Shown here in pieces: positions 1 through 64,000 of a stretch of 64,000 nucleotides of DNA. The stretch lies in contig OY759785.1 in NCBI GenBank assembly GCA_963662605.1, positions 1,725,721 through 1,789,720 on the forward strand, written 5' to 3'. The stretch is from Ignavibacteriaceae bacterium. Its GTDB lineage: Bacteria > Bacteroidota > Ignavibacteria > Ignavibacteriales > Ignavibacteriaceae. The notes under the pieces were generated by a model. It had not been told where the DNA came from and searched no databases. It saw only the letters and a list, made by a program, of their open reading frames with translations. A program made the translations under genes and the position numbers. Every line of letters starts with the position of its first letter. Position 1 is the stretch's first letter.

Positions 1-11
1 TACTATCTGCC

Positions 12-755
12 TTGAAAAAAACTCAAAGCCGGTTTCTGACGGTGAAGGAGTTTGTTCAGAGTAATTCAAATCCTGCAAATAGCGGGACAATAATTTTAAG
101 GCATGATGTAGATTTAAAACCGGAAAATTCGCTACAAACTGCGATTATTGAACACTCAATGAACATACGCGGTACGTACTATTTCCGGATCATACCACAA
201 ACGTTGCATCCTGATATTATTCTAAAGATTGCCTCGCTCGGGCACGAAATCGGATATCACTATGAGGATATGGATTTGGTTAAAGCGTCCTCCTTGGATG
301 CTCATATTGATTTGGCATATAAAAGCTTCTGCAATAATCTTGCTAAACTCAGAGAAATAATAGCAATTGATACAATCTGCATGCACGGCAGCCCTATGGG
401 TAAATATGATAATAAAATGATTTGGAGTAAATATAATTACAAGGAATTGGGGCTGATTTGTGAGCCGTATTACGATATAGATTTCAGTCAGTTTGCATAT
501 TTTACTGATACCGGAAGAACGTGGAATGGAGGTTCAGTCAGCATCAGGGATCGTGTTAATTCAAAATTTAGCATGAATTACAAGTCAACGCAGCAGATAA
601 TAGAAAATATAGATACGCTTCCACAAAACATGATGTTCACAATTCACCCCCAGCGATGGAGTGATGATATTCTGCCATGGGTTAGTGAATTGGTTTTTCA
701 AAATGCACGGAACGTGGTTAAAAGAATTCTGCTTTCAGTAAGAAAAGACGGATGA
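12..755 (+). CDS. Polysaccharide deacetylase-like protein (possibly 5'-partial)
   Basis: The frame is open to the window edge upstream of the TTG at 12, so the true start may lie outside. RHDVD and GHEIGYHY resemble NodB-type metal-binding motifs. Assigned by eye. Confidence 0.5.
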   Translation: MKKTQSRFLTVKEFVQSNSNPANSGTIILRHDVDLKPENSLQTAIIEHSMNIRGTYYFRIIPQTLHPDIILKIASLGHEIGYHYEDMDLVKASSLDAHIDLAYKSFCNNLAKLREIIAIDTICMHGSPMGKYDNKMIWSKYNYKELGLICEPYYDIDFSQFAYFTDTGRTWNGGSVSIRDRVNSKFSMNYKSTQQIIENIDTLPQNMMFTIHPQRWSDDILPWVSELVFQNARNVVKRILLSVRKDG

Positions 756-786
756 TAGACAACCGAGTTATTATACTGTGACGTAA

Positions 787-2424
787 CTATATGCCGTATT
801 GCGCTGAAAATGAGAATGAAAATTTTCCGCCCTTCATCCACACATACGTTCTCTTGGGATCCTCGTCATTAATATCTGCATATTTTAACAGTACATTAAT
901 GAATGAATCGCGTACTATCTCGTATCTGATTCCACATTGAGCTGAATACTCTTTGCGAAGGGGACCATACAATAAATCAAGCTCCGCGGGTGGATTGTTG
1001 TATGCGTAACTGATATCCTTCATGCCACCTTTCCGGATTCTCTCTCCGATTACCTCCACAGCCAGACGGGAAATGGGACGATAGCTGAATTTAAGAGATA
1101 GCTCGTCTGCGTTTTGCCCCATCCAATCACCAAGAACATACCCCATATGCTTATATGTACTAATTTCAGAATGATTTTCATATATCCAGGGACGTAATTG
1201 AGTGTACTCAACATTCATGTCCAGATTTGGAATTACTACGTCTACTTTCTTCGCCCCCACGGTAAAAGCAAACCATGAAGTGTACCAAACACCTTTAAGA
1301 ATTTTCCGGATGTTTAAAGCATCAACAAGCAGCGAGCCATATACTTGATAGGTGGCAGGGTAGTTGATCTTTAGATCAGAAAATATCATCCCGTTACCAT
1401 CATCTGAGATCTGACGCCCGGTATTATGATCCATGACCTTGTAATACATAAATGGTATAAAGGTTTCCCACCTTGGTGAACCGCCATACACAAAACTGTT
1501 TCCAATCGAAAAATCGATGTTGCGTTGTATGCTGACCGATACCATATTTGCAACAAAGTACTTATCAATATATTTTTTTTCAATTGTTGGGTCTAAGCTG
1601 CCAGGATAATTATAGTAAAAACTCGCTGAATCATAGATCAATGAGTTCAACCAACCTTGCATATAGTAAAACCGCAGCCAATCCGTTGGTTGAAGTACTA
1701 ATTGAAAGTGCGGAAAGTCAGGGGCCTTTGAGGATAAAATAATCTGTCCAAATTGTCCGTGACCCCAATTGGAATAGTCTTTTATTATTGAAAATGACCC
1801 CCAGTTGCCGCTTAATGAAATGCTTCCCTTGACGTCGCTGTAGTCAAATGAATTATTGCCCGAGGTCGTTACAAAATAACCGCTTTTTGGCGAAAACAGT
1901 TTCTCTCTATCAGTGTTATCACCGTACTCCGTGTTATCACGGTACTCAAAACTACCTGCAAAGTTGTTCCCATAAGTGCCCCAGAATTTTCCACCCCACC
2001 AGCGGTGATGGCCGGATTTGGCCCCATATTCTGAAATCTCATATCCGGCTATGGGCGTTACAGTAAATCTGCATAAAGAATCACGGTACTTGTATAAATA
2101 CGCACGTTCATTGCTTAGTCTATCCATTTCTGATGCGAATTCCGAACAATACCAGATGTAATCCTCGCTATCTACATGATTCATCGTGGTTTGATATGGT
2201 TCAAGATCTTTCAAATGCTGAGCGACTTGCCGGCGTGTCAGTGGTTTGACTTCATCATGATAGGTAACTAATCCACGGATGGCCATCCGATCCAGAAATG
2301 TATATACCGGATCATTGGTAGAAGTAAAGACTGCTTGGGCGCGGGAGAAATTACATGATAGCAATATCAGCATTGTGCTAAAAGCAACGAGTTTCCCGCA
2401 TCCAAAGTCGAAATTTTTCATCAT
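787..2424 (-). CDS. Capsule-assembly Wzi-like outer membrane protein
   Basis: Has an N-terminal signal peptide ending SRAQA. The DPVYTFLDRMAIRGL motif and an aromatic/Gly-rich beta-barrel-like body recall the Caps_assemb_Wzi family. Its start overlaps the stop of the upstream sugar transferase (ATGA on the minus strand at 2421-2424). Confidence 0.55.
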   Translation of the reverse strand: MMKNFDFGCGKLVAFSTMLILLSCNFSRAQAVFTSTNDPVYTFLDRMAIRGLVTYHDEVKPLTRRQVAQHLKDLEPYQTTMNHVDSEDYIWYCSEFASEMDRLSNERAYLYKYRDSLCRFTVTPIAGYEISEYGAKSGHHRWWGGKFWGTYGNNFAGSFEYRDNTEYGDNTDREKLFSPKSGYFVTTSGNNSFDYSDVKGSISLSGNWGSFSIIKDYSNWGHGQFGQIILSSKAPDFPHFQLVLQPTDWLRFYYMQGWLNSLIYDSASFYYNYPGSLDPTIEKKYIDKYFVANMVSVSIQRNIDFSIGNSFVYGGSPRWETFIPFMYYKVMDHNTGRQISDDGNGMIFSDLKINYPATYQVYGSLLVDALNIRKILKGVWYTSWFAFTVGAKKVDVVIPNLDMNVEYTQLRPWIYENHSEISTYKHMGYVLGDWMGQNADELSLKFSYRPISRLAVEVIGERIRKGGMKDISYAYNNPPAELDLLYGPLRKEYSAQCGIRYEIVRDSFINVLLKYADINDEDPKRTYVWMKGGKFSFSFSAQYGI

Positions 2425-4373
2425 TTACTTCTGGCCCGTTTTATCAGGATATTATAAAAGGATTTGAAAAAATACTTTACATCTGTCTTAAAAGGTGAAA
2501 CATCATATGCGTTCATATAGTTTACTTCAGACTGTATGATTTCCTCCAGTGTTGTTGGGAGATCAACATAGAAAGGAGGAACCAGGCCCGGTTTATAGTT
2601 TTTCCGCCGTTCCCGCACTTCTTCTCCGTAGAGTGAAAGGTAGTGCTGACTAATCGGTCTCACCCCGACAAGTTTTAGCTCGCCTTTCAACCAGTTAAAT
2701 ATCATCGGGAGTTCATCAACCCAAATTTTTCTAAAAAACCTTCCCCATGATGTGATGCGGAAGTCCTGATGGAATTTGCCGCCCTCTTCAAGTTTATTGT
2801 GCTCATAGACAAATTTTTGCAAATACTCGGAGTACGGATGCATAGTGCGCAATTTGTATACAAGAATTATTTTCCCATCCTTCCCAATCCTTCTCATCTT
2901 GAATAGTGGGCCGTAGCTTGGGTTTTTATCCTCCTTCGGATGTGTTACTTTATGAGCAATGAAGAATACTTTCTGCTCAATTTCTTTTATAGAAATCACT
3001 TCAAATCCGCAATAATAAAGCCTGCCCAAACTTTCAGCTAAAGAAATAGCTCTATCCCGTCCTTTGGTTATCGCGAAGTAAATTGATTTTGTTATAGGTA
3101 GCTTTGGAAAAACTCGTGTCCAAATAAATTCCAAAAAGTAGAGAATCCGACCCAGATAGAATGGGTAATTTCGCTTAAAATGTTTGAAACGCAAATGTGC
3201 CGGCTCCAATGCCCCTATAAAAATGCCACCATCTTTTAACTTGTTATTAACCTCGATGAAGTATTTATTGAGATATCTGAAATTATTGATATCCTGTAAG
3301 TTGCAGAAGAATGAAATGTATTCATCCGGCATTACTTCAATATTATAGATGTCATTTGTCCTGATTGCAATGGCCAGATCAGCATCAATGGATTGTAATT
3401 CAAGGCTGGACTCAATGAATGAGAATACGGCAGGATAATTTCTGAGGAAAATGTTCCTTAGCTTGGATTCAAATGTATAATTTATTCTTTCCGTATTCGG
3501 AATGTAATATTTATCCGGGTTTACCTTCATTATATTATCCAGCGGGTCGTCATCAAGTTCAGGCGCCTTGGTTGTTGCCGCATCTACCTCATCTGACTGA
3601 ATAGGTTTTAAATTAAGATATATAACGATGTCAATGATTAGCGCGGTAATAGAATAAACTATGATAGTATGCAAAAATCTAAACTGCGGGAGTAATTCCG
3701 GGGTTACATAAAATACGACGAATGAAGATAAAAGAAAAAAGTAAATCCCATTTTTAAGGATCTGCCAAATCAGTAAATATATAACATTGACTGCCCGTAA
3801 ATTATAATATAACCCTGACATAAATCCGGAAATCATCCAGACGAAAAATATTATCATTAAATATTCTATTCTGGGAATTTCGGAAAACCCAGTTGCGAAG
3901 AAAAGATATTGAACTCCAATAGTGGCCGCAAATAAACATGTTTCAATAATGAATCGTGTTAATGATAAGTCTTTAAATCCACGGAAATAGCTCCGCAAAC
4001 CAGCTGTGCGAACAGCAAGCATTATCTCAATCGCGAAGCCGCTGGCAGCGGAAAAAATAAATACAGAACGGGAATGGTATGCATCCGCTCCAAGTAGGTT
4101 GAAAACAGAATAAATTCCGATCATGATTATGAACGAAAGAGTCAATGACTTAATTTCGCCTAACGATGATTTTTTGTCGGTATATACAATCTTTCTCGCT
4201 ATCGTGGCGGCAATTAGCCATGCAAAAGAATATAAGACTATGAAAGATGTATAATACCGGTTTGCAAACGGCAGTTTACCAAAGTGGAGCCAATGAATAA
4301 CGGCAAAGGGGAGCGCGTATATCAAATAATTCCAGAGTAATCCTTTAACTTGGAACCATCTATGTGATAACAT
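2421..4373 (-). CDS. Polyprenyl-phosphate sugar-1-phosphate transferase (bacterial sugar transferase family) with extended N-terminal membrane region and central domain
   Basis: The C-terminal segment IILVYKLRTM...DFRITSWGRFFRKIWVDELPMIFNWLKGELKLVGVRP is the Bac_transf signature. About 270 aa of N-terminal hydrophobic helices precede a roughly 200-aa soluble middle domain. Confidence 0.85.
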   Translation of the reverse strand: MLSHRWFQVKGLLWNYLIYALPFAVIHWLHFGKLPFANRYYTSFIVLYSFAWLIAATIARKIVYTDKKSSLGEIKSLTLSFIIMIGIYSVFNLLGADAYHSRSVFIFSAASGFAIEIMLAVRTAGLRSYFRGFKDLSLTRFIIETCLFAATIGVQYLFFATGFSEIPRIEYLMIIFFVWMISGFMSGLYYNLRAVNVIYLLIWQILKNGIYFFLLSSFVVFYVTPELLPQFRFLHTIIVYSITALIIDIVIYLNLKPIQSDEVDAATTKAPELDDDPLDNIMKVNPDKYYIPNTERINYTFESKLRNIFLRNYPAVFSFIESSLELQSIDADLAIAIRTNDIYNIEVMPDEYISFFCNLQDINNFRYLNKYFIEVNNKLKDGGIFIGALEPAHLRFKHFKRNYPFYLGRILYFLEFIWTRVFPKLPITKSIYFAITKGRDRAISLAESLGRLYYCGFEVISIKEIEQKVFFIAHKVTHPKEDKNPSYGPLFKMRRIGKDGKIILVYKLRTMHPYSEYLQKFVYEHNKLEEGGKFHQDFRITSWGRFFRKIWVDELPMIFNWLKGELKLVGVRPISQHYLSLYGEEVRERRKNYKPGLVPPFYVDLPTTLEEIIQSEVNYMNAYDVSPFKTDVKYFFKSFYNILIKRARSK

Positions 4374-4661
4374 TATAAACTCGGCATAATATTTTCATAA
4401 TATAACCCGTATCAGGCTGGTAATCAATAATTTTTAGGATCTTGCATACAATAACGTAATTTCAACCATGTATTGGCTGAAATTCGGTGTGTAATTCTTG
4501 AGTTTTTATTAAGGAGGTAAAATTGTATCAATTTATAAGTATCCTCCGATTGTAACACAATAATTGACGTCAACTTATTAGCTCTTTAGCAAATATAGGA
4601 AAATCATCCGCCAAAATGAAGTGTTCTGTGTAAAAGAGCTCTTTTACGAATTACATGTCAT

Positions 4662-4700
4662 AAAACAAAGAACCCCCGCTTAGCGGGGGTTCTTTGTTTT
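4662..4700 (-). terminator. Rho-independent (bidirectional-looking) terminator downstream of the 996-aa T9SS cargo gene
   Basis: Perfect 17-bp stem AAAACAAAGAACCCCCG / CGGGGGTTCTTTGTTTT with loop CTTAG. The A/T tracts lie within and next to the stem. Confidence 0.85.
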
Positions 4701-4747
4701 ATTATAAGTGTTGTTTTATCATGCCCGCCACCGGCAAAATCATGTCC

Positions 4748-7738
4748 CTATTTCAGGAATATCATCTTTTTTATGCTGGTGAACTGTTTGCCCGAGGACA
4801 ATTCCTTACCCATAAACCGGTAAATATAAACGCCACTTGATAAACTGTAATTACTCATATTTACTGTTTGATCGTAGTATCCGGTTTCCGAAATGCCGTT
4901 GAAAAGAGTAGCTATCTTTTGCCCGGTTAAAGAGTATAGCTCAAGAGTTACATGGCTATTTGCCGGAAGTGTGTAAGAAATCTTTGTTGAAGGGTTAAAC
5001 GGATTCGGGTAATTTTGAGACAAAGTGAATTCAACTGGAGCCGCTATCACAGCCTCAATAGTTTTGCTGAATTCATAACTACCGTCATTATCAACCATTC
5101 TTAACCGGTACTGAAATGTACCCACTGTAGAATTTTTATCTATAAATGAATAGCTCTTCGGAGAGTTGCTGTAGTTGTTAGCACGAACTTCACCGAGAAC
5201 CGACCAACTATTTGCTCCGGACAGGGAACGCTCTATTACGAATTTGTACGAATTGATTTCTGTGGCGGTATTCCAATCAAGTAGAACGGTTCTGCCTTGT
5301 GTAGAGCAGTTGAACGTGCTCAATTCAACCGGAAGCGGGTGGAGGCTATCACCGGCAGTCCAGGTCGAAAATGCATCAATACCACTTAAGGTGATTGTAT
5401 TTGCGGCAACATCGCGGCTTCCAACACCGCCATAAATCCATGTGGTGCCATTGTCAGTTGATCTCCACAATTTGAGATTGGACTCGCTAATGCCGTTCAA
5501 CTCAGCCGTCGTATCGTCATATTTGAATGCCAGAGTTGCATTTAATCCGGTATTCACAGTAGGTGAAATACTATAGTAGCGTTTAATCGAAGTATTACTG
5601 TTTCCACTAAGAGCCGTGCCGGTAGTACGTGTTACTACAGTTGAACCGGGGGCGGCGCCATTAGCAGTAATTGCAATTCCGATCCCTCCGAAAGTATTGT
5701 TCGCGCTTTGGCTGACGGTTCTGGTGGCGGTGATTTTACCAATGACTCTGTTGCCGGAACCTTCGCTTAAGGTTGCCGAGGATCCGAGGGAGATTGTGTT
5801 TGCCCCAGTATATAGCAATCCGGCAGTCATTGTAAGAGTGCCGTTTACGGTGAGGGCTGAACCTAATGTAGCATTTCCTGAGGAAGTACGATTTACTGTA
5901 AGGTTATTAACATTTTGTGAACCGGAGGTAAAAGAAATCGTACCAAAAGCTCCTGTACCGTTAATAGTAACGTTTGAGGCGCTATTACCTTTTATAGTTC
6001 CGGAACCACTCATTGTGCTTGCGGTACCGGCCGCGCCTACTGTCAAGTCCTTACCATTAAGGTCCAATACATCAGTACTGTTAATAAAAGTAATCGGACT
6101 GCCACCGTTTGGCGCAGTTGATGTCAAATTAGTTGCGTTCAACTGTAATGTTGTTCCGGTGCCCCCTGATCTACCAACAATTATATACGGGATACTTACA
6201 GCTCCAGAGGCGTGATTAATTGTCTGGGTTCCATCTTTTAAGAAAAATATAGCACGGCCGTTGCCGGTAAAAGCGGAAGAAGAACCGAATGTTACATTAC
6301 CATATGTTTTAATGTCTCCGCCCGTAGTTGCTGATAATGTCAGGGCACCGTTAATAGACATATTCCCCATAACGGTTAGAGCAGCACTCATAGCGGTAGT
6401 ATTCAAAGTCAAAGTTGAACCATTATCAACGGTCATATTCCCAGCGCATTGCCTTGCTGTACTCGCTCCGCCATTTCCCAAATCTAACGTGGAGTTGTTC
6501 GAGATTTGCACGTTGTATGGATAACCTGCTCCTGATGTCGTATTCCATTCAAGGTAACGGCCATATGTTGTCGCAGAGTAATATTGGAGCGTTGAACCGC
6601 TTCCGTAAGTCGGAGGATTAGTGTCAACATAACCGCCGGCATTAATTCTGAATGTGCCGTTTATCGTAGATGCACCGCCGAAATTTACTCCGCCTGAAGC
6701 ATAAACATTATTAAAGGAAACAGTACCGGAAATGGTACCTGCGCCCGCGAATGTTATTGTCCCGTCATTTGCCGTAAATGTACCGCTATTTGTAAAAGCA
6801 CCGCCGGAGGTAATAGTTAAATTTACAGCAGATGCACTTTTTGATGTCAAAGTTGCACCGCTTTTAATATTAACCGAATTTGCCGTTGCTGTTGCATCAA
6901 TTGTGACACTATTTTTAATTAATACATCGTAAGCATTGGTCGGTACGGTTGTGTTTTCCCATGTAGTTGTCGCGGACCAATCACCGTCTGCTTTGGAGCC
7001 GTAGTAATTTACAGTGTATGAGTAATAGCTGCCGCTTGTGTCCTTATAGCTCAATGAGGAGACTTCAATATTGGATGTCGGACTGGATAGCGTTGTTGAG
7101 AAGACAAAGTATTTTACCGTCGTTCCCTTAGCTTGTTTCGGTATTGTCACAGTTCCGCTTGACCCGGAAAATGAAATAGCACTTGAATTTGTCCAATTAC
7201 TTCCATTATCAGTGCTGTATCTAAGATATACGTTCTCTTCAGAGCTTTTTGAGCCGCTCAAATAAACAGTAATGGTAATGGCATCGTTATTTGAGACAGG
7301 TTGAGAAGGTGGATTGGAAACTGCATTAATCGTTACGGGTGCAGCGCTTGTTTCCATTACAACACCAAGAGCACTGGCGTATCCGTTATTTTTCAATCTG
7401 TAAGTATAATACTTTCCGCTTGTTACTCCACCGGTCAATGAATTGTCCGATCCGGCATAGTTAGCATTCCATGTGAAAGTGCTTACTGTATTCTTACCTG
7501 CTGTTACACCGTTCCACTTGTTGTAATAACTGTCTGCTTCAAACAACCACACGGATGGATTATATGTTCCGGTTGCCTGAATTGTATAGTAGAAATATGA
7601 AGCACCATTGACAGTCTGGGTACTCATTTGATGCATGGCGCCCCAGTTGCCGTCAACTTGCCCACCAACATACATGGTTTGCGAATATAACGTAACGCTG
7701 GATAAAATCAGTAGTAATATAAAGTAACATTTTTTCAT
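4748..7738 (-). CDS. Secreted beta-helix/adhesin-like protein with T9SS C-terminal sorting domain
   Basis: Signal peptide MKKCYFILLLILSSVTLYSQ. A long Gly/Thr/Ser/Asn-rich repetitive middle has a parallel beta-helix-like pattern. The C-terminus is NYPNPFNPSTKISYTLP...GVYIYRF...KKMIFLK. Confidence 0.8.
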   Translation of the reverse strand: MKKCYFILLLILSSVTLYSQTMYVGGQVDGNWGAMHQMSTQTVNGASYFYYTIQATGTYNPSVWLFEADSYYNKWNGVTAGKNTVSTFTWNANYAGSDNSLTGGVTSGKYYTYRLKNNGYASALGVVMETSAAPVTINAVSNPPSQPVSNNDAITITVYLSGSKSSEENVYLRYSTDNGSNWTNSSAISFSGSSGTVTIPKQAKGTTVKYFVFSTTLSSPTSNIEVSSLSYKDTSGSYYSYTVNYYGSKADGDWSATTTWENTTVPTNAYDVLIKNSVTIDATATANSVNIKSGATLTSKSASAVNLTITSGGAFTNSGTFTANDGTITFAGAGTISGTVSFNNVYASGGVNFGGASTINGTFRINAGGYVDTNPPTYGSGSTLQYYSATTYGRYLEWNTTSGAGYPYNVQISNNSTLDLGNGGASTARQCAGNMTVDNGSTLTLNTTAMSAALTVMGNMSINGALTLSATTGGDIKTYGNVTFGSSSAFTGNGRAIFFLKDGTQTINHASGAVSIPYIIVGRSGGTGTTLQLNATNLTSTAPNGGSPITFINSTDVLDLNGKDLTVGAAGTASTMSGSGTIKGNSASNVTINGTGAFGTISFTSGSQNVNNLTVNRTSSGNATLGSALTVNGTLTMTAGLLYTGANTISLGSSATLSEGSGNRVIGKITATRTVSQSANNTFGGIGIAITANGAAPGSTVVTRTTGTALSGNSNTSIKRYYSISPTVNTGLNATLAFKYDDTTAELNGISESNLKLWRSTDNGTTWIYGGVGSRDVAANTITLSGIDAFSTWTAGDSLHPLPVELSTFNCSTQGRTVLLDWNTATEINSYKFVIERSLSGANSWSVLGEVRANNYSNSPKSYSFIDKNSTVGTFQYRLRMVDNDGSYEFSKTIEAVIAAPVEFTLSQNYPNPFNPSTKISYTLPANSHVTLELYSLTGQKIATLFNGISETGYYDQTVNMSNYSLSSGVYIYRFMGKELSSGKQFTSIKKMIFLK

Positions 7739-7969
7739 AGTGCCTCCTGAAAAAATTCAAAAAAAATCTTACGAGCCATGGCGTTGCCACAGACCCAAAC
7801 ATATTAAGCGACGCGATCACACCCGCGGGATGAATTTGGAGAATGTGACTGGATAACAATTTTTCCGCGGTCTATTATTACGGGTATCAGTGCTGCTTCC
7901 CGTTTGTGATTTTTACGTGTAAAAACCATTTGGAAAATCTCTCAAAAATAAAGTTAATGAACCGTTCTT

Positions 7970-8004
7970 TTAAGTTAACTGATTTTCCTCGCGTGTTAAC
8001 TTAA
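7970..8004. promoter_or_regulatory. Perfect 10-nt inverted repeat TTAAGTTAAC-N15-GTTAACTTAA in a divergent intergenic region (candidate operator)
   Basis: Seen directly between the divergent starts at 7738 and 8191. A further AAGTTAAT half-site-like copy lies about 20 nt upstream. Confidence 0.3.
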
Positions 8005-8190
8005 TAAAATTCAAAATTAAAAACAACATACCGATAGCGAAAAGTTTCACTTAAAAAGCTGAATGAGATAACGGTCAATAGAGGGCAGTATTCTTACGAA
8101 AACAGCTCCAAAAAGCAATATTTATGTTTGGGAGGAGACGTAAAATGATTATATTGCAGAATTGGTGATGTTTTAAAAAAGGTCTTCAAT

Positions 8191-11100
8191 ATGCATATGC
8201 TGTACCGGATTAATGTGGTCAAATCTACGATTCTTTTTCTCGTCGTATTTCTTATTTCGGCATCCTCCTTTGCCCAGTCAAGCAGGGCAAAAACACTAGC
8301 TTCAAACTCCGGTTTCGCAATTGAGATGGCTGCCCCAAATTTCAATAAGCAGATTGCCAATTCAGGTGCAAATATCATTGTTGACTATGTAGATTACACC
8401 CGAACTGATGCACCGGGGATATTCAAAATTCCTTATGATGAACTGATTATTGCTATACCGCAGAATTCAAAGCCGACTTTCAATTTACAAATCCTCGAAA
8501 AAAGAACTATAAAAAATGCTATACCGGCTTGCAATCCGGAAGTCGAATTTGCTGATTCAAGCATTAGATTAAAAAAAATCCCGGTTACCTCGGCTATGAG
8601 AATAAACTCAGGCGAACAGTTTGAGGTTAAGGGCTTCTTCTGGTATCGTGATTTTTACTGTGCTCATGTTCGCGTGCGCTTGGCTGAATATTCTTTTACG
8701 GCAAACAGCATTGAAGAGATTTCCAAATATAAGGTTCTTGTCAATACCGGAGGAATGGTTCAAACTTCAGCGCCAATTCTTATTCGTTCAGATATGGATA
8801 GATTAGTATCGGAATTGATTGTCAATGCCGCAAATGCAGAACAATTTCGCTCAACAAGGCAAATAAGCATAACCGACACGACAGGGAACTGGTTTAATAC
8901 TTCCGCGCAATACCTGAAAATTGGCACGTATGAAGATAAAATCTACCGTATTACGAAGCAGAGCTTTGATAAAGTCGGTATATCAATCGCGGGAATAGAT
9001 CCCCAAACCTTTAAATTACTGCAAAATGGCATTGAACTTCCTATAACTGTCTTTACGCAAACTCCGGGGACATTCGGAACGACCGATTACATCGAATTTT
9101 ATGGTCACAAAAATTATGAGCCGGTTTCTGACAGGGTTGTTAATCCGGATTCATTACCCTATAATAATTATTTGAACCCCTATAGCGATACCGTCTACTA
9201 TTATCTTACATGGGGAAATGGACTGGGACAACGAACAAAGGTATCCGGTGCAGCACCAATTGCATCAAGTGATACAATAAAGTACTATAACGATTTTATC
9301 CATTATGAACCGAACACCGTTTTCCAGGAAATCGAAAACGATGTGACGATAAGTCAAGATCCGACAAAACTTAATCGGAAATCATGGTTCGCCGGATTTT
9401 TATTTGCCAGCGGAAATTATGCAGTTTCATTGCCCGGCATATTACCGGGTAAAACGGCCGGGGTATTCGCCAGAGTGTCCAGCGCCGGTTCAAATTATAC
9501 AAAAAATGCTCATACAGTATCGGTTGGATTGCGGAAAAAGCCTTCTGTTGCAAGTGATACGCTTATGAATATTTCGGGTACACAAACATTTGATAAAGGC
9601 GGAAGGGCAGTCATTGGTGGATACATCCCAACTGATTCGCTTACAACAGGAAGCAACAGTCTTCGTATTAGAAATTATGAAAACGGTTCCTCGGTTAACT
9701 ATCTTGTAGTAGATTGGTATGAAATCGAATATCCGAGGACGCTCGCTGCCCAAAACGATTCCCTTCTGTTTAGTATACGGGATTCGCTGTCATTCGATTT
9801 AAGAAATGTTAAAGTCGCAAATGTAACTTTAGCTGCTGATAGTCTCGTGCTATATCGAATAGCGCCAGCTTTTGCGAAACTGAATGGATTTATCAAGTCC
9901 GGTACTAATCTTATTTTTGCGGATTCAATCGGAATGGGAAGTCAATATTGTCTCGCCGCAGTTAAGAAATTAAACCAGCCTTCTATCCTAAAAAATAAGC
10001 GATTTGCCGATCTCCGTGCAAGCCGCAAAGCCGACTATATCGGCATAACGCATTCATCATTGCTGAATGCTGCAAAAAACTACATGGGCTTTATCAGCAG
10101 CAATTATTCGGTTGATACCATATTAATAAACGTTGAAGATATATTTGATGAATTTGCGTATGGAAATCCTGATCCGTTGGCGATAAAGGCATTTCTCAAA
10201 AGTACTTTCCAGAATTGGCAGGCTCCGAAACCGTCTTATGTTTGCCTGCTTGGTACGGGCTCATACGATTACAAAGGATATTGGGCTTCGTCGCACAGTT
10301 ATTCTACCGGGCTGAATCTGGTGCCGACTTTTGGTGAGCCTGTTTCCGATACATGGTATACTATGTGGGATGAAAAAGCACCGCTTATACAACAAATGCT
10401 TATCGGTAGAATTCCGTCAAAGAATGAAGCTCAGCTCAACTATTATTTGCAAAAGCATCAAGGCTATGTTGACCAACACTTAAATATTTGGAACAAGCGC
10501 GCTCTCTTCTTCTCAGGTGGTGATTCCGGTGATTCTTTGCAACTATCCGAAACCAAGAATGTGAACGATTATATTGTAAAAAATCACACAAAGACTCCCA
10601 GACTCGTTTTGGGAGTTGATCACTTTTATAAAGTTTATAGTCCTGCTTCAAATTTTGGTCCGTACAGTTCGGCATACATTCGAAACTCAATTGAGCAAGG
10701 TGGACTATTCATTTCATATATCGGACATAGCGGAACACGGACATGGGATAACAGTATAGCTGACCCGAACCAACTGCTAAACAATTCAAACAGGAGTTCA
10801 CTTGTAACGGATTTTGGATGTTCTACTGCAAAATTTGCAGAACCGGATGTTGACTCTTTTGGTGGCTTGTTTGTTAACGAAGGCCAGACGATTGCATATA
10901 TTGGGAATACCTCACTCGGGTTTTCCAGCACAACTCTAATGGTGCCCCAGTACTTCTACGGAAAAATTCTTCAGGATACCATTTATTGCATATCCATGGC
11001 TCATTTCGCCGCAAAATTGCAAATGTTCAGTGAACTTGGTTCTACCGGAAGCTATCGAATATTCGCAATGACAAACACTCTATTAGCTGATCCTATTGTG

Positions 11101-13614
11101 CGATTAGCTCTTCCGACTAAGCCTAATCTGGCAATTGCATCTTCTGATATTACCCTGTTGAATCAAGCTCCAACCGATCAGGACGATTCGACAGGCATAA
11201 AGCTATATTATCATAATCTCGGCTTATCATCGAAAGATAGCGTTTCGATAAAAGTGACACACCGATTCCCGCATAATGGCACTGAAACAACGGAATCAAA
11301 GATATTCAGGGTTAAAGTTCCGGATTTTGATGATTCACTAACTTTCAAGCTGTTGACTATCTCATCGGCGGGACAACATACGGTTACTATTCAGCTTGAT
11401 TCCGAAAACTCGCTTAGTGAAATGTATAAAGATGATAACGAGCAATCGGCAACATTTTATGTATCATCACTTTCACTAAAATTGATAGGTAAAAAGTATT
11501 TTGATGCCGAAGTGCTCCCATCCGTATCCATCCTTAACGCTGCGGCAGCAACCGGCAGTATTGTTCCTCAGGTAATTGCTCAATATGATTCCGTAAATAC
11601 ATTCCTGACTCCGGTTCAGTTCACTACACCGGCAGATACCTTTTTTACTAAATTGAGTTTTAATTCACTGCAAAGTAACAAACGGTATTGGGGAAGATTC
11701 CGCTCAAGTCAGAATGATACATCCTGGGGAGAAGTTTTCTCTCTATATAAATCGGCTCAGAATTCATCCCTGCTTCTTGAAGATAGCGCAAGTTTTAGCG
11801 GCCTTGAAAAAACGGGGCTGTTATTCAAAAATGGAATGCGGCTTTCAATTGACTCCGTTCACATTTTAATCAAGTCAGGTGGCGGATATTATACAAAATA
11901 CGGCAGCATCAACAATAATGAAAATGATATACTGCCGAATTCATTCGGATGGGGAATGGGCATTGCCGTTATTGACCCGGTTACTTTAAAAGCCGATACT
12001 GCCGCTAATTTTGATTACGGCGGCAATAATGCTCTGGTTCTGAAGCTCTCCCAGTTTATAGAGGCGATACCGACAGGTAAACTCGTCGCTATGTGTGTAA
12101 TAGATGATGGTAATCTTAGTGGTGCTAACAGAGATACTCTCATTAACGCAATTAAGAAGATCGGCGGTTCAAAAATATCCTCAATCAGCTTCAGAGCGCC
12201 ATGGCTTATATTCGGTAGAAAAGGTGCCGCTCCCGGCACTGTCCCCGAAAAACTCGAATCCCCGTATTATCAGGGACTTTTAACTTTTGACACCTTGCTG
12301 ACAAAAAACCATAGTATCGGGAATTTTATAACTCAGGAAATATCAAAGACAAGGAAACTACGGACGCTTACACTTAACGCGCAGATTCCAACAGGGGCTT
12401 CTGTGAAGGTACAACCGATTGTTACAACTACTGCCGATGATATAGAAACTTTACCATACCTCACTTTTTCCGGCTCAGTGTCTGATTTAACATCAATTCG
12501 AATTGATACATTAAAATCGGTCAAATTTTTGACAGAGCTAAATATGGCGCCGGACGGTTCTTCGCCTGTTATTAATTCGGAATCCTTGCTGTTTGACGGA
12601 CTTCCTGAACTCGGCATTAATTATCAATCCGTCAGCCTTAGTCAGGAATCATCAAAGATCTTGGATACGCTGACGTTCGGCAAGCAGTCATATATAAATG
12701 CGACTATCTCTAATGCCGGTAATATTATTTCGGATAGTGTAAAAATCACCATAGTGGAAAAGCCTTCCAATACTCTAATTGATAGCCGGGTGCTGGCTCC
12801 TATACCTGCCGAATCAAGAATCACTTACCAGGTGCCGTATACGATTTCATCAGGTGACTCGCAAAGGCAACTGATAATTAACGTTGATGCTGATGCCAGA
12901 AATACTGAGTATTACGAAGACAATAATATTTACGCGATACCGTTTACCGTAAAGGCGGATACAAGCGGCAAACCGGTTGTACAGATTTATTCTGATGATA
13001 AAAAAATCTACGATGGTGATTATATCACTTCAGCTCCGCGTATCCGGATTGAGCTTACCGATCCCTCATATGAATCAATTGACACGAACTATGTAAAAAA
13101 CACAGAGACTTTTAAGCTATTGTTAGACAATACTTCCATTGCTTACAACGATTCTCGTATAAAATATACTTTTCAGGATGTCAATCCAAGAATGACCGCG
13201 CTATTTACGCCGGAATTAGCCGATGGCTCGCATACATTAAAGGTCACAGCGATTATACCATCACTCAGTGATACTCTATCTCTTAAGAGAACTCTGAGTG
13301 TTAATCAAAATCTGCAACTAATAAATGTATATAATTATCCGAATCCGTTTAATCAGAAGACCAATTTCACATTTATACTTTCGGCAGTACCTGAAGAGTT
13401 GTCTATTCGTATATATGCCGTAAGCGGCAGGCTGCTGAGAGTTATTAAGCGCATTTCTGATGAACTATCAGTTGGGTTTAACAAAAGTATCGAATGGGAT
13501 GGGCGTGACGAAGATGGTGATTTAGTTGCCAATGGTGTATATTTATATAAGGTTGTTTTGAAAAAGAACGGTAAATCGGAAACTACCACAAACAAACTGG
13601 CAATTGTGAGGTGA
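8191..13614 (+). CDS. Very large peptidase C25 (gingipain/PorU-like) family protein with T9SS/FlgD-Ig-like C-terminal domain
   Basis: Signal peptide ending SSFAQS. The C25-type catalytic region reads LIGRIPSKNEAQ...ISYIGHSGTRTWDNS (His codon 10726-10728) and VTDFGCSTAKFAE (Cys codon 10819-10821). The C-terminus is YNYPNPFNQKTNF...WDGRDEDGDLVANGVYLYKV. Confidence 0.8.
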   Translation: MHMLYRINVVKSTILFLVVFLISASSFAQSSRAKTLASNSGFAIEMAAPNFNKQIANSGANIIVDYVDYTRTDAPGIFKIPYDELIIAIPQNSKPTFNLQILEKRTIKNAIPACNPEVEFADSSIRLKKIPVTSAMRINSGEQFEVKGFFWYRDFYCAHVRVRLAEYSFTANSIEEISKYKVLVNTGGMVQTSAPILIRSDMDRLVSELIVNAANAEQFRSTRQISITDTTGNWFNTSAQYLKIGTYEDKIYRITKQSFDKVGISIAGIDPQTFKLLQNGIELPITVFTQTPGTFGTTDYIEFYGHKNYEPVSDRVVNPDSLPYNNYLNPYSDTVYYYLTWGNGLGQRTKVSGAAPIASSDTIKYYNDFIHYEPNTVFQEIENDVTISQDPTKLNRKSWFAGFLFASGNYAVSLPGILPGKTAGVFARVSSAGSNYTKNAHTVSVGLRKKPSVASDTLMNISGTQTFDKGGRAVIGGYIPTDSLTTGSNSLRIRNYENGSSVNYLVVDWYEIEYPRTLAAQNDSLLFSIRDSLSFDLRNVKVANVTLAADSLVLYRIAPAFAKLNGFIKSGTNLIFADSIGMGSQYCLAAVKKLNQPSILKNKRFADLRASRKADYIGITHSSLLNAAKNYMGFISSNYSVDTILINVEDIFDEFAYGNPDPLAIKAFLKSTFQNWQAPKPSYVCLLGTGSYDYKGYWASSHSYSTGLNLVPTFGEPVSDTWYTMWDEKAPLIQQMLIGRIPSKNEAQLNYYLQKHQGYVDQHLNIWNKRALFFSGGDSGDSLQLSETKNVNDYIVKNHTKTPRLVLGVDHFYKVYSPASNFGPYSSAYIRNSIEQGGLFISYIGHSGTRTWDNSIADPNQLLNNSNRSSLVTDFGCSTAKFAEPDVDSFGGLFVNEGQTIAYIGNTSLGFSSTTLMVPQYFYGKILQDTIYCISMAHFAAKLQMFSELGSTGSYRIFAMTNTLLADPIVRLALPTKPNLAIASSDITLLNQAPTDQDDSTGIKLYYHNLGLSSKDSVSIKVTHRFPHNGTETTESKIFRVKVPDFDDSLTFKLLTISSAGQHTVTIQLDSENSLSEMYKDDNEQSATFYVSSLSLKLIGKKYFDAEVLPSVSILNAAAATGSIVPQVIAQYDSVNTFLTPVQFTTPADTFFTKLSFNSLQSNKRYWGRFRSSQNDTSWGEVFSLYKSAQNSSLLLEDSASFSGLEKTGLLFKNGMRLSIDSVHILIKSGGGYYTKYGSINNNENDILPNSFGWGMGIAVIDPVTLKADTAANFDYGGNNALVLKLSQFIEAIPTGKLVAMCVIDDGNLSGANRDTLINAIKKIGGSKISSISFRAPWLIFGRKGAAPGTVPEKLESPYYQGLLTFDTLLTKNHSIGNFITQEISKTRKLRTLTLNAQIPTGASVKVQPIVTTTADDIETLPYLTFSGSVSDLTSIRIDTLKSVKFLTELNMAPDGSSPVINSESLLFDGLPELGINYQSVSLSQESSKILDTLTFGKQSYINATISNAGNIISDSVKITIVEKPSNTLIDSRVLAPIPAESRITYQVPYTISSGDSQRQLIINVDADARNTEYYEDNNIYAIPFTVKADTSGKPVVQIYSDDKKIYDGDYITSAPRIRIELTDPSYESIDTNYVKNTETFKLLLDNTSIAYNDSRIKYTFQDVNPRMTALFTPELADGSHTLKVTAIIPSLSDTLSLKRTLSVNQNLQLINVYNYPNPFNQKTNFTFILSAVPEELSIRIYAVSGRLLRVIKRISDELSVGFNKSIEWDGRDEDGDLVANGVYLYKVVLKKNGKSETTTNKLAIVR

Positions 13615-13668
13615 TATGATCTTCAATGTCCGGATTTTATATAAAATAGAACCTTGGAAGATAAACTG

Positions 13669-14940
13669 ATGCCAATGGGTGGGATGATCAGGACGCTGAA
13701 AGAGGAAAAGGCATACACCGCATTTTCCTCTGCATTGTTATTGTATACTGTTTTCTCATCTTTATCCAATTATAGCGCTTCGGCGTTTGGTATAAAGCTT
13801 TACTGTATTGCATTATTATCAGCAACTGTTTTTTTTCTCTTCAAATTTACTCAAGATTTAAATTTTGTTCAAAATTGGAAATTACTCCCGGGAAGTTTAT
13901 TCATATTGTTTTTCGCAGCCTACTTCGGCTTGTCAATATTATACTCTCTGAATCCCTGGTTTGGGTTCTTAAAGTGGCTGAACTTTATTTTGTCATTTCT
14001 TCCTCTGATAGCAGGGTATTATATTTTATTCAGCACTATTACCCGGGAGCGATTTGTAAGATTATCAATAATAGTTATCGGAGTGCTGATATTTAGTACC
14101 GGAGTGCTGGTTTTTTCTCAGCCGTTCAATTATGGCGGAACACACTGGCTTTCTCTCACCAACTGGAGCCATGTGGTTTACGGCAGGATAATCGGAATGT
14201 TCCTGATTCTCATGTTGATACTATACAAAACAGAGATAATAGAGTTAAAATCTTATCAGGCAGTGCTTGTTTTTGTTTTCCTATTCTATTTGAATCAGAG
14301 GACAGGTTACAGATCCGGACTCGTGGCACTCGCTCTTACAGTTCCGTTTATCGTGTTTTACTATTTGCCAAAGAAACAATACAGAAAAAAAATCCTGATT
14401 ATTCTTCTGGCTGTTGTACTAACAATACCATTTATGTATTTGCATTCCTCTGCAAATAATGCACCTCAGAAACGAGTTGTATCTTTAATGCACTACTCGT
14501 ATGGTAAAATGTCTGAGGATGAGCCTCTGCAAACCCGTTATAAACTGAATAATCTATGTAGGCAGTTTATTCAAGATTATCCTATCACAGGCGTTGGGTG
14601 GGGCGGATTTCGTAATCAATTGCTTGATCCCGATCCGATGATTCTGAAATACCCGCACAATATTTTATTGGAATTTTGGGTTGAATTAGGGATCCCCGGA
14701 TTATTGATATTCCTTGCATTTCTTGTTTGGAGTTTCAGGCATCTTTGGAAGATACATCCGCTTTTCGCCATCAGTTACTTATATCCTTTGACTATAGCCT
14801 TATTCAGCAAAGATATTCCTGATCAAACAATTTTCACCATCTTTTTTGCCATACTTCTACTCCCGAAGGATATGCTGGAGCGCTGGAGGAATAGCATTGG
14901 CAAGAATGGCCGTGACCCGAAGAATTCAGTTGTGGTATAA
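13669..14940 (+). CDS. O-antigen ligase / Wzy_C-domain family membrane protein
   Basis: Polytopic membrane protein with NQRTGYRSGLVALAL and PHNILLEFWVELGIPGL motifs typical of the O-antigen ligase family. The start is uncertain (TTG 13654 or ATG 13669). Confidence 0.7.
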   Translation: MPMGGMIRTLKEEKAYTAFSSALLLYTVFSSLSNYSASAFGIKLYCIALLSATVFFLFKFTQDLNFVQNWKLLPGSLFILFFAAYFGLSILYSLNPWFGFLKWLNFILSFLPLIAGYYILFSTITRERFVRLSIIVIGVLIFSTGVLVFSQPFNYGGTHWLSLTNWSHVVYGRIIGMFLILMLILYKTEIIELKSYQAVLVFVFLFYLNQRTGYRSGLVALALTVPFIVFYYLPKKQYRKKILIILLAVVLTIPFMYLHSSANNAPQKRVVSLMHYSYGKMSEDEPLQTRYKLNNLCRQFIQDYPITGVGWGGFRNQLLDPDPMILKYPHNILLEFWVELGIPGLLIFLAFLVWSFRHLWKIHPLFAISYLYPLTIALFSKDIPDQTIFTIFFAILLLPKDMLERWRNSIGKNGRDPKNSVVV

Positions 14941-14944
14941 ACAG

Positions 14945-16204
14945 ATGAGCCGGGTGGAAAACGTTCAATCATCTTCGCAAAGAGTTATTGGTTTTTTGCT
15001 CATCACCGCTTTCTTACTTGCACTTGGGCTATATTATATACCGCGGCGGCCTGAATTTAGTGATGAAAAAAAATTCCACCTTCCTTTAGCACAGCAATTC
15101 TATCAAACGCCGGCTTTGCAAGTTCTATTAGGTGATAATTATAACTCCGCCAATACTCCACTGCCATATATTGTAAGCGTGGGGATACTCAAAATAGTTG
15201 GAGTAACGCCGAATATTTACATTCTCCGGAAAATAAACCTTTTGGTTTATTTGCTGATGGTGGTTCTTCTCTTTTATGGCTTCCTTAAGAATGATATTTG
15301 GGTACTCATTATTGCTGCATGTAATGTTTATCTTCTGAAATCGGCAGTATTGTATTACATGGCCGATTGGGGAATATTATTCTTTTGTGTTTTTCTTGTA
15401 CTGTTAAGATATGGGGGTGAGTTGAGAAAGCCGGTCACAATGCTTCTCATTATCTTGTCGGGACTGTTTGCAATTATGTCGCAACAGTTTTATATGATAC
15501 TCCCTGCGGCACTGATATTTGGTGGTTTTATGGAGAACAACTACAAGGTAAATGCTAAACTCATGCCGATTGGATTTATAGTACTAATGATCGTAATACT
15601 TCCCGCGATGCTTTTTTTCAAGTGGGGAGGATTGACTCACCGGAATTTTAACGATTTCAATCCTGTTTCATTTGCGCCGACAAACGTAACTGCGATTTTG
15701 GCAATAGTGGGCTTCAATCTTTCACCCTTCGTAATTTATAAAATTATAAAAGAGAAGAAGGTGTATTGGATTCCGGCGGTAGCAGCGTTGGCGCTCGGAG
15801 TATTTCTGACTCCACGATATGAGCATTACATGTATGAGGGAGCTATTGTCGGCATTACGTTCCGGTTTATTGATAGCGTTGCGATGCACAACCCCACCGC
15901 TACCGGGCTGCTCACATCTTTTTTTGTATATCTTGGCATGCTTACTCTGCGTGAAGTTGTAAGGCTTCAGGAAGGGAAACTTGAAACCCGCGTTCAACAG
16001 TCTGCCGTTTTGATGCTCGCATTATCATATGTTTTTACATCGCACATAGGCGAGCGCCATATGGTACCGATGATATTTTTGCTGTATCTAATGCTCTTGC
16101 CGCGTCTTGAAAACCGGAAAATACTCTATATATGGGCGGCGGTTCAGATCGCAATTGGCGTAATTTACGTCAACCACTTGTTTCATGACTTGAGTATAAT
16201 TTAG
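14945..16204 (+). CDS. GT-C-fold (ArnT/PMT-like) membrane glycosyltransferase, putative
   Basis: Polytopic membrane protein whose first-loop SDEKKFHLP resembles the DE..H motif of the GT39/GT83 families. I prefer the internal ATG at 14945 over the ORF-track start at 14846, which overlaps the previous gene by 95 nt. Confidence 0.5.
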   Translation: MSRVENVQSSSQRVIGFLLITAFLLALGLYYIPRRPEFSDEKKFHLPLAQQFYQTPALQVLLGDNYNSANTPLPYIVSVGILKIVGVTPNIYILRKINLLVYLLMVVLLFYGFLKNDIWVLIIAACNVYLLKSAVLYYMADWGILFFCVFLVLLRYGGELRKPVTMLLIILSGLFAIMSQQFYMILPAALIFGGFMENNYKVNAKLMPIGFIVLMIVILPAMLFFKWGGLTHRNFNDFNPVSFAPTNVTAILAIVGFNLSPFVIYKIIKEKKVYWIPAVAALALGVFLTPRYEHYMYEGAIVGITFRFIDSVAMHNPTATGLLTSFFVYLGMLTLREVVRLQEGKLETRVQQSAVLMLALSYVFTSHIGERHMVPMIFLLYLMLLPRLENRKILYIWAAVQIAIGVIYVNHLFHDLSII

Positions 16205-16400
16205 CTAACCCATTGTCCTTCTCAATTTGTTAAAATCTGTAATTGTACACTAATTCATTCGTAACCCAATATGGAAGAATTTTTGGTATTCTTACATATG
16301 AAGGAATTCCTCAATTTTCGTTATTTTTCGGGTCACAGCACATGATACAATACATATGCCTAAATAGTGATATTGAATCCATAGGTAAATTTCGAAGATA

Positions 16401-18140
16401 GTGAAAAAGCTTAAACAGATATTTAAAAAATTTATTTCCGGTCATTTTCTCCCGGTCATGTTTCTGATTATCATTCCTTTGATGTTGTACTATCCATCAA
16501 TCAAGTACAATTTCACCGGCACTGATGATATACAACTTATTCGAACTAATCAGCCGTTCTATAGGCCATTAAATAATGTCTTCCATTTGTTTAAGACGAA
16601 TTCATATGTGAGCCCGAATAATATTGACTTTTATCGGCCGGTACAGATGTTGTCCTTTATAGTTGATGCCCAATTTCAAACTGATAAAAGACCACTTCTC
16701 CCATTTCACATAACTTCAATAATTCTGCAAATTATAACGCTGCTTCTTCTGTACTATTTACTCGTCCATTTTAACGTTGAAAAGATTCCAGCATTTCTTT
16801 CGGCCTGTATATTTGCTGTTCATCCTCTTATAGCAGCTTCTGTGGTTTGGATACCTGCAAGAGGCGATCAACTCGCCGCTGTTTTCACCCTATTAGCGGT
16901 CATTGCATTTATACGAGTTCAGGAAGGGAAGAAGTGTTTTGTTCCATTGCATATGCTTTTTTTCGCTTGTGCCATTTTTTCTAAAGAAATTGCTGCTGCT
17001 GCCCCGGTTATATTTTTACTTGTAGATAAGTTGCTGCTTAAGAACAAAATATTTACATGGAAAAATGCGTTATTAGCTATTTTCTGGTTTTGCATCGAGG
17101 GAATATATTTTTCGATGAGAAGCTTTGGCTGGTCGAAGGATTACCCGGAAGGTATGTTGACCGGATGGGATGCGTTTTTGAAAAACATCACGCTGGTGCC
17201 TGTTCTTCTGTCGAAAGTTTTTCTTCCCTATGATCTTTCAACGTATGCGGTTTTCAAATCATGGTCGGTTTTTGCTGGCTTTTTAATCATAGCTATTCTG
17301 GCACTACTGGTTATTGTGGATAAAAGAAGAAAGGGCATTTACATATTCGGATTTCTTTGGTTTTTGTCAGCTGGTATGCCCTATATGTTTTTTAGAATGC
17401 CATATGCTGAATCAGGGAGGGAGTATTTTGAGTCTTGGGCATATTTCCCTGTAATGGGAATTGTCATTGCCGCGGGATATATTCTTAATACCTTTCGGGA
17501 ATCTCGGAACTATGCGCTCACTTGCAGCGGATTCGCAGTAGTTTCTGCGTTCTTAGCCTGGGGAGCCTCTGCTCATGCAAGAGATTTTGCTAACCCATAT
17601 GCTTTTGCAGATTCTGCGTTACGAAGTTACGGCAATAATGCATTCGCATATCTTGATAGAGGCCAATGGAAATTCAACTCGCGTTTCACAGATGACGGCA
17701 TCAGAGATATAACCCGGTCAATTGAACTATGTCCCCGGAATGATTTTGCATTATATATCAGGGGAACATATTACTTTTATACACGGAGGAACGCAGAGGC
17801 AAGGAAAGATCTTGAGATGGCCATTCAAATAGACAGAACGTATCTTGAGGCTTATATGATGAAGGGCTGGGTAGATTTTACGGATAAACAGTATGATGCT
17901 GCGATTGCGGATTTTGCTATGGCAATCAAACTCAATCCGTCATCTGCCTGGAGCCGGTTCATTAGAGGCAAGATATATGAACAGATTGGGGATTACGAAA
18001 ATGCCCTCGATGATATTTCTACGGCATCCTTCATGGCAGATAACAACAGCGCGTTCCAAGACGACTTAAGAAAAGTTAAACGGAAATTACGCGAGCAAAA
18101 AGCCTTAGAAAAAGAGCAATCTGAAGAGCCGGAGAGGTAA
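16401..18140 (+). CDS. TPR-containing GT-C-type membrane protein (TMTC/PMT_2-like O-glycosyltransferase family)
   Basis: GTG start. The N-terminal YNFTGTDDIQLIRTN motif precedes about 10 TM helices. C-terminal TPR repeats include AFAYLDRGQW..., EAYMMKGWVDF... and SAWSRFIRGKIYEQIGDYENA. Confidence 0.65.
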   Translation: MKKLKQIFKKFISGHFLPVMFLIIIPLMLYYPSIKYNFTGTDDIQLIRTNQPFYRPLNNVFHLFKTNSYVSPNNIDFYRPVQMLSFIVDAQFQTDKRPLLPFHITSIILQIITLLLLYYLLVHFNVEKIPAFLSACIFAVHPLIAASVVWIPARGDQLAAVFTLLAVIAFIRVQEGKKCFVPLHMLFFACAIFSKEIAAAAPVIFLLVDKLLLKNKIFTWKNALLAIFWFCIEGIYFSMRSFGWSKDYPEGMLTGWDAFLKNITLVPVLLSKVFLPYDLSTYAVFKSWSVFAGFLIIAILALLVIVDKRRKGIYIFGFLWFLSAGMPYMFFRMPYAESGREYFESWAYFPVMGIVIAAGYILNTFRESRNYALTCSGFAVVSAFLAWGASAHARDFANPYAFADSALRSYGNNAFAYLDRGQWKFNSRFTDDGIRDITRSIELCPRNDFALYIRGTYYFYTRRNAEARKDLEMAIQIDRTYLEAYMMKGWVDFTDKQYDAAIADFAMAIKLNPSSAWSRFIRGKIYEQIGDYENALDDISTASFMADNNSAFQDDLRKVKRKLREQKALEKEQSEEPER

Positions 18141-18205
18141 GCTTTTCGTGTGGGATATTTTTGCCGGGCTTCGTATCTTGCAATATTCATTTATAAATTT
18201 TCAAC

Positions 18206-18961
18206 ATGATAAGAAACAGTCATATAGCAGTGGTTCTGCCTGCATATAATGCGGCAAAGACATTAATTGAAACATACAATGAAATTCCGATGGATATTGT
18301 TGATGAGGTTATTCTTGTTGATGATGCCAGCACGGATGAAACAACAAAAATTGCAGCTCATCTTAAGTTGCAGCTTATTGTGCATGAAAAAAATAAAGGT
18401 TACGGGGGAAACCAAAAATCCTGTTACGATGCCGCATTAAAAACTAAGGCGGACATCATTATTATGCTGCACCCCGATTACCAATACACGCCGAAATTGA
18501 TCGCAGCTATGGCTCATCTTTTAGAATCGGGAGAGTTTGATGTAGTTCTGGGCTCACGTATTCTGGGCGGCAAAGCAATGAAAGGCGGAATGCCTGTTTA
18601 TAAATATATCTCAAACCGCTTTCTCACTTTGTGTCAAAATCTCCTTATGGGCGCAAAGCTTTCAGAATATCATACCGGGTACCGGGCATATACCAGAAAA
18701 GTCTTAGAAAACCTGCCTTGGGCAAAAAATTCTGATGATTTTATCTTCGATAATCAGTTCTTGTCACAAGCCATATATTCTGATTTCAGAATAGGCGAGA
18801 TTACATGTCCAACTAAATATTTTAAAGAAGCCTCTTCAATTAATTTTAGGCGAAGTTTGAAATATGGTTTGGGCTGTCTTGCTACGGCACTGGTATTCCG
18901 GCTGTCCAAAATGAATATTATTAAGCCGCGAATCTTTGAATTTGACACACACAATCATTAA
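18206..18961 (+). CDS. Glycosyltransferase family 2 (polyprenyl-phosphate sugar synthase-like)
   Basis: AVVLPAYNAAKTL...VILVDDASTDET...IIMLHPDYQY is a classic GT2/GT-A signature with a DxD-like motif. Confidence 0.85.
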   Translation: MIRNSHIAVVLPAYNAAKTLIETYNEIPMDIVDEVILVDDASTDETTKIAAHLKLQLIVHEKNKGYGGNQKSCYDAALKTKADIIIMLHPDYQYTPKLIAAMAHLLESGEFDVVLGSRILGGKAMKGGMPVYKYISNRFLTLCQNLLMGAKLSEYHTGYRAYTRKVLENLPWAKNSDDFIFDNQFLSQAIYSDFRIGEITCPTKYFKEASSINFRRSLKYGLGCLATALVFRLSKMNIIKPRIFEFDTHNH

Positions 18962-19132
18962 CCGGCTCAAATTTCGTTAACTAAAGTTATAAAAAAGCGC
19001 CTTTTGGGAGCTATCAACAGCGATTTGGAGGGGGCACGCCTTTATTTTCTTTGATTTTATATCTCATTAACTTAAATTAAGAAATGCTGGAAAAAATTAT
19101 TTTTTCAATAAAGTCAGTTATTTGGAGATGTT

Positions 19133-20476
19133 ATGGGAAAATTTCAACATGTTATTAAAAGAACCGGCGTTACTGTCCCTTTTAATACCGAAAGAATTAC
19201 GAATGCAATTTACCGTGCGGCAGTAGCCGTCGGAGGACGTGATAAAAATATGGCGGCTGAATTGAGCAAAAAAGTCGTTGCCATGCTTGAAGAAACGTAT
19301 GAAGAAGGATACACACTGAATATCGAAGAAATTCAGGACATTGTCGAAAAAGTACTGGTCGAAAATGGGCATGCTAAAGTTGCGAAAGAATATATCTTAT
19401 ATCGTGATGAGGCAAACCGCAAACGGCAGAGGGATTCGAAACATTTTTCCAAACCTGCCGAGGAAATTCCCTGGGCCAAAATCTGGCATTCACTTGATTG
19501 GGCAGTCGCTCATGAACTGCATACCTCATCATCATTGAATGAACGCATTAAGGGTGGTCATTTTGCACACATCGTGCACGAATCCGAATCAGCCTACGAA
19601 ACGCAGCTTGACACAGCTGCTGAAATGATTAAAGAAAGAGGCTCTGTACTGAAAATGGTTATGGTCAGCGGCCCATCTTCATCAGGGAAAACCACAACAA
19701 CATTTAAATTAGAGCAGCGTTTAAAGAAAATGGGAATGCGCTTCGTCCCGCTTATCGTTGACAATTACTTTTTTGATCTCGAAATGCATCCAAAAGATGA
19801 ATTCGGTGATTACGATTTCGAAACACCACAGGCACTTGATCTGGAACTGATTAACGACCATCTTGTACGCCTTGCCAAAGGCGAAGAGGTTAAAATTCCG
19901 TACTATGAATTCAAAATCGGGAAAAGATATTTAGATAGAACCCCTTTACAGATCAAAGAAAACGAAGTTCTCCTCATTGATAGCTTGCATGGATTGTATC
20001 CTGATTTCAGCAAAGCAATACCGGCTGAACAGAAATTTAAACTCTATCTTGAACCTTTACTCCAGATGAAAGGGCCGGATAACAAGTATTTCCGTTGGAC
20101 AGATATTAGACTTATTCGTAGAATGCTTCGTGATTCAGTGCACCGTGCATACGATCCGGAACAAACATTGTTGCATTGGCATTATGTCCGTTCGGCAGAA
20201 AAACGCAATATCTTGCCATACTGTTCTACGGCAGATTACATTGTTAATACATCAATGCCATATGAAGTGCCGATCTACCGTGCAAGATTGCTGGATAAAT
20301 TCATCGAATGGGAAAAGAAGTACGCTAACGATCCGCTTCGGGTTGACGCATTTGAGCGTGCCGCAAGAGTCCGGAATATGTTATCGGCAGTTGAGCCTAT
20401 CTCTGATGACTCACCGGTACCGGGTGATTCAGTTCTTCGTGAATTTATTGGCGGAAGTATTATCAACGTCCACTAA
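19133..20476 (+). CDS. ATP-cone domain fused to P-loop nucleoside (uridine/PRK-family) kinase
   Basis: The N-terminal VIKRTGVTVPFNTERITNAIYRA is ATP-cone-like. A Walker A motif VSGPSSSGKTTT follows. The uridine-kinase-like body includes LLIDSLHGLYP and HWHYVRSAEKRNI. Confidence 0.75.
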   Translation: MGKFQHVIKRTGVTVPFNTERITNAIYRAAVAVGGRDKNMAAELSKKVVAMLEETYEEGYTLNIEEIQDIVEKVLVENGHAKVAKEYILYRDEANRKRQRDSKHFSKPAEEIPWAKIWHSLDWAVAHELHTSSSLNERIKGGHFAHIVHESESAYETQLDTAAEMIKERGSVLKMVMVSGPSSSGKTTTTFKLEQRLKKMGMRFVPLIVDNYFFDLEMHPKDEFGDYDFETPQALDLELINDHLVRLAKGEEVKIPYYEFKIGKRYLDRTPLQIKENEVLLIDSLHGLYPDFSKAIPAEQKFKLYLEPLLQMKGPDNKYFRWTDIRLIRRMLRDSVHRAYDPEQTLLHWHYVRSAEKRNILPYCSTADYIVNTSMPYEVPIYRARLLDKFIEWEKKYANDPLRVDAFERAARVRNMLSAVEPISDDSPVPGDSVLREFIGGSIINVH

Positions 20477-20497
20477 GATTCTGCACATATTTTAAAA

Positions 20498-20606
20498 GAG
20501 GCTGTCCTATAAGTCATTTTTGCTAAAAATAATCCGCGGAAATCTGTGTTATCAGCGTCATCCGCGGGCGATTTCTGACTTTTAAGACAGCCCCTTTTTT
20601 ATTTTT
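20498..20606 (+). terminator. Long nested hairpin plus T-tract (structured terminator or 3'-UTR RNA element)
   Basis: The outer stem pairs GGCTGTCCTATAAGTCA (20500-20516) with TGACTTTTAAGACAGCC (20576-20592), with 2 mismatches. The inner stem pairs CCGCGGA (20534-20540) with TCCGCGG (20561-20567). It is followed by CCCCTTTTTTATTTTTT. Confidence 0.5.
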
Positions 20607-20671
20607 TACCTGTCTCAGGAAATCCCTATTTTGAACTATTGAATTGAAAATATTATAGAATTATTGGAATC

Positions 20672-21130
20672 ATGTATATGGGCTTAAAAGAAAAAGTAAC
20701 CGAAGAAATGAAAACCGCTATGAAATCAGGCGATAAAATCCGCCTCGAAACTGTCCGTTCATTGCGGGCAATGATACTTGAATTTGAAAAAAGCGGTATT
20801 GAACGTGAAATTAACGCGGATGATGAATCGAAAATGTTAAATTCTGCTGTAAAAAAAAGAAAAGAATCAATTGAGCAGTTTACTGCTGCCGGCAGAACTG
20901 AACTTGCCGCCAAAGAGGAAGCTGAACTGAAAATTTTAATGGAGTTCATGCCCAAACAGCTTACCGTGGAGGAAATAGAAGCCGAAGTTAAAAAAGCGGC
21001 CGCCGAAGTCGGGGCGACGGGAAAGGAACATTTTCCGATTCTCATGCCTGCAGTAATGAAAGTACTGAAAGGTAAAGCCGATGGAAAAGTAATTCGCTAC
21101 CTTGTTGAAAAAACTTTAGGTATGAATTGA
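20672..21130 (+). CDS. yqeY: GatB/YqeY domain-containing protein
   Basis: LKEKVTEEMKTAMKSGDKIRLETVRSLRAMI and the C-terminal KADGKVIRYLVEKTL are typical of the YqeY family. Confidence 0.85.
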   Translation: MYMGLKEKVTEEMKTAMKSGDKIRLETVRSLRAMILEFEKSGIEREINADDESKMLNSAVKKRKESIEQFTAAGRTELAAKEEAELKILMEFMPKQLTVEEIEAEVKKAAAEVGATGKEHFPILMPAVMKVLKGKADGKVIRYLVEKTLGMN

Positions 21131-21642
21131 GCTACATAGATATTATAATTATTGGAGTTTGCGCTTTAGCCTTTTTGTTGGGCTTCAAAGATGGCATTAT
21201 CCGGAAAATCATTGGAACCCTTGGTTTTTTTCTGGCGGTAATTATTGCAATCCGGTTTTCTCCTTTCGGAGGCAAAGCCGTAAGCGCAATAACGTCCATA
21301 GAACCGGAATTCGCTGAGGTTTTAGGCGGGTTTCTTATATTTATTCTTATCATCGTTTTAACCTCCGTAGTTAAACGGCTTGTGCATCCCCACGATAAAG
21401 TCAATAATCTGTTGAATAAGATCATTGGTGGAATTGCCGGAGTGTTGCAGGTACTTATTTTCCTTAGCGCGATATTTTATTTAACGGGAAAATTCAACTT
21501 CCCATCCAAGGCCGTTCAAGATAAATCACTGACCTATTCGACAGTGCAGGGAGTTTTGCCTAAGGCTATTGATCTGCTTTCATCGGTTAAACCGAAAACT
21601 CATATTTTGCCATCAGTAAAAACGGATAAAGACTCGATTTAA
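21127..21642 (+). CDS. cvpA: CvpA family membrane protein
   Basis: IDIIIIGVCALAFLLGFKDGIIRKIIGTLGFFLAVIIA plus four TM helices. The TTG start overlaps the yqeY stop. Confidence 0.7.
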   Translation: MSYIDIIIIGVCALAFLLGFKDGIIRKIIGTLGFFLAVIIAIRFSPFGGKAVSAITSIEPEFAEVLGGFLIFILIIVLTSVVKRLVHPHDKVNNLLNKIIGGIAGVLQVLIFLSAIFYLTGKFNFPSKAVQDKSLTYSTVQGVLPKAIDLLSSVKPKTHILPSVKTDKDSI

Positions 21643-23987
21643 TGCTTCAGACAAATCTTATAGAGAAATTAGAATTCACCAGAATCCTTAAATTCATTTC
21701 ACGATATGCAATTACCTCAGGCGGAAAGGCAAGAATTGAAAACTTACGTCCGTTCAGCGGTAAAGATTATCGTGAACAAGGCGATCTTGTTTCTCAGGCA
21801 AAAGAAATCCTTATTAAAGAATCGAATCTCCCGTTTGAAAATCTGCCGGATTTAACAGAAGAGCTTGCCTTAAGCAGAATTGACGGCGCAGTACTTGCAG
21901 CCCCAAAGATACTTGCAATTTACCGTTTAGCAGTATGCTCAAGGGAAATACTTTCCTTTCTCAAGCAAAACACGGATGTCGCTCCGGATTTGGGTTTATT
22001 TACCGAGTCATTATTTCTTGATAAAGTTTTTGAGCACCACATAACCAAGATTCTTGATGAAAATGGGGAAGTAAAAGATTCTGCGAGCAAAGAGCTAACC
22101 CAAATCAGGAATGAGATCAACGAGCGAAGTGCTGAATTAAGAAAATTAGTTGCACGTTTGGCGCGGGATCTTTCGGAAAGCAAGCTGATGCAGGAAGAGT
22201 ATCTGACGCTCCGGGACGGAAGAATTGTAATCCCTGTTAAAGCTGAGTATAAAAGGCAGATAAAGGGTTTCATTCATTCAGAGTCAGCCTCAGGCCAGAC
22301 GGTCTACATTGAACCGGAAGAAACACTGCATCTGAACAACGAGATAATCACGCTTACCTTTGCAGAGAAGCGGGAAATTGAGCGGCTGCTCAAAGAGTTG
22401 ACAAAGAAAATCGGCAGCGTCAGCCATCTGTTAAAACAGGCGTTAGACACGATAGCAGAACTGGACTCGATTTTTTCCCGTGCTCATTACTCAATTGAAA
22501 TTATTGGTGCTTTCCCCACAATTGATAACAACCGTCCGTTTACACTGAATGATGCACGACACCCACTGCTCATTCAGAAACTCGGAAGAAATAATACCGT
22601 TCCGTTAGACCTCGAAATTCAAAATGACAGAGTTATTGTTATTACCGGCCCAAATGCCGGCGGTAAGACTGTGGTATTGAAAACTGTCGGCTTGCTAACG
22701 TTAATGGTGCAGGCTGGTATTCATATACCGGCATCACCTGACTCTAATTTTCACAATTTCACCGATGTATTCGTTGATATTGGTGATCAGCAGTCAATTG
22801 AAGATGACCTGAGTACATTCAGTTCCCATCTATCTAATATTAAACGGATATTGGACCACGCGAACAGCTCGGTGCTTGTTTTATTGGATGAACTCGGTAC
22901 CGGCACAGATCCATCTGCGGGGGCGGCCTTGGGTACAGCCGTGCTGCATACGTTGAATGAAAAGAAAGCCACCGTACTCGCATCAACACACCACGGTAAC
23001 CTGAAAGTACTTGCCCAGTCATTTGCAGGATTTCAGAACGCTGCCATGCAATTTGATACGGAAAAACTTATTCCGACTTACCAATTTAAACAGGGACTGC
23101 CCGGTTCAAGCTATGCATTCGAAATCGCTATGAGGTTGGGTTTCAATCCGGCTTTTATTTCGTCAGCTCAGAAATATCTTGATAATAAAGAATTCAATAT
23201 CGAAAAGATACTCGTTGACATAGAGAAAAAAGAGTACGAATTAAAGGGTAAGCTCCGGCAATATGAAGTAGAGAATTCTCGACTGAAGGGTCTGTCGAAT
23301 ATGTATGAGCAGCGGGTTTCAAAATTGGAATTAGAAAAAAAGCAGATTTTGAAAAAGACAAAAGAGGAAGCAGAACAATTTCTTAAAGAGGCAAATAGAG
23401 AAATTGAGCGAACGGTCAAAGAAATTAAAGAAACTCAGGCTGCGAAACAGACCGTGAAAAGTGCAAAGTCAACTGTTGATTCTATTCTAAGTAGAACGAA
23501 GAATCTTTTACCCGATGAAAAAGAGGAAAAGTTAGTAATTGCAGAAGTCCACGTTGACGATATGGTGAAAATAAAACAGACAGGCACGGTGGGAAAAGTC
23601 ATGTGGGTGGACAAAGAAAAGAACAGCGTCAAAATCCTTTCGGGAAATATTCCGATGACCGTCAAACTTTCTCAGGTTGAGCCTGCTGACAAAAAAACGG
23701 TAAAAGAGCTATCAAATGTTCATGCCGAAAATTTTAAGAGCACTTTAAACTATCGGCTTGATATCAGGGGGCAAAAACCGGAAGATGCTGAATTGAAAAT
23801 TCTTCGCTTCATTGATGAGGCATACACGACAGGGCAGGACAGAGTTGAAATTCTTCACGGAAAGGGAACAGGGGTGCTGAAAAAAATGGTGCAAACCATT
23901 GCCAAAGAACATATTGGCGTTTCAAAATACTACTACGCACCGGTTGAATACGGTGGTGAAGGTATTACAATTATTGAACTTTCTTAA
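21642..23987 (+). CDS. mutS2: Endonuclease MutS2 (MutS domain V ATPase + C-terminal Smr domain)
   Basis: Walker A ITGPNAGGKTV, then LLDELGTGTDPSAGAAL and a coiled-coil region. The C-terminal Smr domain reads LDIRGQKPEDA...VEILHGKGTGVLKK. Confidence 0.9.
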   Translation: MLQTNLIEKLEFTRILKFISRYAITSGGKARIENLRPFSGKDYREQGDLVSQAKEILIKESNLPFENLPDLTEELALSRIDGAVLAAPKILAIYRLAVCSREILSFLKQNTDVAPDLGLFTESLFLDKVFEHHITKILDENGEVKDSASKELTQIRNEINERSAELRKLVARLARDLSESKLMQEEYLTLRDGRIVIPVKAEYKRQIKGFIHSESASGQTVYIEPEETLHLNNEIITLTFAEKREIERLLKELTKKIGSVSHLLKQALDTIAELDSIFSRAHYSIEIIGAFPTIDNNRPFTLNDARHPLLIQKLGRNNTVPLDLEIQNDRVIVITGPNAGGKTVVLKTVGLLTLMVQAGIHIPASPDSNFHNFTDVFVDIGDQQSIEDDLSTFSSHLSNIKRILDHANSSVLVLLDELGTGTDPSAGAALGTAVLHTLNEKKATVLASTHHGNLKVLAQSFAGFQNAAMQFDTEKLIPTYQFKQGLPGSSYAFEIAMRLGFNPAFISSAQKYLDNKEFNIEKILVDIEKKEYELKGKLRQYEVENSRLKGLSNMYEQRVSKLELEKKQILKKTKEEAEQFLKEANREIERTVKEIKETQAAKQTVKSAKSTVDSILSRTKNLLPDEKEEKLVIAEVHVDDMVKIKQTGTVGKVMWVDKEKNSVKILSGNIPMTVKLSQVEPADKKTVKELSNVHAENFKSTLNYRLDIRGQKPEDAELKILRFIDEAYTTGQDRVEILHGKGTGVLKKMVQTIAKEHIGVSKYYYAPVEYGGEGITIIELS

Positions 23988-24288
23988 TCTTTGAATCATT
24001 TTAGAAAATATTTCATCCAACCTTAAAAAAGATTCATCTTCACTCGAATAAAATTATTATTATATTCAATAATAAAATTTTATTATCTTTAATGAATTAA
24101 TTATGGCAATTATTCAGAAAAGATTAGTTGGGTAGTTGATTGATGCAGTGTTAATCGAGAATCTTGAGTTAAGCATAGAGTGGTCACAAGATGATTATTC
24201 TATTTTTTATTCGAGTTCGATAATTAACAAATAAGGAAAGTACATTTTATGTACCTTGCCTATCAATCACAAATCATAAGGAGGTTCT

Positions 24289-25569
24289 GTGAAAGTTCGT
24301 AATATTACACTTTCGCTTCTTTTTGTTCTATTCTCAAGTTTAGTATATGCTGGTGGATTCCAGATTAACGAGCATGGCGCTCGTGCAATGGCTATGGGTG
24401 GTGCTGTTACCGCAATCGGTACGGACGCTTCGGCCATTTACTACAATAACGCTGCTATCACAAAATTGCCCGGATTGAATGTTATGCTTGGTACAACTTT
24501 GATTGCGCCAAGTTCTACTTTTACCGGCAAGGCAAGTGGTGTGGAAAATACAATGTCAAGGCAGACATTTTATCCGTCACACGCCTACGTAACTTATGCA
24601 CTCCGTGAAGATCTCGTTGTCGGTTTAGGTTTCAACGATCCTTTTGGACTTGGTACCAAATGGGATGACAACTGGGAAGCAAAATATAACTGGATCAAAG
24701 CTGATGTTAAGGTTTATTCAATTCTGCCGACAATAGCTTACAAATTTTCTCAGAATTTATCAGTCGGCGTATCTATTCAGTACAACTTAGGTTCAGTTAA
24801 CATGGCAAAGAAAGCTCCTGTTGTAATTACATCTCCTGCTTTTGTTAACTTTGGTGATTCCTACGTTAATCTTGAAGCAAAAGATAATCAAACATTTGGC
24901 GTAAACGTTGGCGTTTTATGGAATGTCAATGATCAGCTGGATTTAGGATTGTCATATCGCAGTGCTGTTACATACAAATTCACAGGAACTGCTTCATCAA
25001 CAATGCCGTCTACCGTTCCAGCTCCTTACCAGTCTGCAATTGCAGCAAAATTACCTCATGGTGAAATTTCAGGAGATCTCGTAACTCCAAAACAACTTCA
25101 GGTTGGTGTTGGCTACAAAGTAACTCCTAAACTTCAACTCTCTGGCGATTTCCAGTATATCGGCTGGTCAAGTTATGACAGATTGACCTTCGTATTCAAA
25201 TCAATGAATTCTTCAAGTACAACAGTTCGTGATTACAAAAATACTTTCATCGGACGTGTTGGTGCTGAATTGTTGGCTTCAGACGCTCTTGCTTTACGCG
25301 CCGGTTTATTATATGATAAAAACCCGGTAAAAGATGAATTGCTTGACGCTTCATTACCAGATGCTGATAGAATCGGTGTTTCAGTTGGCTTAGGTTACAA
25401 AATCACAAGACATATCGCGGTTGATGTAGCTTATTTATTCTTAAGCTTTGCTGACCGTACTATCACGAACTCAACAGTTGATGAGAATCCTCTTGCCGGT
25501 ACAAAGATGAATGGTACATATAAATCATCTGCGAATTTGGTTTCGTTAAGCGTATCGTATTCGTTATAA
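24289..25569 (+). CDS. Outer membrane transport protein, OMPP1/FadL/TodX family
   Basis: GTG start 7 nt after a strong AAGGAGG site, followed by a signal peptide. Shows GGFQINEHGARAMAMGGA...DASAIYYNNAAI and a C-terminal beta-strand ending in aromatic residues. Confidence 0.8.
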   Translation: MKVRNITLSLLFVLFSSLVYAGGFQINEHGARAMAMGGAVTAIGTDASAIYYNNAAITKLPGLNVMLGTTLIAPSSTFTGKASGVENTMSRQTFYPSHAYVTYALREDLVVGLGFNDPFGLGTKWDDNWEAKYNWIKADVKVYSILPTIAYKFSQNLSVGVSIQYNLGSVNMAKKAPVVITSPAFVNFGDSYVNLEAKDNQTFGVNVGVLWNVNDQLDLGLSYRSAVTYKFTGTASSTMPSTVPAPYQSAIAAKLPHGEISGDLVTPKQLQVGVGYKVTPKLQLSGDFQYIGWSSYDRLTFVFKSMNSSSTTVRDYKNTFIGRVGAELLASDALALRAGLLYDKNPVKDELLDASLPDADRIGVSVGLGYKITRHIAVDVAYLFLSFADRTITNSTVDENPLAGTKMNGTYKSSANLVSLSVSYSL

Positions 25570-25591
25570 AATAAGATATCGTATGATTATG

Positions 25592-25620
25592 AAAAGAGCG
25601 GGCTACCCCCGCTCTTTTTT
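25592..25620 (+). terminator. Rho-independent terminator
   Basis: AAAAGAGCGGG-CTACC-CCCGCTCTTTTTT, directly after the stop at 25569. Confidence 0.85.
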
Positions 25621-25694
25621 TATTTATAAATCACTTCTCTTTTACTATTTTGCTCATAAACTTTCGCGTTTTTCAATAATAACAGGTGCATACA

Positions 25695-26123
25695 ATGAAG
25701 AATGTATTTCTGCTTTTCGGATCGTTTTTGATGCTGGTTTATTTTGCGGGCTGTTCCTCACAACCGGCAGAAAACTCTCAGGATAAAGCATCACAGAAGC
25801 CGGTGATTGATACTCTAAAGGTTGTCGAAGCACCTGACACTATGAAAACCGAAGCAAAAGCAGATAGTATTGACATACCGTCCGGTAAAAAATTTACCGT
25901 TCAGATAGGTGCCTTTACTACAATTGATAAAGCAAATTCACTTTCTTCTGAAGCAGGTAAGGTTTTTCAGAAAGATTTCGTAGTCAGTTATAATGATGTT
26001 ATCAAATTATACGTTGTCCGCTCAATACCCTTGTTTGATACTAAACTCGAAGCTGAATCTTTGAAGGCGGAGATACAAAAAATAAAAGGTTATGAAGACG
26101 CCTGGGTTGTAACTCTTGAATAA
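25695..26123 (+). CDS. SPOR domain lipoprotein
   Basis: Lipobox YFAGC. The C-terminal KFTVQIGAFTTIDKANSLSSE...VVSYNDVIKLYVVRSIPL...KAEIQKIKGYEDAWVV is SPOR-like. I prefer the ATG at 25695 over the GTG at 25686. Confidence 0.7.
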   Translation: MKNVFLLFGSFLMLVYFAGCSSQPAENSQDKASQKPVIDTLKVVEAPDTMKTEAKADSIDIPSGKKFTVQIGAFTTIDKANSLSSEAGKVFQKDFVVSYNDVIKLYVVRSIPLFDTKLEAESLKAEIQKIKGYEDAWVVTLE

Positions 26124-26166
26124 CTGAAATGCGCGATTTAATTCCGCTTTTCACGAAGAAGGTTTT

Positions 26167-26979
26167 ATGTACCACCAAACCAAACAACCGACAATAGATG
26201 AAATCCGCGATTTCCGGAAAAAGATTCTGGGGTGGTATAAAAAGAATAAGCGTGACCTTCCTTGGCGCAGCACATCCGACCCATATCATATTCTCGTATC
26301 GGAATTCATGCTTCAGCAGACTCAGGTTTCCCGCGTCACAGGTTTCTATGACCGGTTTCTGATAAAACTTCCGACCATTCAACATCTGGCAAGAGCCAAC
26401 CGAAAGACCCTGCTGACATTATGGTCCGGACTCGGTTATAATAACCGCGCGCTGCGGCTGCAGGAGTCGGCTAAAATTATCTGCAAGCAATACGGCGGGA
26501 AAATACCGGATTCCTACGAGCGGTTAATCGCATTACCCGGTATTGGTGATTACATTGCCTCTGCTGTGTTAGCATTCGCGTACAATTTATCTGTTCCTGT
26601 TATTGACATCAATATACGCAGAGTGCTGATTCACGAGTTTTCGCTTCCCGATAGCATATCTTTACCGGAGTTGAAAGAATTGGCCGGAAAACTCATCCCG
26701 AAATCTAAGTCGGCAATTTGGCATAATGCTCTTATGGATTATGGAAGCTCTTTGCACGTTGATGTGAAAAAGAAAATACCTCCGATGACAAAGCAGAGCA
26801 CTTTCAAAGGTTCCGACAGGGAGCTGCGGGGGGAGATTCTCAGGAGATTGATTAAGAACGGGAAAGTGAAAATTTCCGATTTAGAGACTGAATTTCCCGG
26901 CGACAGAATCAAGCGGGCAGTTGATGGTTTAGTTAAAGATAAATTAGTTGAAAAAACCGCTGGATTTGTGAAAATCTGA
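26167..26979 (+). CDS. MutY-like HhH-GPD adenine glycosylase, short form lacking Fe-S cluster cysteines and the NUDIX-like domain
   Basis: DLPWRSTSDPYHILVSEFMLQQTQVSRV (catalytic Glu context), HhH LPGIGDYIASAV and VIDINIRRV (catalytic Asp context). There is only one Cys in 270 aa. Confidence 0.75.
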   Translation: MYHQTKQPTIDEIRDFRKKILGWYKKNKRDLPWRSTSDPYHILVSEFMLQQTQVSRVTGFYDRFLIKLPTIQHLARANRKTLLTLWSGLGYNNRALRLQESAKIICKQYGGKIPDSYERLIALPGIGDYIASAVLAFAYNLSVPVIDINIRRVLIHEFSLPDSISLPELKELAGKLIPKSKSAIWHNALMDYGSSLHVDVKKKIPPMTKQSTFKGSDRELRGEILRRLIKNGKVKISDLETEFPGDRIKRAVDGLVKDKLVEKTAGFVKI

Positions 26980-27102
26980 GCAAAAAACAGGGGTTTTTGC
27001 AGGTCGCTTAAATGAACTTTACCTTAGGGTAGATTGTTTCAGTATTATATGAAAAGTTGCCTTTTTACTTTAAAAACAGAATATCCGGAATAATTTCAAA
27101 TC

Positions 27103-27798
27103 ATGGCAAAAAAGCTTGAATACTTAAATCTCGGTGTTGTTCCATATCAGGATGCCTGGGAGCTGCAAAAGAGTATAATGGTGCAGCGAAAAGCGGAAAA
27201 AACAGATGACGTGTTCATTTTACTGGAACATCCGCATACATACACGTTAGGCAAGGTTGCCAAACGGGAACACCTGCTATTTTCAGAAAATGAACTGAAA
27301 CAAAAGGAAATTTCGACGTTTGAAATTGATCGCGGTGGTGATATAACCTATCACGGACCCGGGCAAATCGTAGGATATCCGATAATCAATCTTAAAAATT
27401 GGTACGCGGATTCTCACAAGTATTTGAGAACGTTGGAAGAGGTTATTATCAAGGTTCTAGAAGAATTTGGAATTGCAGCCGGTCGGAACCCGAAATACAC
27501 CGGTGTTTGGGTAGATGACCGAAAAATTGCCGCAATCGGCATAAAAATATCAAGTTGGATAACGATGCACGGGTTTGCTTTTAATGTGAATACGGATTTG
27601 TCACTGTTTAACGGTATTATTCCATGTGGAATAAAAGAAAAGGATGTTACGTCCCTGCAGGAGCTGACTGGTCAGCTGCAGGATATTCAAGTTATCAAAC
27701 AAAATGTACTTCGGCATTTCATGGAAATATTTGACTATACGGATGTGGAATCATTGGACAATGCCGAGAAATACCTCATCAATTCGAGAGAAAATTAA
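27103..27798 (+). CDS. lipB: Octanoyltransferase (lipoyl(octanoyl) transferase)
   Basis: LEHPHTYTLG, RGGDITYHGPGQIVGYPI, KIAAIGIKIS and IIPCGI motifs. Confidence 0.9.
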   Translation: MAKKLEYLNLGVVPYQDAWELQKSIMVQRKAEKTDDVFILLEHPHTYTLGKVAKREHLLFSENELKQKEISTFEIDRGGDITYHGPGQIVGYPIINLKNWYADSHKYLRTLEEVIIKVLEEFGIAAGRNPKYTGVWVDDRKIAAIGIKISSWITMHGFAFNVNTDLSLFNGIIPCGIKEKDVTSLQELTGQLQDIQVIKQNVLRHFMEIFDYTDVESLDNAEKYLINSREN

Positions 27799-29876
27799 TG
27801 CAGGAAAATATAATTTCGCTTCATTCCCAAAGAAGCACAAAAACGATTCAAGGCTTTGATAAAGAGATCACTTTTTCAAAGGCTGAGATAATAAAATACT
27901 TCAGTCTTATGTATCAAGCTCGTCAGATTGATACCAAGGCGATGAATTACTTAAAACAGGGGAAGTCCTATTTCCACATCGCCGGGGCAGGTCATGAAGC
28001 TATTCAAGTTGCTTTAGCATCACAGATGAATCCGCAGATAGATTGGTTCTTTCCATACTATCGCGATTTGGCATTTATCATGACGTTGGGAGTAACACCA
28101 AAAGACTTTTTTTACCAGTGCTTCGGTAAAGTCGAAGATATTTCGGGTGGTGGAAGACAGCTTCCTTGCCATTGGGGTGCGACAAATATTAATATTCCGG
28201 CGCAATCAAGCCCAACAGGGACGCAGTTCCTTCAGGCTGTTGGCACCGCTTTAGCCGCAAGAAAGAAGGGCATCAAGAGTGTTTCGTATGTATCCTCAGG
28301 AGAAGGAACGACAAGTCAGGGTGAATTTCATGAGGCAATAAATTGGGCAAGCCGTGAAAAGCTGCCGGTAATATTCGTTGTTCAGAATAACAAATATGCC
28401 ATCTCTGTACCTGTCTCACAGCAGAGCGGTGGGGAAGGAAGCTCAATCGCCGAAATGATGAAAGGTTATCATAATCTGCTGCGCATGAAAATTGACGGTA
28501 CCGATTTTAAGGAATCATATGCCGCTGCTGCTGAAGCTCTTGAGTATGTTCGTTCCGGCTCAGGACCGGTACTCATTGAAGCCGAAGTTGTCAGGCTTCA
28601 CAGCCATTCATCGTCAGATGATCAGAAAAAATACAGACAAAAAAGTGACCTCGAAGAGGACTTGCGCCGCTGCCCGATTGAGAAATTCTCTTCAATCGTA
28701 ACAGCTGATGGACTCATCAGTGAAGCCGAACTGGCCGAGCTTAAAGCATCAATAAATAAACAGGTTGAAAATGCGGCCGAAGCCGCATTAAAAGGAACTG
28801 AGCCGACAGCTGATACGGTTGAAAGGGATGTCTTTGATGAAAGCGGATACGCTGATACTTTGGAATACGAGAAAACCACCCCGTCCGGAAAAAATATTGT
28901 AATGGTTGATGCCATTAATCACGCTTTACATGAGGAGCTTGAAAGAAACTCCCAAATATATGTTTTCGGCGAGGACATTGAGGATGATAAGGGCGGGGTA
29001 TTTACTGCGACACGCGGCCTCTCAAAGAAATTTGGCAGGGAAAGAGTATTTAACTCACCTTTGGCGGAAGCCAGTATTGTCGGTGTGGCAACCGGAATGA
29101 GTCTTACCGGATTAAAGCCTGTGGTAGAAATTCAGTTTGGTGACTATATCTGGCCGGCATTCCTGCAATTCAAGGATGAAATAGCCTCGTTTAGATACCG
29201 TTCAGCAAATAGCTGGACTGCCCCGGTTGTTACGAGAGTTGCTGTAGGCGGCTATATTCACGGTGGTATATATCACAGCCAAAACATTGAATCAATATTT
29301 GCCCACATACCCGGCATTATGATTGCTTATCCATCTAACGCAGCGGATGCAAAAGGACTTCTCAAAACTGCTATACGATTGAAAGATCCTGTCCTGTTTT
29401 GCGAGCATAAGGGTCTTTACCGGCAAAGCTATGCTTCGGCTCCCGAACCCGATAAAGATTATTTAGTGCCTTTCGGAAAAGCTAAGGTTGTTAAAGAAGG
29501 TGATGATGTAACTGTCGTATCGTACGGACAAACACTTTGGTATGCTGTGGGAGCCGCTAATAAATTAGAAGAAGAAGGCTATTCAGTTGAAGTTATTGAT
29601 ATAAGAACGATAATTCCTTTGGATGTAGAGACTATCTATAATTCGGTTAAGAAAACCGGTAAAGTTATTGTAATCCATGAAGACACAATGACCGCCGGAT
29701 TTGGCGCTGAGATTGCGGCAAAAATTGCAGAGAATTGCTTCGAACATTTAGACGGTCCTGTTAAAAGAATAGCTGCTAAGGATGCACACGTACCGTATAG
29801 TCCGATTTTGGAGAACGCGATGCTCCCGTCACGCGAAGAAATATATAACAGTATAAAGAATTTGTTACTTTATTAA
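27798..29876 (+). CDS. 2-oxoacid dehydrogenase E1 component, fused alpha+beta subunits (TPP-dependent)
   Basis: The N-terminal half is alpha-like (GAGHEAIQVA..., SGEGTTSQGEFHEAINWAS, VVQNNKYAIS). The C-terminal half is beta-like (VFGEDI..GGVF..T.GL...RVFNSPLAEA.IVG). The start overlaps the lipB stop (TAATG). Confidence 0.85.
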   Translation: MQENIISLHSQRSTKTIQGFDKEITFSKAEIIKYFSLMYQARQIDTKAMNYLKQGKSYFHIAGAGHEAIQVALASQMNPQIDWFFPYYRDLAFIMTLGVTPKDFFYQCFGKVEDISGGGRQLPCHWGATNINIPAQSSPTGTQFLQAVGTALAARKKGIKSVSYVSSGEGTTSQGEFHEAINWASREKLPVIFVVQNNKYAISVPVSQQSGGEGSSIAEMMKGYHNLLRMKIDGTDFKESYAAAAEALEYVRSGSGPVLIEAEVVRLHSHSSSDDQKKYRQKSDLEEDLRRCPIEKFSSIVTADGLISEAELAELKASINKQVENAAEAALKGTEPTADTVERDVFDESGYADTLEYEKTTPSGKNIVMVDAINHALHEELERNSQIYVFGEDIEDDKGGVFTATRGLSKKFGRERVFNSPLAEASIVGVATGMSLTGLKPVVEIQFGDYIWPAFLQFKDEIASFRYRSANSWTAPVVTRVAVGGYIHGGIYHSQNIESIFAHIPGIMIAYPSNAADAKGLLKTAIRLKDPVLFCEHKGLYRQSYASAPEPDKDYLVPFGKAKVVKEGDDVTVVSYGQTLWYAVGAANKLEEEGYSVEVIDIRTIIPLDVETIYNSVKKTGKVIVIHEDTMTAGFGAEIAAKIAENCFEHLDGPVKRIAAKDAHVPYSPILENAMLPSREEIYNSIKNLLLY

Positions 29877-29903
29877 ATGGCACGATGGAATAAAGGATAG
29901 AGC

Positions 29904-31184
29904 ATGAAGATAGATATTATAATGCCGAAGATGGGCGAGAGTATTACCGAAGGCACTATTATTAAGTGGCATAAAAAACCCGGTGATGCCGTTAAAAAAG
30001 ATGAAATAATCTTTGAGATCAGTACCGATAAAGTTGATACTGAGGTCCCGGCTCCGGCTGAAGGATATATCACGGAAATTCTTTATCAGGAACAGGAAAC
30101 TGTGGAAGTCGGCGTTGTAGTAGCCCGCATGTCTTCGTCGCAGGAGGATTACACTCCGGATAAAAGCGATGAAGAATCAATTGTTGACGAAGGCTCTATG
30201 CACGATATCGTGGCTAAACATGCGGCTGAACAGCAGGAACCGATTCATGTTGCAGACAAAAAGAAGGACTCCGGCAAAGGTCACAGAGCTTTGAAGTTTT
30301 TCTCCCCACTTGTCCTGAGCATTGCGCAGAAAGAAAAAGTAACGATGGATGAACTCAATAAAATTGAGGGAACAGGCATTGGCGGCAGAGTTACGAAGAA
30401 AGATATTCTTACCTTTGTTGAATTGAGAGACGAATCAGCAGGAGAGGAAGCTTCCGAAAAACCTTCTGCACAGGGTTCCATTGATAGAATTCCGATGGAC
30501 AATCTGCGCCAGCTTATTATGAAGCACATGATAAACAGCCGTGACACTTCGGTACACGTTTCTGAAGTTGTTGAGGTTGATATGACTCGCATTGCGAAAA
30601 TTATAAAAGCAAAAAAATCCTTTGTCCATAAAAAAGACGAAGTAAAGCTAACGTATATGGCTTTTATTTCATACGCTGTAGTTAAAGCTCTGCGTGAATT
30701 TCCTTTGCTCAATTCTTCAATTGAAGACAAGGAAATATTGAAAAAGAATTTTATAAATCTTGGCATAGCGGTAGCACTTGAGCCGGACGGGCTTATTGTG
30801 CCGAACATAAAGAATGCTCAGGATAAAAACTTAATAGGACTTGCAAAATCAATCAGCGATGTGGCGGAAAAAGCCCGTTCGAAGAAGTTAGTGCCCGATG
30901 ATATTTCGGGAGGTACATTTACTATAACGAACTTTGGCGTTTTCGGTACACTTCATGGTACCCCCATAATTAACCAGCCCGAAGTAGCCATACTTGGTGT
31001 TGGGGCAGTTGTTAAAAGGCCGGTAGTGATCGAAACAGGGGAAATGGATAGTATCGCAATCAAATCAATGATGTATCTGACGTTGTCGCATGACCATCGG
31101 ATCATTGACGGATTGCAAGGTGGTAGATTTCTGAGCACAGTAAAACAGATTCTCGAAAACTTTTCTGAAAATCTATTGCTGTAA
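29904..31184 (+). CDS. Dihydrolipoamide acyltransferase (E2 component)
   Basis: Lipoyl domain MPKMGESITEGTIIKWHKKPGD...EISTDKVDTEVPAP and a PSBD-like segment SPLVLSIAQKEKV...GTGIGGRVTKKDI. The catalytic motif is LSHDHRIIDG. Confidence 0.9.
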   Translation: MKIDIIMPKMGESITEGTIIKWHKKPGDAVKKDEIIFEISTDKVDTEVPAPAEGYITEILYQEQETVEVGVVVARMSSSQEDYTPDKSDEESIVDEGSMHDIVAKHAAEQQEPIHVADKKKDSGKGHRALKFFSPLVLSIAQKEKVTMDELNKIEGTGIGGRVTKKDILTFVELRDESAGEEASEKPSAQGSIDRIPMDNLRQLIMKHMINSRDTSVHVSEVVEVDMTRIAKIIKAKKSFVHKKDEVKLTYMAFISYAVVKALREFPLLNSSIEDKEILKKNFINLGIAVALEPDGLIVPNIKNAQDKNLIGLAKSISDVAEKARSKKLVPDDISGGTFTITNFGVFGTLHGTPIINQPEVAILGVGAVVKRPVVIETGEMDSIAIKSMMYLTLSHDHRIIDGLQGGRFLSTVKQILENFSENLLL

Positions 31185-31225
31185 TAGAAAATCGTCGTAT
31201 ATTAACAGGTTAAATCTTATAGAAA

Positions 31226-32131
31226 ATGATCAATTTACATCAAAGAAAATATAAAGAGCAGCTCGAAAAAGACGGAATTGTTGCCGTAAAGCGTCCCGAA
31301 TGGCTTAAAGTGCGTCTTCCTGCCGGAGAAAACTTCTCTGATGTTAAAAAATTGATGCGGAATCAAAAACTTAATACAGTTTGCGAAGAAGCCCGCTGCC
31401 CGAATATCGGCGAATGCTGGAACAGAAGGACGGCGACTTTCATGATTCTTGGTGAGATTTGCACGAGAACCTGTGGTTTTTGCAACATTAAGACCGGGAT
31501 GCCCTCAGCTCTGGATTTGGACGAGCCTCGCCGTGTGGCGGAATCGGTGGAGTCTTTAGGACTGAAACATGTTGTGATTACCTCGGTAAACAGAGACGAA
31601 TTGAAAGATGGAGGTGCCTCCATTTTCGCTGAGTCTATAAAAAGAATACGTGCTGCGGTTCCTGATTGTACGATTGAGATACTTATTCCTGATTTCAAAG
31701 GCGAAATTGGTGCATTCGAAATAATTATGCAGAATCCGCCGAATGTTTTGAACCATAATCTTGAGACCGTTGGCCGGCTATATCATGCCGTTCGACCGCA
31801 GGCAAAGTACAGGAGAAGTCTTGACCTGCTGAACTGGTTCAAAGACCGTGGTTTGACAACAAAAAGCGGTATTATGGTAGGAATAGGTGAGCAGCCCGAA
31901 GAAATTCTATCCCTTATGGATGATCTTCGTTCAGTAGATTGTAAGATAATGACCATAGGGCAATATTTGCAGCCGACAAAAGAACATCTGCCGGTTTCAA
32001 GATTTGTATCGCCCGAAGAGTTTCTGATGTATAAGAAAGTCGGCTTGGAAAAGGGATTTACGATTGTAGAATCCTCGCCTTTGGTAAGAAGTTCTTACCA
32101 TGCAGATGAGCAGGCAAAATTAATTTTTTAG
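31226..32131 (+). CDS. lipA: Lipoyl synthase
   Basis: [13 protein letters not shown] and the radical-SAM motif [10 protein letters not shown], with a C-terminal RSSYHA. Confidence 0.95.
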
Positions 32132-32245
32132 TAACAATCTCAGCAAGTTTTATTTAAAAAAACTTTCTTATTTTGTTATCTGAGAAATTCCATTTATCTT
32201 ATATACCCTTAAATTGAAATTATTAATCATATTTAGTTGTTTTTA

Positions 32246-34348
32246 ATGAAAAACAGATCACTACTAGCAGCCTTAGCAATATCATTCATATTTGCTTCTG
32301 TCTCCGTGTTCGCACAGGGACTATCCAAAATCCAAAAAGACGATAATTCAAACTATACCAGCGTTGGAGAAATCCGAATGACAGTTTCGAATTTCGGCGT
32401 TTATGGAAACGGGCTTAGAAATCTCACCCAATCAAATCATCAGCCTTCCTGCGAATACCCTTCCGGCAGTGGCATTGAACATATCTATGTCGGCGGTTTG
32501 TGGATTGGAGGATTTCTAAAAGACAGTCCAACTTCTCAATCCAAATTAGGTCCTTATGTGACAACCGCCGCGATTGATGCAAGTTCTCTTTCTTCCGGAA
32601 GAAACGCCGGATTTGAGTTTACGAATGCCGATTCAAGCACAGTCCAGCAGTTTTCTTCGCTGCCTGATTCAAAATTTTATAAAGAGGGAAGTATATCGCA
32701 TCAAGATTATAAGCTTGATTTTAGCGATACGAGCAAGAAGTATTCGGATGGTTCTGTGATCAGTGACCATACTTCGTTGGGATTATCTATCCACCATGAA
32801 ACCTATTGCTGGGATTATTCGTTTGCGAATTTTTTCGTTATAATGAATTATACTATTAAAAACATTAATCCTAAGCAGTATATTGATAGTGTATACGTTG
32901 GTTTGTGGACGGACGCAGTTGTTCGTAATACAAAAATCACAACCTCAACTAATACTGCGTTCTTTTCACATGGCGGGGATGGATTTGCGGATACATTACA
33001 AATGGCTTATGAATATGATGCTGATGGAGATGTAGGCTACACAGATAGTTATATTGGCATTCAATATTTAGGCTCAACACCTGAAGCAAAAACTGACCAA
33101 ATTATTCCTCTTACTAATTTTAATTCTTGGTCACACAATGGCACAGATGCGAATTTTTTCACTCCCACAACCGATATTCAACGGTACGTTAAAATGCAGG
33201 GATTTTTCGGGGGGAGTAATAGATATAATTCTGGTATCAACCCCGCGGATTTAAAAACCCCGTCAAATAGATCAATATTGTTAACTCACGGTTATTACAG
33301 TAACATTGCTCCTGGTGATTCCATTAATGTTGTTTTCGCTATTGTTTGCGCGAAAAAAACTGGTAATGATCCAGCCAAGGATGATACTTGGGATCAACGC
33401 AAAACTTTTTATAGCAATGCCGATTGGGCATTACGTGCATATTATGGAAATGATCGCAACCGAGATGGTATTATTCAGCCCGATGAAGATATTAATCATG
33501 ATGGGAAAATTCAACGTTATGTTCTTCCCGCTCCGCCCGCTTCGCCAAAAGTGCACGCTGCTGTGGAGAGTAATAAAGTTACAATTTACTGGGATAAAAT
33601 TAGATCCGAAACATCACAAGATCCTATTTCCGGACTTCGTGATTTTGCCGGGTATCGGGTTTATCGTACAAACGCCGGTTTCGATTTTGATTTGACTCAA
33701 AGCAACACATCTGCTTTAGTTTTACTGACTCAAGTTGATTCAGCAGGCGTAAATGGCTTTAACAATGGATTTAAATCGGTTGAGATGAATGCTCCTGTTA
33801 CATTTGCAGGAGATACGACACACTACTGGTATAAATTAGAAGTCCCTAACCTGCTTAATGGTTGGCAATACCTATTCACAGTAACTGCCTTCGATAAAGG
33901 CGATGTTGCTAACAATGTAGAATCGCTTGAATCAAGTAAGTTATCGAATATTCTAAGAGTTGTCCCGGGAACAGTGGCTCAGGAACAAACAGCCGGGAAA
34001 ATCGGCGTTTATCCCAACCCATATTACGGCAGTGCAGTCTGGGATGGTAGTTCTGAGCGTTTACGTAAAATATATTTCTATAATCTTCCTGCGGAATGTG
34101 ATGTAACGATTTACACACTTGCGGGTGATATCGTAAAAAAATTCCATCATGACAAATCAAGCAATGGCTCTGAAATGCGTTGGTTTACTTCTTATGCTGA
34201 TGGGAAACAGCAGTTCGCCGGTGGTGAACATGCTTGGGACTTGTTAACCGATAGAGATCAGGCAATTGCTACCGGATTATATCTCTTTACGGTTAAAAGC
34301 GCAAAAGATGGTTCGATTCAAACTGGAAAATTCTTAATTGTTAAATAA
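32246..34348 (+). CDS. Secreted protein of unknown function with FN3-like segment, Ca-binding-like DxDxDG loop and T9SS-like C-terminal domain
   Basis: Signal peptide ending SVFAQG, DRNRDGIIQPDEDINHDGKIQ, and a C-terminus IGVYPNPYY...TIYTLAGDIV...GLYLFTVKS...GKFLIVK. I prefer the ATG at 32246 over the TTG at 32237. Confidence 0.6.
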   Translation: MKNRSLLAALAISFIFASVSVFAQGLSKIQKDDNSNYTSVGEIRMTVSNFGVYGNGLRNLTQSNHQPSCEYPSGSGIEHIYVGGLWIGGFLKDSPTSQSKLGPYVTTAAIDASSLSSGRNAGFEFTNADSSTVQQFSSLPDSKFYKEGSISHQDYKLDFSDTSKKYSDGSVISDHTSLGLSIHHETYCWDYSFANFFVIMNYTIKNINPKQYIDSVYVGLWTDAVVRNTKITTSTNTAFFSHGGDGFADTLQMAYEYDADGDVGYTDSYIGIQYLGSTPEAKTDQIIPLTNFNSWSHNGTDANFFTPTTDIQRYVKMQGFFGGSNRYNSGINPADLKTPSNRSILLTHGYYSNIAPGDSINVVFAIVCAKKTGNDPAKDDTWDQRKTFYSNADWALRAYYGNDRNRDGIIQPDEDINHDGKIQRYVLPAPPASPKVHAAVESNKVTIYWDKIRSETSQDPISGLRDFAGYRVYRTNAGFDFDLTQSNTSALVLLTQVDSAGVNGFNNGFKSVEMNAPVTFAGDTTHYWYKLEVPNLLNGWQYLFTVTAFDKGDVANNVESLESSKLSNILRVVPGTVAQEQTAGKIGVYPNPYYGSAVWDGSSERLRKIYFYNLPAECDVTIYTLAGDIVKKFHHDKSSNGSEMRWFTSYADGKQQFAGGEHAWDLLTDRDQAIATGLYLFTVKSAKDGSIQTGKFLIVK

Positions 34349-34360
34349 ATAGGTGCAAAT

Positions 34361-36535
34361 ATGAAAAAAACAGCGTTTCTGTTGCTTTTATTAGCTTTTG
34401 CGGCGAATTTTTCGTTCGCCCAATCAAGTAAATATCCGCTGGTTACGGTGCAGCAAATTATGGGATTTGCTGATTCAACTCACGCATTGTATCCTTCTCC
34501 GTTGGTAGGCGATACAGTAAGAGTTCAGGGCATTGTCCTTGTTCGACCGACTGTAGCAGCTATCGGTGATCGTCGGCCTATCTTATATGTAGGCTCACGT
34601 TGGAGTACATATATTCAAACCGCCGATTATGAACCATGGGGCGGATTGAATGTTATTACGAATGATACAGTAGCTTCAGCAGCTACTTTGTTCAGCGAAG
34701 TTTGTGATACGGCTACGGTATGCGAATTTACTGGCGTTGTTACAACTTATTCACCTAACACAGAACTTATTCTTGTTCCAAACATCCCTGTTGAGCCTAT
34801 TGAAAATATCGGACACCGTGCTGCTCCAATTCCAATTACATTGGAAGACTTGTGGACATCTCCGGGCACTACACCGAATTATAAATGGCAAAAATACCAT
34901 GGGATGTATGTTCAGTTAACAGCTGACGTAAGCCATACCTTGATTACTTCGGAAAGATTTGTTACGGGTGGTTCATCTTCTTCATATGGTAGATTTAAAA
35001 TCAGCGATCAAAGTGGCAACTATGCAATTATGTATCCTGCTTCAGCATACTTTAAATACACTTCTTCGATGAGTTTGACTCCGGGTGGTTATCAACCGCC
35101 GGCGGATGGATCATATATTTCATATATCCGCGGTCTTCTCATTTGGTACGGATCGTATTATGAAATTGAACCTATTTATCCCGGTGACGTTGGACCGACT
35201 CTTATTTCACCACCATCAATTAGCAGTGTGAAAAGAGATGCATTGTTGGTTAATAAAAATCAAGCTGTAACAGTATCCGCAACTATTAAAGCGACTTCTG
35301 CTCCTGTAGTCGATGCGAAAGTTCACTTTACGATTAACAGTGTAGAAGATTCAGTCTCAATGACCCGTAGTCTATCTGATACAACTATTTATAGTGCCGT
35401 TATTCCCGGTTGTACATCCGATTCATCTTTTGTTTCGTTTTATATAAAAGCTGTGGACGCAAATACGTTATCTGTCACAAATCCGGCGAATATAAAAACC
35501 AGTCAGTTTTCTTATTTCGCTATAACTAAACCACTTCAAATTCAGCACGTTAGATATAGCCCATTCGGAAGCGGGTATAGCGGATATACCGCAAGCAGTG
35601 TTGTAAGCGGAGTTTCACCAACAATTTCTTTAACAGGTACTGTTATTAGTGATACTTCTGATGTTCCTGGCCATGGTACAAGTAACCCTTCTAGAGTGTA
35701 TATGCAGAATGGCAGCGGAGCTTGGAGTGGTATTTTGGTCGGCGTCGGTGGTGCTGCCGGTACTGATGTACTGAAATTAAAACGTGGTGATAACATAACG
35801 GTTACGGGTAATATTTATATGTCCTCAATGGGAACAAAAATTGATACCCTTACATCAATTGTCGTAAATTCTTCCGGCAATGCAATGCCAACACCTACAG
35901 TTCTGACTACAGGTTCTTGCGGCACTTCAATGCTTGGATTAGTAACAGGTGAACCTTACAACGGAACTTTGGTAACGTATCAAAATATTTCGGTTGATAA
36001 TGCAAATCCTGATGGCCCACTGTATAATTACGGTGAGCAATATGTCACAGACGGTTCTACCCATACGAGAATAGCTTGGTCCGATGGTGGAACAACATAT
36101 TACAGCGATACCACTGCCCCTAAATCTACACGCGTTCTTTTAGGTGATAAATTCACTGCATTAACCGGTGTTTTAGGCTACACGCATAATTACTATAAAC
36201 TTTGTGCAAGAAAGAACGATGATGTTGTCGGATATTCAACCGATATTCGCAAAGAAAATGGTTTGCTTGCTAAAAATTATGCACTGAATCAAAATTTCCC
36301 GAATCCGTTTAACCCGTCAACGACGATCAGTTATTCTATTCCTTCAACCGGAATGGTAACTTTGAAGGTTTATGACGTACTTGGACGCGAAGTTTCAACT
36401 CTGGTTAACCAGGTTCAAGCAAACGGAAATTATAGAGTATCGTTTAATGCGTCTTCATTACCGAGCGGTATTTATTTCTACAGTTTGAACTCAAATAATT
36501 TCTCTCAAGTTAAGAAAATGATTCTTATAAAGTAA
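34361..36535 (+). CDS. Secreted protein with repeated OB-fold-like modules and T9SS C-terminal sorting domain
   Basis: Signal peptide ending FSFAQS. The N-terminus reads VTVQQIMG...VGDTVRVQGIVLV, with a second LQIQHVRY...GTVISDTS module. The C-terminus is NFPNPFNPSTTISYSIP...GIYFYSL...KKMILIK. Confidence 0.75.
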   Translation: MKKTAFLLLLLAFAANFSFAQSSKYPLVTVQQIMGFADSTHALYPSPLVGDTVRVQGIVLVRPTVAAIGDRRPILYVGSRWSTYIQTADYEPWGGLNVITNDTVASAATLFSEVCDTATVCEFTGVVTTYSPNTELILVPNIPVEPIENIGHRAAPIPITLEDLWTSPGTTPNYKWQKYHGMYVQLTADVSHTLITSERFVTGGSSSSYGRFKISDQSGNYAIMYPASAYFKYTSSMSLTPGGYQPPADGSYISYIRGLLIWYGSYYEIEPIYPGDVGPTLISPPSISSVKRDALLVNKNQAVTVSATIKATSAPVVDAKVHFTINSVEDSVSMTRSLSDTTIYSAVIPGCTSDSSFVSFYIKAVDANTLSVTNPANIKTSQFSYFAITKPLQIQHVRYSPFGSGYSGYTASSVVSGVSPTISLTGTVISDTSDVPGHGTSNPSRVYMQNGSGAWSGILVGVGGAAGTDVLKLKRGDNITVTGNIYMSSMGTKIDTLTSIVVNSSGNAMPTPTVLTTGSCGTSMLGLVTGEPYNGTLVTYQNISVDNANPDGPLYNYGEQYVTDGSTHTRIAWSDGGTTYYSDTTAPKSTRVLLGDKFTALTGVLGYTHNYYKLCARKNDDVVGYSTDIRKENGLLAKNYALNQNFPNPFNPSTTISYSIPSTGMVTLKVYDVLGREVSTLVNQVQANGNYRVSFNASSLPSGIYFYSLNSNNFSQVKKMILIK

Positions 36536-36546
36536 TTATTATATGA

Positions 36547-36587
36547 AGGTGCTGATATAAACGTTATATCAGCACCTGTATTTTTTT
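36547..36587 (+). terminator. Strong rho-independent terminator splitting the 32-45 kb block into two units
   Basis: AGGTGCTGATATAA-CG-TTATATCAGCACCT followed by GTATTTTTTT. Confidence 0.85.
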
Positions 36588-36605
36588 ATTTTAAGTGATA
36601 AATTC

Positions 36606-38147
36606 ATGATAAACAAAATTGCTCTTCTTGTATTTTCGGTGATCTTAGTTTTCCTTGCAATATCTTGCAGGGATTCTATTACGGATAATCCATTAGGAAA
36701 CAAGGCACCGACAACAAAAATATTTTTAGACTCAGCTTATGCCGTTAGTAAGCAGAAAAGTAAAATTGATATTCACTGGATTGGCGATGATCCCGATGGT
36801 TTGGTAATAGGGTATTATTTATCCTGGGATGGTACTAACTGGACATTTACAACTAAAAACGATAGTGTATTCGCATTACGTATTGGTGCAAATGATTCAT
36901 CGTATGTATTTCGCGTTGCTGCTGTTGATAATCACGGAAATGGTTTCTATGACGCAGATGTTTACCAAAATGGTATTCATTTTGGATCAGAACCATATAC
37001 GGATGTAAATAACAACAAAAAATACGATGCGGGTGAACCATTCACGGATATTGGACTCATAGATCCTCATCCGGCATCAATGCCGCTACCTATCACCAAC
37101 ACAGCACCAACTATTGCTTGGTTCGCGCATACAACTGTTCCGGATTCTAGCTTACCGGTAATGACGTTTCGCTGGGTTGTTGATGATTTGGATGGTGAAA
37201 CGACTGTTGATAGTATAAGAATTGCGCTAAATGATACAACAAATTTTGTGTCTATTCCGGGTAGTATACGAAGCGTTACTATTTTTGGATTTGATTTTAG
37301 CAGTAATACGCCTAAACTGAAGATATTCACCGAAGGTAACGCGAGCAACGTGCTTTCCTCGCTTTTACCAGGCATAAAATTAAATGATGATAATACTTTT
37401 TATATTCAGGCAGTGGATATCGCCAGTGCTAAGTCGCCATGGATTTCATCGAAATCCATCTCGAAGTCAGGTAAATGGTATGTTAAAAAGCCGCAAGGAA
37501 AGATTCTTCTGATTGACGATTACGTGAATTCCGACGATGCTACTGCAACAAGTTTTTACAGTAGCGCTTTGAGCAGTATTAACGCATCATTTGATGTTTA
37601 CAATATTCGAACGAATGATACTATACCATACATGAATGCAAATTTCCTGCAAACTTTAAAACTATATGGATGTGTGCTTTGGTATACGGATTACAGTACT
37701 CCTTCTTTAGATTTAGCTCAGGCTACAGTAAATCAGTATCTGAATGCTCATGGTAAAATTGCGTTTTCGATGCAGTTCCCCATTAATTTAACCAATGCAG
37801 ATTTATTGGGACAATTAGTTGACTTCTTGCCGATTCTTAAGGACACTTCATATGTTAGAACCTCTGTATTGAAGAACACTAAAGTTACTTCAGCAAATGA
37901 TGCCAGCTATCCTGATTTAACTGTATCGAGCCCAGTTTATAGGCCACGTGCATTTAATATACAGCCGGTTGGAGCAACTTCAATCTACACATTCCCGAAC
38001 AAAGAATTGCTTGGAACAATCGGTTTTAAAAACTCAGATAATTCATTGTTCTTTATCGGTTTGCCGCTCCATTTAATGAATGGTTCAGGAACGGTCCCGG
38101 CTTTACTGAAAAAAGTATTTACAGATTTTAATATTAGTTTACCATGA
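36606..38147 (+). CDS. Lipoprotein of unknown function (repeated W.G.D.DG modules)
   Basis: Lipobox LAISC. Repeats IHWIGDDPDGLVIGYYLSWDG and FRWVVDDLDGETTVDSI. The stop overlaps the TBDR start (ATGA, 38144-38147). Confidence 0.6.
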   Translation: MINKIALLVFSVILVFLAISCRDSITDNPLGNKAPTTKIFLDSAYAVSKQKSKIDIHWIGDDPDGLVIGYYLSWDGTNWTFTTKNDSVFALRIGANDSSYVFRVAAVDNHGNGFYDADVYQNGIHFGSEPYTDVNNNKKYDAGEPFTDIGLIDPHPASMPLPITNTAPTIAWFAHTTVPDSSLPVMTFRWVVDDLDGETTVDSIRIALNDTTNFVSIPGSIRSVTIFGFDFSSNTPKLKIFTEGNASNVLSSLLPGIKLNDDNTFYIQAVDIASAKSPWISSKSISKSGKWYVKKPQGKILLIDDYVNSDDATATSFYSSALSSINASFDVYNIRTNDTIPYMNANFLQTLKLYGCVLWYTDYSTPSLDLAQATVNQYLNAHGKIAFSMQFPINLTNADLLGQLVDFLPILKDTSYVRTSVLKNTKVTSANDASYPDLTVSSPVYRPRAFNIQPVGATSIYTFPNKELLGTIGFKNSDNSLFFIGLPLHLMNGSGTVPALLKKVFTDFNISLP

Positions 38148-40945
38148 AAAAAATAGCAGTATTAATTTTAATTTGTTTTGTATCCGTTTTCGGCCAGGAA
38201 ACCGGCAGTATGTCGGGGAGAGTTACCGATAAGAAAACCGGTGAACCTTTACTTGGCGTAAACATCGTATTCAAAGGAACCTATTACGGTGCTGTGACGG
38301 ATATAAATGGCAGCTACCGGGTTAAAAATGTTAACGCCGGTACATATTACGTTGAAATTTCCTTCATTGGTTATAAAACGGTTCAATTCACCAGCACAAA
38401 GATTGTTTCAGGTGCCAATAAAGTTCTTGATGTCCAGATGGAAGAATCAATGCTGGCACTGGGTACTGATATTGTCGTTATCGGTGAAAAGCCTATGATG
38501 GATGTTGAAGAGACTCAAAGTAAACGATCATTCAACAAGGATGATATAGCAAACGCTAAGCTTGCGGATATCGGTGCTATTGTTACTCAGCAGGCGGGAG
38601 TTGTAGCTACCGATAACGAAATCCACATACGTGGTGGCAGAAGCAATGAAAACGCGTTTTTGCTCGATGGTGTGTCCGTACAGGATCCGTTGGCGGGAAC
38701 CGGTTTCGGTTTACAGCTTTCTGCTAACGCTATTGAAGAAGTTGAAGTTATCACCGGTGGTTATAATGCCGAATACGGACAAGCGACTTCCGGCGTTGTG
38801 AACGTGAAAACCCGTGAAGGCGGCGACAGGTATCATGGTTCTTTCTCTTACAAAACCGATAACATTATAGCTAAAAGTTCATTCCATAATTTCAATACTG
38901 ATATTGTTGAAGCCAACTTTAGCGGTCCGGAACCCTTAACCAAATACGCCTTGCCAGCACTTGGTTTGCAAATTCCGGGTGAACTGATTTTCTTCGGCAA
39001 TTTCTATATGGGCATAACCGACGGTATTACGCAGGGTATGTATAAAGCGACTGCACATCAAACATACTCTTCGATTTTTCATGGTTCCACCTTTGCTCCC
39101 AGAGCAGAAAATAGCTGGTTCTGGCTTGGTAAACTGACCTACAAATACTCTCCGACTTTTAAGATTCAGTATTCGTTCAATCAGTCGGTAAGTATCAATC
39201 AGAATTCACAGTCTTTGCAGCAAAATCTAGAATATGTTGAGCCGAGTCCGGGATATCAGTATACTTTCCAGAATATTCTTGACAGTGCAAACACATATAC
39301 ACATAATAACGTTTATCAAGCGATAAGCATTACTCATACGCTAAGCCCTAAAACGTTCTATGAGTTGAAATTTAACTACTACTTTACCCATCTGCGTGCA
39401 GATGCAAACGGTAAGTATTATAAGAATTATAACCAACCAAAAGACATTACGAATTTCCCGGTTATTTATTATAACACCGATCGCGATACGCTTGGTGTGA
39501 TTCCCGGTGATGGATTCTGGGATGTCGGTAATCCATATACATGGCATGATCACTATGTTGAAGAGTATTCGGTAAAGGGCGATATCACAAGCTTCTTTGA
39601 TGAAAAAAACAAGTTTAAAGCGGGTTTTGAAAATTCATTCCAGGAGATGCAAGTTGTTGACATTTACCAGCCATGGATTGGCGAACTTGGTTTGAATAAT
39701 GACGTTTATAAAGTGTATCCCGCAAAGGGTGCATTCTATGCACAGGATAACATCAATTTCTCGGGTATGATCTTGAACTTTGGTTTGAGATTTGACTACT
39801 GGTTCCCGGGAAAATTTGTTGATGACGCGGTAAATAATCCTGATGTTGTCACAATTCCTGATCAAATCCGGAAAAACTACAAAGATGATACGTATAATTT
39901 CTTTGGAAGACGCTGGAAGGGAAGAATAAGTCCGCGTTTGGGTATCTCACATCCTGTTTCTGATTATCAAACTTTGTTTTTCTCATACGGACACTTTAGC
40001 AAATGGCCTAACCCTCAATTTGTTTACGCAAAGTTGAATCCGGTTAGTGCCCAGTCATCGTTCCAGAAATTCGGTAACCCGAATTTGAATCCTGAAACGA
40101 CTGTCGCCTATGAATTGGGTGTTAAGACACAATTTACATCAGATGATGTTTTAACACTTACTGCATATTATAAAGATATTTTTGATTACGTAAGCACCCG
40201 GTCAGCCATTATTAATTCAGCTCGTTTATCAACAACCAGTTTGACGACATATGTTAACTCAGATTATGCCCGCTCCCGTGGTCTTGAATTAGAGTATAAA
40301 AAACGTATGGGTAAATGGTTTACCGGTGCATTGAATGCTACATACGCAATTGTCACAGGTAAGAGTTCTTCTCCGGATGAAGGTATTCTTGTACAAAGCG
40401 GAAGCTTGCAGGAAACAGTAAAGGAATTTTACATGACCTGGGATCGTCCTATCAACATATCTTTATCAACAAACTTTTATGTTGAAAGAGATAATCCGTT
40501 GTTCGGTTTCGGCAGCGGCATTCTGGATGATTACAATGTATTTATTCGTGTTCAGTTTGAATCAGGAAAGCGTTATACTCCTGCCTATTTTAATGGCGAT
40601 TACACCGCTGAAGGTAAGCCTGATTACGAATATATTACTACCGATCGCAATAATAAAATCGGACAAAATTGGTTTTGGGTTGATATGAACTTCGAGAAGA
40701 ATTTTTCGATCGGCAAATTGAGGTTCGCATTCTCAGTTGAAGTGAATAATTTGCTTGATCAAAAAAACTCTGCTATTATCAATCCGGTTACTGGAAAAGC
40801 TTATGAGGTCGGTCAAAATGGCCCGGCATCATGGAACGATTCGCGTTATCCTGATTTGCAGGCTCCGATAAGCGCTACTCCGCTTAATCCGGCACGGTAT
40901 CTGACCAGAAGAAATGTCAAATGTGGAATTAGCTTAAGATTTTAA
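38144..40945 (+). CDS. TonB-dependent receptor with N-terminal carboxypeptidase-regulatory-like domain
   Basis: Signal peptide followed by the CarboxypepD_reg segment GRVTDKKTGEPLLGVNIVFKGTYYGAVTDINGSYRV. The plug region reads IHIRGGRSNENAFLLDGVSVQDP and GGYNAEYGQATSGVVNVKTREG. The C-terminal residue is Phe. Confidence 0.85.
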   Translation: MKKIAVLILICFVSVFGQETGSMSGRVTDKKTGEPLLGVNIVFKGTYYGAVTDINGSYRVKNVNAGTYYVEISFIGYKTVQFTSTKIVSGANKVLDVQMEESMLALGTDIVVIGEKPMMDVEETQSKRSFNKDDIANAKLADIGAIVTQQAGVVATDNEIHIRGGRSNENAFLLDGVSVQDPLAGTGFGLQLSANAIEEVEVITGGYNAEYGQATSGVVNVKTREGGDRYHGSFSYKTDNIIAKSSFHNFNTDIVEANFSGPEPLTKYALPALGLQIPGELIFFGNFYMGITDGITQGMYKATAHQTYSSIFHGSTFAPRAENSWFWLGKLTYKYSPTFKIQYSFNQSVSINQNSQSLQQNLEYVEPSPGYQYTFQNILDSANTYTHNNVYQAISITHTLSPKTFYELKFNYYFTHLRADANGKYYKNYNQPKDITNFPVIYYNTDRDTLGVIPGDGFWDVGNPYTWHDHYVEEYSVKGDITSFFDEKNKFKAGFENSFQEMQVVDIYQPWIGELGLNNDVYKVYPAKGAFYAQDNINFSGMILNFGLRFDYWFPGKFVDDAVNNPDVVTIPDQIRKNYKDDTYNFFGRRWKGRISPRLGISHPVSDYQTLFFSYGHFSKWPNPQFVYAKLNPVSAQSSFQKFGNPNLNPETTVAYELGVKTQFTSDDVLTLTAYYKDIFDYVSTRSAIINSARLSTTSLTTYVNSDYARSRGLELEYKKRMGKWFTGALNATYAIVTGKSSSPDEGILVQSGSLQETVKEFYMTWDRPINISLSTNFYVERDNPLFGFGSGILDDYNVFIRVQFESGKRYTPAYFNGDYTAEGKPDYEYITTDRNNKIGQNWFWVDMNFEKNFSIGKLRFAFSVEVNNLLDQKNSAIINPVTGKAYEVGQNGPASWNDSRYPDLQAPISATPLNPARYLTRRNVKCGISLRF

Positions 40946-40947
40946 CT

Positions 40948-41928
40948 ATGAAAAATATCATTTTTGTAATTATACTGTTTACTCTATCCTTAACAGAACT
41001 GCACGCACAATTGTTTCCGGTTCTGGGGGGACAAAGAGCTGGAATTTCAACAGCCGAGTTCCTCAAGATCGGTGTTGGCGGCAGGGCATCTGCCATGGGC
41101 GATGCGTTCGTTGCGCTTAGTAACGATGCCTCCAGTCTATACTGGAACCCGGCCGGACTCGTCCAATTTGATAAGGATGAGGTTCTTTTTTCTCATAACA
41201 AGTGGGTCGTTGATATTAATCATGACTTTCTTGGAGCGGTGTATCATCTGGATGGCTCCAACGCGTTTGGACTTTCATTCACTTCGCTGACAATGGACGA
41301 TATGCCTGTAACCACTGAATTTATGCCTTTCGGAACCGGTGAGTATTTTACGTATAGCGATGTGGCTGTTGCCTTAACGTATTCCCGGAAAATGACAAGT
41401 CAGTTCAGCTTTGGCGGAAGTATCAAATATATGGAAGAGACGCTTGATAAACTGAAAATGCGCGGCGTTATGATTGACCTCGGTACATATTACTGGACCG
41501 GTTTAGGTACATCCCGTTTCGCCGTAACCGTTTCAAATTTCGGTAATAACCTGGCACCGGATGGAAAAGTTGTATTGGTGAGTAAGCGTTCGACTTCTAC
41601 TTGGCAATCCTTTTCACCTCCAACCATCTTCCGTATTGGTTTTGCATTTGAACCGTATCAGGATGAAATGAACAGAGTAACTGCTTCTGCTCAGCTTAAT
41701 CACCCGAACGATAACAGTGAAAACTTGTCAACCGGTGTTGAGTATTGCTGGAATAATATGTTGTTCCTCCGCGGTGGTTATAAATTTAACGTCGAAGAAC
41801 AAAATTATTCTTTCGGTGCCGGTTTTAAGGCACCAATCAGCTTTGCTAATGTTACCGTAGATTACAGTTTTTCTAATTTTGAAAAATTAGGTTCAGCTCA
41901 AAGATTTTCTATATCATTAGGTTTATAA
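40948..41928 (+). CDS. PorV/PorQ-family (FadL-fold) outer membrane protein
   Basis: Signal peptide followed by AGISTAEFLKIGVGGRASAMGDAFVALSNDASSLYWNPAGL, characteristic of PorV/PorQ-like proteins. Only 2 nt separate it from the TBDR stop. Confidence 0.65.
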   Translation: MKNIIFVIILFTLSLTELHAQLFPVLGGQRAGISTAEFLKIGVGGRASAMGDAFVALSNDASSLYWNPAGLVQFDKDEVLFSHNKWVVDINHDFLGAVYHLDGSNAFGLSFTSLTMDDMPVTTEFMPFGTGEYFTYSDVAVALTYSRKMTSQFSFGGSIKYMEETLDKLKMRGVMIDLGTYYWTGLGTSRFAVTVSNFGNNLAPDGKVVLVSKRSTSTWQSFSPPTIFRIGFAFEPYQDEMNRVTASAQLNHPNDNSENLSTGVEYCWNNMLFLRGGYKFNVEEQNYSFGAGFKAPISFANVTVDYSFSNFEKLGSAQRFSISLGL

Positions 41929-41934
41929 AACGCA

Positions 41935-42975
41935 ATGAAAAAACTTTTATTATTACTACCGCTTGTTATTATATTTTTAGCCGGCTGTCAACCGGATAAA
42001 TTGGATTTAACCGAATTTAAGACTACTGCCACCCCAAATACAGGTGATACTATGTATATACGGTTGGGTGGTGAGTGGGGAGGCTTTAACAACCCAAGCG
42101 CATTGCTTATTGGGCATGAACCCTTTATATATGTCTGCGATAAAGATAATAATCGAATTGTTATGCTTAATACCGCCGGGACTGTTTTAGGTTTCTTATC
42201 AATTAAGCAGCCAGTTGCAATCGCGGAGGATTATAAAGATAATCTAATCGTTTGTGCTTCATTTGATACATTAATATTAGGTTCTACAGTAACTTATAGT
42301 GCTGTTTATAAAATCAACCTGTATGAAGCACGCCATGTTATCGCTAACGCGAAAATGACCAGAATTTTACCTGTGAAACCGGCTGATTTTGTAGCGACAA
42401 GAAAATATACTGCTGTAGCAGCATTTTTTGACAATTCATATTATGTAGCTCGGTTTGGGCCTAATAATACCAGTGTTTATGATCCTGATAATTCAATATT
42501 GAAATTTTCAGGGGATACGTTGACTGGAAAAGTTAGCGGTCTTGATCCATTAAGTATAGGGCTAAAAACTGCTTATGGTATAAGTTCTATTACTCCCTTC
42601 TCAAAGCAGAACTTTGATTTTATAACTACATATAGCACTAATGTTAGTTTTAAAGCGATATGGTATGCAATTGATCTACAAGGCGATTACTATTCGAAAT
42701 TTTCTCCCGGCGACGGATCAGATTTTATTAAACCTGACAGGTTCCAAAATGCAACCGGTTCCTGCTTAGATGCATATGGAAATATTTTCATTGCGGATGC
42801 CGGAAAAGATAGTGTTTATAAATTCAATTCATCAGGTTATGAAATGCAATCGTTTGGTGGTACTTCAATATTCACGAAACCCGTCGCAGTCGGTCATTTT
42901 GACAAGATACTGTATGTCCTCGATGCCGGTAAAAATTCTATACTACGATTCATCTTATCAACGGACACTAAATGA
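41935..42975 (+). CDS. NHL-repeat-like beta-propeller lipoprotein
   Basis: Lipobox FLAGC. NHL-like repeats include DNNRIVMLNTAGTVLG, GNIFIADAGKDSVYKFNSSGYE and ILYVLDAGKNSILRF. Confidence 0.5.
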   Translation: MKKLLLLLPLVIIFLAGCQPDKLDLTEFKTTATPNTGDTMYIRLGGEWGGFNNPSALLIGHEPFIYVCDKDNNRIVMLNTAGTVLGFLSIKQPVAIAEDYKDNLIVCASFDTLILGSTVTYSAVYKINLYEARHVIANAKMTRILPVKPADFVATRKYTAVAAFFDNSYYVARFGPNNTSVYDPDNSILKFSGDTLTGKVSGLDPLSIGLKTAYGISSITPFSKQNFDFITTYSTNVSFKAIWYAIDLQGDYYSKFSPGDGSDFIKPDRFQNATGSCLDAYGNIFIADAGKDSVYKFNSSGYEMQSFGGTSIFTKPVAVGHFDKILYVLDAGKNSILRFILSTDTK

Positions 42976-45344
42976 GAAAAATATTTAGCCTGATTTTATT
43001 ATGCAGTTTGTCTGTTTTCGGACAGACCGTTGTTTCAATTTCTGCACTTCATACTAATAATGCCGCCGGTGTACCTGCCGATACTGCTACTCTTTATAAA
43101 GTTAAAGGGGTTGTTACGGCAACCAACCAGCTCGGTAATAATGCTACCTATGGCCCCGGAGCAATTCAGGATGAAACAGCCGGAATGACGGTTTATGGCA
43201 ACGCATTTGCATCAGGCTCTTCACTGGCAATAGGCGATACTGTTTGGGTTACTTCGCGCCTTGCATTCTACAACGGACTTACACAGCTTGATATGCGGAA
43301 AATAGCTGCTTCATCTACAGTAACTAAAGTTGCTTCAGGTAAAGCGCCAGAGCCTCAAGTTGTTACAATATATCAGATATTGAACCAGCAGTGGGCCGGA
43401 TATGAAGAATTTGAAAGCCGCCTGATTCGAATCAATAATGTTACTTTTTCTTCTACAGGTGCTTTTGCATCAGGTACAACAGGAAAAACTTACTCAATTA
43501 CGGATGGCACGAATTCTCTCGATTTTCGTTTAACATCCAATGCCGGTACCTCAATTAATAACCTCACTATTCCAACCGGCAAGTGTGATGTTATTGGTAT
43601 CATCAGCCAGTACAAAACATCAACTCCCTGGAATTCCGGTTATCAGTTGATGCCTCGTATGATCAGTGATATTGTTACCGATGCAACTCCTCTCGTTTAC
43701 AACAATCTTGTTGTAAACAACATTAAGACAGATGCATTTACCGTTAATTTCCAGACAGTAAGAGCTGGAAATACTCAGATTAAATACGGATTAACTTCAG
43801 CATTGGAATTGGATTCTGTGGTTATCGCAGGAGATACAACGAACCATAACGTTACTTTATCCGGATTGCAGCCGAATACATTATATTATTTCAAGGCAGT
43901 TTCTACTAATGCGGCTGGAACAAGTGAAAGTGCTATTCAGCAGGTCACAACCGCTTCCGGAAGCACAAAAACCGGAGCGATTAATGTTTATTTTAACATG
44001 CCGGTTGATACAAGTGTGGCGATAGCCGGAAACGCGGCAAAGGGCAGTATATCTTTTGAAGATAAACTTGTTGCCAGAGTAAATAATGCTGTTTATTCAA
44101 TTGACTTGGCTGTGTATAGCTTGAACGGTTTGAGTAATCTTACCTCGGCTTTGTTAAATGCTAAAAACAGAGGAATTAAAATTCGTCTTGTATACGATAG
44201 CCGAGACGGTAGTGCCACTCAGGCAAACGTCCAGACTCTCCTTAACGCCGGTATTTTAATGAGCCAAAGACCCGCGTCACTTTCCGGAATTATGCATAAT
44301 AAGTTTTTTGTCTTTGACAATCGTGATACCGTCTCGGATAATGATTGGGTATGGACGGGTTCATGGAATCCCAATAGTGCAGAAGTTGGATATAAAAACA
44401 ACGCACTGGAAATAAATGATCCGACTATTGCCTCTGCATACACAAAGGAATTTGAGGAAATGTGGGGGTCTAGTACCGATACTCCGAATTCATCCGCCGC
44501 TAAATTTGCGTATAATAAGACTAACAATACTGCGCACTCATTTACTATCGGCGGCAGGGCAGTGAGATTATATTTCAGTCCTTCTGATGGTGTAACATCA
44601 CAAATTTCTTCTACTATTGCTACGGCTCAAACGAGTATCTATTTTGCTGTAATGTCCTTCACGAAGAACGATTTAGGGCAGGCGATATACTACCGTTACA
44701 GTACCGGAGTAAAAGATATTAAAGGTATCATCAACAATATTAATGATACCGGCAGTGAATACGCGTATCTGCAAAACTACGGCAGCGTTGTAGCTGATGC
44801 AGGTGCCACCAATTCATCTGTCACATTACATGACAAATACGCCATTATTGATAGTTATACTGCAAATAGTGACCCTACGGTTATTACCGGCTCGCATAAC
44901 TGGTCGGCTGCTGCTGAAACAAACAATGATGAGAATACTCTTATCATTACCGATTTCAAAATTGCTAATCAGTACATGCAGGACTTTAAGAAACGTTACA
45001 ATGACGCTGGCGGTACGGGTACATTTGTTATTCCTACAGATGTAAAAGATACAAAGAACTCTGTTAAAGAATATGATGCTCATTTGTATCAAAACTATCC
45101 GAATCCGTTTAACCCTGTTACAACGATTCGTTTCGAGACTACTCATTCACAGAATGTGAAAATCGAAGTCTATAATGCGTTAGGTCAGAAAGTTGCAACA
45201 GTATTTGACCGGATTGTTAATCCCGGTATTTATGCGGTTGATTTCAATTCAGCATCACTCGGAAATGTCTCCAGCGGCATTTATTACTACCGCCTTACCG
45301 CCGGTGTTTACAGTGATGTAAAGAAAATGATTTTGATGAAGTAA
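42972..45344 (+). CDS. Secreted phospholipase D/nuclease-family protein (two HKD motifs) with OB-like N-terminal module, FN3 domain and T9SS C-terminal sorting domain
   Basis: HKD1 is HNKFFVFD...GSWN (44295-44318) and HKD2 is HDKYAIID...GSHNWS (44829-44852). An FN3-like segment reads FTVNFQTVRAGNTQIKYG...YYFKAVSTNAAG. The C-terminus is NYPNPFNPVTTIRFE...GIYYYRL...KKMILMK. The start overlaps the upstream stop (ATGA). Confidence 0.8.
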   Translation: MRKIFSLILLCSLSVFGQTVVSISALHTNNAAGVPADTATLYKVKGVVTATNQLGNNATYGPGAIQDETAGMTVYGNAFASGSSLAIGDTVWVTSRLAFYNGLTQLDMRKIAASSTVTKVASGKAPEPQVVTIYQILNQQWAGYEEFESRLIRINNVTFSSTGAFASGTTGKTYSITDGTNSLDFRLTSNAGTSINNLTIPTGKCDVIGIISQYKTSTPWNSGYQLMPRMISDIVTDATPLVYNNLVVNNIKTDAFTVNFQTVRAGNTQIKYGLTSALELDSVVIAGDTTNHNVTLSGLQPNTLYYFKAVSTNAAGTSESAIQQVTTASGSTKTGAINVYFNMPVDTSVAIAGNAAKGSISFEDKLVARVNNAVYSIDLAVYSLNGLSNLTSALLNAKNRGIKIRLVYDSRDGSATQANVQTLLNAGILMSQRPASLSGIMHNKFFVFDNRDTVSDNDWVWTGSWNPNSAEVGYKNNALEINDPTIASAYTKEFEEMWGSSTDTPNSSAAKFAYNKTNNTAHSFTIGGRAVRLYFSPSDGVTSQISSTIATAQTSIYFAVMSFTKNDLGQAIYYRYSTGVKDIKGIINNINDTGSEYAYLQNYGSVVADAGATNSSVTLHDKYAIIDSYTANSDPTVITGSHNWSAAAETNNDENTLIITDFKIANQYMQDFKKRYNDAGGTGTFVIPTDVKDTKNSVKEYDAHLYQNYPNPFNPVTTIRFETTHSQNVKIEVYNALGQKVATVFDRIVNPGIYAVDFNSASLGNVSSGIYYYRLTAGVYSDVKKMILMK

Positions 45345-45349
45345 AAGTC

Positions 45350-45380
45350 AGGGCATGTGAAAACATGCCCTTGCTAATTT
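45350..45380 (+). terminator. Probable terminator after the PLD-CTD gene
   Basis: AGGGCATGT-GAAA-ACATGCCCT followed by a weak T-tract (TGCTAATTTT). Confidence 0.5.
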
Positions 45381-45413
45381 TACCGAAAAACTCTATTTTT
45401 ACATATCGTTTTT

Positions 45414-45469
45414 GGGGCTATAGCTCAGCTGGGAGAGCGTCCCGATAGCATCGGGAAGGTCAGCGGTTC
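45414..45469 (+). pseudogene. Truncated 5' fragment of a tRNA-Ala-like gene (acceptor 5' strand to T-loop TTC), anticodon-loop ATAGCAT
   Basis: GGGGCTA-TA-GCTC-AGCTGGGA-GAGC-G-TCCCG-ATAGCAT-CGGGA-AGGTC-AGCGG-TTC, then unrelated AGAGCTAATAAAG. No 3' T-stem or acceptor strand follows. Confidence 0.7.
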
Positions 45470-45493
45470 AGAGCTAATAAAGAAGTTTAGTAT

Positions 45494-45566
<73 letters not shown>

Positions 45567-45570
45567 CTAA

Positions 45571-45595
45571 GGGACGCAAACGCGTCCCTTTTTTT
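45571..45595 (+). terminator. Rho-independent terminator after tRNA-Ala
   Basis: GGGACGC-AAAC-GCGTCCC followed by seven T residues. Confidence 0.85.
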
Positions 45596-45634
45596 ATGTC
45601 TGTAGTTACCAATCACATTGTGGTTATTGGATGC

Positions 45635-45743
45635 ATGGTGGTAGCTCATCTTATGTAAAGCTGTCAAGTTGGGAGAGCGTCCCGATGCATCGGGAAGGTC
45701 AGCGGTTCCTCGCAGAGTCCCGTGGAGATCCCGCTTAGCTCCA
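45635..45743 (+). pseudogene. tRNA-Ala-like module 1 (disrupted: D-loop and T-loop insertions, 6-nt anticodon loop, mispaired acceptor stem)
   Basis: ATGGTGG-TA-GCTCA-[TCTTATGTAAAGCTGTCAA]-GTTGGGAGAGCG-TCCCG-ATGCAT-CGGGA-AGGTCAGCGGTTC-[CTCGCAGAGTCCCGTGGAG]-ATCCCGCTTAGCTCCA, aligned by eye to the intact gene. Confidence 0.65.
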
Positions 45744-45747
45744 CTAA

Positions 45748-45772
45748 GGGACGCAAACGCGTCCCTTTTTTT
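45748..45772 (+). terminator. Duplicate copy of the tRNA-Ala terminator inside repeat unit 2
   Basis: Identical GGGACGC-AAAC-GCGTCCC-T7. Confidence 0.8.
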
Positions 45773-45812
45773 ATGTCTGTAGTTACCCAATCACATTGTG
45801 GTTATTGGATGC

Positions 45813-45921
45813 ATGGTGGTAGCTCATCTTATGTAAAGCTGTCAAGTTGGGAGAGCGTCCCGATGCATCGGGAAGGTCAGCGGTTCCTCGCAGAGTCCCG
45901 TGGAGATCCCGCTTAGCTCCA
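45813..45921 (+). pseudogene. tRNA-Ala-like module 2 (copy of module 1)
   Basis: Same sequence as 45635-45743, shifted by 178 nt. Confidence 0.65.
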
Positions 45922-45925
45922 CAAA

Positions 45926-45948
45926 GTACGCATTTGCGTCTTTTTTTT
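45926..45948 (+). terminator. Weak hairpin + T8 (diverged homologue of the repeated terminator)
   Basis: ACGC-ATTT-GCGT followed by C and eight T residues. The flanks (CAAAG..., ...ATGTC) align with those of the repeated terminator. Confidence 0.5.
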
Positions 45949-46097
45949 ATGTCCTTGATATTTTCTCGCCGCTTAAATATGAGAAGAGTCACATTAAACA
46001 TTTCGAGAATATTTTCGCGGATTATTTGGATGCCGTGCATAATTTTATGAATTTTGAAATCACTTTAAAATAATACTGTATCCGTTACATTCTACAC

Positions 46098-48323
46098 ATG
46101 AAAAATCAATTAAACCATATTAAAAAATTAATAGCTCCAATCCTCAGTTTCCGACTTACCCTAAAAAACTTGTCATGGATTGTATTCGGCTTCACGCTAT
46201 TGCTGCTTATTATGCCGCTAACCAAGTATTTTAGTTTTGAGTTTTGCGCCGTAGAGGGGTTGTTTTTATCGTTCACCGGAGGAGTGGTATTTATCCTGAT
46301 GAACCGAAGCAGATCGAAAATCAATCTCAGGGAGTTCGCGGGTAAGTGCTTTCTCATATTTCTCATACCTCTGGCAATGCAGACAATTAAAATTCTCTTT
46401 GCCGGTTATTCGTGCCTTTGGCATGGAACCCGTTTCTACTTTGTTATTACCATGCCCTCGGTTTTCGTTGGTCTCGGCATAGCAGCATTTGCGTTGATTA
46501 CCAATAAGAAGCACAGTCTGGCGTTATTCATAGGCTATTACATAGTAATGGCACTTTGGCCGTTGTGGATACTTTACTACTATCAGCAGCTGTATTTCTA
46601 CAACCCGCTAATCGGGATTTTCCCCGGTACTGTTTATGACGAGCTGATTCGCATTACGCCTTTATTGATTATTCATCAGATCGGCTGTATCTGTATTGCG
46701 ATTGTACTTATCATTTTTGCACAAAAGAATACGGGAAAGAACTCTCGAAGAGGATTAACCATACTGCTTTTTCTAACCGGATTTGTAGTGTGGTATGTTT
46801 CGCCTATTTCTCCGTTTGTCACACCGCGTGCTCATATTGAAAAGGAGCTTCGGGGAAGAATCAAGACGGATCATTTTCTGATTTATTACAAAGAGGGGAG
46901 TCTGACTTTAGATGCTGCTAAGGATATCGGATTGCTCCATGAGGTTTACTTTGAGCAGCTCAGGCAGTTTTATCAGACAGAACCGAAAAGCATAATACGA
47001 TCCTACCTTTTCCATTCTCCGGAGGAAAAATCCCGGTTGTTGGGGACTGCCGCGGCAGATTTCGCTAAACCCTGGAAGAATGAAATATATATAACAGATG
47101 AATCTATAGCTAATACTCTCAAGCACGAACTTTCACATGTATTTACCGCTGCTTTCGGGTATTCTCCATACGAACTATCACATGGTTTCGACCCAGCTAT
47201 GCTGGAGGGCGCCGCAACCGCTTCCACGCCTGTGTATGATGATTTCCCGTTGAACTATATGGCATTTCAGGCCTTTACTGCTGATACAAACTTATCGGTC
47301 TCATCGCTTTTTGGCGGATTAAGTTTTTTTGGCGGCGTATCCTCTACATCATATTGCATTTCAGGATCCTTTTGCCGGTATTTGATTAACTCATATGGGA
47401 TATTGAAATTCCGGGATGCATACAAAAATGGATTTTCTAAGAAAATCTATGGAAAAACACTCAGTGAGTTGGGGAAAGAGTACAAAGCGAATCTGTTTTC
47501 GCAGGGATATGTTTACAATGCGGATTTAGCCGATTTCTATTTTAGGGGACAGGGGCTGCTCCAAAAGACTTCACCACATTATGCCGCTGAGTTAAAGCAC
47601 GAATCCGTATTGCTGATGAAGCAGGGCAGATACACAGAGGCTTTGCTCTCACTGGGAAGTATTCACAAGAGTCTTTTGCAGGTTTCGCTTTTAAAAGTTA
47701 AAATTTTGGAGAAATTGAAACGTTTTGATGAAGCTATCTTTATATTAAGAGAGGCACGTGAAGTTTGTGGTAAGTCGGGAGCATGTCGCGAAATAGAATT
47801 AGCCTTAGCAAATTGCTATTTCATGAAAGGTGACCTTGATAAAGCCGGGAGCATGTATAAAGATCTACGGGAGCACGTCCAACGACCTTTTTTTAGATCA
47901 ATTTGCTCCTCAAGGCTTTTGGCTGTACAAAATCGGGAGCACGTAGAGGAAGTTTTCTGCGATGATGCCAATGTTAGATACCGTCTATATTCTAACCTGC
48001 TAACTGAAACCGGCAACTCTTCGATAATTCCTGTTGTTTTAATACTTGCGGGCAATGCACATGCACCTTACGCAGATACGAAGAAAGTAATATCCAGATG
48101 GTTTGACCATCAGAAAACGATTGAAGAATACAACGCTCTTTGGTTGTTGCGGTTTGCAATAAATCATGGTGATACGGAATTTGCCAAAGACATTTTGTAT
48201 AAAAATGATTCAAAAAACATTATTTTTTCACCAGCAATTTCCGAAGAACGGAAAAAGATGCGTGCTATGGAATTGATCCTTGAAAGAGGGTTTCAGTACA
48301 ATATTTGGAATAATCATGAGTGA
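46098..48323 (+). CDS. Polytopic membrane protein with HExxH metallopeptidase-like motif and C-terminal TPR-like region
   Basis: About 240 aa of N-terminal TM helices, then TLKHELSHVFTAAFG (HExxH). Helical repeats such as RYTEALLSLGSI..., RFDEAIFILREA... and GDLDKAGSMYKDL follow. Confidence 0.55.
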   Translation: MKNQLNHIKKLIAPILSFRLTLKNLSWIVFGFTLLLLIMPLTKYFSFEFCAVEGLFLSFTGGVVFILMNRSRSKINLREFAGKCFLIFLIPLAMQTIKILFAGYSCLWHGTRFYFVITMPSVFVGLGIAAFALITNKKHSLALFIGYYIVMALWPLWILYYYQQLYFYNPLIGIFPGTVYDELIRITPLLIIHQIGCICIAIVLIIFAQKNTGKNSRRGLTILLFLTGFVVWYVSPISPFVTPRAHIEKELRGRIKTDHFLIYYKEGSLTLDAAKDIGLLHEVYFEQLRQFYQTEPKSIIRSYLFHSPEEKSRLLGTAAADFAKPWKNEIYITDESIANTLKHELSHVFTAAFGYSPYELSHGFDPAMLEGAATASTPVYDDFPLNYMAFQAFTADTNLSVSSLFGGLSFFGGVSSTSYCISGSFCRYLINSYGILKFRDAYKNGFSKKIYGKTLSELGKEYKANLFSQGYVYNADLADFYFRGQGLLQKTSPHYAAELKHESVLLMKQGRYTEALLSLGSIHKSLLQVSLLKVKILEKLKRFDEAIFILREAREVCGKSGACREIELALANCYFMKGDLDKAGSMYKDLREHVQRPFFRSICSSRLLAVQNREHVEEVFCDDANVRYRLYSNLLTETGNSSIIPVVLILAGNAHAPYADTKKVISRWFDHQKTIEEYNALWLLRFAINHGDTEFAKDILYKNDSKNIIFSPAISEERKKMRAMELILERGFQYNIWNNHE

Positions 48324-49704
48324 AGTAAAACGGAAACAAAACCTGAAAAGTGAAATTCTTCGGGACGAAATATTGAAAAGTATTTCGTTGATTTCCGGTA
48401 CAACGTTTTACGCCAGCGGTACAACCGTGCTTGATCTCCTGTCAAAGCAACCGGTTGAAGGTTATTACTTGCATTTTTGCGGAGATAGAGGAGCTTTTCT
48501 TAACTTTTGCGAACATGACAAGGCAGGTAAAAAGTTTAGTCTTATCTCATATCATGAAAAATCCGAAACGTGGGCTTTCAGCATAGGGGGAAGGAACGTT
48601 TTAATTACGTATTACAATTCTGTCAGAAAGCTCTCGAGCGGAATTAAAAATTATGCTGCATCTGTCGGGATTCCGGTATTATCACTCTATGTTTCGCTTA
48701 GTGAGAGAAGTATCGGAAAGGTATTCAGCCTGTTTGAAGGATATGATGATTATTGCAATGGCGTTTTTCGGCATAGCCTCAACATAGTTGAGGCATTCTG
48801 GAGCCATCATTCCTTCTTATTAAGCTTATGCTACTATGCTGCAAAATATCAACTCACTCCGGATATAGGTGTCTTGGAATTAATGCGGCAGCATGCGGAG
48901 GGGGTAATCATCCCTGCAAGTGAGGGTTCGGCAATATTTTTCAAAATCCTCGGTACACCTCGGCCTTCAATCGGATTGAAGATGCTTCATGAGTCGGGAC
49001 TGTTAAGAAATTTTTTCCCTGAAGCTTCAAACATGGCAGGTGTTGAGCCTGTGGGTGGATATCAACACAAGGATGTTTTTTATCATACGTGCGAAGTTGT
49101 TGATAACATCAGCCGAACGACCGGCAACATTTGGCTCCGCTTCGCGGCATTCGTACACGACATTGCTAAGCCTCATACAAAGCGATTTATTGAAGGAACC
49201 GGATGGACATTCCACGGACACGAAGAAAAAGGTGCCCGTTTAATGAAGGGGCTCTTCTACCGCTTGGGATTAGAGAGGGAAATGCTTCCTTATGTTCAGA
49301 AAATGATTCGGCTGCACTTGCGTCCGTCGGCGTTGGTGAGCGAGGAGATAACTGATTCGGCCGTACGGCGTTTGATAACCGAAGCAGGAGAGCACCTTGA
49401 GGATCTGCTTAAATTATGCCGGGCTGATATAACAAGTAAGAACCCGGGAAAAGTTAACCGCGTAAGAAGAAATTATGATGTCGTTGAAGCAAAAATTCTC
49501 GCGGTGAAAGAAAAAGATGAGCTTGCAGCATTCCAATCGCCGGTTAAAGGTGAGGAGATTATGCAAATCTGCGGGCTTAGACCCTCCCGGAAGGTCGGGG
49601 AAATAAAAACTGCGATTGAAGATGCGATATTACGTGGGGAAATTGAAAACACCTATGAGGCCGCTTTGCAATACCTCATGCGGATTAAGGATTCCTTTAA
49701 TTAG
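48316..49704 (+). CDS. CCA-adding-enzyme-like HD-domain protein with degenerate nucleotidyltransferase head
   Basis: The HD domain reads HKDVFYHTCEVVDN...FAAFVHDIAKP...GHEEKGARLMKGLFYRLGL. The N-terminal FYASGTTVLDLLSKQPVEGYYLHF aligns by eye with the canonical F.VGG.VRDLLLG....D.DI motif but lacks GG, R and both Asp residues. The ATG at 48316 overlaps the upstream stop (ATGAGTGA). Confidence 0.7.
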   Translation: MSEVKRKQNLKSEILRDEILKSISLISGTTFYASGTTVLDLLSKQPVEGYYLHFCGDRGAFLNFCEHDKAGKKFSLISYHEKSETWAFSIGGRNVLITYYNSVRKLSSGIKNYAASVGIPVLSLYVSLSERSIGKVFSLFEGYDDYCNGVFRHSLNIVEAFWSHHSFLLSLCYYAAKYQLTPDIGVLELMRQHAEGVIIPASEGSAIFFKILGTPRPSIGLKMLHESGLLRNFFPEASNMAGVEPVGGYQHKDVFYHTCEVVDNISRTTGNIWLRFAAFVHDIAKPHTKRFIEGTGWTFHGHEEKGARLMKGLFYRLGLEREMLPYVQKMIRLHLRPSALVSEEITDSAVRRLITEAGEHLEDLLKLCRADITSKNPGKVNRVRRNYDVVEAKILAVKEKDELAAFQSPVKGEEIMQICGLRPSRKVGEIKTAIEDAILRGEIENTYEAALQYLMRIKDSFN

Positions 49705-50572
49705 AGGTTGATTCTTCCGGCTCAAAATGGACAACAACGTTAGAGTGCTGTATCTTTTGTTGAATCGCATTCTCAACGTTACTTGCAATATCGTGTGCCT
49801 GTTCAACCGTTAAGCTTTTTTCTACGTGAATATTTAATTCGATGAATTTAGTATTGCCTGCCTCTCTGACACGAATATCGTGGAAGAGAAGAACTTCTTT
49901 AATCTCGGAAACAATTATTGCGACTTGCTCGATAATTCCGTCAGGAGCCTTGTCAACGAGAGCATCAAATGCCCTCTTACCGAGGCGGTAGCTGACACTG
50001 AGAACGATTAATGCGACCATCAATGCAGCAATTGAATCCGCGGCAACATAATTAAAATTCGCTGCTATTAATCCCAACAGTACTACTGATGAACTCCAAA
50101 TATCGGTTTTGAAGTGAAGTGCATCCGCCTCTAAAGCCTGACTCCCGTATTTTTTTGCTACGCGATGTAGTGCTCTAGAGCGCGAGAAATCTATAATAAT
50201 TGAAATGATGACAACTGCATAACTCCATGGTGTAACCTCGATGTGTGTATTACCCGAGACTAAACGGCCGACGGCTTCATAAATAATCCAGATACAGGTA
50301 ATAACAAGGAGCAGAGTTTCGATCAGAGCGGAAATATTTTCAATTTTTCCGTGTCCGAAATTATGATCATAATCAGCTGGTTTATCGGAAATGCGAACTG
50401 CAAAATATGTCACAACAGCGGCTACGAGGTCGAGAGCTGAGTGCAGCGCTTCCGACAAGATACCAAGGCTTCGGGTCAGAAGTCCAATGATTAATTTAAA
50501 TCCGGTCAGGAATATAGCCGCCAAAACTGACGTGAGAGCAATATTCTTTTTTTCGTTTTTATTCGAAGACAT
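49697..50572 (-). CDS. Cation diffusion facilitator family transporter
   Basis: LSEALHSALDLVAAVVTYFAVRISDKPADYDHNFGHGKIENISAL and a C-terminal cytoplasmic domain. It overlaps the convergent upstream gene by 8 nt. Confidence 0.9.
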   Translation of the reverse strand: MSSNKNEKKNIALTSVLAAIFLTGFKLIIGLLTRSLGILSEALHSALDLVAAVVTYFAVRISDKPADYDHNFGHGKIENISALIETLLLVITCIWIIYEAVGRLVSGNTHIEVTPWSYAVVIISIIIDFSRSRALHRVAKKYGSQALEADALHFKTDIWSSSVVLLGLIAANFNYVAADSIAALMVALIVLSVSYRLGKRAFDALVDKAPDGIIEQVAIIVSEIKEVLLFHDIRVREAGNTKFIELNIHVEKSLTVEQAHDIASNVENAIQQKIQHSNVVVHFEPEESTSN

Positions 50573-50608
50573 ATATGAAATATTAAGATTTTTTTTAAAA
50601 AATCATAA

Positions 50609-51820
50609 TCATTTATAAATCTCGCGTTTTTTTGCCTGCAAGGATTCCTCTATGCTTGAAACGATTTTTTTATAGTCGGAAACAACGGATTCACACGCGA
50701 TTTTTTCAATCGGGTTTTTTTGACAAACATCTTGCAGCTGCTGTAAGTGATTCTGTATGTTGCTTTTTATCAGGATGTCTTTAATACTGCCGACAATCTC
50801 TGAGAAAGTTACCGTTTTTACTTCCTTCATCATCTGGTTTTGAGTTACATAAAGATCATTGTAAGCGTTCTGAACTTCAGCCAGCTGCTTTTTCAATTCT
50901 TCATGCAGCAGAGCGTTCTCAATAACGATACCGGTACTGGAAGCCATTGCGCTGATGAATAGCTGATCCTCACGTGAAAAGTTTCCGCCTGCTTTGTTGA
51001 GAATTTGAAATACGCCGATGACGGTACTCTCGGTATTCCGCATTGGTACGCAAAGAATATTTCTTGTTTTAAAACCGGTCTGCTGATCTATTTCCTTATT
51101 AAACAGGGGATGAGTATATGGATCATCAATAATTTGAGCTTCGCCGGAGGTCGCGACTTCACCTGCAATTCCTCGATTGATCGGGAATGATATTTCCGAC
51201 TTTTCTATACCCAAACCGCTTCTTGCCCATAGCATTTTTCTTGTTTTATCAACCAAGAATAACGTAGCCCTTTCAGCTTGAACAGTGTCGGTAACAAGTA
51301 CAATGATCCGGTGGAGGAGTTCATCAAAATCAACAATGGAGTGTAAACTGCGCGATATTTCAAGAAGAACAGATAGTTTCTTCGTTTCATGGATGACGTC
51401 TGCAATCTTAGTCTCTTTACCACTATCTATCTGGCTCTCCAATTTTTCCGCGGCAGACTTGTGAAGAATCTCTTGCGCAATGTATAATAATTTGTCATAC
51501 TCAAGAGGTTTTGGCAGAAATCCTTGAATTTTATCTCCAAATACGATGTCGGCTGTATCAAAAAAGTACGATGAAACAATTACGAGTTTCGACTCAGGCC
51601 TCATTTCATACACCTGATCAACGAACTCAATTTCACTCATTACAGGCTGCATTATTTCAATGACAATGATGTCGGGAAGAATTTCAAGTATTGCCTGAAG
51701 ACCGGCCTTGCTTTTCTCTTTAACCGAAACCGTAGCTTCGATCGAGTTGGCTAAGGAGAGGTAGACCCCTTTTGTTTCCCTGTTGTCCGAAAAGATAAGA
51801 ATGTTATTCTCAGTTTTCAT
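50609..51820 (-). CDS. Pseudo-receiver (Glu at phospho-acceptor position) + GAF domain protein
   Basis: The receiver-like N-terminus reads ILIFSDN...LPDIIVIEIMQP...LVIVSS...GFLPKP. The GAF-like segment reads RATLFLVDKTRKMLWARSG...GIAGEVATSGE...LCVPMRN. No recognisable output domain is present. Confidence 0.7.
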   Translation of the reverse strand: MKTENNILIFSDNRETKGVYLSLANSIEATVSVKEKSKAGLQAILEILPDIIVIEIMQPVMSEIEFVDQVYEMRPESKLVIVSSYFFDTADIVFGDKIQGFLPKPLEYDKLLYIAQEILHKSAAEKLESQIDSGKETKIADVIHETKKLSVLLEISRSLHSIVDFDELLHRIIVLVTDTVQAERATLFLVDKTRKMLWARSGLGIEKSEISFPINRGIAGEVATSGEAQIIDDPYTHPLFNKEIDQQTGFKTRNILCVPMRNTESTVIGVFQILNKAGGNFSREDQLFISAMASSTGIVIENALLHEELKKQLAEVQNAYNDLYVTQNQMMKEVKTVTFSEIVGSIKDILIKSNIQNHLQQLQDVCQKNPIEKIACESVVSDYKKIVSSIEESLQAKKREIYK

Positions 51821-52039
51821 AATTTATCCGAAAATTCAGCATGCAGCTGTGTTTGAATGTCATTACGCGGATTTAGTATCCGCCGGTAGAGGGAAAGAAA
51901 CGGCTATTATTAACATCTTCTATTCCTTCCGGAAATATACTGATTTTCATTTTTATATGGCAAATTAGTCATTCGATTAAAGATTAAGCTTTATATATTT
52001 GGGGTAGGTTAATATCAAAATCCCGGTACATATAGGCGA

Positions 52040-53158
52040 ATGAAAATTTTAGTTGCTCCAAATTGTTTTAAAGAATGCGCAGATGCAATTACCATCGCGA
52101 CCGCGATTCGGGATGAACTGGTTCCCGGTTTGCCGGAAGCTATAATTGATGTTCTTCCCGTTTCCGATGGTGGTGATGGATTTCTGGATGTCTGTGCTCA
52201 TGCAAACAAGATAGAGTTTCACTATGTAAAAGTTCCGGCGATTTATAACAATGATGTGGTTGATGTCCGATATGGCCGGGACGAAAATGGGGTGACCGTG
52301 TTTATCGAAAGCGCTGAGGTCATTGGACTGGCAAGAACACCGGAGGATTCCCGGAAGCCTCTTAATTTGTCCTCATTAAGTCTGGGAATTCTATTAAAAT
52401 CTCTCATGCTCAACGAGCCAGCAATCGAAAAGGTTGTAATAGGGTTGGGTGGCACTGCTATTAATGATTTAGGGTTTGGGTGTGCCGAAGCATTCGGATT
52501 GCAAATACTTGATGAAACCGGGAAACAACTGCCGATATTGCCTGCAAGCTTCTCAAGAGTGGCATCGCTTGTCTTACCCTCAGAACATTTTCCGGTCGAG
52601 ATTGAACTCGTCACCGATGTTCAGGCGGATCTATTGGGAGAGCATGGTACGAGCATGATGTTTTCGCCCCAGAAAGGTGCGACACCCGAAGATGTTGAAA
52701 AATTGGAATCCGGATTTGCCAATATTCTCAGGATTTTGGATAGAAATTTTAATTTGAAGTACAAGGGTAGTAAAATGGGAGCTGCGGGAGGGGTTGCTCT
52801 TGGTTTATCGTTATTTTCGAAGATCACACTTGTCCCCGCAAAGGAGTTTTTATTTTCATATTTGAAGCTCGGGGATAAAATAAAATCTTCAGATTATGTC
52901 ATCACAGCGGAAGGCTCCTATGACAGTCAAAGCGCGTTACAAAAAGCCCCGGAAATCATACTGGCGGAAGCAGTAAACAAGGGTAAAAAGGCGATACTTA
53001 TTGCGGGGAAAACGACAATTTCAAGCGAAAATTCAGGCTTTGAAATATTTACCCTGATAAAGCATTTCAATAGTGCCGCAGAATCCATGTTAAATTATCG
53101 TGAAGGGATTAAATTAGTTTGCCGGGAACTCATAAATTCAATTCAAAAATCCACGTGA
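52040..53158 (+). CDS. glxK: Glycerate kinase family protein
   Basis: MKILVAPNCFKECADA...VLPVSDGGDGF...VIGLGGTAINDLGFG...VITAEGSYDSQS pattern. Confidence 0.8.
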   Translation: MKILVAPNCFKECADAITIATAIRDELVPGLPEAIIDVLPVSDGGDGFLDVCAHANKIEFHYVKVPAIYNNDVVDVRYGRDENGVTVFIESAEVIGLARTPEDSRKPLNLSSLSLGILLKSLMLNEPAIEKVVIGLGGTAINDLGFGCAEAFGLQILDETGKQLPILPASFSRVASLVLPSEHFPVEIELVTDVQADLLGEHGTSMMFSPQKGATPEDVEKLESGFANILRILDRNFNLKYKGSKMGAAGGVALGLSLFSKITLVPAKEFLFSYLKLGDKIKSSDYVITAEGSYDSQSALQKAPEIILAEAVNKGKKAILIAGKTTISSENSGFEIFTLIKHFNSAAESMLNYREGIKLVCRELINSIQKST

Positions 53159-53198
53159 TTTGGTTACATTTATTAATTAAACAAAAATATTTATTGTG

Positions 53199-54038
53199 AT
53201 GAAAGAATACTTAGATTTAGTCAAATTAGTAATGAATGAAGGCATCCGGAAGCGTACCCGGACTGGCATAGACACGATTTCGTATTTCTCTGCAAACTAC
53301 AGAGTAGATTTGTCGAAAGGATATCCACTTCTGACGACCAAGAAGGTCGAATTCAAATCAATGCTTCACGAGGTGTTGTGGTATCTTTCCGGTGATAACC
53401 ATATCCGAAATTTACGTCAGCATACCAAAATATGGGATGCGTGGGCTGATGAAGACGGCAATCTGGAAACTGCTTACGGATACTATTGGCGGAAATTCCC
53501 AAGTGCACAAAAAGATAAAAAAGGCAATTGGGTTGTAACGGAAACCGATCAGATAAAATATGTCATTGATGAAATTAAAAACAAACCGTACAGCAGAAGA
53601 TTAGTTGTAAGTGCATGGGAGCCCGGCAATGCAATTCACAGCAAACTGCCACCGTGCCACTATTCATATGTGTTCAATGTGCAGGAAGATAAACTGAACT
53701 GTCATCTTACACAGCGTTCCGGTGATATTGCATTAGGAATTCCATTTAATCTGGCGGCATATGCATTGCTTACACAAATCATAGCACAGCAAACCGGACT
53801 CAAGGTCGGCTGGTTCTCACACACGATTGTTGATGCTCATATTTATGTTGCAGACCCCGGTTCGCCAATGGAAAAATACGACCATCTTAAAGGTTTGCAG
53901 GAGCAATTAACAAGAGAGCCCCTGCCTCTGTCACAGTTAAAAATCGCAGACAAACCGATTGATGAATTACGGTTTGAGGATTTCGAACTGACCGGATACC
54001 AGTCACATCCGAAAATACGTTTTGAGGTGGCTGTTTGA
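53199..54038 (+). CDS. thyA: Thymidylate synthase
   Basis: YLDLVKLVMNEG..RTRTG, RRLVVSAWEP, LPPCHYSYVFNV and SGDIALGIPFNLAAYALLT. Confidence 0.95.
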   Translation: MKEYLDLVKLVMNEGIRKRTRTGIDTISYFSANYRVDLSKGYPLLTTKKVEFKSMLHEVLWYLSGDNHIRNLRQHTKIWDAWADEDGNLETAYGYYWRKFPSAQKDKKGNWVVTETDQIKYVIDEIKNKPYSRRLVVSAWEPGNAIHSKLPPCHYSYVFNVQEDKLNCHLTQRSGDIALGIPFNLAAYALLTQIIAQQTGLKVGWFSHTIVDAHIYVADPGSPMEKYDHLKGLQEQLTREPLPLSQLKIADKPIDELRFEDFELTGYQSHPKIRFEVAV

Positions 54039-54061
54039 GCGGTGGAAACGGAAAAGTGCAC

Positions 54062-54541
54062 ATGAAGAAAATTCTCATCAGTGCAATTGCAGCGAACGGT
54101 GTTATCGGAGACTCGCAAAAGGGTCTGCCGTGGCATATACCGGAGGAGTTCAAACATTTTAAGGAAACGACTTTCGGATATCCTCTTATTATGGGGAAGA
54201 AGACGTTTCTGGAATTAGGAAAACCCCTGAAGGGAAGACTAAACATTGTTCTTTCAACGGATCCTGCTTTCTCATTTGAGGATCCATTGGTTAAAATTTT
54301 CGGCGGACTTCAGGAAGCGCTCGATTATTGTGAACTTTCCGGCGCCGAAAAGGTTTTTATAGCAGGAGGCCGTTCGGTATACGCCAAGGCTATCCTTTTT
54401 TGCGATGAGATGATATTATCGTTTTTAAAGCAGAGTGCGGAAGGCGATGTTTTATTCCCGAAGGTTGACCTGTTTGATTGGAAAATAGTTAACCAGATAG
54501 AACACGATCAGTTTACGATCAAGTATTACGAGAAAAGATAG
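54062..54541 (+). CDS. folA: Dihydrofolate reductase
   Basis: ISAIAANGVIGDSQKGLPWHIPEEFKHFKETTFGYPLIMGKKTF. I prefer the ATG at 54062 over the ORF-track start at 54035. Confidence 0.9.
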   Translation: MKKILISAIAANGVIGDSQKGLPWHIPEEFKHFKETTFGYPLIMGKKTFLELGKPLKGRLNIVLSTDPAFSFEDPLVKIFGGLQEALDYCELSGAEKVFIAGGRSVYAKAILFCDEMILSFLKQSAEGDVLFPKVDLFDWKIVNQIEHDQFTIKYYEKR

Positions 54542-54579
54542 ATTTTACGTTAGAATTAAGATAAAGATACACACAAGAC

Positions 54580-56439
54580 ATGGGAAAAATTCAAATACTC
54601 CCTGATAATCTGGCTAATAAAATTGCTGCGGGTGAGGTCGTTCAACGCCCTGAATCCGTAGTAAAAGAACTATTAGAGAATTCCATTGATGCCAACTCTA
54701 CGGTTATTGAGCTATTCATTAAACGCGCAGGGAAGGGGCTGATTCAAGTAATTGATAATGGTGACGGCATGACCGAAGAAGATGCCGTCCTGAGCATTCA
54801 GAAGCACGCTACGAGCAAAATTTATTCGTATGAGGATCTGGAAGCCATTAAGACTTTGGGCTTTCGTGGTGAGGCTCTCAGTTCTATCGCCTCGGTAAGC
54901 CAGCTTGAAATCAAAACCGAAACAAAGAATGATGAATTCGGTACTATCCTGCGGGTTGAGGATGATAATTCCGTTCATATTGAAAAGGGTTCATTCCCTA
55001 AAGGGACATCGGTTCAGATAAAAAATCTTTTTTTTAATACTCCGGCAAGAAGAAACTTTCTTAAAACAGATACGACCGAACTCAAACACATTGTTGATAC
55101 ATTTAACAAAACAGCGCTCTCGCACCATGAAATTACGTTCAAACTTTTCATGGATGATGATCTGGTATTGGATTATGCAGCGGGCACTATTGACGATCGC
55201 CTTAAACAGGTGTTCGGTGAGCCGATATTCAATGCACTCGTATATATCGAAGAAAAAACGGAATTGATTTCAGCATATGGATATATCGGCAAGCCTTCGT
55301 TACTAAAGCGCAACAAGGGCGATCAGTATGTTTTCATAAACGGACGTTTTGTTCAGAGCAAGCAAATTAACCACGCGGTATTTACAGCTTATGAAAATAT
55401 TCTGGAAAAAGGAGATTATCCGTTCTTCGTTTTTTTTCTGGAACTTGATCCCGGAAAGATTGACATAAATGTTCATCCTTCGAAACTGGAAGTCCGTTTT
55501 GAAAATGAAAAAGATATTTATTCATTCATTCTTGCCGTTGTTAAAAAAGGTTTGTCATCCTACGACCTCGTTCCGAATTTAGCATTGAACGCGCCTTCGG
55601 ATGATTTTTCCGTTACTTCGTCATTCAAGCCAGGTGTGCCGGTCAATAGAAGTGATTTTAGTGATCGCCCATCGCCGCGGCCGATACCGCAAGTGAGGAT
55701 TTCCGAGAGGGAGATTGATGCCGTATTTAGTTCAGTCGAACAAAATATTGACAGGAAATCATCGCCGATGCCTGAAAACCTGCCGTTTGATTTCCCATCA
55801 CAAACCGGCCTTCCTCAAACTGCGACATCATTGGGGACAACCATTGATGCAAGCAACACTCCCCAACAGGATGCGTTTCTTGTGCAATTGCAAAACAGGT
55901 ACATCATCACGCCGATTAAATCTGGTTTGATGATTATTGATCAACATGTTGCCCATGAAAGAATTTTATACGAAAAAGCGCTGAGCCTTTTTGAATCCAA
56001 TATTCCGCTGTCACAGCAGCTTCTGTTCCCGAAAACCGTGCAGGTAAATCCGGGTGTATATCTTACGCTCAAAGAGTTGCTGCCGTATCTCACGAAACTG
56101 GGATTTGAACTCAAATTTTTCAGTAAAAATTCCGTAGTAATTGAAGGTGTGCCGCAGGAATTGACAACCGGTGAGGAAGAAAAAATCCTTATGGAGATTG
56201 TTGATGAATATATCTACAATCAGAAAGTCCGCAAAATTCTTGACGATAAAGACAATATCGCGAAATCATTCTCGTGCAGGAGCGCTATTAAATCAGGCAA
56301 TAAACTTACGGAAAAGGAAATGCGTCTTTTAATTGATAGTCTGTTTGCTACAAGTATGCCATATGTTTGCCCGCACGGCAGGCCGGTCGTGCTGAAGATT
56401 TCGATGGATGAGTTTGATAAACGTTTCGGCAGAACTTGA
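54580..56439 (+). CDS. mutL: DNA mismatch repair protein MutL
   Basis: IQILPDNLANKIAAGEVVQRPESVVKELLENSIDA, GFRGEALSSIASVS and the C-terminal dimerisation region CPHGRP. Confidence 0.95.
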   Translation: MGKIQILPDNLANKIAAGEVVQRPESVVKELLENSIDANSTVIELFIKRAGKGLIQVIDNGDGMTEEDAVLSIQKHATSKIYSYEDLEAIKTLGFRGEALSSIASVSQLEIKTETKNDEFGTILRVEDDNSVHIEKGSFPKGTSVQIKNLFFNTPARRNFLKTDTTELKHIVDTFNKTALSHHEITFKLFMDDDLVLDYAAGTIDDRLKQVFGEPIFNALVYIEEKTELISAYGYIGKPSLLKRNKGDQYVFINGRFVQSKQINHAVFTAYENILEKGDYPFFVFFLELDPGKIDINVHPSKLEVRFENEKDIYSFILAVVKKGLSSYDLVPNLALNAPSDDFSVTSSFKPGVPVNRSDFSDRPSPRPIPQVRISEREIDAVFSSVEQNIDRKSSPMPENLPFDFPSQTGLPQTATSLGTTIDASNTPQQDAFLVQLQNRYIITPIKSGLMIIDQHVAHERILYEKALSLFESNIPLSQQLLFPKTVQVNPGVYLTLKELLPYLTKLGFELKFFSKNSVVIEGVPQELTTGEEEKILMEIVDEYIYNQKVRKILDDKDNIAKSFSCRSAIKSGNKLTEKEMRLLIDSLFATSMPYVCPHGRPVVLKISMDEFDKRFGRT

Positions 56440-56484
56440 GCGGACGGAAATCATATAGCTTACTAAAGATGTATCAAAGAATGT

Positions 56485-57702
56485 ATGGATAGTATCATTT
56501 TAATTATACTCGTATTGTTAAGTGCTTTCTTCTCGGCATCCGAGACTGCTTTCGTTATGGTTAACAAGCTCAAGATAGAGATTAAAGCGCGGAAAAATGA
56601 TCTTTCGGCAAAGTACATCCTTTATTTTTTCAAACATCCGGAATCATTCTATTCCACTATACTTTTGAGTAACACAGTAGTTAACTTGACCTTCGCTTCC
56701 ATGAGCACCATCCTTTTGTATCAGAATTTTCATCTTGAAGAAATTGCCATCGTTGCCATATCAACATCCGTCATCTTGCTTTTCGGGGAGATAATTCCGA
56801 AGTCAATTTCCAGAGAGAACGCTGATGTTATCTGTATGCTTTCCATCATTCCGATCAGGTGGTTGAGTAAAATCCTTTTCCCGGTTATAAAAATTACATC
56901 TTATATTGCTCAGATTCTGACAGGTTCTAAAAAACTCAAAGAAGAAGCATATATGCGAAGTTATGACAGTGAGGATATTAAGGAGTTGATTAAGGAAAGC
57001 GAAAAGGAGGGCGGTGTTACCAAAAAAGAAAGCATCCTTATCGGCAAAGTACTTCAACTCAAAGATCAGCAGGTATATGAAGCGATGCGCCCGCGTATAG
57101 AAGTAATCGGTATCGAGATTACCGCAAGCATTGCTGAAGCCATGAACGTGTTTATCGAGTCGGGTTTTTCCGTGCTGCCGGTTTATGATGAAAATCTTGA
57201 CCACATCAAGGGTATTATTAAAGCACACGATCTTTTTGCGAATCCGACGAGTATCGGACAGATCATGCGGGAAGTCCCGTTTGTTCCGGAGGCAAGAAAA
57301 AGTATTGATATGCTGAATGACTTTCTTAATCAGAAAGTATCATTCGCCGTTGTGGTTGATGAGTTTGGCGGAACAGCCGGTATTGTTACGATGGAAGATA
57401 TTATGGAAGAACTCTTCGGCGAAATTAAAGACGAGTATGATATTGAGGAAGATATTTGCCGGAAAATTGATGAAACCACATTTATCATCAGCGGAAAAAT
57501 CGAAATTGATTACATCAACGAACATTTCGGTTTGAAAATTCCGGTAGGCGAATATGGAACAATTTCGGGGTTCATCACGGCACATATCGGAAGAATACCG
57601 GATAAAAATGAGGAAATAAAAATCCACCAATTTCAGTTTAATATTATCAGGGCGACAAATGTTAAAATTGAATTGGTAAAGATGCTCGTAAAAAAGGATT
57701 AG
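56485..57702 (+). CDS. CNNM/hemolysin-family protein (DUF21 + CBS pair + CorC_HlyC)
   Basis: N-terminal TM DUF21 (SASETAF), a CBS pair region and a C-terminal GGTAGIVTMEDIMEELFGEI...GEYGTISGF. Confidence 0.85.
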   Translation: MDSIILIILVLLSAFFSASETAFVMVNKLKIEIKARKNDLSAKYILYFFKHPESFYSTILLSNTVVNLTFASMSTILLYQNFHLEEIAIVAISTSVILLFGEIIPKSISRENADVICMLSIIPIRWLSKILFPVIKITSYIAQILTGSKKLKEEAYMRSYDSEDIKELIKESEKEGGVTKKESILIGKVLQLKDQQVYEAMRPRIEVIGIEITASIAEAMNVFIESGFSVLPVYDENLDHIKGIIKAHDLFANPTSIGQIMREVPFVPEARKSIDMLNDFLNQKVSFAVVVDEFGGTAGIVTMEDIMEELFGEIKDEYDIEEDICRKIDETTFIISGKIEIDYINEHFGLKIPVGEYGTISGFITAHIGRIPDKNEEIKIHQFQFNIIRATNVKIELVKMLVKKD

Positions 57703-58571
57703 GCTGTTTGTCTTCGTTCAAGGATATATGAGCGGAGTGAAATGGTTATCAGAATTACCACACCGCCTAATACCGCAAATGGTGTAGGCTGCTCTCCATA
57801 TCCGATAAATACCCAGATAGGATTTAGCACCGGTTCAATGATGGAAATCAAAGAAGCCTCTATCGCCTCCACTTTCTTTAATCCATAACTGAATAAGGCG
57901 TATGCTATTCCAATCTGTACGATTCCAAGAAAAGCGATCATGCCGATAGTGGACAGACTCAAAGTTGAAACTCTTGCTATGTGCGGCGAACAAAAGAGAA
58001 GAACAATAATATTACCCCAGAAAATAGCGGCCTCCTGATGATCGTCTTTAGTCTTTCTCATGCTCAGTAGAAACCCTGCAAAAGCGACTCCAGACAACAA
58101 AGCAAGAATATTCCCCAGCATATTACCCGCGGATACTTTTCCGACGAAAAATAATCCCATTCCGACGAATGTGATAATTATCGTCAGGACGTTAATTCGG
58201 CGCAGTTTGGTTTTTAGCAGGAGTGGTTCGAGTAACAAGACATAAATCGGTGCCGTGTACTGGAGAAATATCGCGTTGGCGGCAGTCGTCATTTTAGTCG
58301 CCAAAACAAAGAGTATAAGAATTCCCGAGTAACATATGCCGCTGATAAGAATCAGCGTGTTAAAATGAAAACATTTTTTACGGTATAAAGCAAAAAATGT
58401 GGCCGCTGCAAAGATACTCCGGATGCCGGATAATTGCAGTGCTTCAAGCGGTATAAGCTTAATAAGCAGTCCGCCGGTGCTCCAGAGAAGGGCAGCGACA
58501 ACGATTGCAAATAACCCTCTGCGGTGCTCGGGAATTTCAATTCTTGCTGCGGTCAATTTACCGGCTCGCAA
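57699..58571 (-). CDS. EamA/DMT family transporter
   Basis: Ten predicted TM helices with twin EamA-like halves (LLWSTGGLLIKL..., LLSGVAFAGFLL...). It overlaps the convergent CNNM gene by 4 nt. Confidence 0.8.
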   Translation of the reverse strand: MRAGKLTAARIEIPEHRRGLFAIVVAALLWSTGGLLIKLIPLEALQLSGIRSIFAAATFFALYRKKCFHFNTLILISGICYSGILILFVLATKMTTAANAIFLQYTAPIYVLLLEPLLLKTKLRRINVLTIIITFVGMGLFFVGKVSAGNMLGNILALLSGVAFAGFLLSMRKTKDDHQEAAIFWGNIIVLLFCSPHIARVSTLSLSTIGMIAFLGIVQIGIAYALFSYGLKKVEAIEASLISIIEPVLNPIWVFIGYGEQPTPFAVLGGVVILITISLRSYILERRQTA

Positions 58572-59689
58572 AATGTAACGTTGAAAATAATCACTTCCGA
58601 ATCACTGCCGATTCTTATGGGCGGACCCCAAGTCCCTGCACCGGAGGATACATAATATTTTGTGGTGCTTTTTTCTTTATATCCCCAGCTGACTTCATAT
58701 ACCATTTTCGTGATGAAGTTAAAAGGGAACATCTGTCCGTGATGCGTGTGTCCGGATAACTGTAAGGCGATACCTTCTTTTTCGGCTTCCTCTAAATGGA
58801 ACGGCTGGTGATCTAAAAGAATGACCGGCAGATTCTCACTTGCTTTTGCTCTTAGTTCAGAAAGCTGTTTTCTGGTTTTTCTACTGTCATCACGTCCAAT
58901 GATCTGAAAGAGATTAGGTATAGTAACGATACTGTCACTTAATACGTGAACATTGTTTTTCGTCAGAAACGAAAAGGTATCTTCTTTGCCTGTAATGTAT
59001 TCATGGTTACCGGGGCAGGTGTACATTCCAAGCGGAGCATAAAATTCATGGAATTTCTTATCCATACCTATCCGATGCAGCTGATTGGAACGGTCATCAA
59101 CAATATCACCGCCCATGAGAATAATATCGGGCTTTTCTTCTTGCGAAACCAGGATAACTTTATCTAAAACCCGTCCGTCATTGACCGGTGTTGCATGCAG
59201 ATCCGAGAAATACATGATCTTGACTGTTTTACCCGCGTTTACTGAGCTGGGAATGGAGAGGTTAATATACTTTGTTTTTATATTCTGCGCGTTGAAAAAC
59301 CCGTAGAGAATCAGACCGGCAACAAGAACTATCCACAAGGCAAATAAAACATTCGCCGGAATAACGGGCAGAGAATTGGTATTGTGGCTGAGATAACGGA
59401 CAATCCAGCGAGCAAACCGGTACAAATCTACTGCCACGAGAAAGAGCAGAGAGTATAACAGCACGGCAAACCACAATGATCCTATCCATAACACAATGTC
59501 GTAAAAAGTGTTGCTGTATTTCACTAAAAACATTTTTGCTGCTATATAGGCGACCGCGGCGGTAGCCATTGCAATGAGAATGTACATGCGGAATGGTTCA
59601 AGAGATGCCGGGAGAACGGCTAAGAAACGGCGGATGACATAATAATTGCCCCATCCGTAAATGGCGAAGAAAATGAGAAAAAACCACAT
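58553..59689 (-). CDS. Membrane-anchored metallophosphoesterase
   Basis: N-terminal TM helices followed by the calcineurin-like motifs YFSDLHA, GGDIVDD, GNHEY and GHTHHGQ. Confidence 0.8.
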   Translation of the reverse strand: MWFFLIFFAIYGWGNYYVIRRFLAVLPASLEPFRMYILIAMATAAVAYIAAKMFLVKYSNTFYDIVLWIGSLWFAVLLYSLLFLVAVDLYRFARWIVRYLSHNTNSLPVIPANVLFALWIVLVAGLILYGFFNAQNIKTKYINLSIPSSVNAGKTVKIMYFSDLHATPVNDGRVLDKVILVSQEEKPDIILMGGDIVDDRSNQLHRIGMDKKFHEFYAPLGMYTCPGNHEYITGKEDTFSFLTKNNVHVLSDSIVTIPNLFQIIGRDDSRKTRKQLSELRAKASENLPVILLDHQPFHLEEAEKEGIALQLSGHTHHGQMFPFNFITKMVYEVSWGYKEKSTTKYYVSSGAGTWGPPIRIGSDSEVIIFNVTFCEPVN

Positions 59690-59731
59690 AAAGAAAAACT
59701 AATCCGAATTATAAAACCCAAATATACGGAT

Positions 59732-59770
59732 AAAAAAGAAAAAGGCTGTCCCGCTTTCGGGGGACAGCCT
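59732..59770 (-). terminator. Rho-independent terminator downstream of the PEGA lipoprotein gene
   Basis: AGGCTGTCCC-GCTTTCGG-GGGACAGCCT. On the minus strand it is followed by TTTTTCTTTTTT. Confidence 0.8.
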
Positions 59771-59793
59771 TTGAAAAACTTCAAGAAAGCGAA

Positions 59794-60561
59794 TTAAAAT
59801 TCGTAGCTTCCTGATGTTGTGTTATATATCCAATAAAGCTCAACCCAATTCTTGCTTGTTGTACCGTCAACACCCTGATTGCTGAGGATTACTTTTGAGT
59901 AGTGGTTGTCATTATCATAAACAACAAAACTCTTGTGGGCGCTTAAACTTAACGTCTTTGACCAGCTTCCGCTGCCATAAGCAGTAACATTACCGATTTT
60001 CAAAGACGCATCACTTGAGGCAAGGAAATAGCTATCTCTGGTGAAGTTAGTCAATTTAACCGGTGAAGCAACAGAATCGCCCGCTGTAGAGGTACCGTCT
60101 AACAAATACAAATCAACATAACTGTCATTGGCGTTTGAACTGATACCATATGCAGTTCCGTTTCTCAGGCACAATCCACTCGGATGTGATGAAGATGGAT
60201 CTGATTTAACCCAGATACGAACTGGTCCGAAAATTGAATAAACGCTGCTTGTCATGGTTTTTGTTGCAAGCGTATCAATTTTGCTGGCTGTTGTTGTAAC
60301 ATTGATAGCCAGATCATTGTAATTTGTACTCTTCAAAGTAATTGTGTGTGCACCAGCCGACAAAGTGTCAATCAAAGCCGGTGTTGTATAGCTTGTTGAT
60401 TTACCGTCAACAACAATCGCAACTCCAGCAGGTATCGAAGTTACATATGCACCTTGCTTGGTTGTTTCAACAGGATTCGTTGTAGTGTCGTCACCGCATC
60501 CTACGGTAAACAAACTAACGAAGGTTAATAAGAATAAACTTAAAAGAATTTGCTTTTTCAT
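59794..60561 (-). CDS. PEGA-domain lipoprotein
   Basis: Lipobox FTVGC. The PEGA-like segment reads VTSIPAGVAIVVDGKSTSYTTPALIDTLSAGAHTITL. I prefer the start MKKQILL (60561) over 60576. Confidence 0.6.
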   Translation of the reverse strand: MKKQILLSLFLLTFVSLFTVGCGDDTTTNPVETTKQGAYVTSIPAGVAIVVDGKSTSYTTPALIDTLSAGAHTITLKSTNYNDLAINVTTTASKIDTLATKTMTSSVYSIFGPVRIWVKSDPSSSHPSGLCLRNGTAYGISSNANDSYVDLYLLDGTSTAGDSVASPVKLTNFTRDSYFLASSDASLKIGNVTAYGSGSWSKTLSLSAHKSFVVYDNDNHYSKVILSNQGVDGTTSKNWVELYWIYNTTSGSYEF

Positions 60562-60777
60562 TGAGTGTCCTTTCATTTATAGAATATGAGTCCTGATTTT
60601 CAAATTATACTAAAACGGAATTATTTAGCTCCACTGATTCTGAATTTGACAAACTTAATTTCAAATATACGAAATAAAAATTAACTTTACAGAAATTGCT
60701 TAAACCCATATGATAAATATCACGCGGATTTGCTGCCGTTTCTTGCTTTTTCACTCTTTTCGTGGCATATTTAAAGT

Positions 60778-61605
60778 ATGAATAAAGATTTTATCTTCTA
60801 TACGGTTGAACAGAACAAAATTCGGGCAACGGTGTATGGTTATAAGAACCTGCCTAAACAACCATTGCTGATTTTCGTTCATGGCTTCAAAGGATTTAAG
60901 GATTGGGGTTTTATCCCATATCTTGGTGAGTTCTTTGCTTATCACGGGTTTTGCGTTCTTACATTCAATTTTTCACATAACGGTATCGGTAAAAAAGCAG
61001 GTGAATTCACCGAGCTTGAAAAATTTGCCGATAATACGGTAAGCCTTGAACTAAGTGAATTAGAGCAGATCATTGAAGCATATCAGTTTGCCTACTTCGG
61101 GAGGCCTTCGGATAAAGGTATATATTTATTAGGTCATAGTCTCGGCGGCGGATTGGCAATTCTGGCTGCAAGTCAGATTGAAGAAGTGACCGGTATAATT
61201 ACATGGAATGCGGTTTCGCATTTTGACAGATATACCGAACACCAGAAGGAGGAATGGCGGAAGAAAGGTTCTCTGGATATAATAAACACCAGAACGAATC
61301 AGGTAATGCCGATGAACGTCTCATACCTTGACGATCTTGAAGAAAATGAAGATGTCCTCGACGTTGAGAAGGCTGTTCCACATATTCATAAACCTTTTCT
61401 TATTATTCATGGCGAGCAGGATCTGACCGTGCCGTTTAAGGAGGGGCAGCGTATACATGAACTGGCTGACGAAAATTTTGCCAAGTTCATTCCGGTTGAA
61501 GGCTCCGGACATACATTCGACTGTGTTCATCCTTTCGAGGGTGCCAATAAAAAGTTTGACGCGGCGGTAACCGCGACTCTGGAATTCTTGAAAAAACAAA
61601 AATAA
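60778..61605 (+). CDS. Alpha/beta hydrolase
   Basis: Nucleophile elbow GHSLGG, the Asp region HGEQDLTVP and the His region GSGHTF. Confidence 0.8.
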   Translation: MNKDFIFYTVEQNKIRATVYGYKNLPKQPLLIFVHGFKGFKDWGFIPYLGEFFAYHGFCVLTFNFSHNGIGKKAGEFTELEKFADNTVSLELSELEQIIEAYQFAYFGRPSDKGIYLLGHSLGGGLAILAASQIEEVTGIITWNAVSHFDRYTEHQKEEWRKKGSLDIINTRTNQVMPMNVSYLDDLEENEDVLDVEKAVPHIHKPFLIIHGEQDLTVPFKEGQRIHELADENFAKFIPVEGSGHTFDCVHPFEGANKKFDAAVTATLEFLKKQK

Positions 61606-61615
61606 AGAGGTCACA

Positions 61616-62182
61616 ATGGTAATTCCCCAATCAGTGAAAACAAGCAAGGTTTTCACTTATGTTTCGGAATATAAAATTCATTTTATCATATCATTTGCCG
61701 TACTTACGGCAATTTCAGCCCATGTATCAATTCCTGTTCAGCCTGTTCCTTTTACATTGCAAACATTAGTCGTGGTGCTTTCAGGCATGATACTCGGATC
61801 CCAAAAGGGAGCATATGCACAAATCTTATATTTAACATTAGGGTTAGTAGGACTCCCGGTTTTCGCCGTTAACGGAAATATGTTAACCGGTGCTATGCGT
61901 CTTGTCGGACCGACCGGCGGATATTTATTAGCATTCCCGATTGCAGCGTATGCAGCCGGAATGATCTATGAATACCGCAAATCATTCTTTTCTACTTTGT
62001 TTGCTTTTACCGCAGGTGAAGTGATTATCAACGTTTTCGGTATGTTGTTTCTGAATACCTTCTATGTCCACAATTTACAAAAGAGTGTTGTTATCGGAGT
62101 TTCAATTTTCTCCGTTTGGACATTGGCGAAAATCGTCATCGGTACAGGAATTGTAAGAGCATACACGCAGCACAAAAAGTAA
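61616..62182 (+). CDS. bioY: Biotin transporter BioY
   Basis: PVPFTLQTLVVVLSGMILGSQKGAYAQILYLTLGLVGLPVFA...GPTGGYLLAFP, a typical BioY pattern. Confidence 0.85.
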   Translation: MVIPQSVKTSKVFTYVSEYKIHFIISFAVLTAISAHVSIPVQPVPFTLQTLVVVLSGMILGSQKGAYAQILYLTLGLVGLPVFAVNGNMLTGAMRLVGPTGGYLLAFPIAAYAAGMIYEYRKSFFSTLFAFTAGEVIINVFGMLFLNTFYVHNLQKSVVIGVSIFSVWTLAKIVIGTGIVRAYTQHKK

Positions 62183-62204
62183 TCTTAGAAATTAAACGTT
62201 TGAA

Positions 62205-64000
62205 ATGAAAGCAATAGCCTGTACTATACTTCTTGTTACAGGATTATCCATCTTCTTTTTTAATTGTTACCGGGTTATTGCTTTCCTAAAACGTACCAGA
62301 CCGGAAAACCGCTTTTCAAACATACCTCAACGCCTTAAAAACGTCCTCGCTATTGCATTCGGCCAGAAGAAAATTTTGCAGCAGCCCATCGCCGGACTGA
62401 TTCACTTTTGTATTTTCTGGGGATTCATCTTCTTTTTACTTTCTATTTGCGAATCAATCGTTCAGGCATATTCGGAAAATTTCATTCTTGGCGGCGATTC
62501 AGTAATTGCCCGGATAGCTGCTAATGTTCAGGATGTCTTTGTTTTGTTCGTTGTAGCTGCTGTTATCGCTGCACTCTTACGTCGCTATATCCTGAGAATA
62601 CCACGTTTGCAGAAAACAAGATCGGGGCATACATATGAAGCTGCCATCATACTTTTAATGATTCTGGTGATTATGCTAACGTTGACCGGCCAGAGCCTGA
62701 CCAATCCGGCTGCATCATCGCATCATACGATTCTTATATCTCTGTTTGGAAAACAGGGGTGGGGGACAATGACTTATACGCATGAATTGTTCTGGTGGAC
62801 TCATCTTATAACAATATTTGTATTCCTCAATTATTTACCCTATTCAAAACATTTTCATATCGTTACCTCAATTCCTAATGTTTATTTTGCAAAGTTGGAA
62901 TCATCTGCACGTGAACTGAAAGTTGTTGATTTTGATAGCGAAGAACAAAGCTTCGGAGCCGCGGATGTCACCGATTTAACATGGAAGCAGGTGCTTGACG
63001 GATATTCGTGTACGGAATGCGGCAGGTGCGATGAAGTTTGTCCTGCTGTAGCTGCCGGAAAATCACTCTCGCCGCGAAAAATTATGATGGATATTCGCAG
63101 CCGGTCAATTGAATTGAGTACAGGTAAAGCTGAGAATAATTCGTTGTTGCATAATCTTATCACGGATAATGAGATTTGGGAATGCACAACCTGCAGATCA
63201 TGCCAGAACTCCTGTCCGGTTATGATTGAGCATTTGGATACGGTAATAGATTTGCGCAGAAATCTTGTTTTAACGGAATCTGTATTTCCTGTTGAATTAC
63301 AAAATATATTCAAAAATCTGGAAGTTAGTGGAAATCCTTGGGGATTTAGTTCATATGATAGGGCAAGATGGGCAGAAGGGATGCAGATTCCTTTAGTGGC
63401 CAATAATCCCAATCATGAATTTTTATTTTGGGTGGGTTGTACGGGGTCGTATGATTCACGTGCAATGAAAGTGACGAAAGCTTTTAGCGAAATAATGCAA
63501 GTCGGCGGAATTGATTTCGCAATTCTCGGCAGTGAAGAATCGTGCAATGGTGATATTGCTAAGAGAACAGGGAATGAATATTTGTCCCAGGAATTGATTT
63601 CAAAGAATTTACAGCTATTTAAAAAGTACGGAATTAATAAAATTATCACGACTTGTCCCCACTGTTTTAATTCATTAAAAACGGATTTTCATCAGTCCGG
63701 CGGTGACTTTGAGGTGCACTTTTATACCGAAATCCTCGAAAATCTTCTAAAAACGGCGAAAATTAAATTAAAAAAATCAAATAATCATTTGATTACATAT
63801 CATGATTCTTGTTATATTGGAAAGTATTATAATATTTTTGATGTACCGAGGAACATACTGACTTCAGTTCCGGGAGTAAAAATTGCGGAAATGAGTCATA
63901 ATAAGCATTCTGCAATGTGTTGTGGCGGTGGAGGTGGAATGATGTTTGTTGAAGATACAGAAGGCAGCAGAATTAATGCACTACGTTCAAAAGAAGCGAT
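62205..64000 (+). CDS. Membrane-anchored (Fe-S)-binding oxidoreductase with two 4Fe-4S ferredoxin motifs and CCG domains (HdrD/DsrK-like); 3'-partial, runs off the window
   Basis: My own translation from the ATG at 62205 is open to the window end. It has N-terminal TM helices, CTECGRCDEVCP and CTTCRSCQNSCP motifs, and CCG-type TCPHCF and CCGGGGG motifs. It is absent from the ORF track because no stop lies inside the window. Confidence 0.85.
   Translation, partial: MKAIACTILLVTGLSIFFFNCYRVIAFLKRTRPENRFSNIPQRLKNVLAIAFGQKKILQQPIAGLIHFCIFWGFIFFLLSICESIVQAYSENFILGGDSVIARIAANVQDVFVLFVVAAVIAALLRRYILRIPRLQKTRSGHTYEAAIILLMILVIMLTLTGQSLTNPAASSHHTILISLFGKQGWGTMTYTHELFWWTHLITIFVFLNYLPYSKHFHIVTSIPNVYFAKLESSARELKVVDFDSEEQSFGAADVTDLTWKQVLDGYSCTECGRCDEVCPAVAAGKSLSPRKIMMDIRSRSIELSTGKAENNSLLHNLITDNEIWECTTCRSCQNSCPVMIEHLDTVIDLRRNLVLTESVFPVELQNIFKNLEVSGNPWGFSSYDRARWAEGMQIPLVANNPNHEFLFWVGCTGSYDSRAMKVTKAFSEIMQVGGIDFAILGSEESCNGDIAKRTGNEYLSQELISKNLQLFKKYGINKIITTCPHCFNSLKTDFHQSGGDFEVHFYTEILENLLKTAKIKLKKSNNHLITYHDSCYIGKYYNIFDVPRNILTSVPGVKIAEMSHNKHSAMCCGGGGGMMFVEDTEGSRINALRSKEA

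Follow-up and report, generated by a model that had tools for sequence, protein, structure and literature searches.

A conserved SusD-less outer-membrane gene cluster of Ignavibacteriaceae and related bacteria, putatively linked to the use of extracellular nucleic acid

Background

The ddbABCDEF locus of Bacteroides thetaiotaomicron, whose requirement in DNA utilisation was shown experimentally (doi 10.1101/2025.03.18.642099, also PMC12478041), is among the closest described counterparts of the gene cluster presented here. In this locus the transporter DdbC is partnered by DdbD, whose DUF5689 was proposed to be a HIN/OB-like DNA-binding domain (doi 10.1101/2025.03.18.642099), and DUF5689 is also found in a protein essential for natural transformation in Riemerella (PMC8459023). 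DNA binding by this domain is in the literature a structure-based proposal only. Neither the ddb locus nor Riemerella anatipestifer RA0C_RS04915/04920 includes a SusD, a trait shared with the present cluster, as is the PUL-like logic of binding, cutting and importing found in ddb. SusC/SusD loci likewise combine a TonB-dependent transporter bearing an N-terminal extension with surface binders and surface enzymes directed at a polymer. Two further types of system are relevant. The PorQ-PorZ and PorV-PorU pairs of the T9SS attachment complex consist of a PorV/PorQ-family barrel and a secreted protein, the C-terminal domain of PorZ being retained and bound to PorQ (PMC10202324). The endonuclease Nuc of a Salmonella plasmid (1byr), NucT of Helicobacter and Zucchini have the PLD-superfamily fold with intact HxKxxxxD and GSxN motifs.

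Results

The window, i.e. the whole stretch of DNA that was analysed, covers 64,000 nucleotides of an Ignavibacteriaceae genome. The original prediction singled out five same-strand genes, C to G below, as a functional unit. An ORF check located all five at the predicted coordinates, but the unit itself has to be redrawn: it also takes in the two genes lying upstream (32246-36535), and the HKD gene is its sole non-core member.

32246..34348, + strand: gene A, 700-aa secreted protein; core member
34361..36535, + strand: gene B, 724-aa T9SS type-A CTD cargo; core member
36547..36577, + strand: B/C hairpin, 14 bp followed by a T-run; terminator or attenuator
36606..38147, + strand: gene C (g1), 513-aa lipoprotein; core member
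38144..40945, + strand: gene D (g2), 933-aa TonB-dependent receptor; core member
40948..41928, + strand: gene E (g3), 326-aa PorV/PorQ-family barrel; core member
41935..42975, + strand: gene F (g4), 346-aa NHL lipoprotein; core member
42972..45344, + strand: gene G (g5), 790-aa double-HKD T9SS cargo; lineage-specific add-on
45350..45371, no strand assigned: hairpin after G, a 9-bp palindrome directly 3' of the HKD stop codon

The tight junctions claimed between these five genes are exact, with 4-nt ATGA overlaps at 38144-38147 and 42972-42975 and gaps of 2 nt (40946-40947) and 6 nt (41929-41934). The two hairpin terminators proposed to bound them were recovered by a terminator scan at 36547-36577 and 45350-45371; by itself the scan is weak, the whole region having 13 terminator-like sites versus 8.2 +/- 3.2 in shuffles. 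The B/C punctuation can be called conserved because stable hairpins of unrelated sequence occupy the same place in most relatives whose spacer is readable. A-B and C-G are probably two transcription units split by this conserved hairpin, and the hairpin at 45350..45371, called terminator-like on both the + and - strands, marks the downstream end of the unit. The genes 3' of G encode a TPR/HExxH protein and a CCA-like enzyme and are syntenic only with a same-genus relative; synteny of lipA in the flanks is restricted to the family, and the flanks otherwise differ between lineages.

The five genes of the original prediction make up the tail of an ancient, as yet uncharacterised outer-membrane cluster of six genes, A-B-C-D-E-F. 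A survey of gene-neighbourhood conservation, proposed along with the original prediction, showed that the order is kept far more widely than had been asked for. Within the window's own order 18-20 of 20 genomes have it, as do all 20 of the genomes first sampled from other classes and families (22-60% identity), and overall it is kept at about 74 of 80 sampled loci from Ignavibacteria, Rhodothermales and Balneolales. Carriers include Rhodothermus marinus, Balneola sp. and Cyclonatronum.

The predicted TonB-dependent receptor was borne out by Pfam matches of D to CarbopepD_reg_2, Plug and barrel: a CarboxypepD_reg N-terminal extension is followed by the Plug and a 22-strand-type barrel. Of the core members D is conserved best, with 66-76% identity in the window's order and 36-60% in other classes. 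It lies below the SusC/RagA cut-off (78 versus 368 bits), which sets the cluster apart from SusC/SusD loci, and the complete genome has no PF07980 protein, in agreement with the claimed lack of a SusD partner. Orthology of D with DdbC, another difference from the ddb locus, was rejected: a DdbC-type profile aligns with D over no more than its N-terminal 180-240 residues and gives an equally good score with an unrelated receptor of this genome.

The two lipoproteins have no paralogues in the genome. In C, which is present in 43 of 61 relatives, the lipobox residue Cys21 is the only invariant cysteine. Its AF2 model (pLDDT 86) comprises two FN3/Ig-like domains and a non-catalytic C-terminal domain of the class-I glutamine-amidotransferase-like alpha/beta type, and the Foldseek search suggested for this 513-aa protein returned FN3 tandems and the glutaminase domains of CTPS and PdxT. 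F, with its lipobox at Cys18, is indeed an NHL propeller. The NHL domain escaped a single-sequence Pfam scan; an orthologue profile compared with the PDB detected it at E = 9e-28, the structures matched, the NHL domains of Pizza, PknD and TRIM71, indicating a six-bladed beta-propeller.

B carries two DUF5689-like modules (OB/HIN-type, DNA-associated) at roughly residues 20-270 and 375-600, a Por_Secre_tail / TIGR04183 C-terminal domain (44 bits, cut-off 23) and no catalytic domain. An hhalign comparison of B with the DUF5689 module of G gave 98.2% (E = 2.9e-14, 216 columns). Searching B orthologues with hmmsearch yielded two DUF5689 modules, the window's own B being weak (3e-4), and a Balneolales orthologue matches PF18942 directly (39 bits). 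By analogy, B is a candidate DdbD-like DNA binder.

The ORF of A opens with TTG at 32237, the likely start being ATG 32246. About the first 430 aa of the protein belong to no known family; an FN3-like domain comes next, and then a C-terminal domain of PorZ/PorU type whose last residues are GKFLIVK. Searches of Pfam, NCBIfam and PDB sequences returned no match, and only the C-terminal half of the poor AF2 model (pLDDT 55) is interpretable. Column identity averages 69% over 19 orthologues, and full-length orthologues occur in 165 of 401 genomes of the phylum. E, a 14-strand-type barrel, belongs to the PorV/PorQ family as predicted (NF033709, 233 bits, cut-off 90). The further proposal of a PorV paralogue placed between receptor and HKD gene as the shuttle for that cargo does not hold, nor is E PorV, PorQ or PorV2: it falls below all three equivalog cut-offs (NF033710, 91.5 versus 250; NF033711, 79 versus 220; NF052325, 91 versus 325), and the true PorU (947 bits), PorV (253, cut-off 250), PorZ (352, cut-off 260) and PorQ (240, cut-off 220) are encoded elsewhere in the genome. 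The proximity of a CTD gene to a PorV paralogue, taken as special, is in itself unremarkable here, since CTD genes number well over 100 and PorV/Q-family paralogues, E included, 11 in this genome.

A more selective association was revealed by scanning the whole genome with an HMM of the A-type tail. The five best non-self matches (5e-15 to 2e-10) are each followed, 81-128 bp downstream, by a PorV/Q-family gene, and a D-like receptor is encoded at every one of these loci; ordinary CTD cargo genes of the genome do not match. This tail subclass is thus found almost only beside PorV/Q-family barrels, and the five paralogous tails align with the C-terminal end of the PorZ model. Because of these five receptor/A-like/barrel trios, E is probably the partner or anchor barrel of A, as judged from sequence. 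A and E are 6.7 kb apart in the window and not adjacent, whereas the paralogous trios have both genes adjacent. At least two of the trio loci are glycan-degrading: two trios sit with GHL10, NAGPA and GH88 enzymes. The assertion that the locus is not a canonical PUL is therefore right as to the missing SusD, but the same trio forms the PUL-like loci of this organism. As in PorQ-PorZ and PorV-PorU, a PorV/PorQ-family barrel and a secreted protein are encoded together, the C-terminal domain of the latter being similar to those that PorZ and PorU retain, and the docking of A on E proposed below is modelled on that of PorZ on PorQ. The A-E pair differs in being distinct from the true PorQ and PorZ, in its tie to a TonB-dependent receptor, in its six occurrences in the genome, accompanied by different cargo enzymes, and in that no sorting role is implied.

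The modular organisation of G is the following.

43026-43673, + strand: DUF5689 module (71.8 bits, E = 1.3e-19)
about 43704-43940, + strand: FN3 domain (Pfam fn3)
44295-44318 and 44829-44852, + strand: HKD motifs of two Nuc-like HKD domains
about 45096-45332, + strand: type-A CTD (Por_Secre_tail)

The FN3 domain and T9SS CTD attributed to G were both matched in Pfam, together with two PLDc_2 domains (E = 1e-37). The N-terminal module described as OB-like exists, its identity being DUF5689, which is present in G orthologues too. The two announced HxKxxxxD...GSxN motifs are H442NKFFVFD and H620DKYAIID, with GSxN at 463 and 640, and all four are intact in 16/16 orthologues. The solved structures nearest to the HKD halves are those of Nuc (1byr, 1e-11), Zucchini and NucT, not phospholipases. 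By uniting two halves in one polypeptide, G mimics the Nuc homodimer; it differs from Nuc, NucT and Zucchini in having this double domain on a single chain and in its fusion to DUF5689, FN3 and a T9SS tail, and its activity is predicted from sequence.

G is a later, lineage-specific addition to the core, confined to the window's own order, where it adjoins F at 20 of 28 loci, versus none of 52 elsewhere. In Rhodothermus-type lineages the slot after F is taken by an EEP nuclease, in Balneolaceae by an NPP phosphodiesterase. Among 59 adjacent same-strand genes following F, 16 encode PLDc_2, 10 Exo_endo_phos and 6 NPP (PF01663) proteins, and 29 carry a CTD; the three enzyme families are non-homologous and each is restricted to its own lineage. 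The nuclease link is frequent and not universal, since F is adjoined by none of the three enzymes at about half of the loci sampled, among them all 18 from the other orders of the window's class. Enzymes of the NPP (PF01663) and PLD (PF13091) superfamilies accept many phosphodiesters, and the substrates of NPP extend beyond nucleic acids, to nucleotides and many others.

Discussion

It seems reasonably likely that the core and its nuclease constitute a SusD-less system for the binding, cutting and import of extracellular nucleic acid. The original prediction of a surface-tethered HKD nuclease or phosphodiesterase coupled to TonB-driven uptake is supported in this respect by the DUF5689 in G, its Nuc-like HKD domains and the unrelated nucleases and phosphodiesterases in the same slot, while the phospholipase alternative is disfavoured by the affinity of the HKD halves for nucleases. 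In the mechanism envisaged, the T9SS exports B and G through their ordinary type-A C-terminal domains, a step read directly from the sequences. Once displayed on the surface, B would hold DNA or RNA and G would cleave phosphodiester bonds to release oligonucleotides. A, which bears a distinct PorZ/PorU-like C-terminal domain, would retain this domain, dock through it on the PorQ-like barrel E and thereby stand beside the receptor D as a surface partner doing the job of SusD. The lipoproteins C (two FN3 domains and an amidotransferase-like fold) and F (NHL propeller) may complete the complex, and D would import the fragments, energised by TonB. The imported product could be a source of phosphorus, nitrogen or carbon, or transforming DNA.

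The last possibility leads to a different reading, in which the module is the outer-membrane DNA receptor of competence in these pilus-independent lineages, a role proposed for the pair of receptor-like barrel and DUF5689 protein in Riemerella, and the nucleases trim incoming DNA. The essential role of a DUF5689 protein and a CarboxypepD_reg-type barrel in Riemerella (PMC8459023) speaks for it, and the very deep conservation and high identity seen for D and E would suit a machine of the housekeeping type better than a locus devoted to one nutrient. The genome of the window encodes ComEC and two DprA homologues, but control searches were positive in 10-11 of 14 genomes, i.e. these genes are nearly universal, and no competence gene lies within or beside the cluster. 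D is moreover unrelated to the Riemerella/DdbC barrel clade except for its N-terminal extension, and processive secreted nucleases and an NPP phosphodiesterase match nutritional degradation better. Transformation is an unlikely role.

We are equally doubtful of a general scavenging of organophosphates or other polymers (teichoic-acid-like polymers, phospholipid head groups, glycans), with DUF5689 as a generic OB-type binder. The broad phosphodiester range of the NPP and PLD enzymes, the many loci devoid of an adjacent nuclease, the service of the paralogous trios to glycans and the failure of A, C and F to point to any particular substrate would all accommodate it. The grouping of the HKD halves with nucleases, the presence of EEP + CTD proteins (DNase I-like superfamily) in the same slot and the composition of the core member B, made of DUF5689 modules, argue against it, and the experimental ties of this domain have so far been to DNA systems only (doi 10.1101/2025.03.18.642099; PMC8459023). 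A role in secretion rather than uptake, A and E forming the lineage's PorZ/PorQ-type attachment pair or, as originally predicted, a dedicated shuttle of the adjoining CTD cargo, with a receptor-like barrel, is suggested by the family of E, the tail of A and the two CTD cargo genes within the cluster. It is highly improbable given the genuine Por proteins elsewhere, the sub-threshold scores of E, the normal Plug and barrel of D and the evolutionary dispensability of the cargo gene G but not of E; in a 3.9-Mb genome that has more than 100 CTD genes, chance alone predicts such a neighbour.

Nucleic-acid capture and import being preferred, the cluster is best read as an undescribed variant of ddb-type loci. 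It departs from SusC/SusD loci in its probable substrate, nucleic acid, and in a display that relies on T9SS tails and a PorQ-like barrel, not on lipoproteins alone. The DUF5689 proteins are lipoproteins in the ddb locus and T9SS CTD cargo here, where B has the domain in duplicate and G has it joined to its nuclease; the double-HKD (PLD-superfamily) nuclease is absent from the ddb paper, and four more conserved genes, A, C, E (PorQ-like barrel) and F (NHL lipoprotein), lack a ddb counterpart. In two families whose genomes encode canonical DUF5689 lipoproteins (10/10 and 4/9 genomes), gene A was found in 0/28 and 0/21, respectively, and ddb-type lipoproteins and the gene A cluster appear to have complementary distributions.

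Organization and conservation of the cluster

The original prediction described a single operon of five genes. Their open reading frames, all on the forward strand, the junctions between them (two ATGA overlaps, one 2-nt gap and one 6-nt gap) and the two bounding hairpins are confirmed. The five genes do not, however, make up the conserved unit, since two upstream genes, A and B, belong to it as well and the last gene, G, is an add-on. The layout is as follows.

ATG at 32246 (likely start), forward strand: gene A, a 703-aa open reading frame thereby shortened to a 700-aa secreted protein with a PorZ-type tail
between A and C, forward strand: gene B, a 724-aa T9SS cargo protein
36547-36577: 14-bp hairpin with T-run
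36606-38147, forward strand: gene C, lipoprotein
38144-40945, forward strand: gene D, TonB-dependent receptor
40948-41928, forward strand: gene E, PorV/PorQ-family barrel
41935-42975, forward strand: gene F, NHL lipoprotein
42972-45344, forward strand: gene G, protein with DUF5689, FN3, double-HKD and CTD regions
45350-45371: palindromic hairpin

In most relatives with a readable B-C spacer, this spacer contains a stable hairpin, the sequences being unrelated from one genome to another. For this reason, A-B and C-D-E-F-G are plausibly two separate transcription units. Just downstream of the cluster, twin terminator-like hairpins (AAGGGACGCAAACGCGTCCCTT followed by a T-run) are found at window 45569-45590 and 45746-45767, 177 nt apart.

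The window covers positions 1725721-1789720 of a complete genome of 3.88 Mb, for which the closest relative with a name is the MAG chromosome OY762937.1 (Ignavibacteriaceae). The seven-gene order A-B-C-D-E-F-G is shared by 20 genomes that represent several families of the window's order, with the levels of identity listed below.

Identity of the core proteins within the window's order
D (receptor): 66-76%
E (PorV/PorQ-family barrel): 65-77%
A: 53-67%
C: 41-50%
F: 42-60%
B: 34-49%

Of the two flanks, the upstream one (lipA/2-oxoacid-dehydrogenase) is common to the family only and the downstream one to the genus only. The conservation of the cluster therefore exceeds background collinearity, and an explanation by mere background synteny was rejected. 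At a larger scale, a profile search detected full-length A orthologues in 165 of the 401 sampled genomes of the phylum. The A-(B)-C-D-E-F order was observed in 20, then in 40 more, of these A-bearing genomes, at 22-60% identity and amid unrelated flanks. Overall, this order is found at about 74 of 80 loci, and the exceptions are mostly contig ends. Three of the distant carriers were identified by exact-sequence look-ups as Rhodothermus marinus, a Balneola sp. and Cyclonatronum proteinivorum. As judged from these sequence comparisons, the cluster is a larger and older unit than the five genes.

Gene G, DUF5689 and a proposed link to DNA

The last protein of the cluster, G, contains the domains proposed for it, namely two PLDc_2 stretches (E = 1e-37), an FN3 domain and a type-A T9SS tail. 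The HxKxxxxD motifs (residues 442 and 620) and the GSxN motifs (residues 463 and 640) are all intact in G and in 16 of 16 orthologues. The nearest solved relatives of its HKD halves are the Nuc endonuclease (1byr, 1e-11), Zucchini and NucT, and this proximity favours the prediction of a nuclease rather than a phospholipase. The HKD orthologues of five loci (L024, L035, L037, L180 and L182) are 1068-1106 aa long, with an extra N-terminal region of about 300 aa before DUF5689, and show 38-40% identity to the G protein of the window.

The N-terminal module of G, originally described as OB-like, does exist, and was identified as DUF5689 (PF18942, 71.8 bits, E = 1.3e-19, window 43026-43673) by a six-frame family search; in the G orthologues, this domain is detected with E-values of 4e-8 to 1e-17. 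A hmmscan of G (window 42972-45341) against Pfam missed it even at E <= 1, which is a filter artefact and not an absence, and negative single-protein scans for DUF5689 are not trustworthy given this miss. Protein B possesses a homologous N-terminal module (hhalign 98.2%, E = 2.9e-14, 216 columns) and a second DUF5689-like module at about residues 375-600; a Balneolales B orthologue passes the Pfam DUF5689 cut-off directly. The common N-terminal module is visible at the profile level only, a BLASTP comparison of G with B revealing the shared CTD alone. This type-A CTD (TIGR04183 / PF18962, cut-off 23) scores 37.9 bits in G and 44.3 bits in B.

DUF5689 is the domain of DdbD, the proposed DNA-binding partner of the TonB-dependent transporter DdbC, a proposal based on an AlphaFold3 complex and on similarity to a HIN-domain/DNA structure (doi 10.1101/2025.03.18.642099). 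Both proteins are encoded in the ddbABCDEF locus, without which Bacteroides thetaiotaomicron does not deplete DNA (doi 10.1101/2025.03.18.642099). In Riemerella, the DUF5689 protein RA0C_RS04920 is essential for natural transformation (PMC8459023).

Enzymes recruited to the position after gene F

An HKD gene follows F in 20 of the 28 loci of the window's order, as against none of the 52 loci outside it, and is an add-on to the core. The gene position directly after F, hereafter the slot, was surveyed at 59 loci by a single Pfam scan of the same-strand gene found within 400 nt.

Families detected among the 59 slot genes
PLDc_2: 16
Exo_endo_phos: 10
type I phosphodiesterase / nucleotide pyrophosphatase: 6
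DUF5689: 9
T9SS tail (Por_Secre_tail): 29

By tblastn, an NPP enzyme was detected in nine Balneolaceae loci, and an EEP + CTD enzyme of the Rhodothermus type in 11 loci from at least six families. In some Ignavibacteriales, a 413-aa EEP + CTD gene is located between F and the HKD gene or replaces the latter, and in other lineages the slot is occupied by an EEP + CTD protein or an NPP lipoprotein. Since PLDc_2, EEP and NPP enzymes are all found there, three non-homologous families of phosphodiester-cleaving enzymes have independently come to occupy this position. This is a clean example of non-orthologous replacement, which can be used for assigning a function to the uncharacterized core proteins A, C and F. 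The association does not hold everywhere, as none of the three enzyme types occurs at the 18 loci that belong to other orders of the window's class.

Other contents of the slot region were also observed. Three Balneolaceae loci (L152, L153 and L154) encode a further TonB-dependent receptor (877-917 aa), which likewise has a CarboxypepD_reg N-terminus and whose gene separates the NHL lipoprotein gene from the NPP gene. Two loci of one family (L139 and L167) have in the slot a Met-zincin of about 790 aa (DUF5117/DUF5118/DUF4953), which is not a nuclease, and two more (L144 and L172) a DUF1028 + TPR protein.

The receptor, the lipoproteins and the barrel

The assignment of D as a TonB-dependent receptor was verified by its CarbopepD_reg_2, Plug and barrel domains (PF07715, 45 bits for a cut-off of 23.9; PF00593, 77.5 bits for a cut-off of 27). 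Its score with the SusC/RagA model TIGR04056 is 78 bits, below the cut-off of 368. The predicted absence of SusD also holds, no PF07980 match being found in this 100%-complete genome. Single-sequence Pfam and NCBIfam scans of A, C and F provided nothing useful. The NHL propeller announced for F was recovered with an orthologue profile only (19 F orthologues against NHL propellers, E = 9e-28, 3-5 stretches). C is a lipoprotein that combines two FN3/Ig-like domains with a class-I glutamine-amidotransferase-like fold devoid of a conserved catalytic Cys. By direct sequence reading, neither C nor F has the strict lipoprotein export motif that the ddb paper quotes for Bacteroidia. Profiles of A and C find no match among PDB sequences; the N-terminal ~430 residues of A belong to no recognizable family, and its AF2 model, built with 19 orthologues, has a pLDDT of 55, too poor for a fold search.

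The barrel encoded by E is a member of the PorV/PorQ family, as predicted (NF033709, 233 bits for a cut-off of 90, positions 3-324 of 326). The more specific view of a PorV paralogue shuttling cargo did not hold: E remains below the cut-offs of the PorV (NF033710, 91.5 bits against 250), PorQ (NF033711, 72-79 bits against 220) and PorV2 (91 bits against 325) models. E could in principle be the PorV or PorQ of this organism, and the cluster its T9SS attachment complex. Both readings were rejected because the genuine components are all encoded at other loci: PorU (947 bits) beside PorV (253 bits) at ~2.05 Mb, PorQ (240 bits) at ~1.957 Mb, and PorZ (352 bits) elsewhere in the genome.

A candidate partner of E is suggested by the genomic context. 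The genome encodes 11 PorV/PorQ-family paralogues, 19 Plug-domain receptors and well over 100 type-A CTD genes, without SusD. Five of the other PorV/PorQ paralogues lie directly downstream of a large protein with an A-like tail, itself preceded by a D-like receptor, so that six of the 11 barrels are tied to a receptor and a protein with a PorZ-type tail. The tail of A has no match to the type-A CTD model (TIGR04183 / PF18962) and belongs to a PorZ-like subclass; the five A-like tails align with the C-terminal end of the PorZ model (1e-6 to 1e-11). When every ORF of the genome was searched with an HMM built from the 118 C-terminal residues of A, the best five non-self matches (5e-15 to 2e-10) were exactly these five proteins, encoded 81-128 bp from a PorV/PorQ-family gene, which amounts to a genome-wide one-to-one pairing. 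PorU is a weak match to this HMM, which hits not one of the 100+ genes for ordinary CTD cargo. PorZ and PorU retain their C-terminal domains, which bind PorQ and PorV (PMC10202324). By analogy, A may be anchored by E on the cell surface beside D.

GHL10, NAGPA and GH88 enzymes are encoded beside two of these paralogous trios (D-like receptor, A-like protein and PorV/PorQ-family barrel). With no SusD in the genome, the trio therefore looks like the general PUL-like architecture of this organism, of which the cluster of the window would be the nucleic-acid version.

Relation to known loci and proposed role

Like the ddb-type locus, the DNA-utilization locus of B. thetaiotaomicron, the cluster comprises a receptor, DUF5689 proteins (B and G) and predicted secreted nucleases, without SusD; the nuclease assignment is made on domains only, a double Nuc-like HKD with a CTD. 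The cluster differs from it by its receptor, and from SusC/SusD PULs by the absence of SusD in the genome and by a receptor below the SusC/RagA cut-off. An orthology of D with DdbC or RA0C_RS04915 was considered and rejected, as the likeness is confined to the N-terminal extension. Indeed, the 13-14 receptors encoded next to a canonical DUF5689 lipoprotein (in 13-14 genomes) align with D over this extension only, with a best BLAST E-value of 1.5e-7 over 97 aa. Against their profile, the D orthologues reach 42-58 bits, restricted to positions 1-240, and an unrelated receptor of the same genome does equally well with 55 bits. Two families hold canonical DUF5689 lipoprotein pairs (10 of 10 and 4 of 9 genomes) and are devoid of gene A (0 of 28 and 0 of 21), which hints at a complementary distribution.

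The ddb paper makes no mention of T9SS, PorV or PLD-type enzymes (doi 10.1101/2025.03.18.642099), and no description of this architecture was found in the literature on PorV/PorQ with a TonB receptor in Ignavibacteria or on PorQ in PULs. The cluster is a putative, undescribed and widely conserved variant of DNA-utilization loci. The original interpretation stands in part: its observations and the proposed coupling of a surface nuclease to uptake are retained, the five-gene unit and the role given to the PorV-like barrel are not.

The mechanism is put forward as a comparative-genomics proposal only. Its degradative enzymes favour a role in nutrition, and the deep conservation of the core leaves room for a role in transformation; ComEC and DprA are present in the genome and are uninformative in this respect. 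It is possible, if rather doubtful, that a PorQ-like barrel holding a secreted protein through a retained PorZ-type C-terminal domain is a general SusD replacement for TonB-dependent transporters in SusD-less FCB lineages, the ancient six-gene version being a dedicated outer-membrane DNA import route for nutrition and possibly natural transformation. If true, this would represent a type of T9SS-assembled 'utilisome' that has so far gone undescribed. The cluster also suggests that the role of type IX secretion is not limited to releasing enzymes; it may build the surface part of TonB-dependent uptake machines, for which Bacteroidia use SusD lipoproteins. Sediments and waters, the habitats of Ignavibacteria, Rhodothermales and Balneolales, contain much P, N and genetic material in the form of extracellular DNA. 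The cluster is a concrete and genetically testable candidate for the passage of DNA across the outer membrane in these bacteria.

Other PorZ- and PorV-related proteins

A 1807-aa protein (window 8191-13614) matches the C-terminus of the PorZ model with its own C-terminus (~13303-13611, E = 4.8e-9) and weakly matches the A-tail HMM (4.9e-4), with no adjoining PorV/PorQ-family gene. Outside the window, at locus L042 (G000:C1:40510-48654), a 2374-aa secreted protein, similar in size to SprA, is followed by a PorV/PorQ paralogue (92 bits) and then by a 549-aa barrel-like gene; the 2374-aa protein has no SprA model match and only weakly matches an anammox S-layer model. A 426-aa FadL/Toluene_X outer-membrane protein (window 24289-25569, E = 1e-69) is encoded between mutS2 and a MutY-like gene and matches the BamG and PorV-family models below their thresholds.

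Follow-up and report, generated by a model that had tools for sequence, protein, structure and literature searches.

What is the nature of two identical, scrambled copies of a tRNA-Ala gene that lie behind an intact one: RNA genes with unusual arms, decaying pseudogenes, or something that exists for the sake of the DNA itself? The question is raised by a short array in the window, i.e., the whole stretch of 64,000 nucleotides that was analyzed, taken from an Ignavibacteriaceae bacterium. The answer favored here is that the two modules are probably relics at the DNA level and not RNA genes, representing a gene-less form of a family of cassettes found in or beside tRNA genes, that is, the tandemly duplicated remnant of a selfish cassette.

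Anatomy of the array

The array, all of whose features lie on the + strand, begins with a 5′ fragment of tRNA-Ala (45414–45469; tRNA positions 1–56; Rfam tRNA score 15.7 bits) that stops after the GGTTC of the T-loop and whose anticodon arm is the hairpin TCCCGATAGCATCGGGA (45440–45456). It is followed by an intact, functional-looking tRNA-Ala(GGC) gene (45494–45566; called by ARAGORN and matched by Rfam RF00005 with 63.5 bits), the sole preserved copy of the locus and the only one to reach the threshold for a canonical tRNA (at least 29 bits or an ARAGORN call). Behind the intact gene come an intrinsic terminator (45569–45595), detected by terminator scan and as the first of a pair duplicated with a 61-nt repeat, and a unit-specific spacer (45596–45634) which alignment against shuffles shows to be homologous to the spacer of a unit behind tRNA-Ala(CGC). 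The spacer leads to module A (45635–45743), a scrambled full-length tRNA-Ala with no tRNA call and with homologues in relatives. Thereafter, the terminator (45746–45772; repeat and terminator scan) and the spacer (45773–45812; 1-nt indel relative to the first by repeat comparison) occur a second time, followed by module B (45813–45921) and by a diverged, terminator-like hairpin, GTACGCATTTGCGTC, with a T run (45923–45948) that closes the array; the latter was read from the sequence and lies below the threshold of the terminator scan. The two modules, which are 100% identical to each other, sit within a 177/178-nt tandem repeat, and the ~178-nt unit consists of a tRNA 3′ end, a terminator, a spacer and a scrambled copy.

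Each module is a full-length copy of tRNA-Ala(GGC) altered in three places, the D-loop, the anticodon arm and the T-loop, and shares with the intact gene the identical tracts GCTC..GAGC, GGGAGAGCG, AGGTCAGCGGTTC and ATCCCGCTTAGCTCCA. The first-pass annotation of this DNA had placed the elements of both modules correctly and had recognized the two loop insertions and the palindromic anticodon arm, all of which hold with revised dimensions. The T-loop insert (CTCGCAGAGTCCCGTGGA; 45709–45726 in A, 45887–45904 in B) is 18 nt long and lies between C56 and G57, with G57 kept, instead of being 19 nt that replace this G; the split point coincides with the palindromic center TTC|GA. The D-loop insert (TCTTATGTAAAGCTGTCAAGT; 45649–45669 and 45827–45847) comprises 21 nt and not about 19, and the anticodon arm has become TCCCGATGCATCGGGA (45680–45695 and 45858–45873), a perfect palindrome spanning 16 nt and not 14. 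The 3′ end is intact, the degenerate part being the acceptor and D stem (45635–45648 in module A), where the decayed 5′ acceptor part is identical at 9 of 14 positions. The acceptor stem, already judged unsound in the first-pass annotation, is indeed so: ATGGTGG opposite TAGCTCC forms one Watson–Crick and three G–T pairs, and a 2-nt shift, in which GGTGGTA pairs with TAGCTCC at five of seven positions, still gives no sound stem. A canonical tRNA has a 7-bp acceptor stem and a 7-nt anticodon loop, neither of which the modules possess. A comparison with covariance models, also proposed there, yielded no Rfam tRNA match on the modules at E ≤ 10; together with the lack of an ARAGORN call and the mismatched acceptor stem, this bears out the opinion that they are not canonical tRNAs.

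The T-loop insert has an internal order of its own, since it can be tiled exactly by two 9-nt units, each with a 3-bp stem and a 3-nt loop, a property found in a fraction of 3.4 × 10−4 of random 18-mers of the same composition; this exact tiling test was used because nearest-neighbor energies are too weak for 3-bp mini-hairpins.

The inserts as repeats

The 18-nt T-loop insert is a dispersed repeat specific to the genus, present in ~13 copies in this genome and in 9 in the sister species and not found in the three other genera searched. It is also present in the T-loop of the tRNA-Ala(CGC) copy and of a copy of the tmRNA 3′ end, and outside tRNA copies it tops other stems, including GTAG-headed stems of the type GTAGAGAC..; the modules themselves have no GTAG-headed stem. 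Palindromic inserts split C56 from G57 in spare copies of Lys-TTT, Lys-CTT, Ser-TGA (two copies), Ser-CGA, Glu-CTC, Arg-ACG, His and Ala-CGC as well as of the tmRNA gene, so that inserts analogous to that of the module are found next to eight further tRNA genes besides Ala-CGC and tmRNA; these mini-hairpins differ between tRNA families, the pairing being retained. In the D-loop, other copies carry a palindrome of the form TCCGCC..GGCGGA followed by CAAGYT (e.g., ATCCGCCACGGCGGACAGGCT in the sister species), with which the window's insert has just the CAAG(C/T)T tail and the position in common. The proposal that this insert is a second, degenerate D-arm therefore finds no support in what occupies the position elsewhere, namely a palindrome followed by CAAG(C/T)T. 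A genome search for the D-loop insert and the spacer as dispersed repeats found neither beyond the locus and its paralogous unit. The earlier impression that the loop insertions are not the product of random decay is, on the other hand, strengthened, the same positions holding palindromic inserts in copies of many other tRNA genes and also in other genera and phyla.

The palindrome of the anticodon arm, TCCCGA-N4-TCGGGA, occurs 58 times in this genome vis-à-vis 0–3 occurrences of eight control palindromes, for the most part next to tRNA genes and small GIY-YIG nuclease genes; 13 of its 29 clusters are no farther than 500 bp from a tRNA gene, 0.3 being expected. In 41 genomes (this one and 40 relatives) there are 606 matches to the hairpin and 70 to the control, the excess being seen in nearly all of the 40 relatives, with four genomes lacking it. 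Some of these hairpins are, elsewhere, perfect palindromes without a loop, and the same palindromes are also found in many non-tRNA contexts.

The combination GAGAGCG-TCCCGA..TCGGGA-AGGT was found in at least 119 DNA stretches from many phyla. Two of the 97 examined are tRNA-Ala genes called by ARAGORN, and another seven fall within genes to which ARAGORN gives a different identity or none, with Ala-type bodies in which the hairpin is the anticodon arm. The others that were read lie either about 50–300 nt (most of them 50–125) upstream of an intact tRNA-Ala or about 320–390 nt downstream of one, with a nuclease ORF in between; a few are found 80–250 nt downstream of tRNA-Ala, where there is no space for an ORF, and for about a third the 1.5 kb of DNA retrieved shows no intact tRNA-Ala. 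5′ fragments of tRNA-Ala like that at 45414–45469 precede intact tRNA-Ala genes in many phyla and, here as in other genomes, often stop at C56. The general design is widespread, and the exact Ala module with its T-loop insert is present in only 4 of the 401 genomes of the class. A metagenome scan returned a single contig, nearly identical to a relative already found, and a search for phage carriage gave one match among 2.9 million viral contigs.

A nuclease gene in the cassettes of relatives

Three relatives from the same order, including one from the same family, have a GIY-YIG ORF (PF01541, E from 7e-16 to 8e-19) behind the intact tRNA-Ala(GGC) and, behind the ORF, a 3′ tRNA-Ala copy. The 3′ copies begin at a GAGAG(C/T)G tract (GGGAGAGCG in two of the three) and all carry the same hairpin, a T-loop insert being present in two of the three relatives. 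The nuclease of these relatives has ~85 residues, consists of a single GIY-YIG domain and is UPF0213/BH0048-like; among the stretches from other phyla, several nuclease ORFs terminate in ...GERPD (or GERPE) within the hairpin. The gene is absent at the Ala loci of the genus studied here, and at the window locus there is no nuclease gene, the nearest being ~125 kb away. A remnant of a deleted GIY-YIG ORF was sought in the spacer by tblastn with 11 cassette nucleases, which matched only the tRNA-derived GERPD tail. With neither gene nor remnant at the locus, its link to the nuclease therefore rests on the relatives and on the shared hairpin.

Elsewhere in the genome there are nine small GIY-YIG genes, of which eight look intact and the ninth contains a stop; seven of the nine are located within 250 bp of a tRNA gene, tRNA-Asp and tRNA-Arg(CCT) being two such neighbors, and five within 400 bp of the hairpin. 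Their best solved homologue in the PDB is UPF0213 BH0048 (E 4e-8), and the family assignment is that of Pfam PF01541 only, NCBIfam giving nothing specific. The number of hairpins and that of GIY-YIG genes are correlated across genomes (rho 0.42, with genomes taken as independent points and phylogeny ignored). The nuclease tree is poorly resolved and shows no clustering by tRNA type, the Ala label entailing 5 changes, a value matched by 70 of 500 shuffles. As the palindromes are found throughout the genome and accompany the GIY-YIG gene in relatives, the array can be regarded as a representative, lacking the gene, of a selfish DNA design of wide distribution.

The paralogous unit and the sister species

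The unit behind tRNA-Ala(CGC) is homologous to that of the window in spacer, D-loop insert, hairpin and T-loop insert; for the spacers the alignment has z = 5.2, a score reached by none of 1000 shuffles. The T-arm of this unit matches that of its own adjoining tRNA, and its tRNA copy has a sound acceptor stem, GGAGTTA/TAGCTCC. In the sister species, which lacks the tRNA-Ala(CGC) unit, the native terminator comes directly after the tRNA, whereas here it comes after the module. The scenario contemplated in the first-pass annotation, in which no relative would conserve these sequences, is contradicted by the sister species, where the module is kept and its tRNA-like parts and hairpin arms are identical at 50 of 50 positions, compared with 74–84% identity of the flanking CDS; the 5′ acceptor strand is missing from the sister species' copy.

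How could such a locus arise?

A cassette locus of this kind keeps one intact tRNA gene along with spare full or partial copies, and short palindromes occupy the hairpin loops of the latter; in the present case these are the signature hairpin TCCCGA-N4-TCGGGA in the anticodon arm, the pair of mini-hairpins (18 nt) in the T-loop and a decayed insert in the D-loop. By analogy with the Ssn nucleases and their NTS hairpins, we infer that nuclease and hairpin are partners, the former possibly acting in trans: the nuclease would recognize hairpins extruded from single-stranded DNA and nick nearby, and repair from a neighboring or paralogous tRNA copy would result in duplication, gene conversion and tandem amplification. 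The same repair route may also copy the whole ~178-nt unit between tRNA-Ala-type genes, while selection would retain one working tRNA.

A bolder version of this mechanism, offered as a tentative possibility, is that the ~178-nt unit belongs, as a non-autonomous member, to a new class of mobile DNA, in which a trans-acting, single-domain and hairpin-specific GIY-YIG nuclease would break the single-stranded DNA of tRNA genes at the tips of natural hairpins, chiefly at TTC|GA of the T-loop, and homology-dependent repair would place copies of the unit in genes of the tRNA-Ala type generally, that of tmRNA among them, with the universally conserved tRNA sequence as a portable homology arm. This would explain both the tandem arrays and the recurrence of one design across more than ten phyla. 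The breaks may conceivably have a purely cellular origin, such as hairpin processing or replication slippage, and some palindromes could instead have as partners the Y1 transposases, of which the genome encodes nine (Y1_Tnp), one with a GTAGAGAC..GTCTC hairpin (GTAGAGACACCCGGCGGGTGTCTC) upstream.

Alternative explanations

Overlapping with the mechanism just described, although in our opinion rather unlikely, is the view that the ~178-nt unit is a discrete, non-autonomous insertion module that enters tRNA-Ala-type genes precisely at C56|G57 in a homing-like or site-specific manner, bringing a replacement 3′ end and terminator, so that the former 3′ end comes to lie beyond the mini-hairpins that terminate the module; the whole unit would be mobile, as opposed to a local tRNA duplicate later invaded by palindromes, and repeated entry would generate arrays. 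Indeed, the tandem period is exactly one unit, but unequal crossing-over between the 61-nt repeats accounts for the tandem copy equally well. The homology of the non-tRNA parts of the tRNA-Ala(CGC) unit and the presence of a filled site in this genome and of an empty one in the sister species are what an insertion would leave, yet this two-species contrast is not polarized by an outgroup and is compatible with insertion or deletion. Entry at a fixed point is further suggested by the finding of the same 18-nt end at the same T-loop position of the tmRNA copy and by the frequent ending of 5′ fragments at C56, here and elsewhere. However, although the 5′ strand of the T-stem lies in the unit, at each locus it resembles the tRNA found there, which calls for local gene conversion on this view too, and no strand-transfer enzyme has been identified.

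It seems improbable that the modules give rise to a working RNA of tRNA-like form, with extended D, anticodon and T arms, that would serve as decoy, regulator or processing signal. In favor of this reading, a separate terminator comes after each module, the two species show no difference in the tRNA-like parts, the T-loop mini-hairpins vary by tRNA family with their pairing kept, and the acceptor stem of the tRNA-Ala(CGC) copy is sound; the conservation could stem from RNA function and not from gene conversion. Nevertheless, the modules match no RNA family of Rfam at E ≤ 10, and their acceptor stem is disrupted in both copies here and without its 5′ strand in the sister species. The prediction of RNA structure proposed in the first-pass annotation gave a fold no better than that of shuffles (z = +0.26), the predicted DNA fold being modestly better than that of its shuffles (z = −1.86). 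A sequence scan revealed no promoter-like site for the modules and a strong terminator upstream, which would leave read-through of this 9-bp GC-rich terminator as the sole route by which transcription could reach them. Every stem predicted for inserts from this genome and its order is Watson–Crick, single G–T pairs being predicted in 3 of 17 folded inserts, all three from other genomes; these stems and the loopless hairpins found elsewhere fit DNA palindromes and not RNA helices, and the same palindromes recur in many non-tRNA contexts. The reading implied at the outset, of a tRNA-like RNA that might be processed by RNase P/Z, thus draws no support, as far as the sequence can tell, from fold, promoter, terminator, palindromes or the sister copy. 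Archaeal-type introns with a BHB motif (at 56/57 and in the D-loop) were also considered and rejected, because the complete genome has no PF01974 splicing endonuclease, which the control archaea do match, and because the inserts are dispersed DNA repeats.

Integrase att sites typically display repeats of tRNA 3′ ends and breakpoints in the T-loop, a T-loop sublocation having reportedly been described by Williams in 2002. The presence of both features here and the decay of the 5′ acceptor part (9 of 14 identical) notwithstanding, it is very improbable, and largely refuted, that the modules are neutral scrambled pseudogenes or the leftover att sites of a tyrosine-integrase island once resident in the tRNA gene, for the unit measures no more than 178 nt, its inserts belong to dispersed repeat families, palindromes occupy the same three positions in many tRNA types of several phyla, the module is conserved against a background identity of 74–84%, and no integrase or other mobile-element gene is found among the five neighboring ORFs examined (a PLD-like T9SS substrate, a PorV-like protein, a TPR/peptidase membrane protein, a CCA-enzyme-like HD protein and the ORF 41935–42975, which has no Pfam family).

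Comparison with known systems

Our literature search found no paper in which cassettes with GIY-YIG genes or hairpins are described at the tRNA genes of bacteria. The closest published system that it found is that of the Ssn enzymes, single-domain GIY-YIG nucleases specific for ssDNA and associated with the hairpin repeats NTS/SRM (Chenal et al. 2025, PMC11893778), although the published motif does not match. The likeness extends to the size of the nuclease (~85–95 aa, with the GIY-YIG domain alone), to a short hairpin repeat with a TCCCG-type core that flanks nuclease genes in tens of copies and is strongly over-represented in the genome (58 vs 0–3 here), and to the hairpin–gene–hairpin layout with free loop sequence and tolerance of loop extensions. 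In contrast, tRNA is not mentioned in PMC11893778 (0 occurrences); the SRM search sequence HGTCWY..YYVSBRH..WNVSBRG..RNCYNB has 17 matches in the present genome, compared with 10–17 in shuffles, none of them at tRNA or nuclease loci; the hairpins described here replace or split arms of spare tRNA copies; and the window locus lacks a nuclease gene flanked by the repeat, a feature present at the homologous loci of relatives. The Ssn clade corresponds to cd10448, while the local nucleases are placed solely by PF01541 and the UPF0213 BH0048 match.

With the REP/BIME palindromes, their RAYT (Y1) transposases and the IS1397-type insertion sequences whose targets are REP loops the present repeats have in common that short palindromes are dispersed and one may be nested in the loop of another, as is the 18-nt insert atop GTAG-headed stems, in a genome with nine Y1_Tnp genes; unlike them, the signature hairpin follows GIY-YIG and not Y1 genes. 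REPs, palindromes with a conserved GTAG head that flank a Y1 transposase-like gene, lie outside genes, and none is known to form part of a tRNA gene copy. Integrative elements that use the T-loop or 3′ end of tRNA and tmRNA genes and bring along a replacement 3′ end likewise repeat this end of the tRNA in direct orientation, with the intact tRNA on one side and the displaced end on the other, have a T-loop breakpoint and affect tmRNA, too; here, however, there is no integrase, 178 nt stand in place of kilobases, and the displaced copy is full length and altered also in the D-loop and anticodon arm. SegB, a free-standing GIY-YIG homing endonuclease of the T4 tRNA cluster, resembles the local nucleases in adjoining tRNA genes and in a spread that probably proceeds via homologous repair. 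The Seg enzymes differ in having DNA-binding domains and in cutting the dsDNA of competing phage, whereas those considered here are single-domain and chromosomal, their cassettes comprise palindromes and broken tRNA copies, and just 1 of 2.9 million viral contigs matched. As to the hairpin elements of organelles, we know of no nuclease partner. Palindromes that invade organelle genomes, tRNA genes among their sites, such as the RHEs of sponge mitochondria (PMC2800124) and those of Volvox (PMC2670323), are similarly short and proliferating and land in or beside structured RNA genes, but they are organellar and do not follow a rule of one intact and one scrambled copy.

Biological significance

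If the mechanism proposed is correct, tRNA and tmRNA genes would constitute the habitat of tiny selfish elements, made of palindromes and a nuclease of 85 residues, that spare the last working copy. This could explain many of the odd pseudo-tRNAs, arrays of tRNA fragments and small GIY-YIG genes that bacterial annotations contain across phyla. Furthermore, the uncharacterized family of UPF0213-type GIY-YIG proteins would be linked to a concrete candidate DNA target, a link that may widen the specificities of the recently discovered single-strand-specific nucleases, and, as far as this genome is concerned, hot spots of duplication and gene conversion would be located around its tRNA genes.

The tRNA-Ala locus and its modules

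The tRNA-Ala locus (45414–45948, + strand) reads, in this order, as a 5′ fragment of tRNA-Ala (45414–45469, +), the intact tRNA-Ala(GGC) called by ARAGORN (45494–45566, +), a GC-rich terminator with a 9-bp stem and two tandem units of 177/178 nt, each made of a spacer, a 109-nt module (module A, 45635–45743; module B, 45813–45921; both +) and a terminator; a sigma-70-like promoter was sought upstream of the modules and none was found. The first-pass annotation had described the modules as tRNA copies with enlarged D- and T-loops and a palindromic anticodon arm, and this description is borne out with small corrections to insert lengths and positions. The anticodon arm is indeed a perfect palindrome, TCCCGATGCATCGGGA; the T-loop insert, previously given as 19 nt replacing a loop nucleotide, consists of 18 nt (CTCGCAGAGTCCCGTGGA) placed between C56 and G57, and the D-loop insert, estimated at about 19 nt, measures 21 nt. 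The view that the modules are not canonical tRNAs also stands, in that ARAGORN calls the intact gene only and the Rfam tRNA covariance model finds no match on the modules even at E ≤ 10; by every test run, the module is not a tRNA. Archaeal-type introns were excluded, the genome being devoid of a splicing endonuclease. An ORF with HD and CCA-adding-enzyme/poly(A)-polymerase RNA-binding domains (48280–49704, +), whose upstream neighbour encodes a TPR/peptidase-MA membrane protein, is situated 2.4 kb downstream from this locus; no connection between this ORF and the modules was found.

In other copies the D-loop position is occupied by a palindrome with a CAAG(C/T)T tail (sister species, ATCCGCCACGGCGGACAGGCT; a different genus, GCCTGCTTTGGTGGCAGACAAGCT; first unit of the tRNA-Ala(CGC) array, TCCACCAGAGCCAGACAAGTT); this palindrome is also nested within the anticodon hairpin in two copies, and palindromes occupy the D-loop of copies in other phyla too. 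The insert of the window, which is not a dispersed repeat, shares this position and the CAAGTT tail, its palindrome having decayed, so that its earlier interpretation as a second degenerate D-arm is not supported.

The T-loop insert

Inserts located exactly between C56 and G57 are found in this genome (G000) in spare 3′ copies of Lys-TTT, Lys-CTT, Ser-TGA (two copies), Ser-CGA, Glu-CTC, Arg-ACG, His, Ala-GGC (two copies), Ala-CGC and the tmRNA gene. Most of them are made up of two adjacent mini-palindromes, each with a 3–4-bp stem and a 3-nt loop, the second being the full TCCCGA hairpin in Lys-CTT and Arg-ACG. The predicted stems, in this genome and its order, are all Watson–Crick, with a sequence that varies by tRNA family and a pairing that is kept; the probability that an 18-mer is tiled exactly by two mini-palindromes is 3.4e-4, and such tiling occurs in four tRNA families. 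The insert loops of GAA and GCA type, closed by C:G, would correspond to d(C-GNA-G), the DNA mini-hairpin motif of very high stability from Hirao and co-workers. The copy of the tmRNA 3′ end behind the tmRNA gene (L028:1491-1561 = G000:C1:2065660-2065730) bears the same 18-nt double mini-hairpin as the window modules, CTCGCAGAGTCCTGTGGA, in its T-loop and a TCCGCCGCTGGCGGG palindrome between T stem and acceptor strand. The middle of the T-loop, TTC/GA(A), broken at C56/G57, coincides with the midpoint of a palindrome, which places the insert at the tip of the T-arm hairpin formed in single-stranded DNA.

The 18-mer of the window is a dispersed repeat, with ~13 copies in this genome at ≤2 mismatches, usually at the tip of a longer stem (e.g., GTAGAGACAGCTG..CAGCTGTCTC), one exact copy lying far from any tRNA; nine copies were found in the sister species and none in the three other genera searched. 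A REP-like family located outside the window, GTAGAGACNGCTG-TTCGCAGAA-TCCYGTGGA-GCAGCNGTCTC (G000:C1:8700-8830, 661100-661200 and 1575900-1576000), has the mini-hairpin pair topping a 10-bp stem, and its copies sometimes adjoin a TCCCGA hairpin with CTCGATAC/ACTCGA flanks. Y1 transposases (RAYT/IS200-like) are encoded by nine genes of this genome, one of them preceded by a GTAGAGAC..GTCTC hairpin.

The signature hairpin and GIY-YIG genes

The hairpin TCCCGA-N0-8-TCGGGA occurs 58 times in this genome, as compared to 0–3 times for eight control palindromes matched in composition. Of its clusters, 13/29 lie ≤500 bp from a tRNA gene (0.3 expected), and 15/45 tRNA genes have a cluster within that distance. 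Seven of the nine small GIY-YIG ORFs (one of the nine having an internal stop) are ≤250 bp from a tRNA gene (Lys, Cys, Asp, Arg-CCT, Arg-CCG, Met and Asn), and at these seven loci the rule is one intact tRNA with 5′ and/or 3′ copies that have the hairpin as anticodon arm. At tRNA-Lys(TTT), an array of 12 5′ fragments with a 98-nt period, each carrying TCCCGACTTTTCGGGA (L030:186-1357 = G000:C1:945679-946850), is followed by the intact tRNA, a GIY-YIG gene and a 3′ copy whose T-loop holds an insert; this 3′ piece has a second copy 10.6 kb off, at about 957597.

The layout of the window's tRNA-Ala locus recurs in this genome at tRNA-Ala(CGC), 1.87 Mb away, where ~10 tandem 74-nt tRNA-Ala 5′ fragments (L003:1501-2468 = G000:C1:3637263-3638230, minus strand), each cut off within the T-loop and carrying a TCCCGA..TCGGGA hairpin whose loop varies between units (AC, CGA), precede the intact tRNA, a terminator and a module whose T-loop insert is CTCACAGAGTCCTGCGGA. 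The homology of this module to the window unit extends to its non-tRNA parts (spacer, degenerate 5′ end, D-loop insert; alignment z = 5.2, 0/1000 shuffles as high), and its T-arm is of the type of the adjoining tRNA-Ala(CGC). The unit has thus been copied between the two tRNA-Ala loci, with its tRNA parts evolving together with the adjoining gene.

Relatives and other phyla

Conservation in no relative, the outcome that would have favoured a neutral scrambled pseudogene, is not what was found. The syntenic locus of the sister species has one module, without the 5′ fragment, in which TCCGCCGCGGCGGACAAG is nested in the hairpin and the T-loop insert is TCCCAAAGGGATCCGGTGGA(T); the tRNA-like tracts and hairpin arms are identical at 50/50 positions, whereas identity in the flanking coding DNA is 84% and 74%, so the module is maintained by selection or gene conversion. 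In three other genera of the order an intact tRNA-Ala(GGC) precedes a 73–88-aa GIY-YIG ORF, after which comes a 3′ tRNA-Ala copy bearing the hairpin; a two-hairpin T-loop insert is present at two of these three loci. A fourth genus has the 5′ fragment first, then the ORF and then the intact tRNA.

At least 119 stretches of the species genome collection contain GAGAGCG-TCCCGA-N2-10-TCGGGA-AGGT, their sources being Ignavibacteria, Bacteroidota, Chloroflexota, Armatimonadota, Nitrospirota, Acidobacteriota, Marinisomatota and further groups. Among 97 matches examined, two are ARAGORN-called tRNA-Ala genes and seven fall within calls of other or undetermined identity, being Ala-type bodies with the hairpin as anticodon arm. 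The other matches read are 5′ fragments, mostly 50–125 nt ahead of an intact tRNA-Ala, or else 3′ fragments ~320–390 nt after it with a nuclease ORF between, a few 3′ copies following the tRNA directly with no space for an ORF; for about one third of the matches the fetched stretch shows no intact tRNA-Ala within 1.5 kb. Several have T-loop palindromes (e.g., CTCCGGAGGAG-TCCCACTGGGA in a Marinisomatota genome). Several Ala-linked ORFs end in ...GERPD (or GERPE) with the stop codon inside the hairpin loop; in stretches L080, L081, L082, L083 and L010 the ORF ends inside or just before the hairpin, the tRNA-derived GGGAGAGCGTCCCGA encoding the C-terminal G-E-R-P-D. The tRNA-Asp-linked ORF of this genome ends in ...GGPD, with TAG in the hairpin loop. 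Two stretches of metagenome-assembled genomes (L099, ~7002; L111, ~220) contain an apparently functional tRNA-Ala(GGC) that has the cassette hairpin, TCCCG/CGGGA, as anticodon stem and a proper ATGGCAT loop, and many of the hairpins in fragments still have an NGC-type loop (TTGCA, TAGCA, TGGCA), hinting that the Ala form of the hairpin may have arisen from a genuine anticodon arm or is able to serve as one.

Over 40 relatives the hairpin has 606 matches in total vs 70 for the control, with enrichment in nearly all and no excess in four genomes. Every relative searched has several small GIY-YIG genes, and hairpin and GIY-YIG counts correlate with rho 0.42, a value not corrected for relatedness. 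Some of these genes form tandem arrays of three to five near-identical copies with periods of 315–421 nt (G024:C1:5062466-5064214; G029:C19:516155-517895; G003:C1:2945594-2947066; G010:C3:546108-547159), the G010 array having a TCCCGAAAATTTCGGGA hairpin between successive copies. The cassettes are almost absent from the viral contigs searched.

Interpretation

These data fit a DNA-level selfish system residing at tRNA genes and composed of short palindromes and a single-domain GIY-YIG nuclease, in which one gene copy always stays intact while the spares are scrambled; the unit of the window fits as a gene-less, tandemly duplicated representative. The nuclease would act on the signature hairpins, in trans in the case of the gene-less unit, and breaks at hairpin tips would be repaired from homologous tRNA copies, giving rise to duplications, arrays and inter-locus copying.

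A discrete insertion unit targeting the T-loop fits as well, in light of the tandem period, of the tmRNA copy and of the empty site in the sister species, whose tRNA-Ala(CGC) lacks a module and has a terminator and downstream flank that align with those following the module here; duplication plus gene conversion would account for the same data. It is possible that the breaks originate from cellular hairpin processing, or that the nine Y1 transposase genes are involved. A functional tRNA-like RNA is disfavoured by a predicted module fold no better than that of shuffles (z = +0.26), an acceptor strand that is broken or lacking, the context of terminators and palindromes that are strictly Watson–Crick and sometimes loopless. 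Neutral decay or integrase att remnants are contradicted by the recurrence of the same design, the conservation of the module and the finding of no integrase in the five neighbouring ORFs examined.

The closest published analogue found for the selfish system is Ssn/NTS, in which a GIY-YIG enzyme of 94 aa binds single-stranded DNA at a hairpin repeat that flanks its own gene and cleaves it there, in a paper that does not mention tRNA (PMC11893778). The published SRM motif, tested in this genome, does not match the hairpin described here and the local nucleases resemble UPF0213 BH0048; therefore the claim is limited to a system that would work like Ssn/NTS, not one that is a member of it. Besides this negative comparison with the SRM motif, what is new here is the Ignavibacteria-type case, the occupation of all three loops in one tRNA copy and a T-loop insert that is a genus-wide dispersed double mini-hairpin, the tmRNA copy included.
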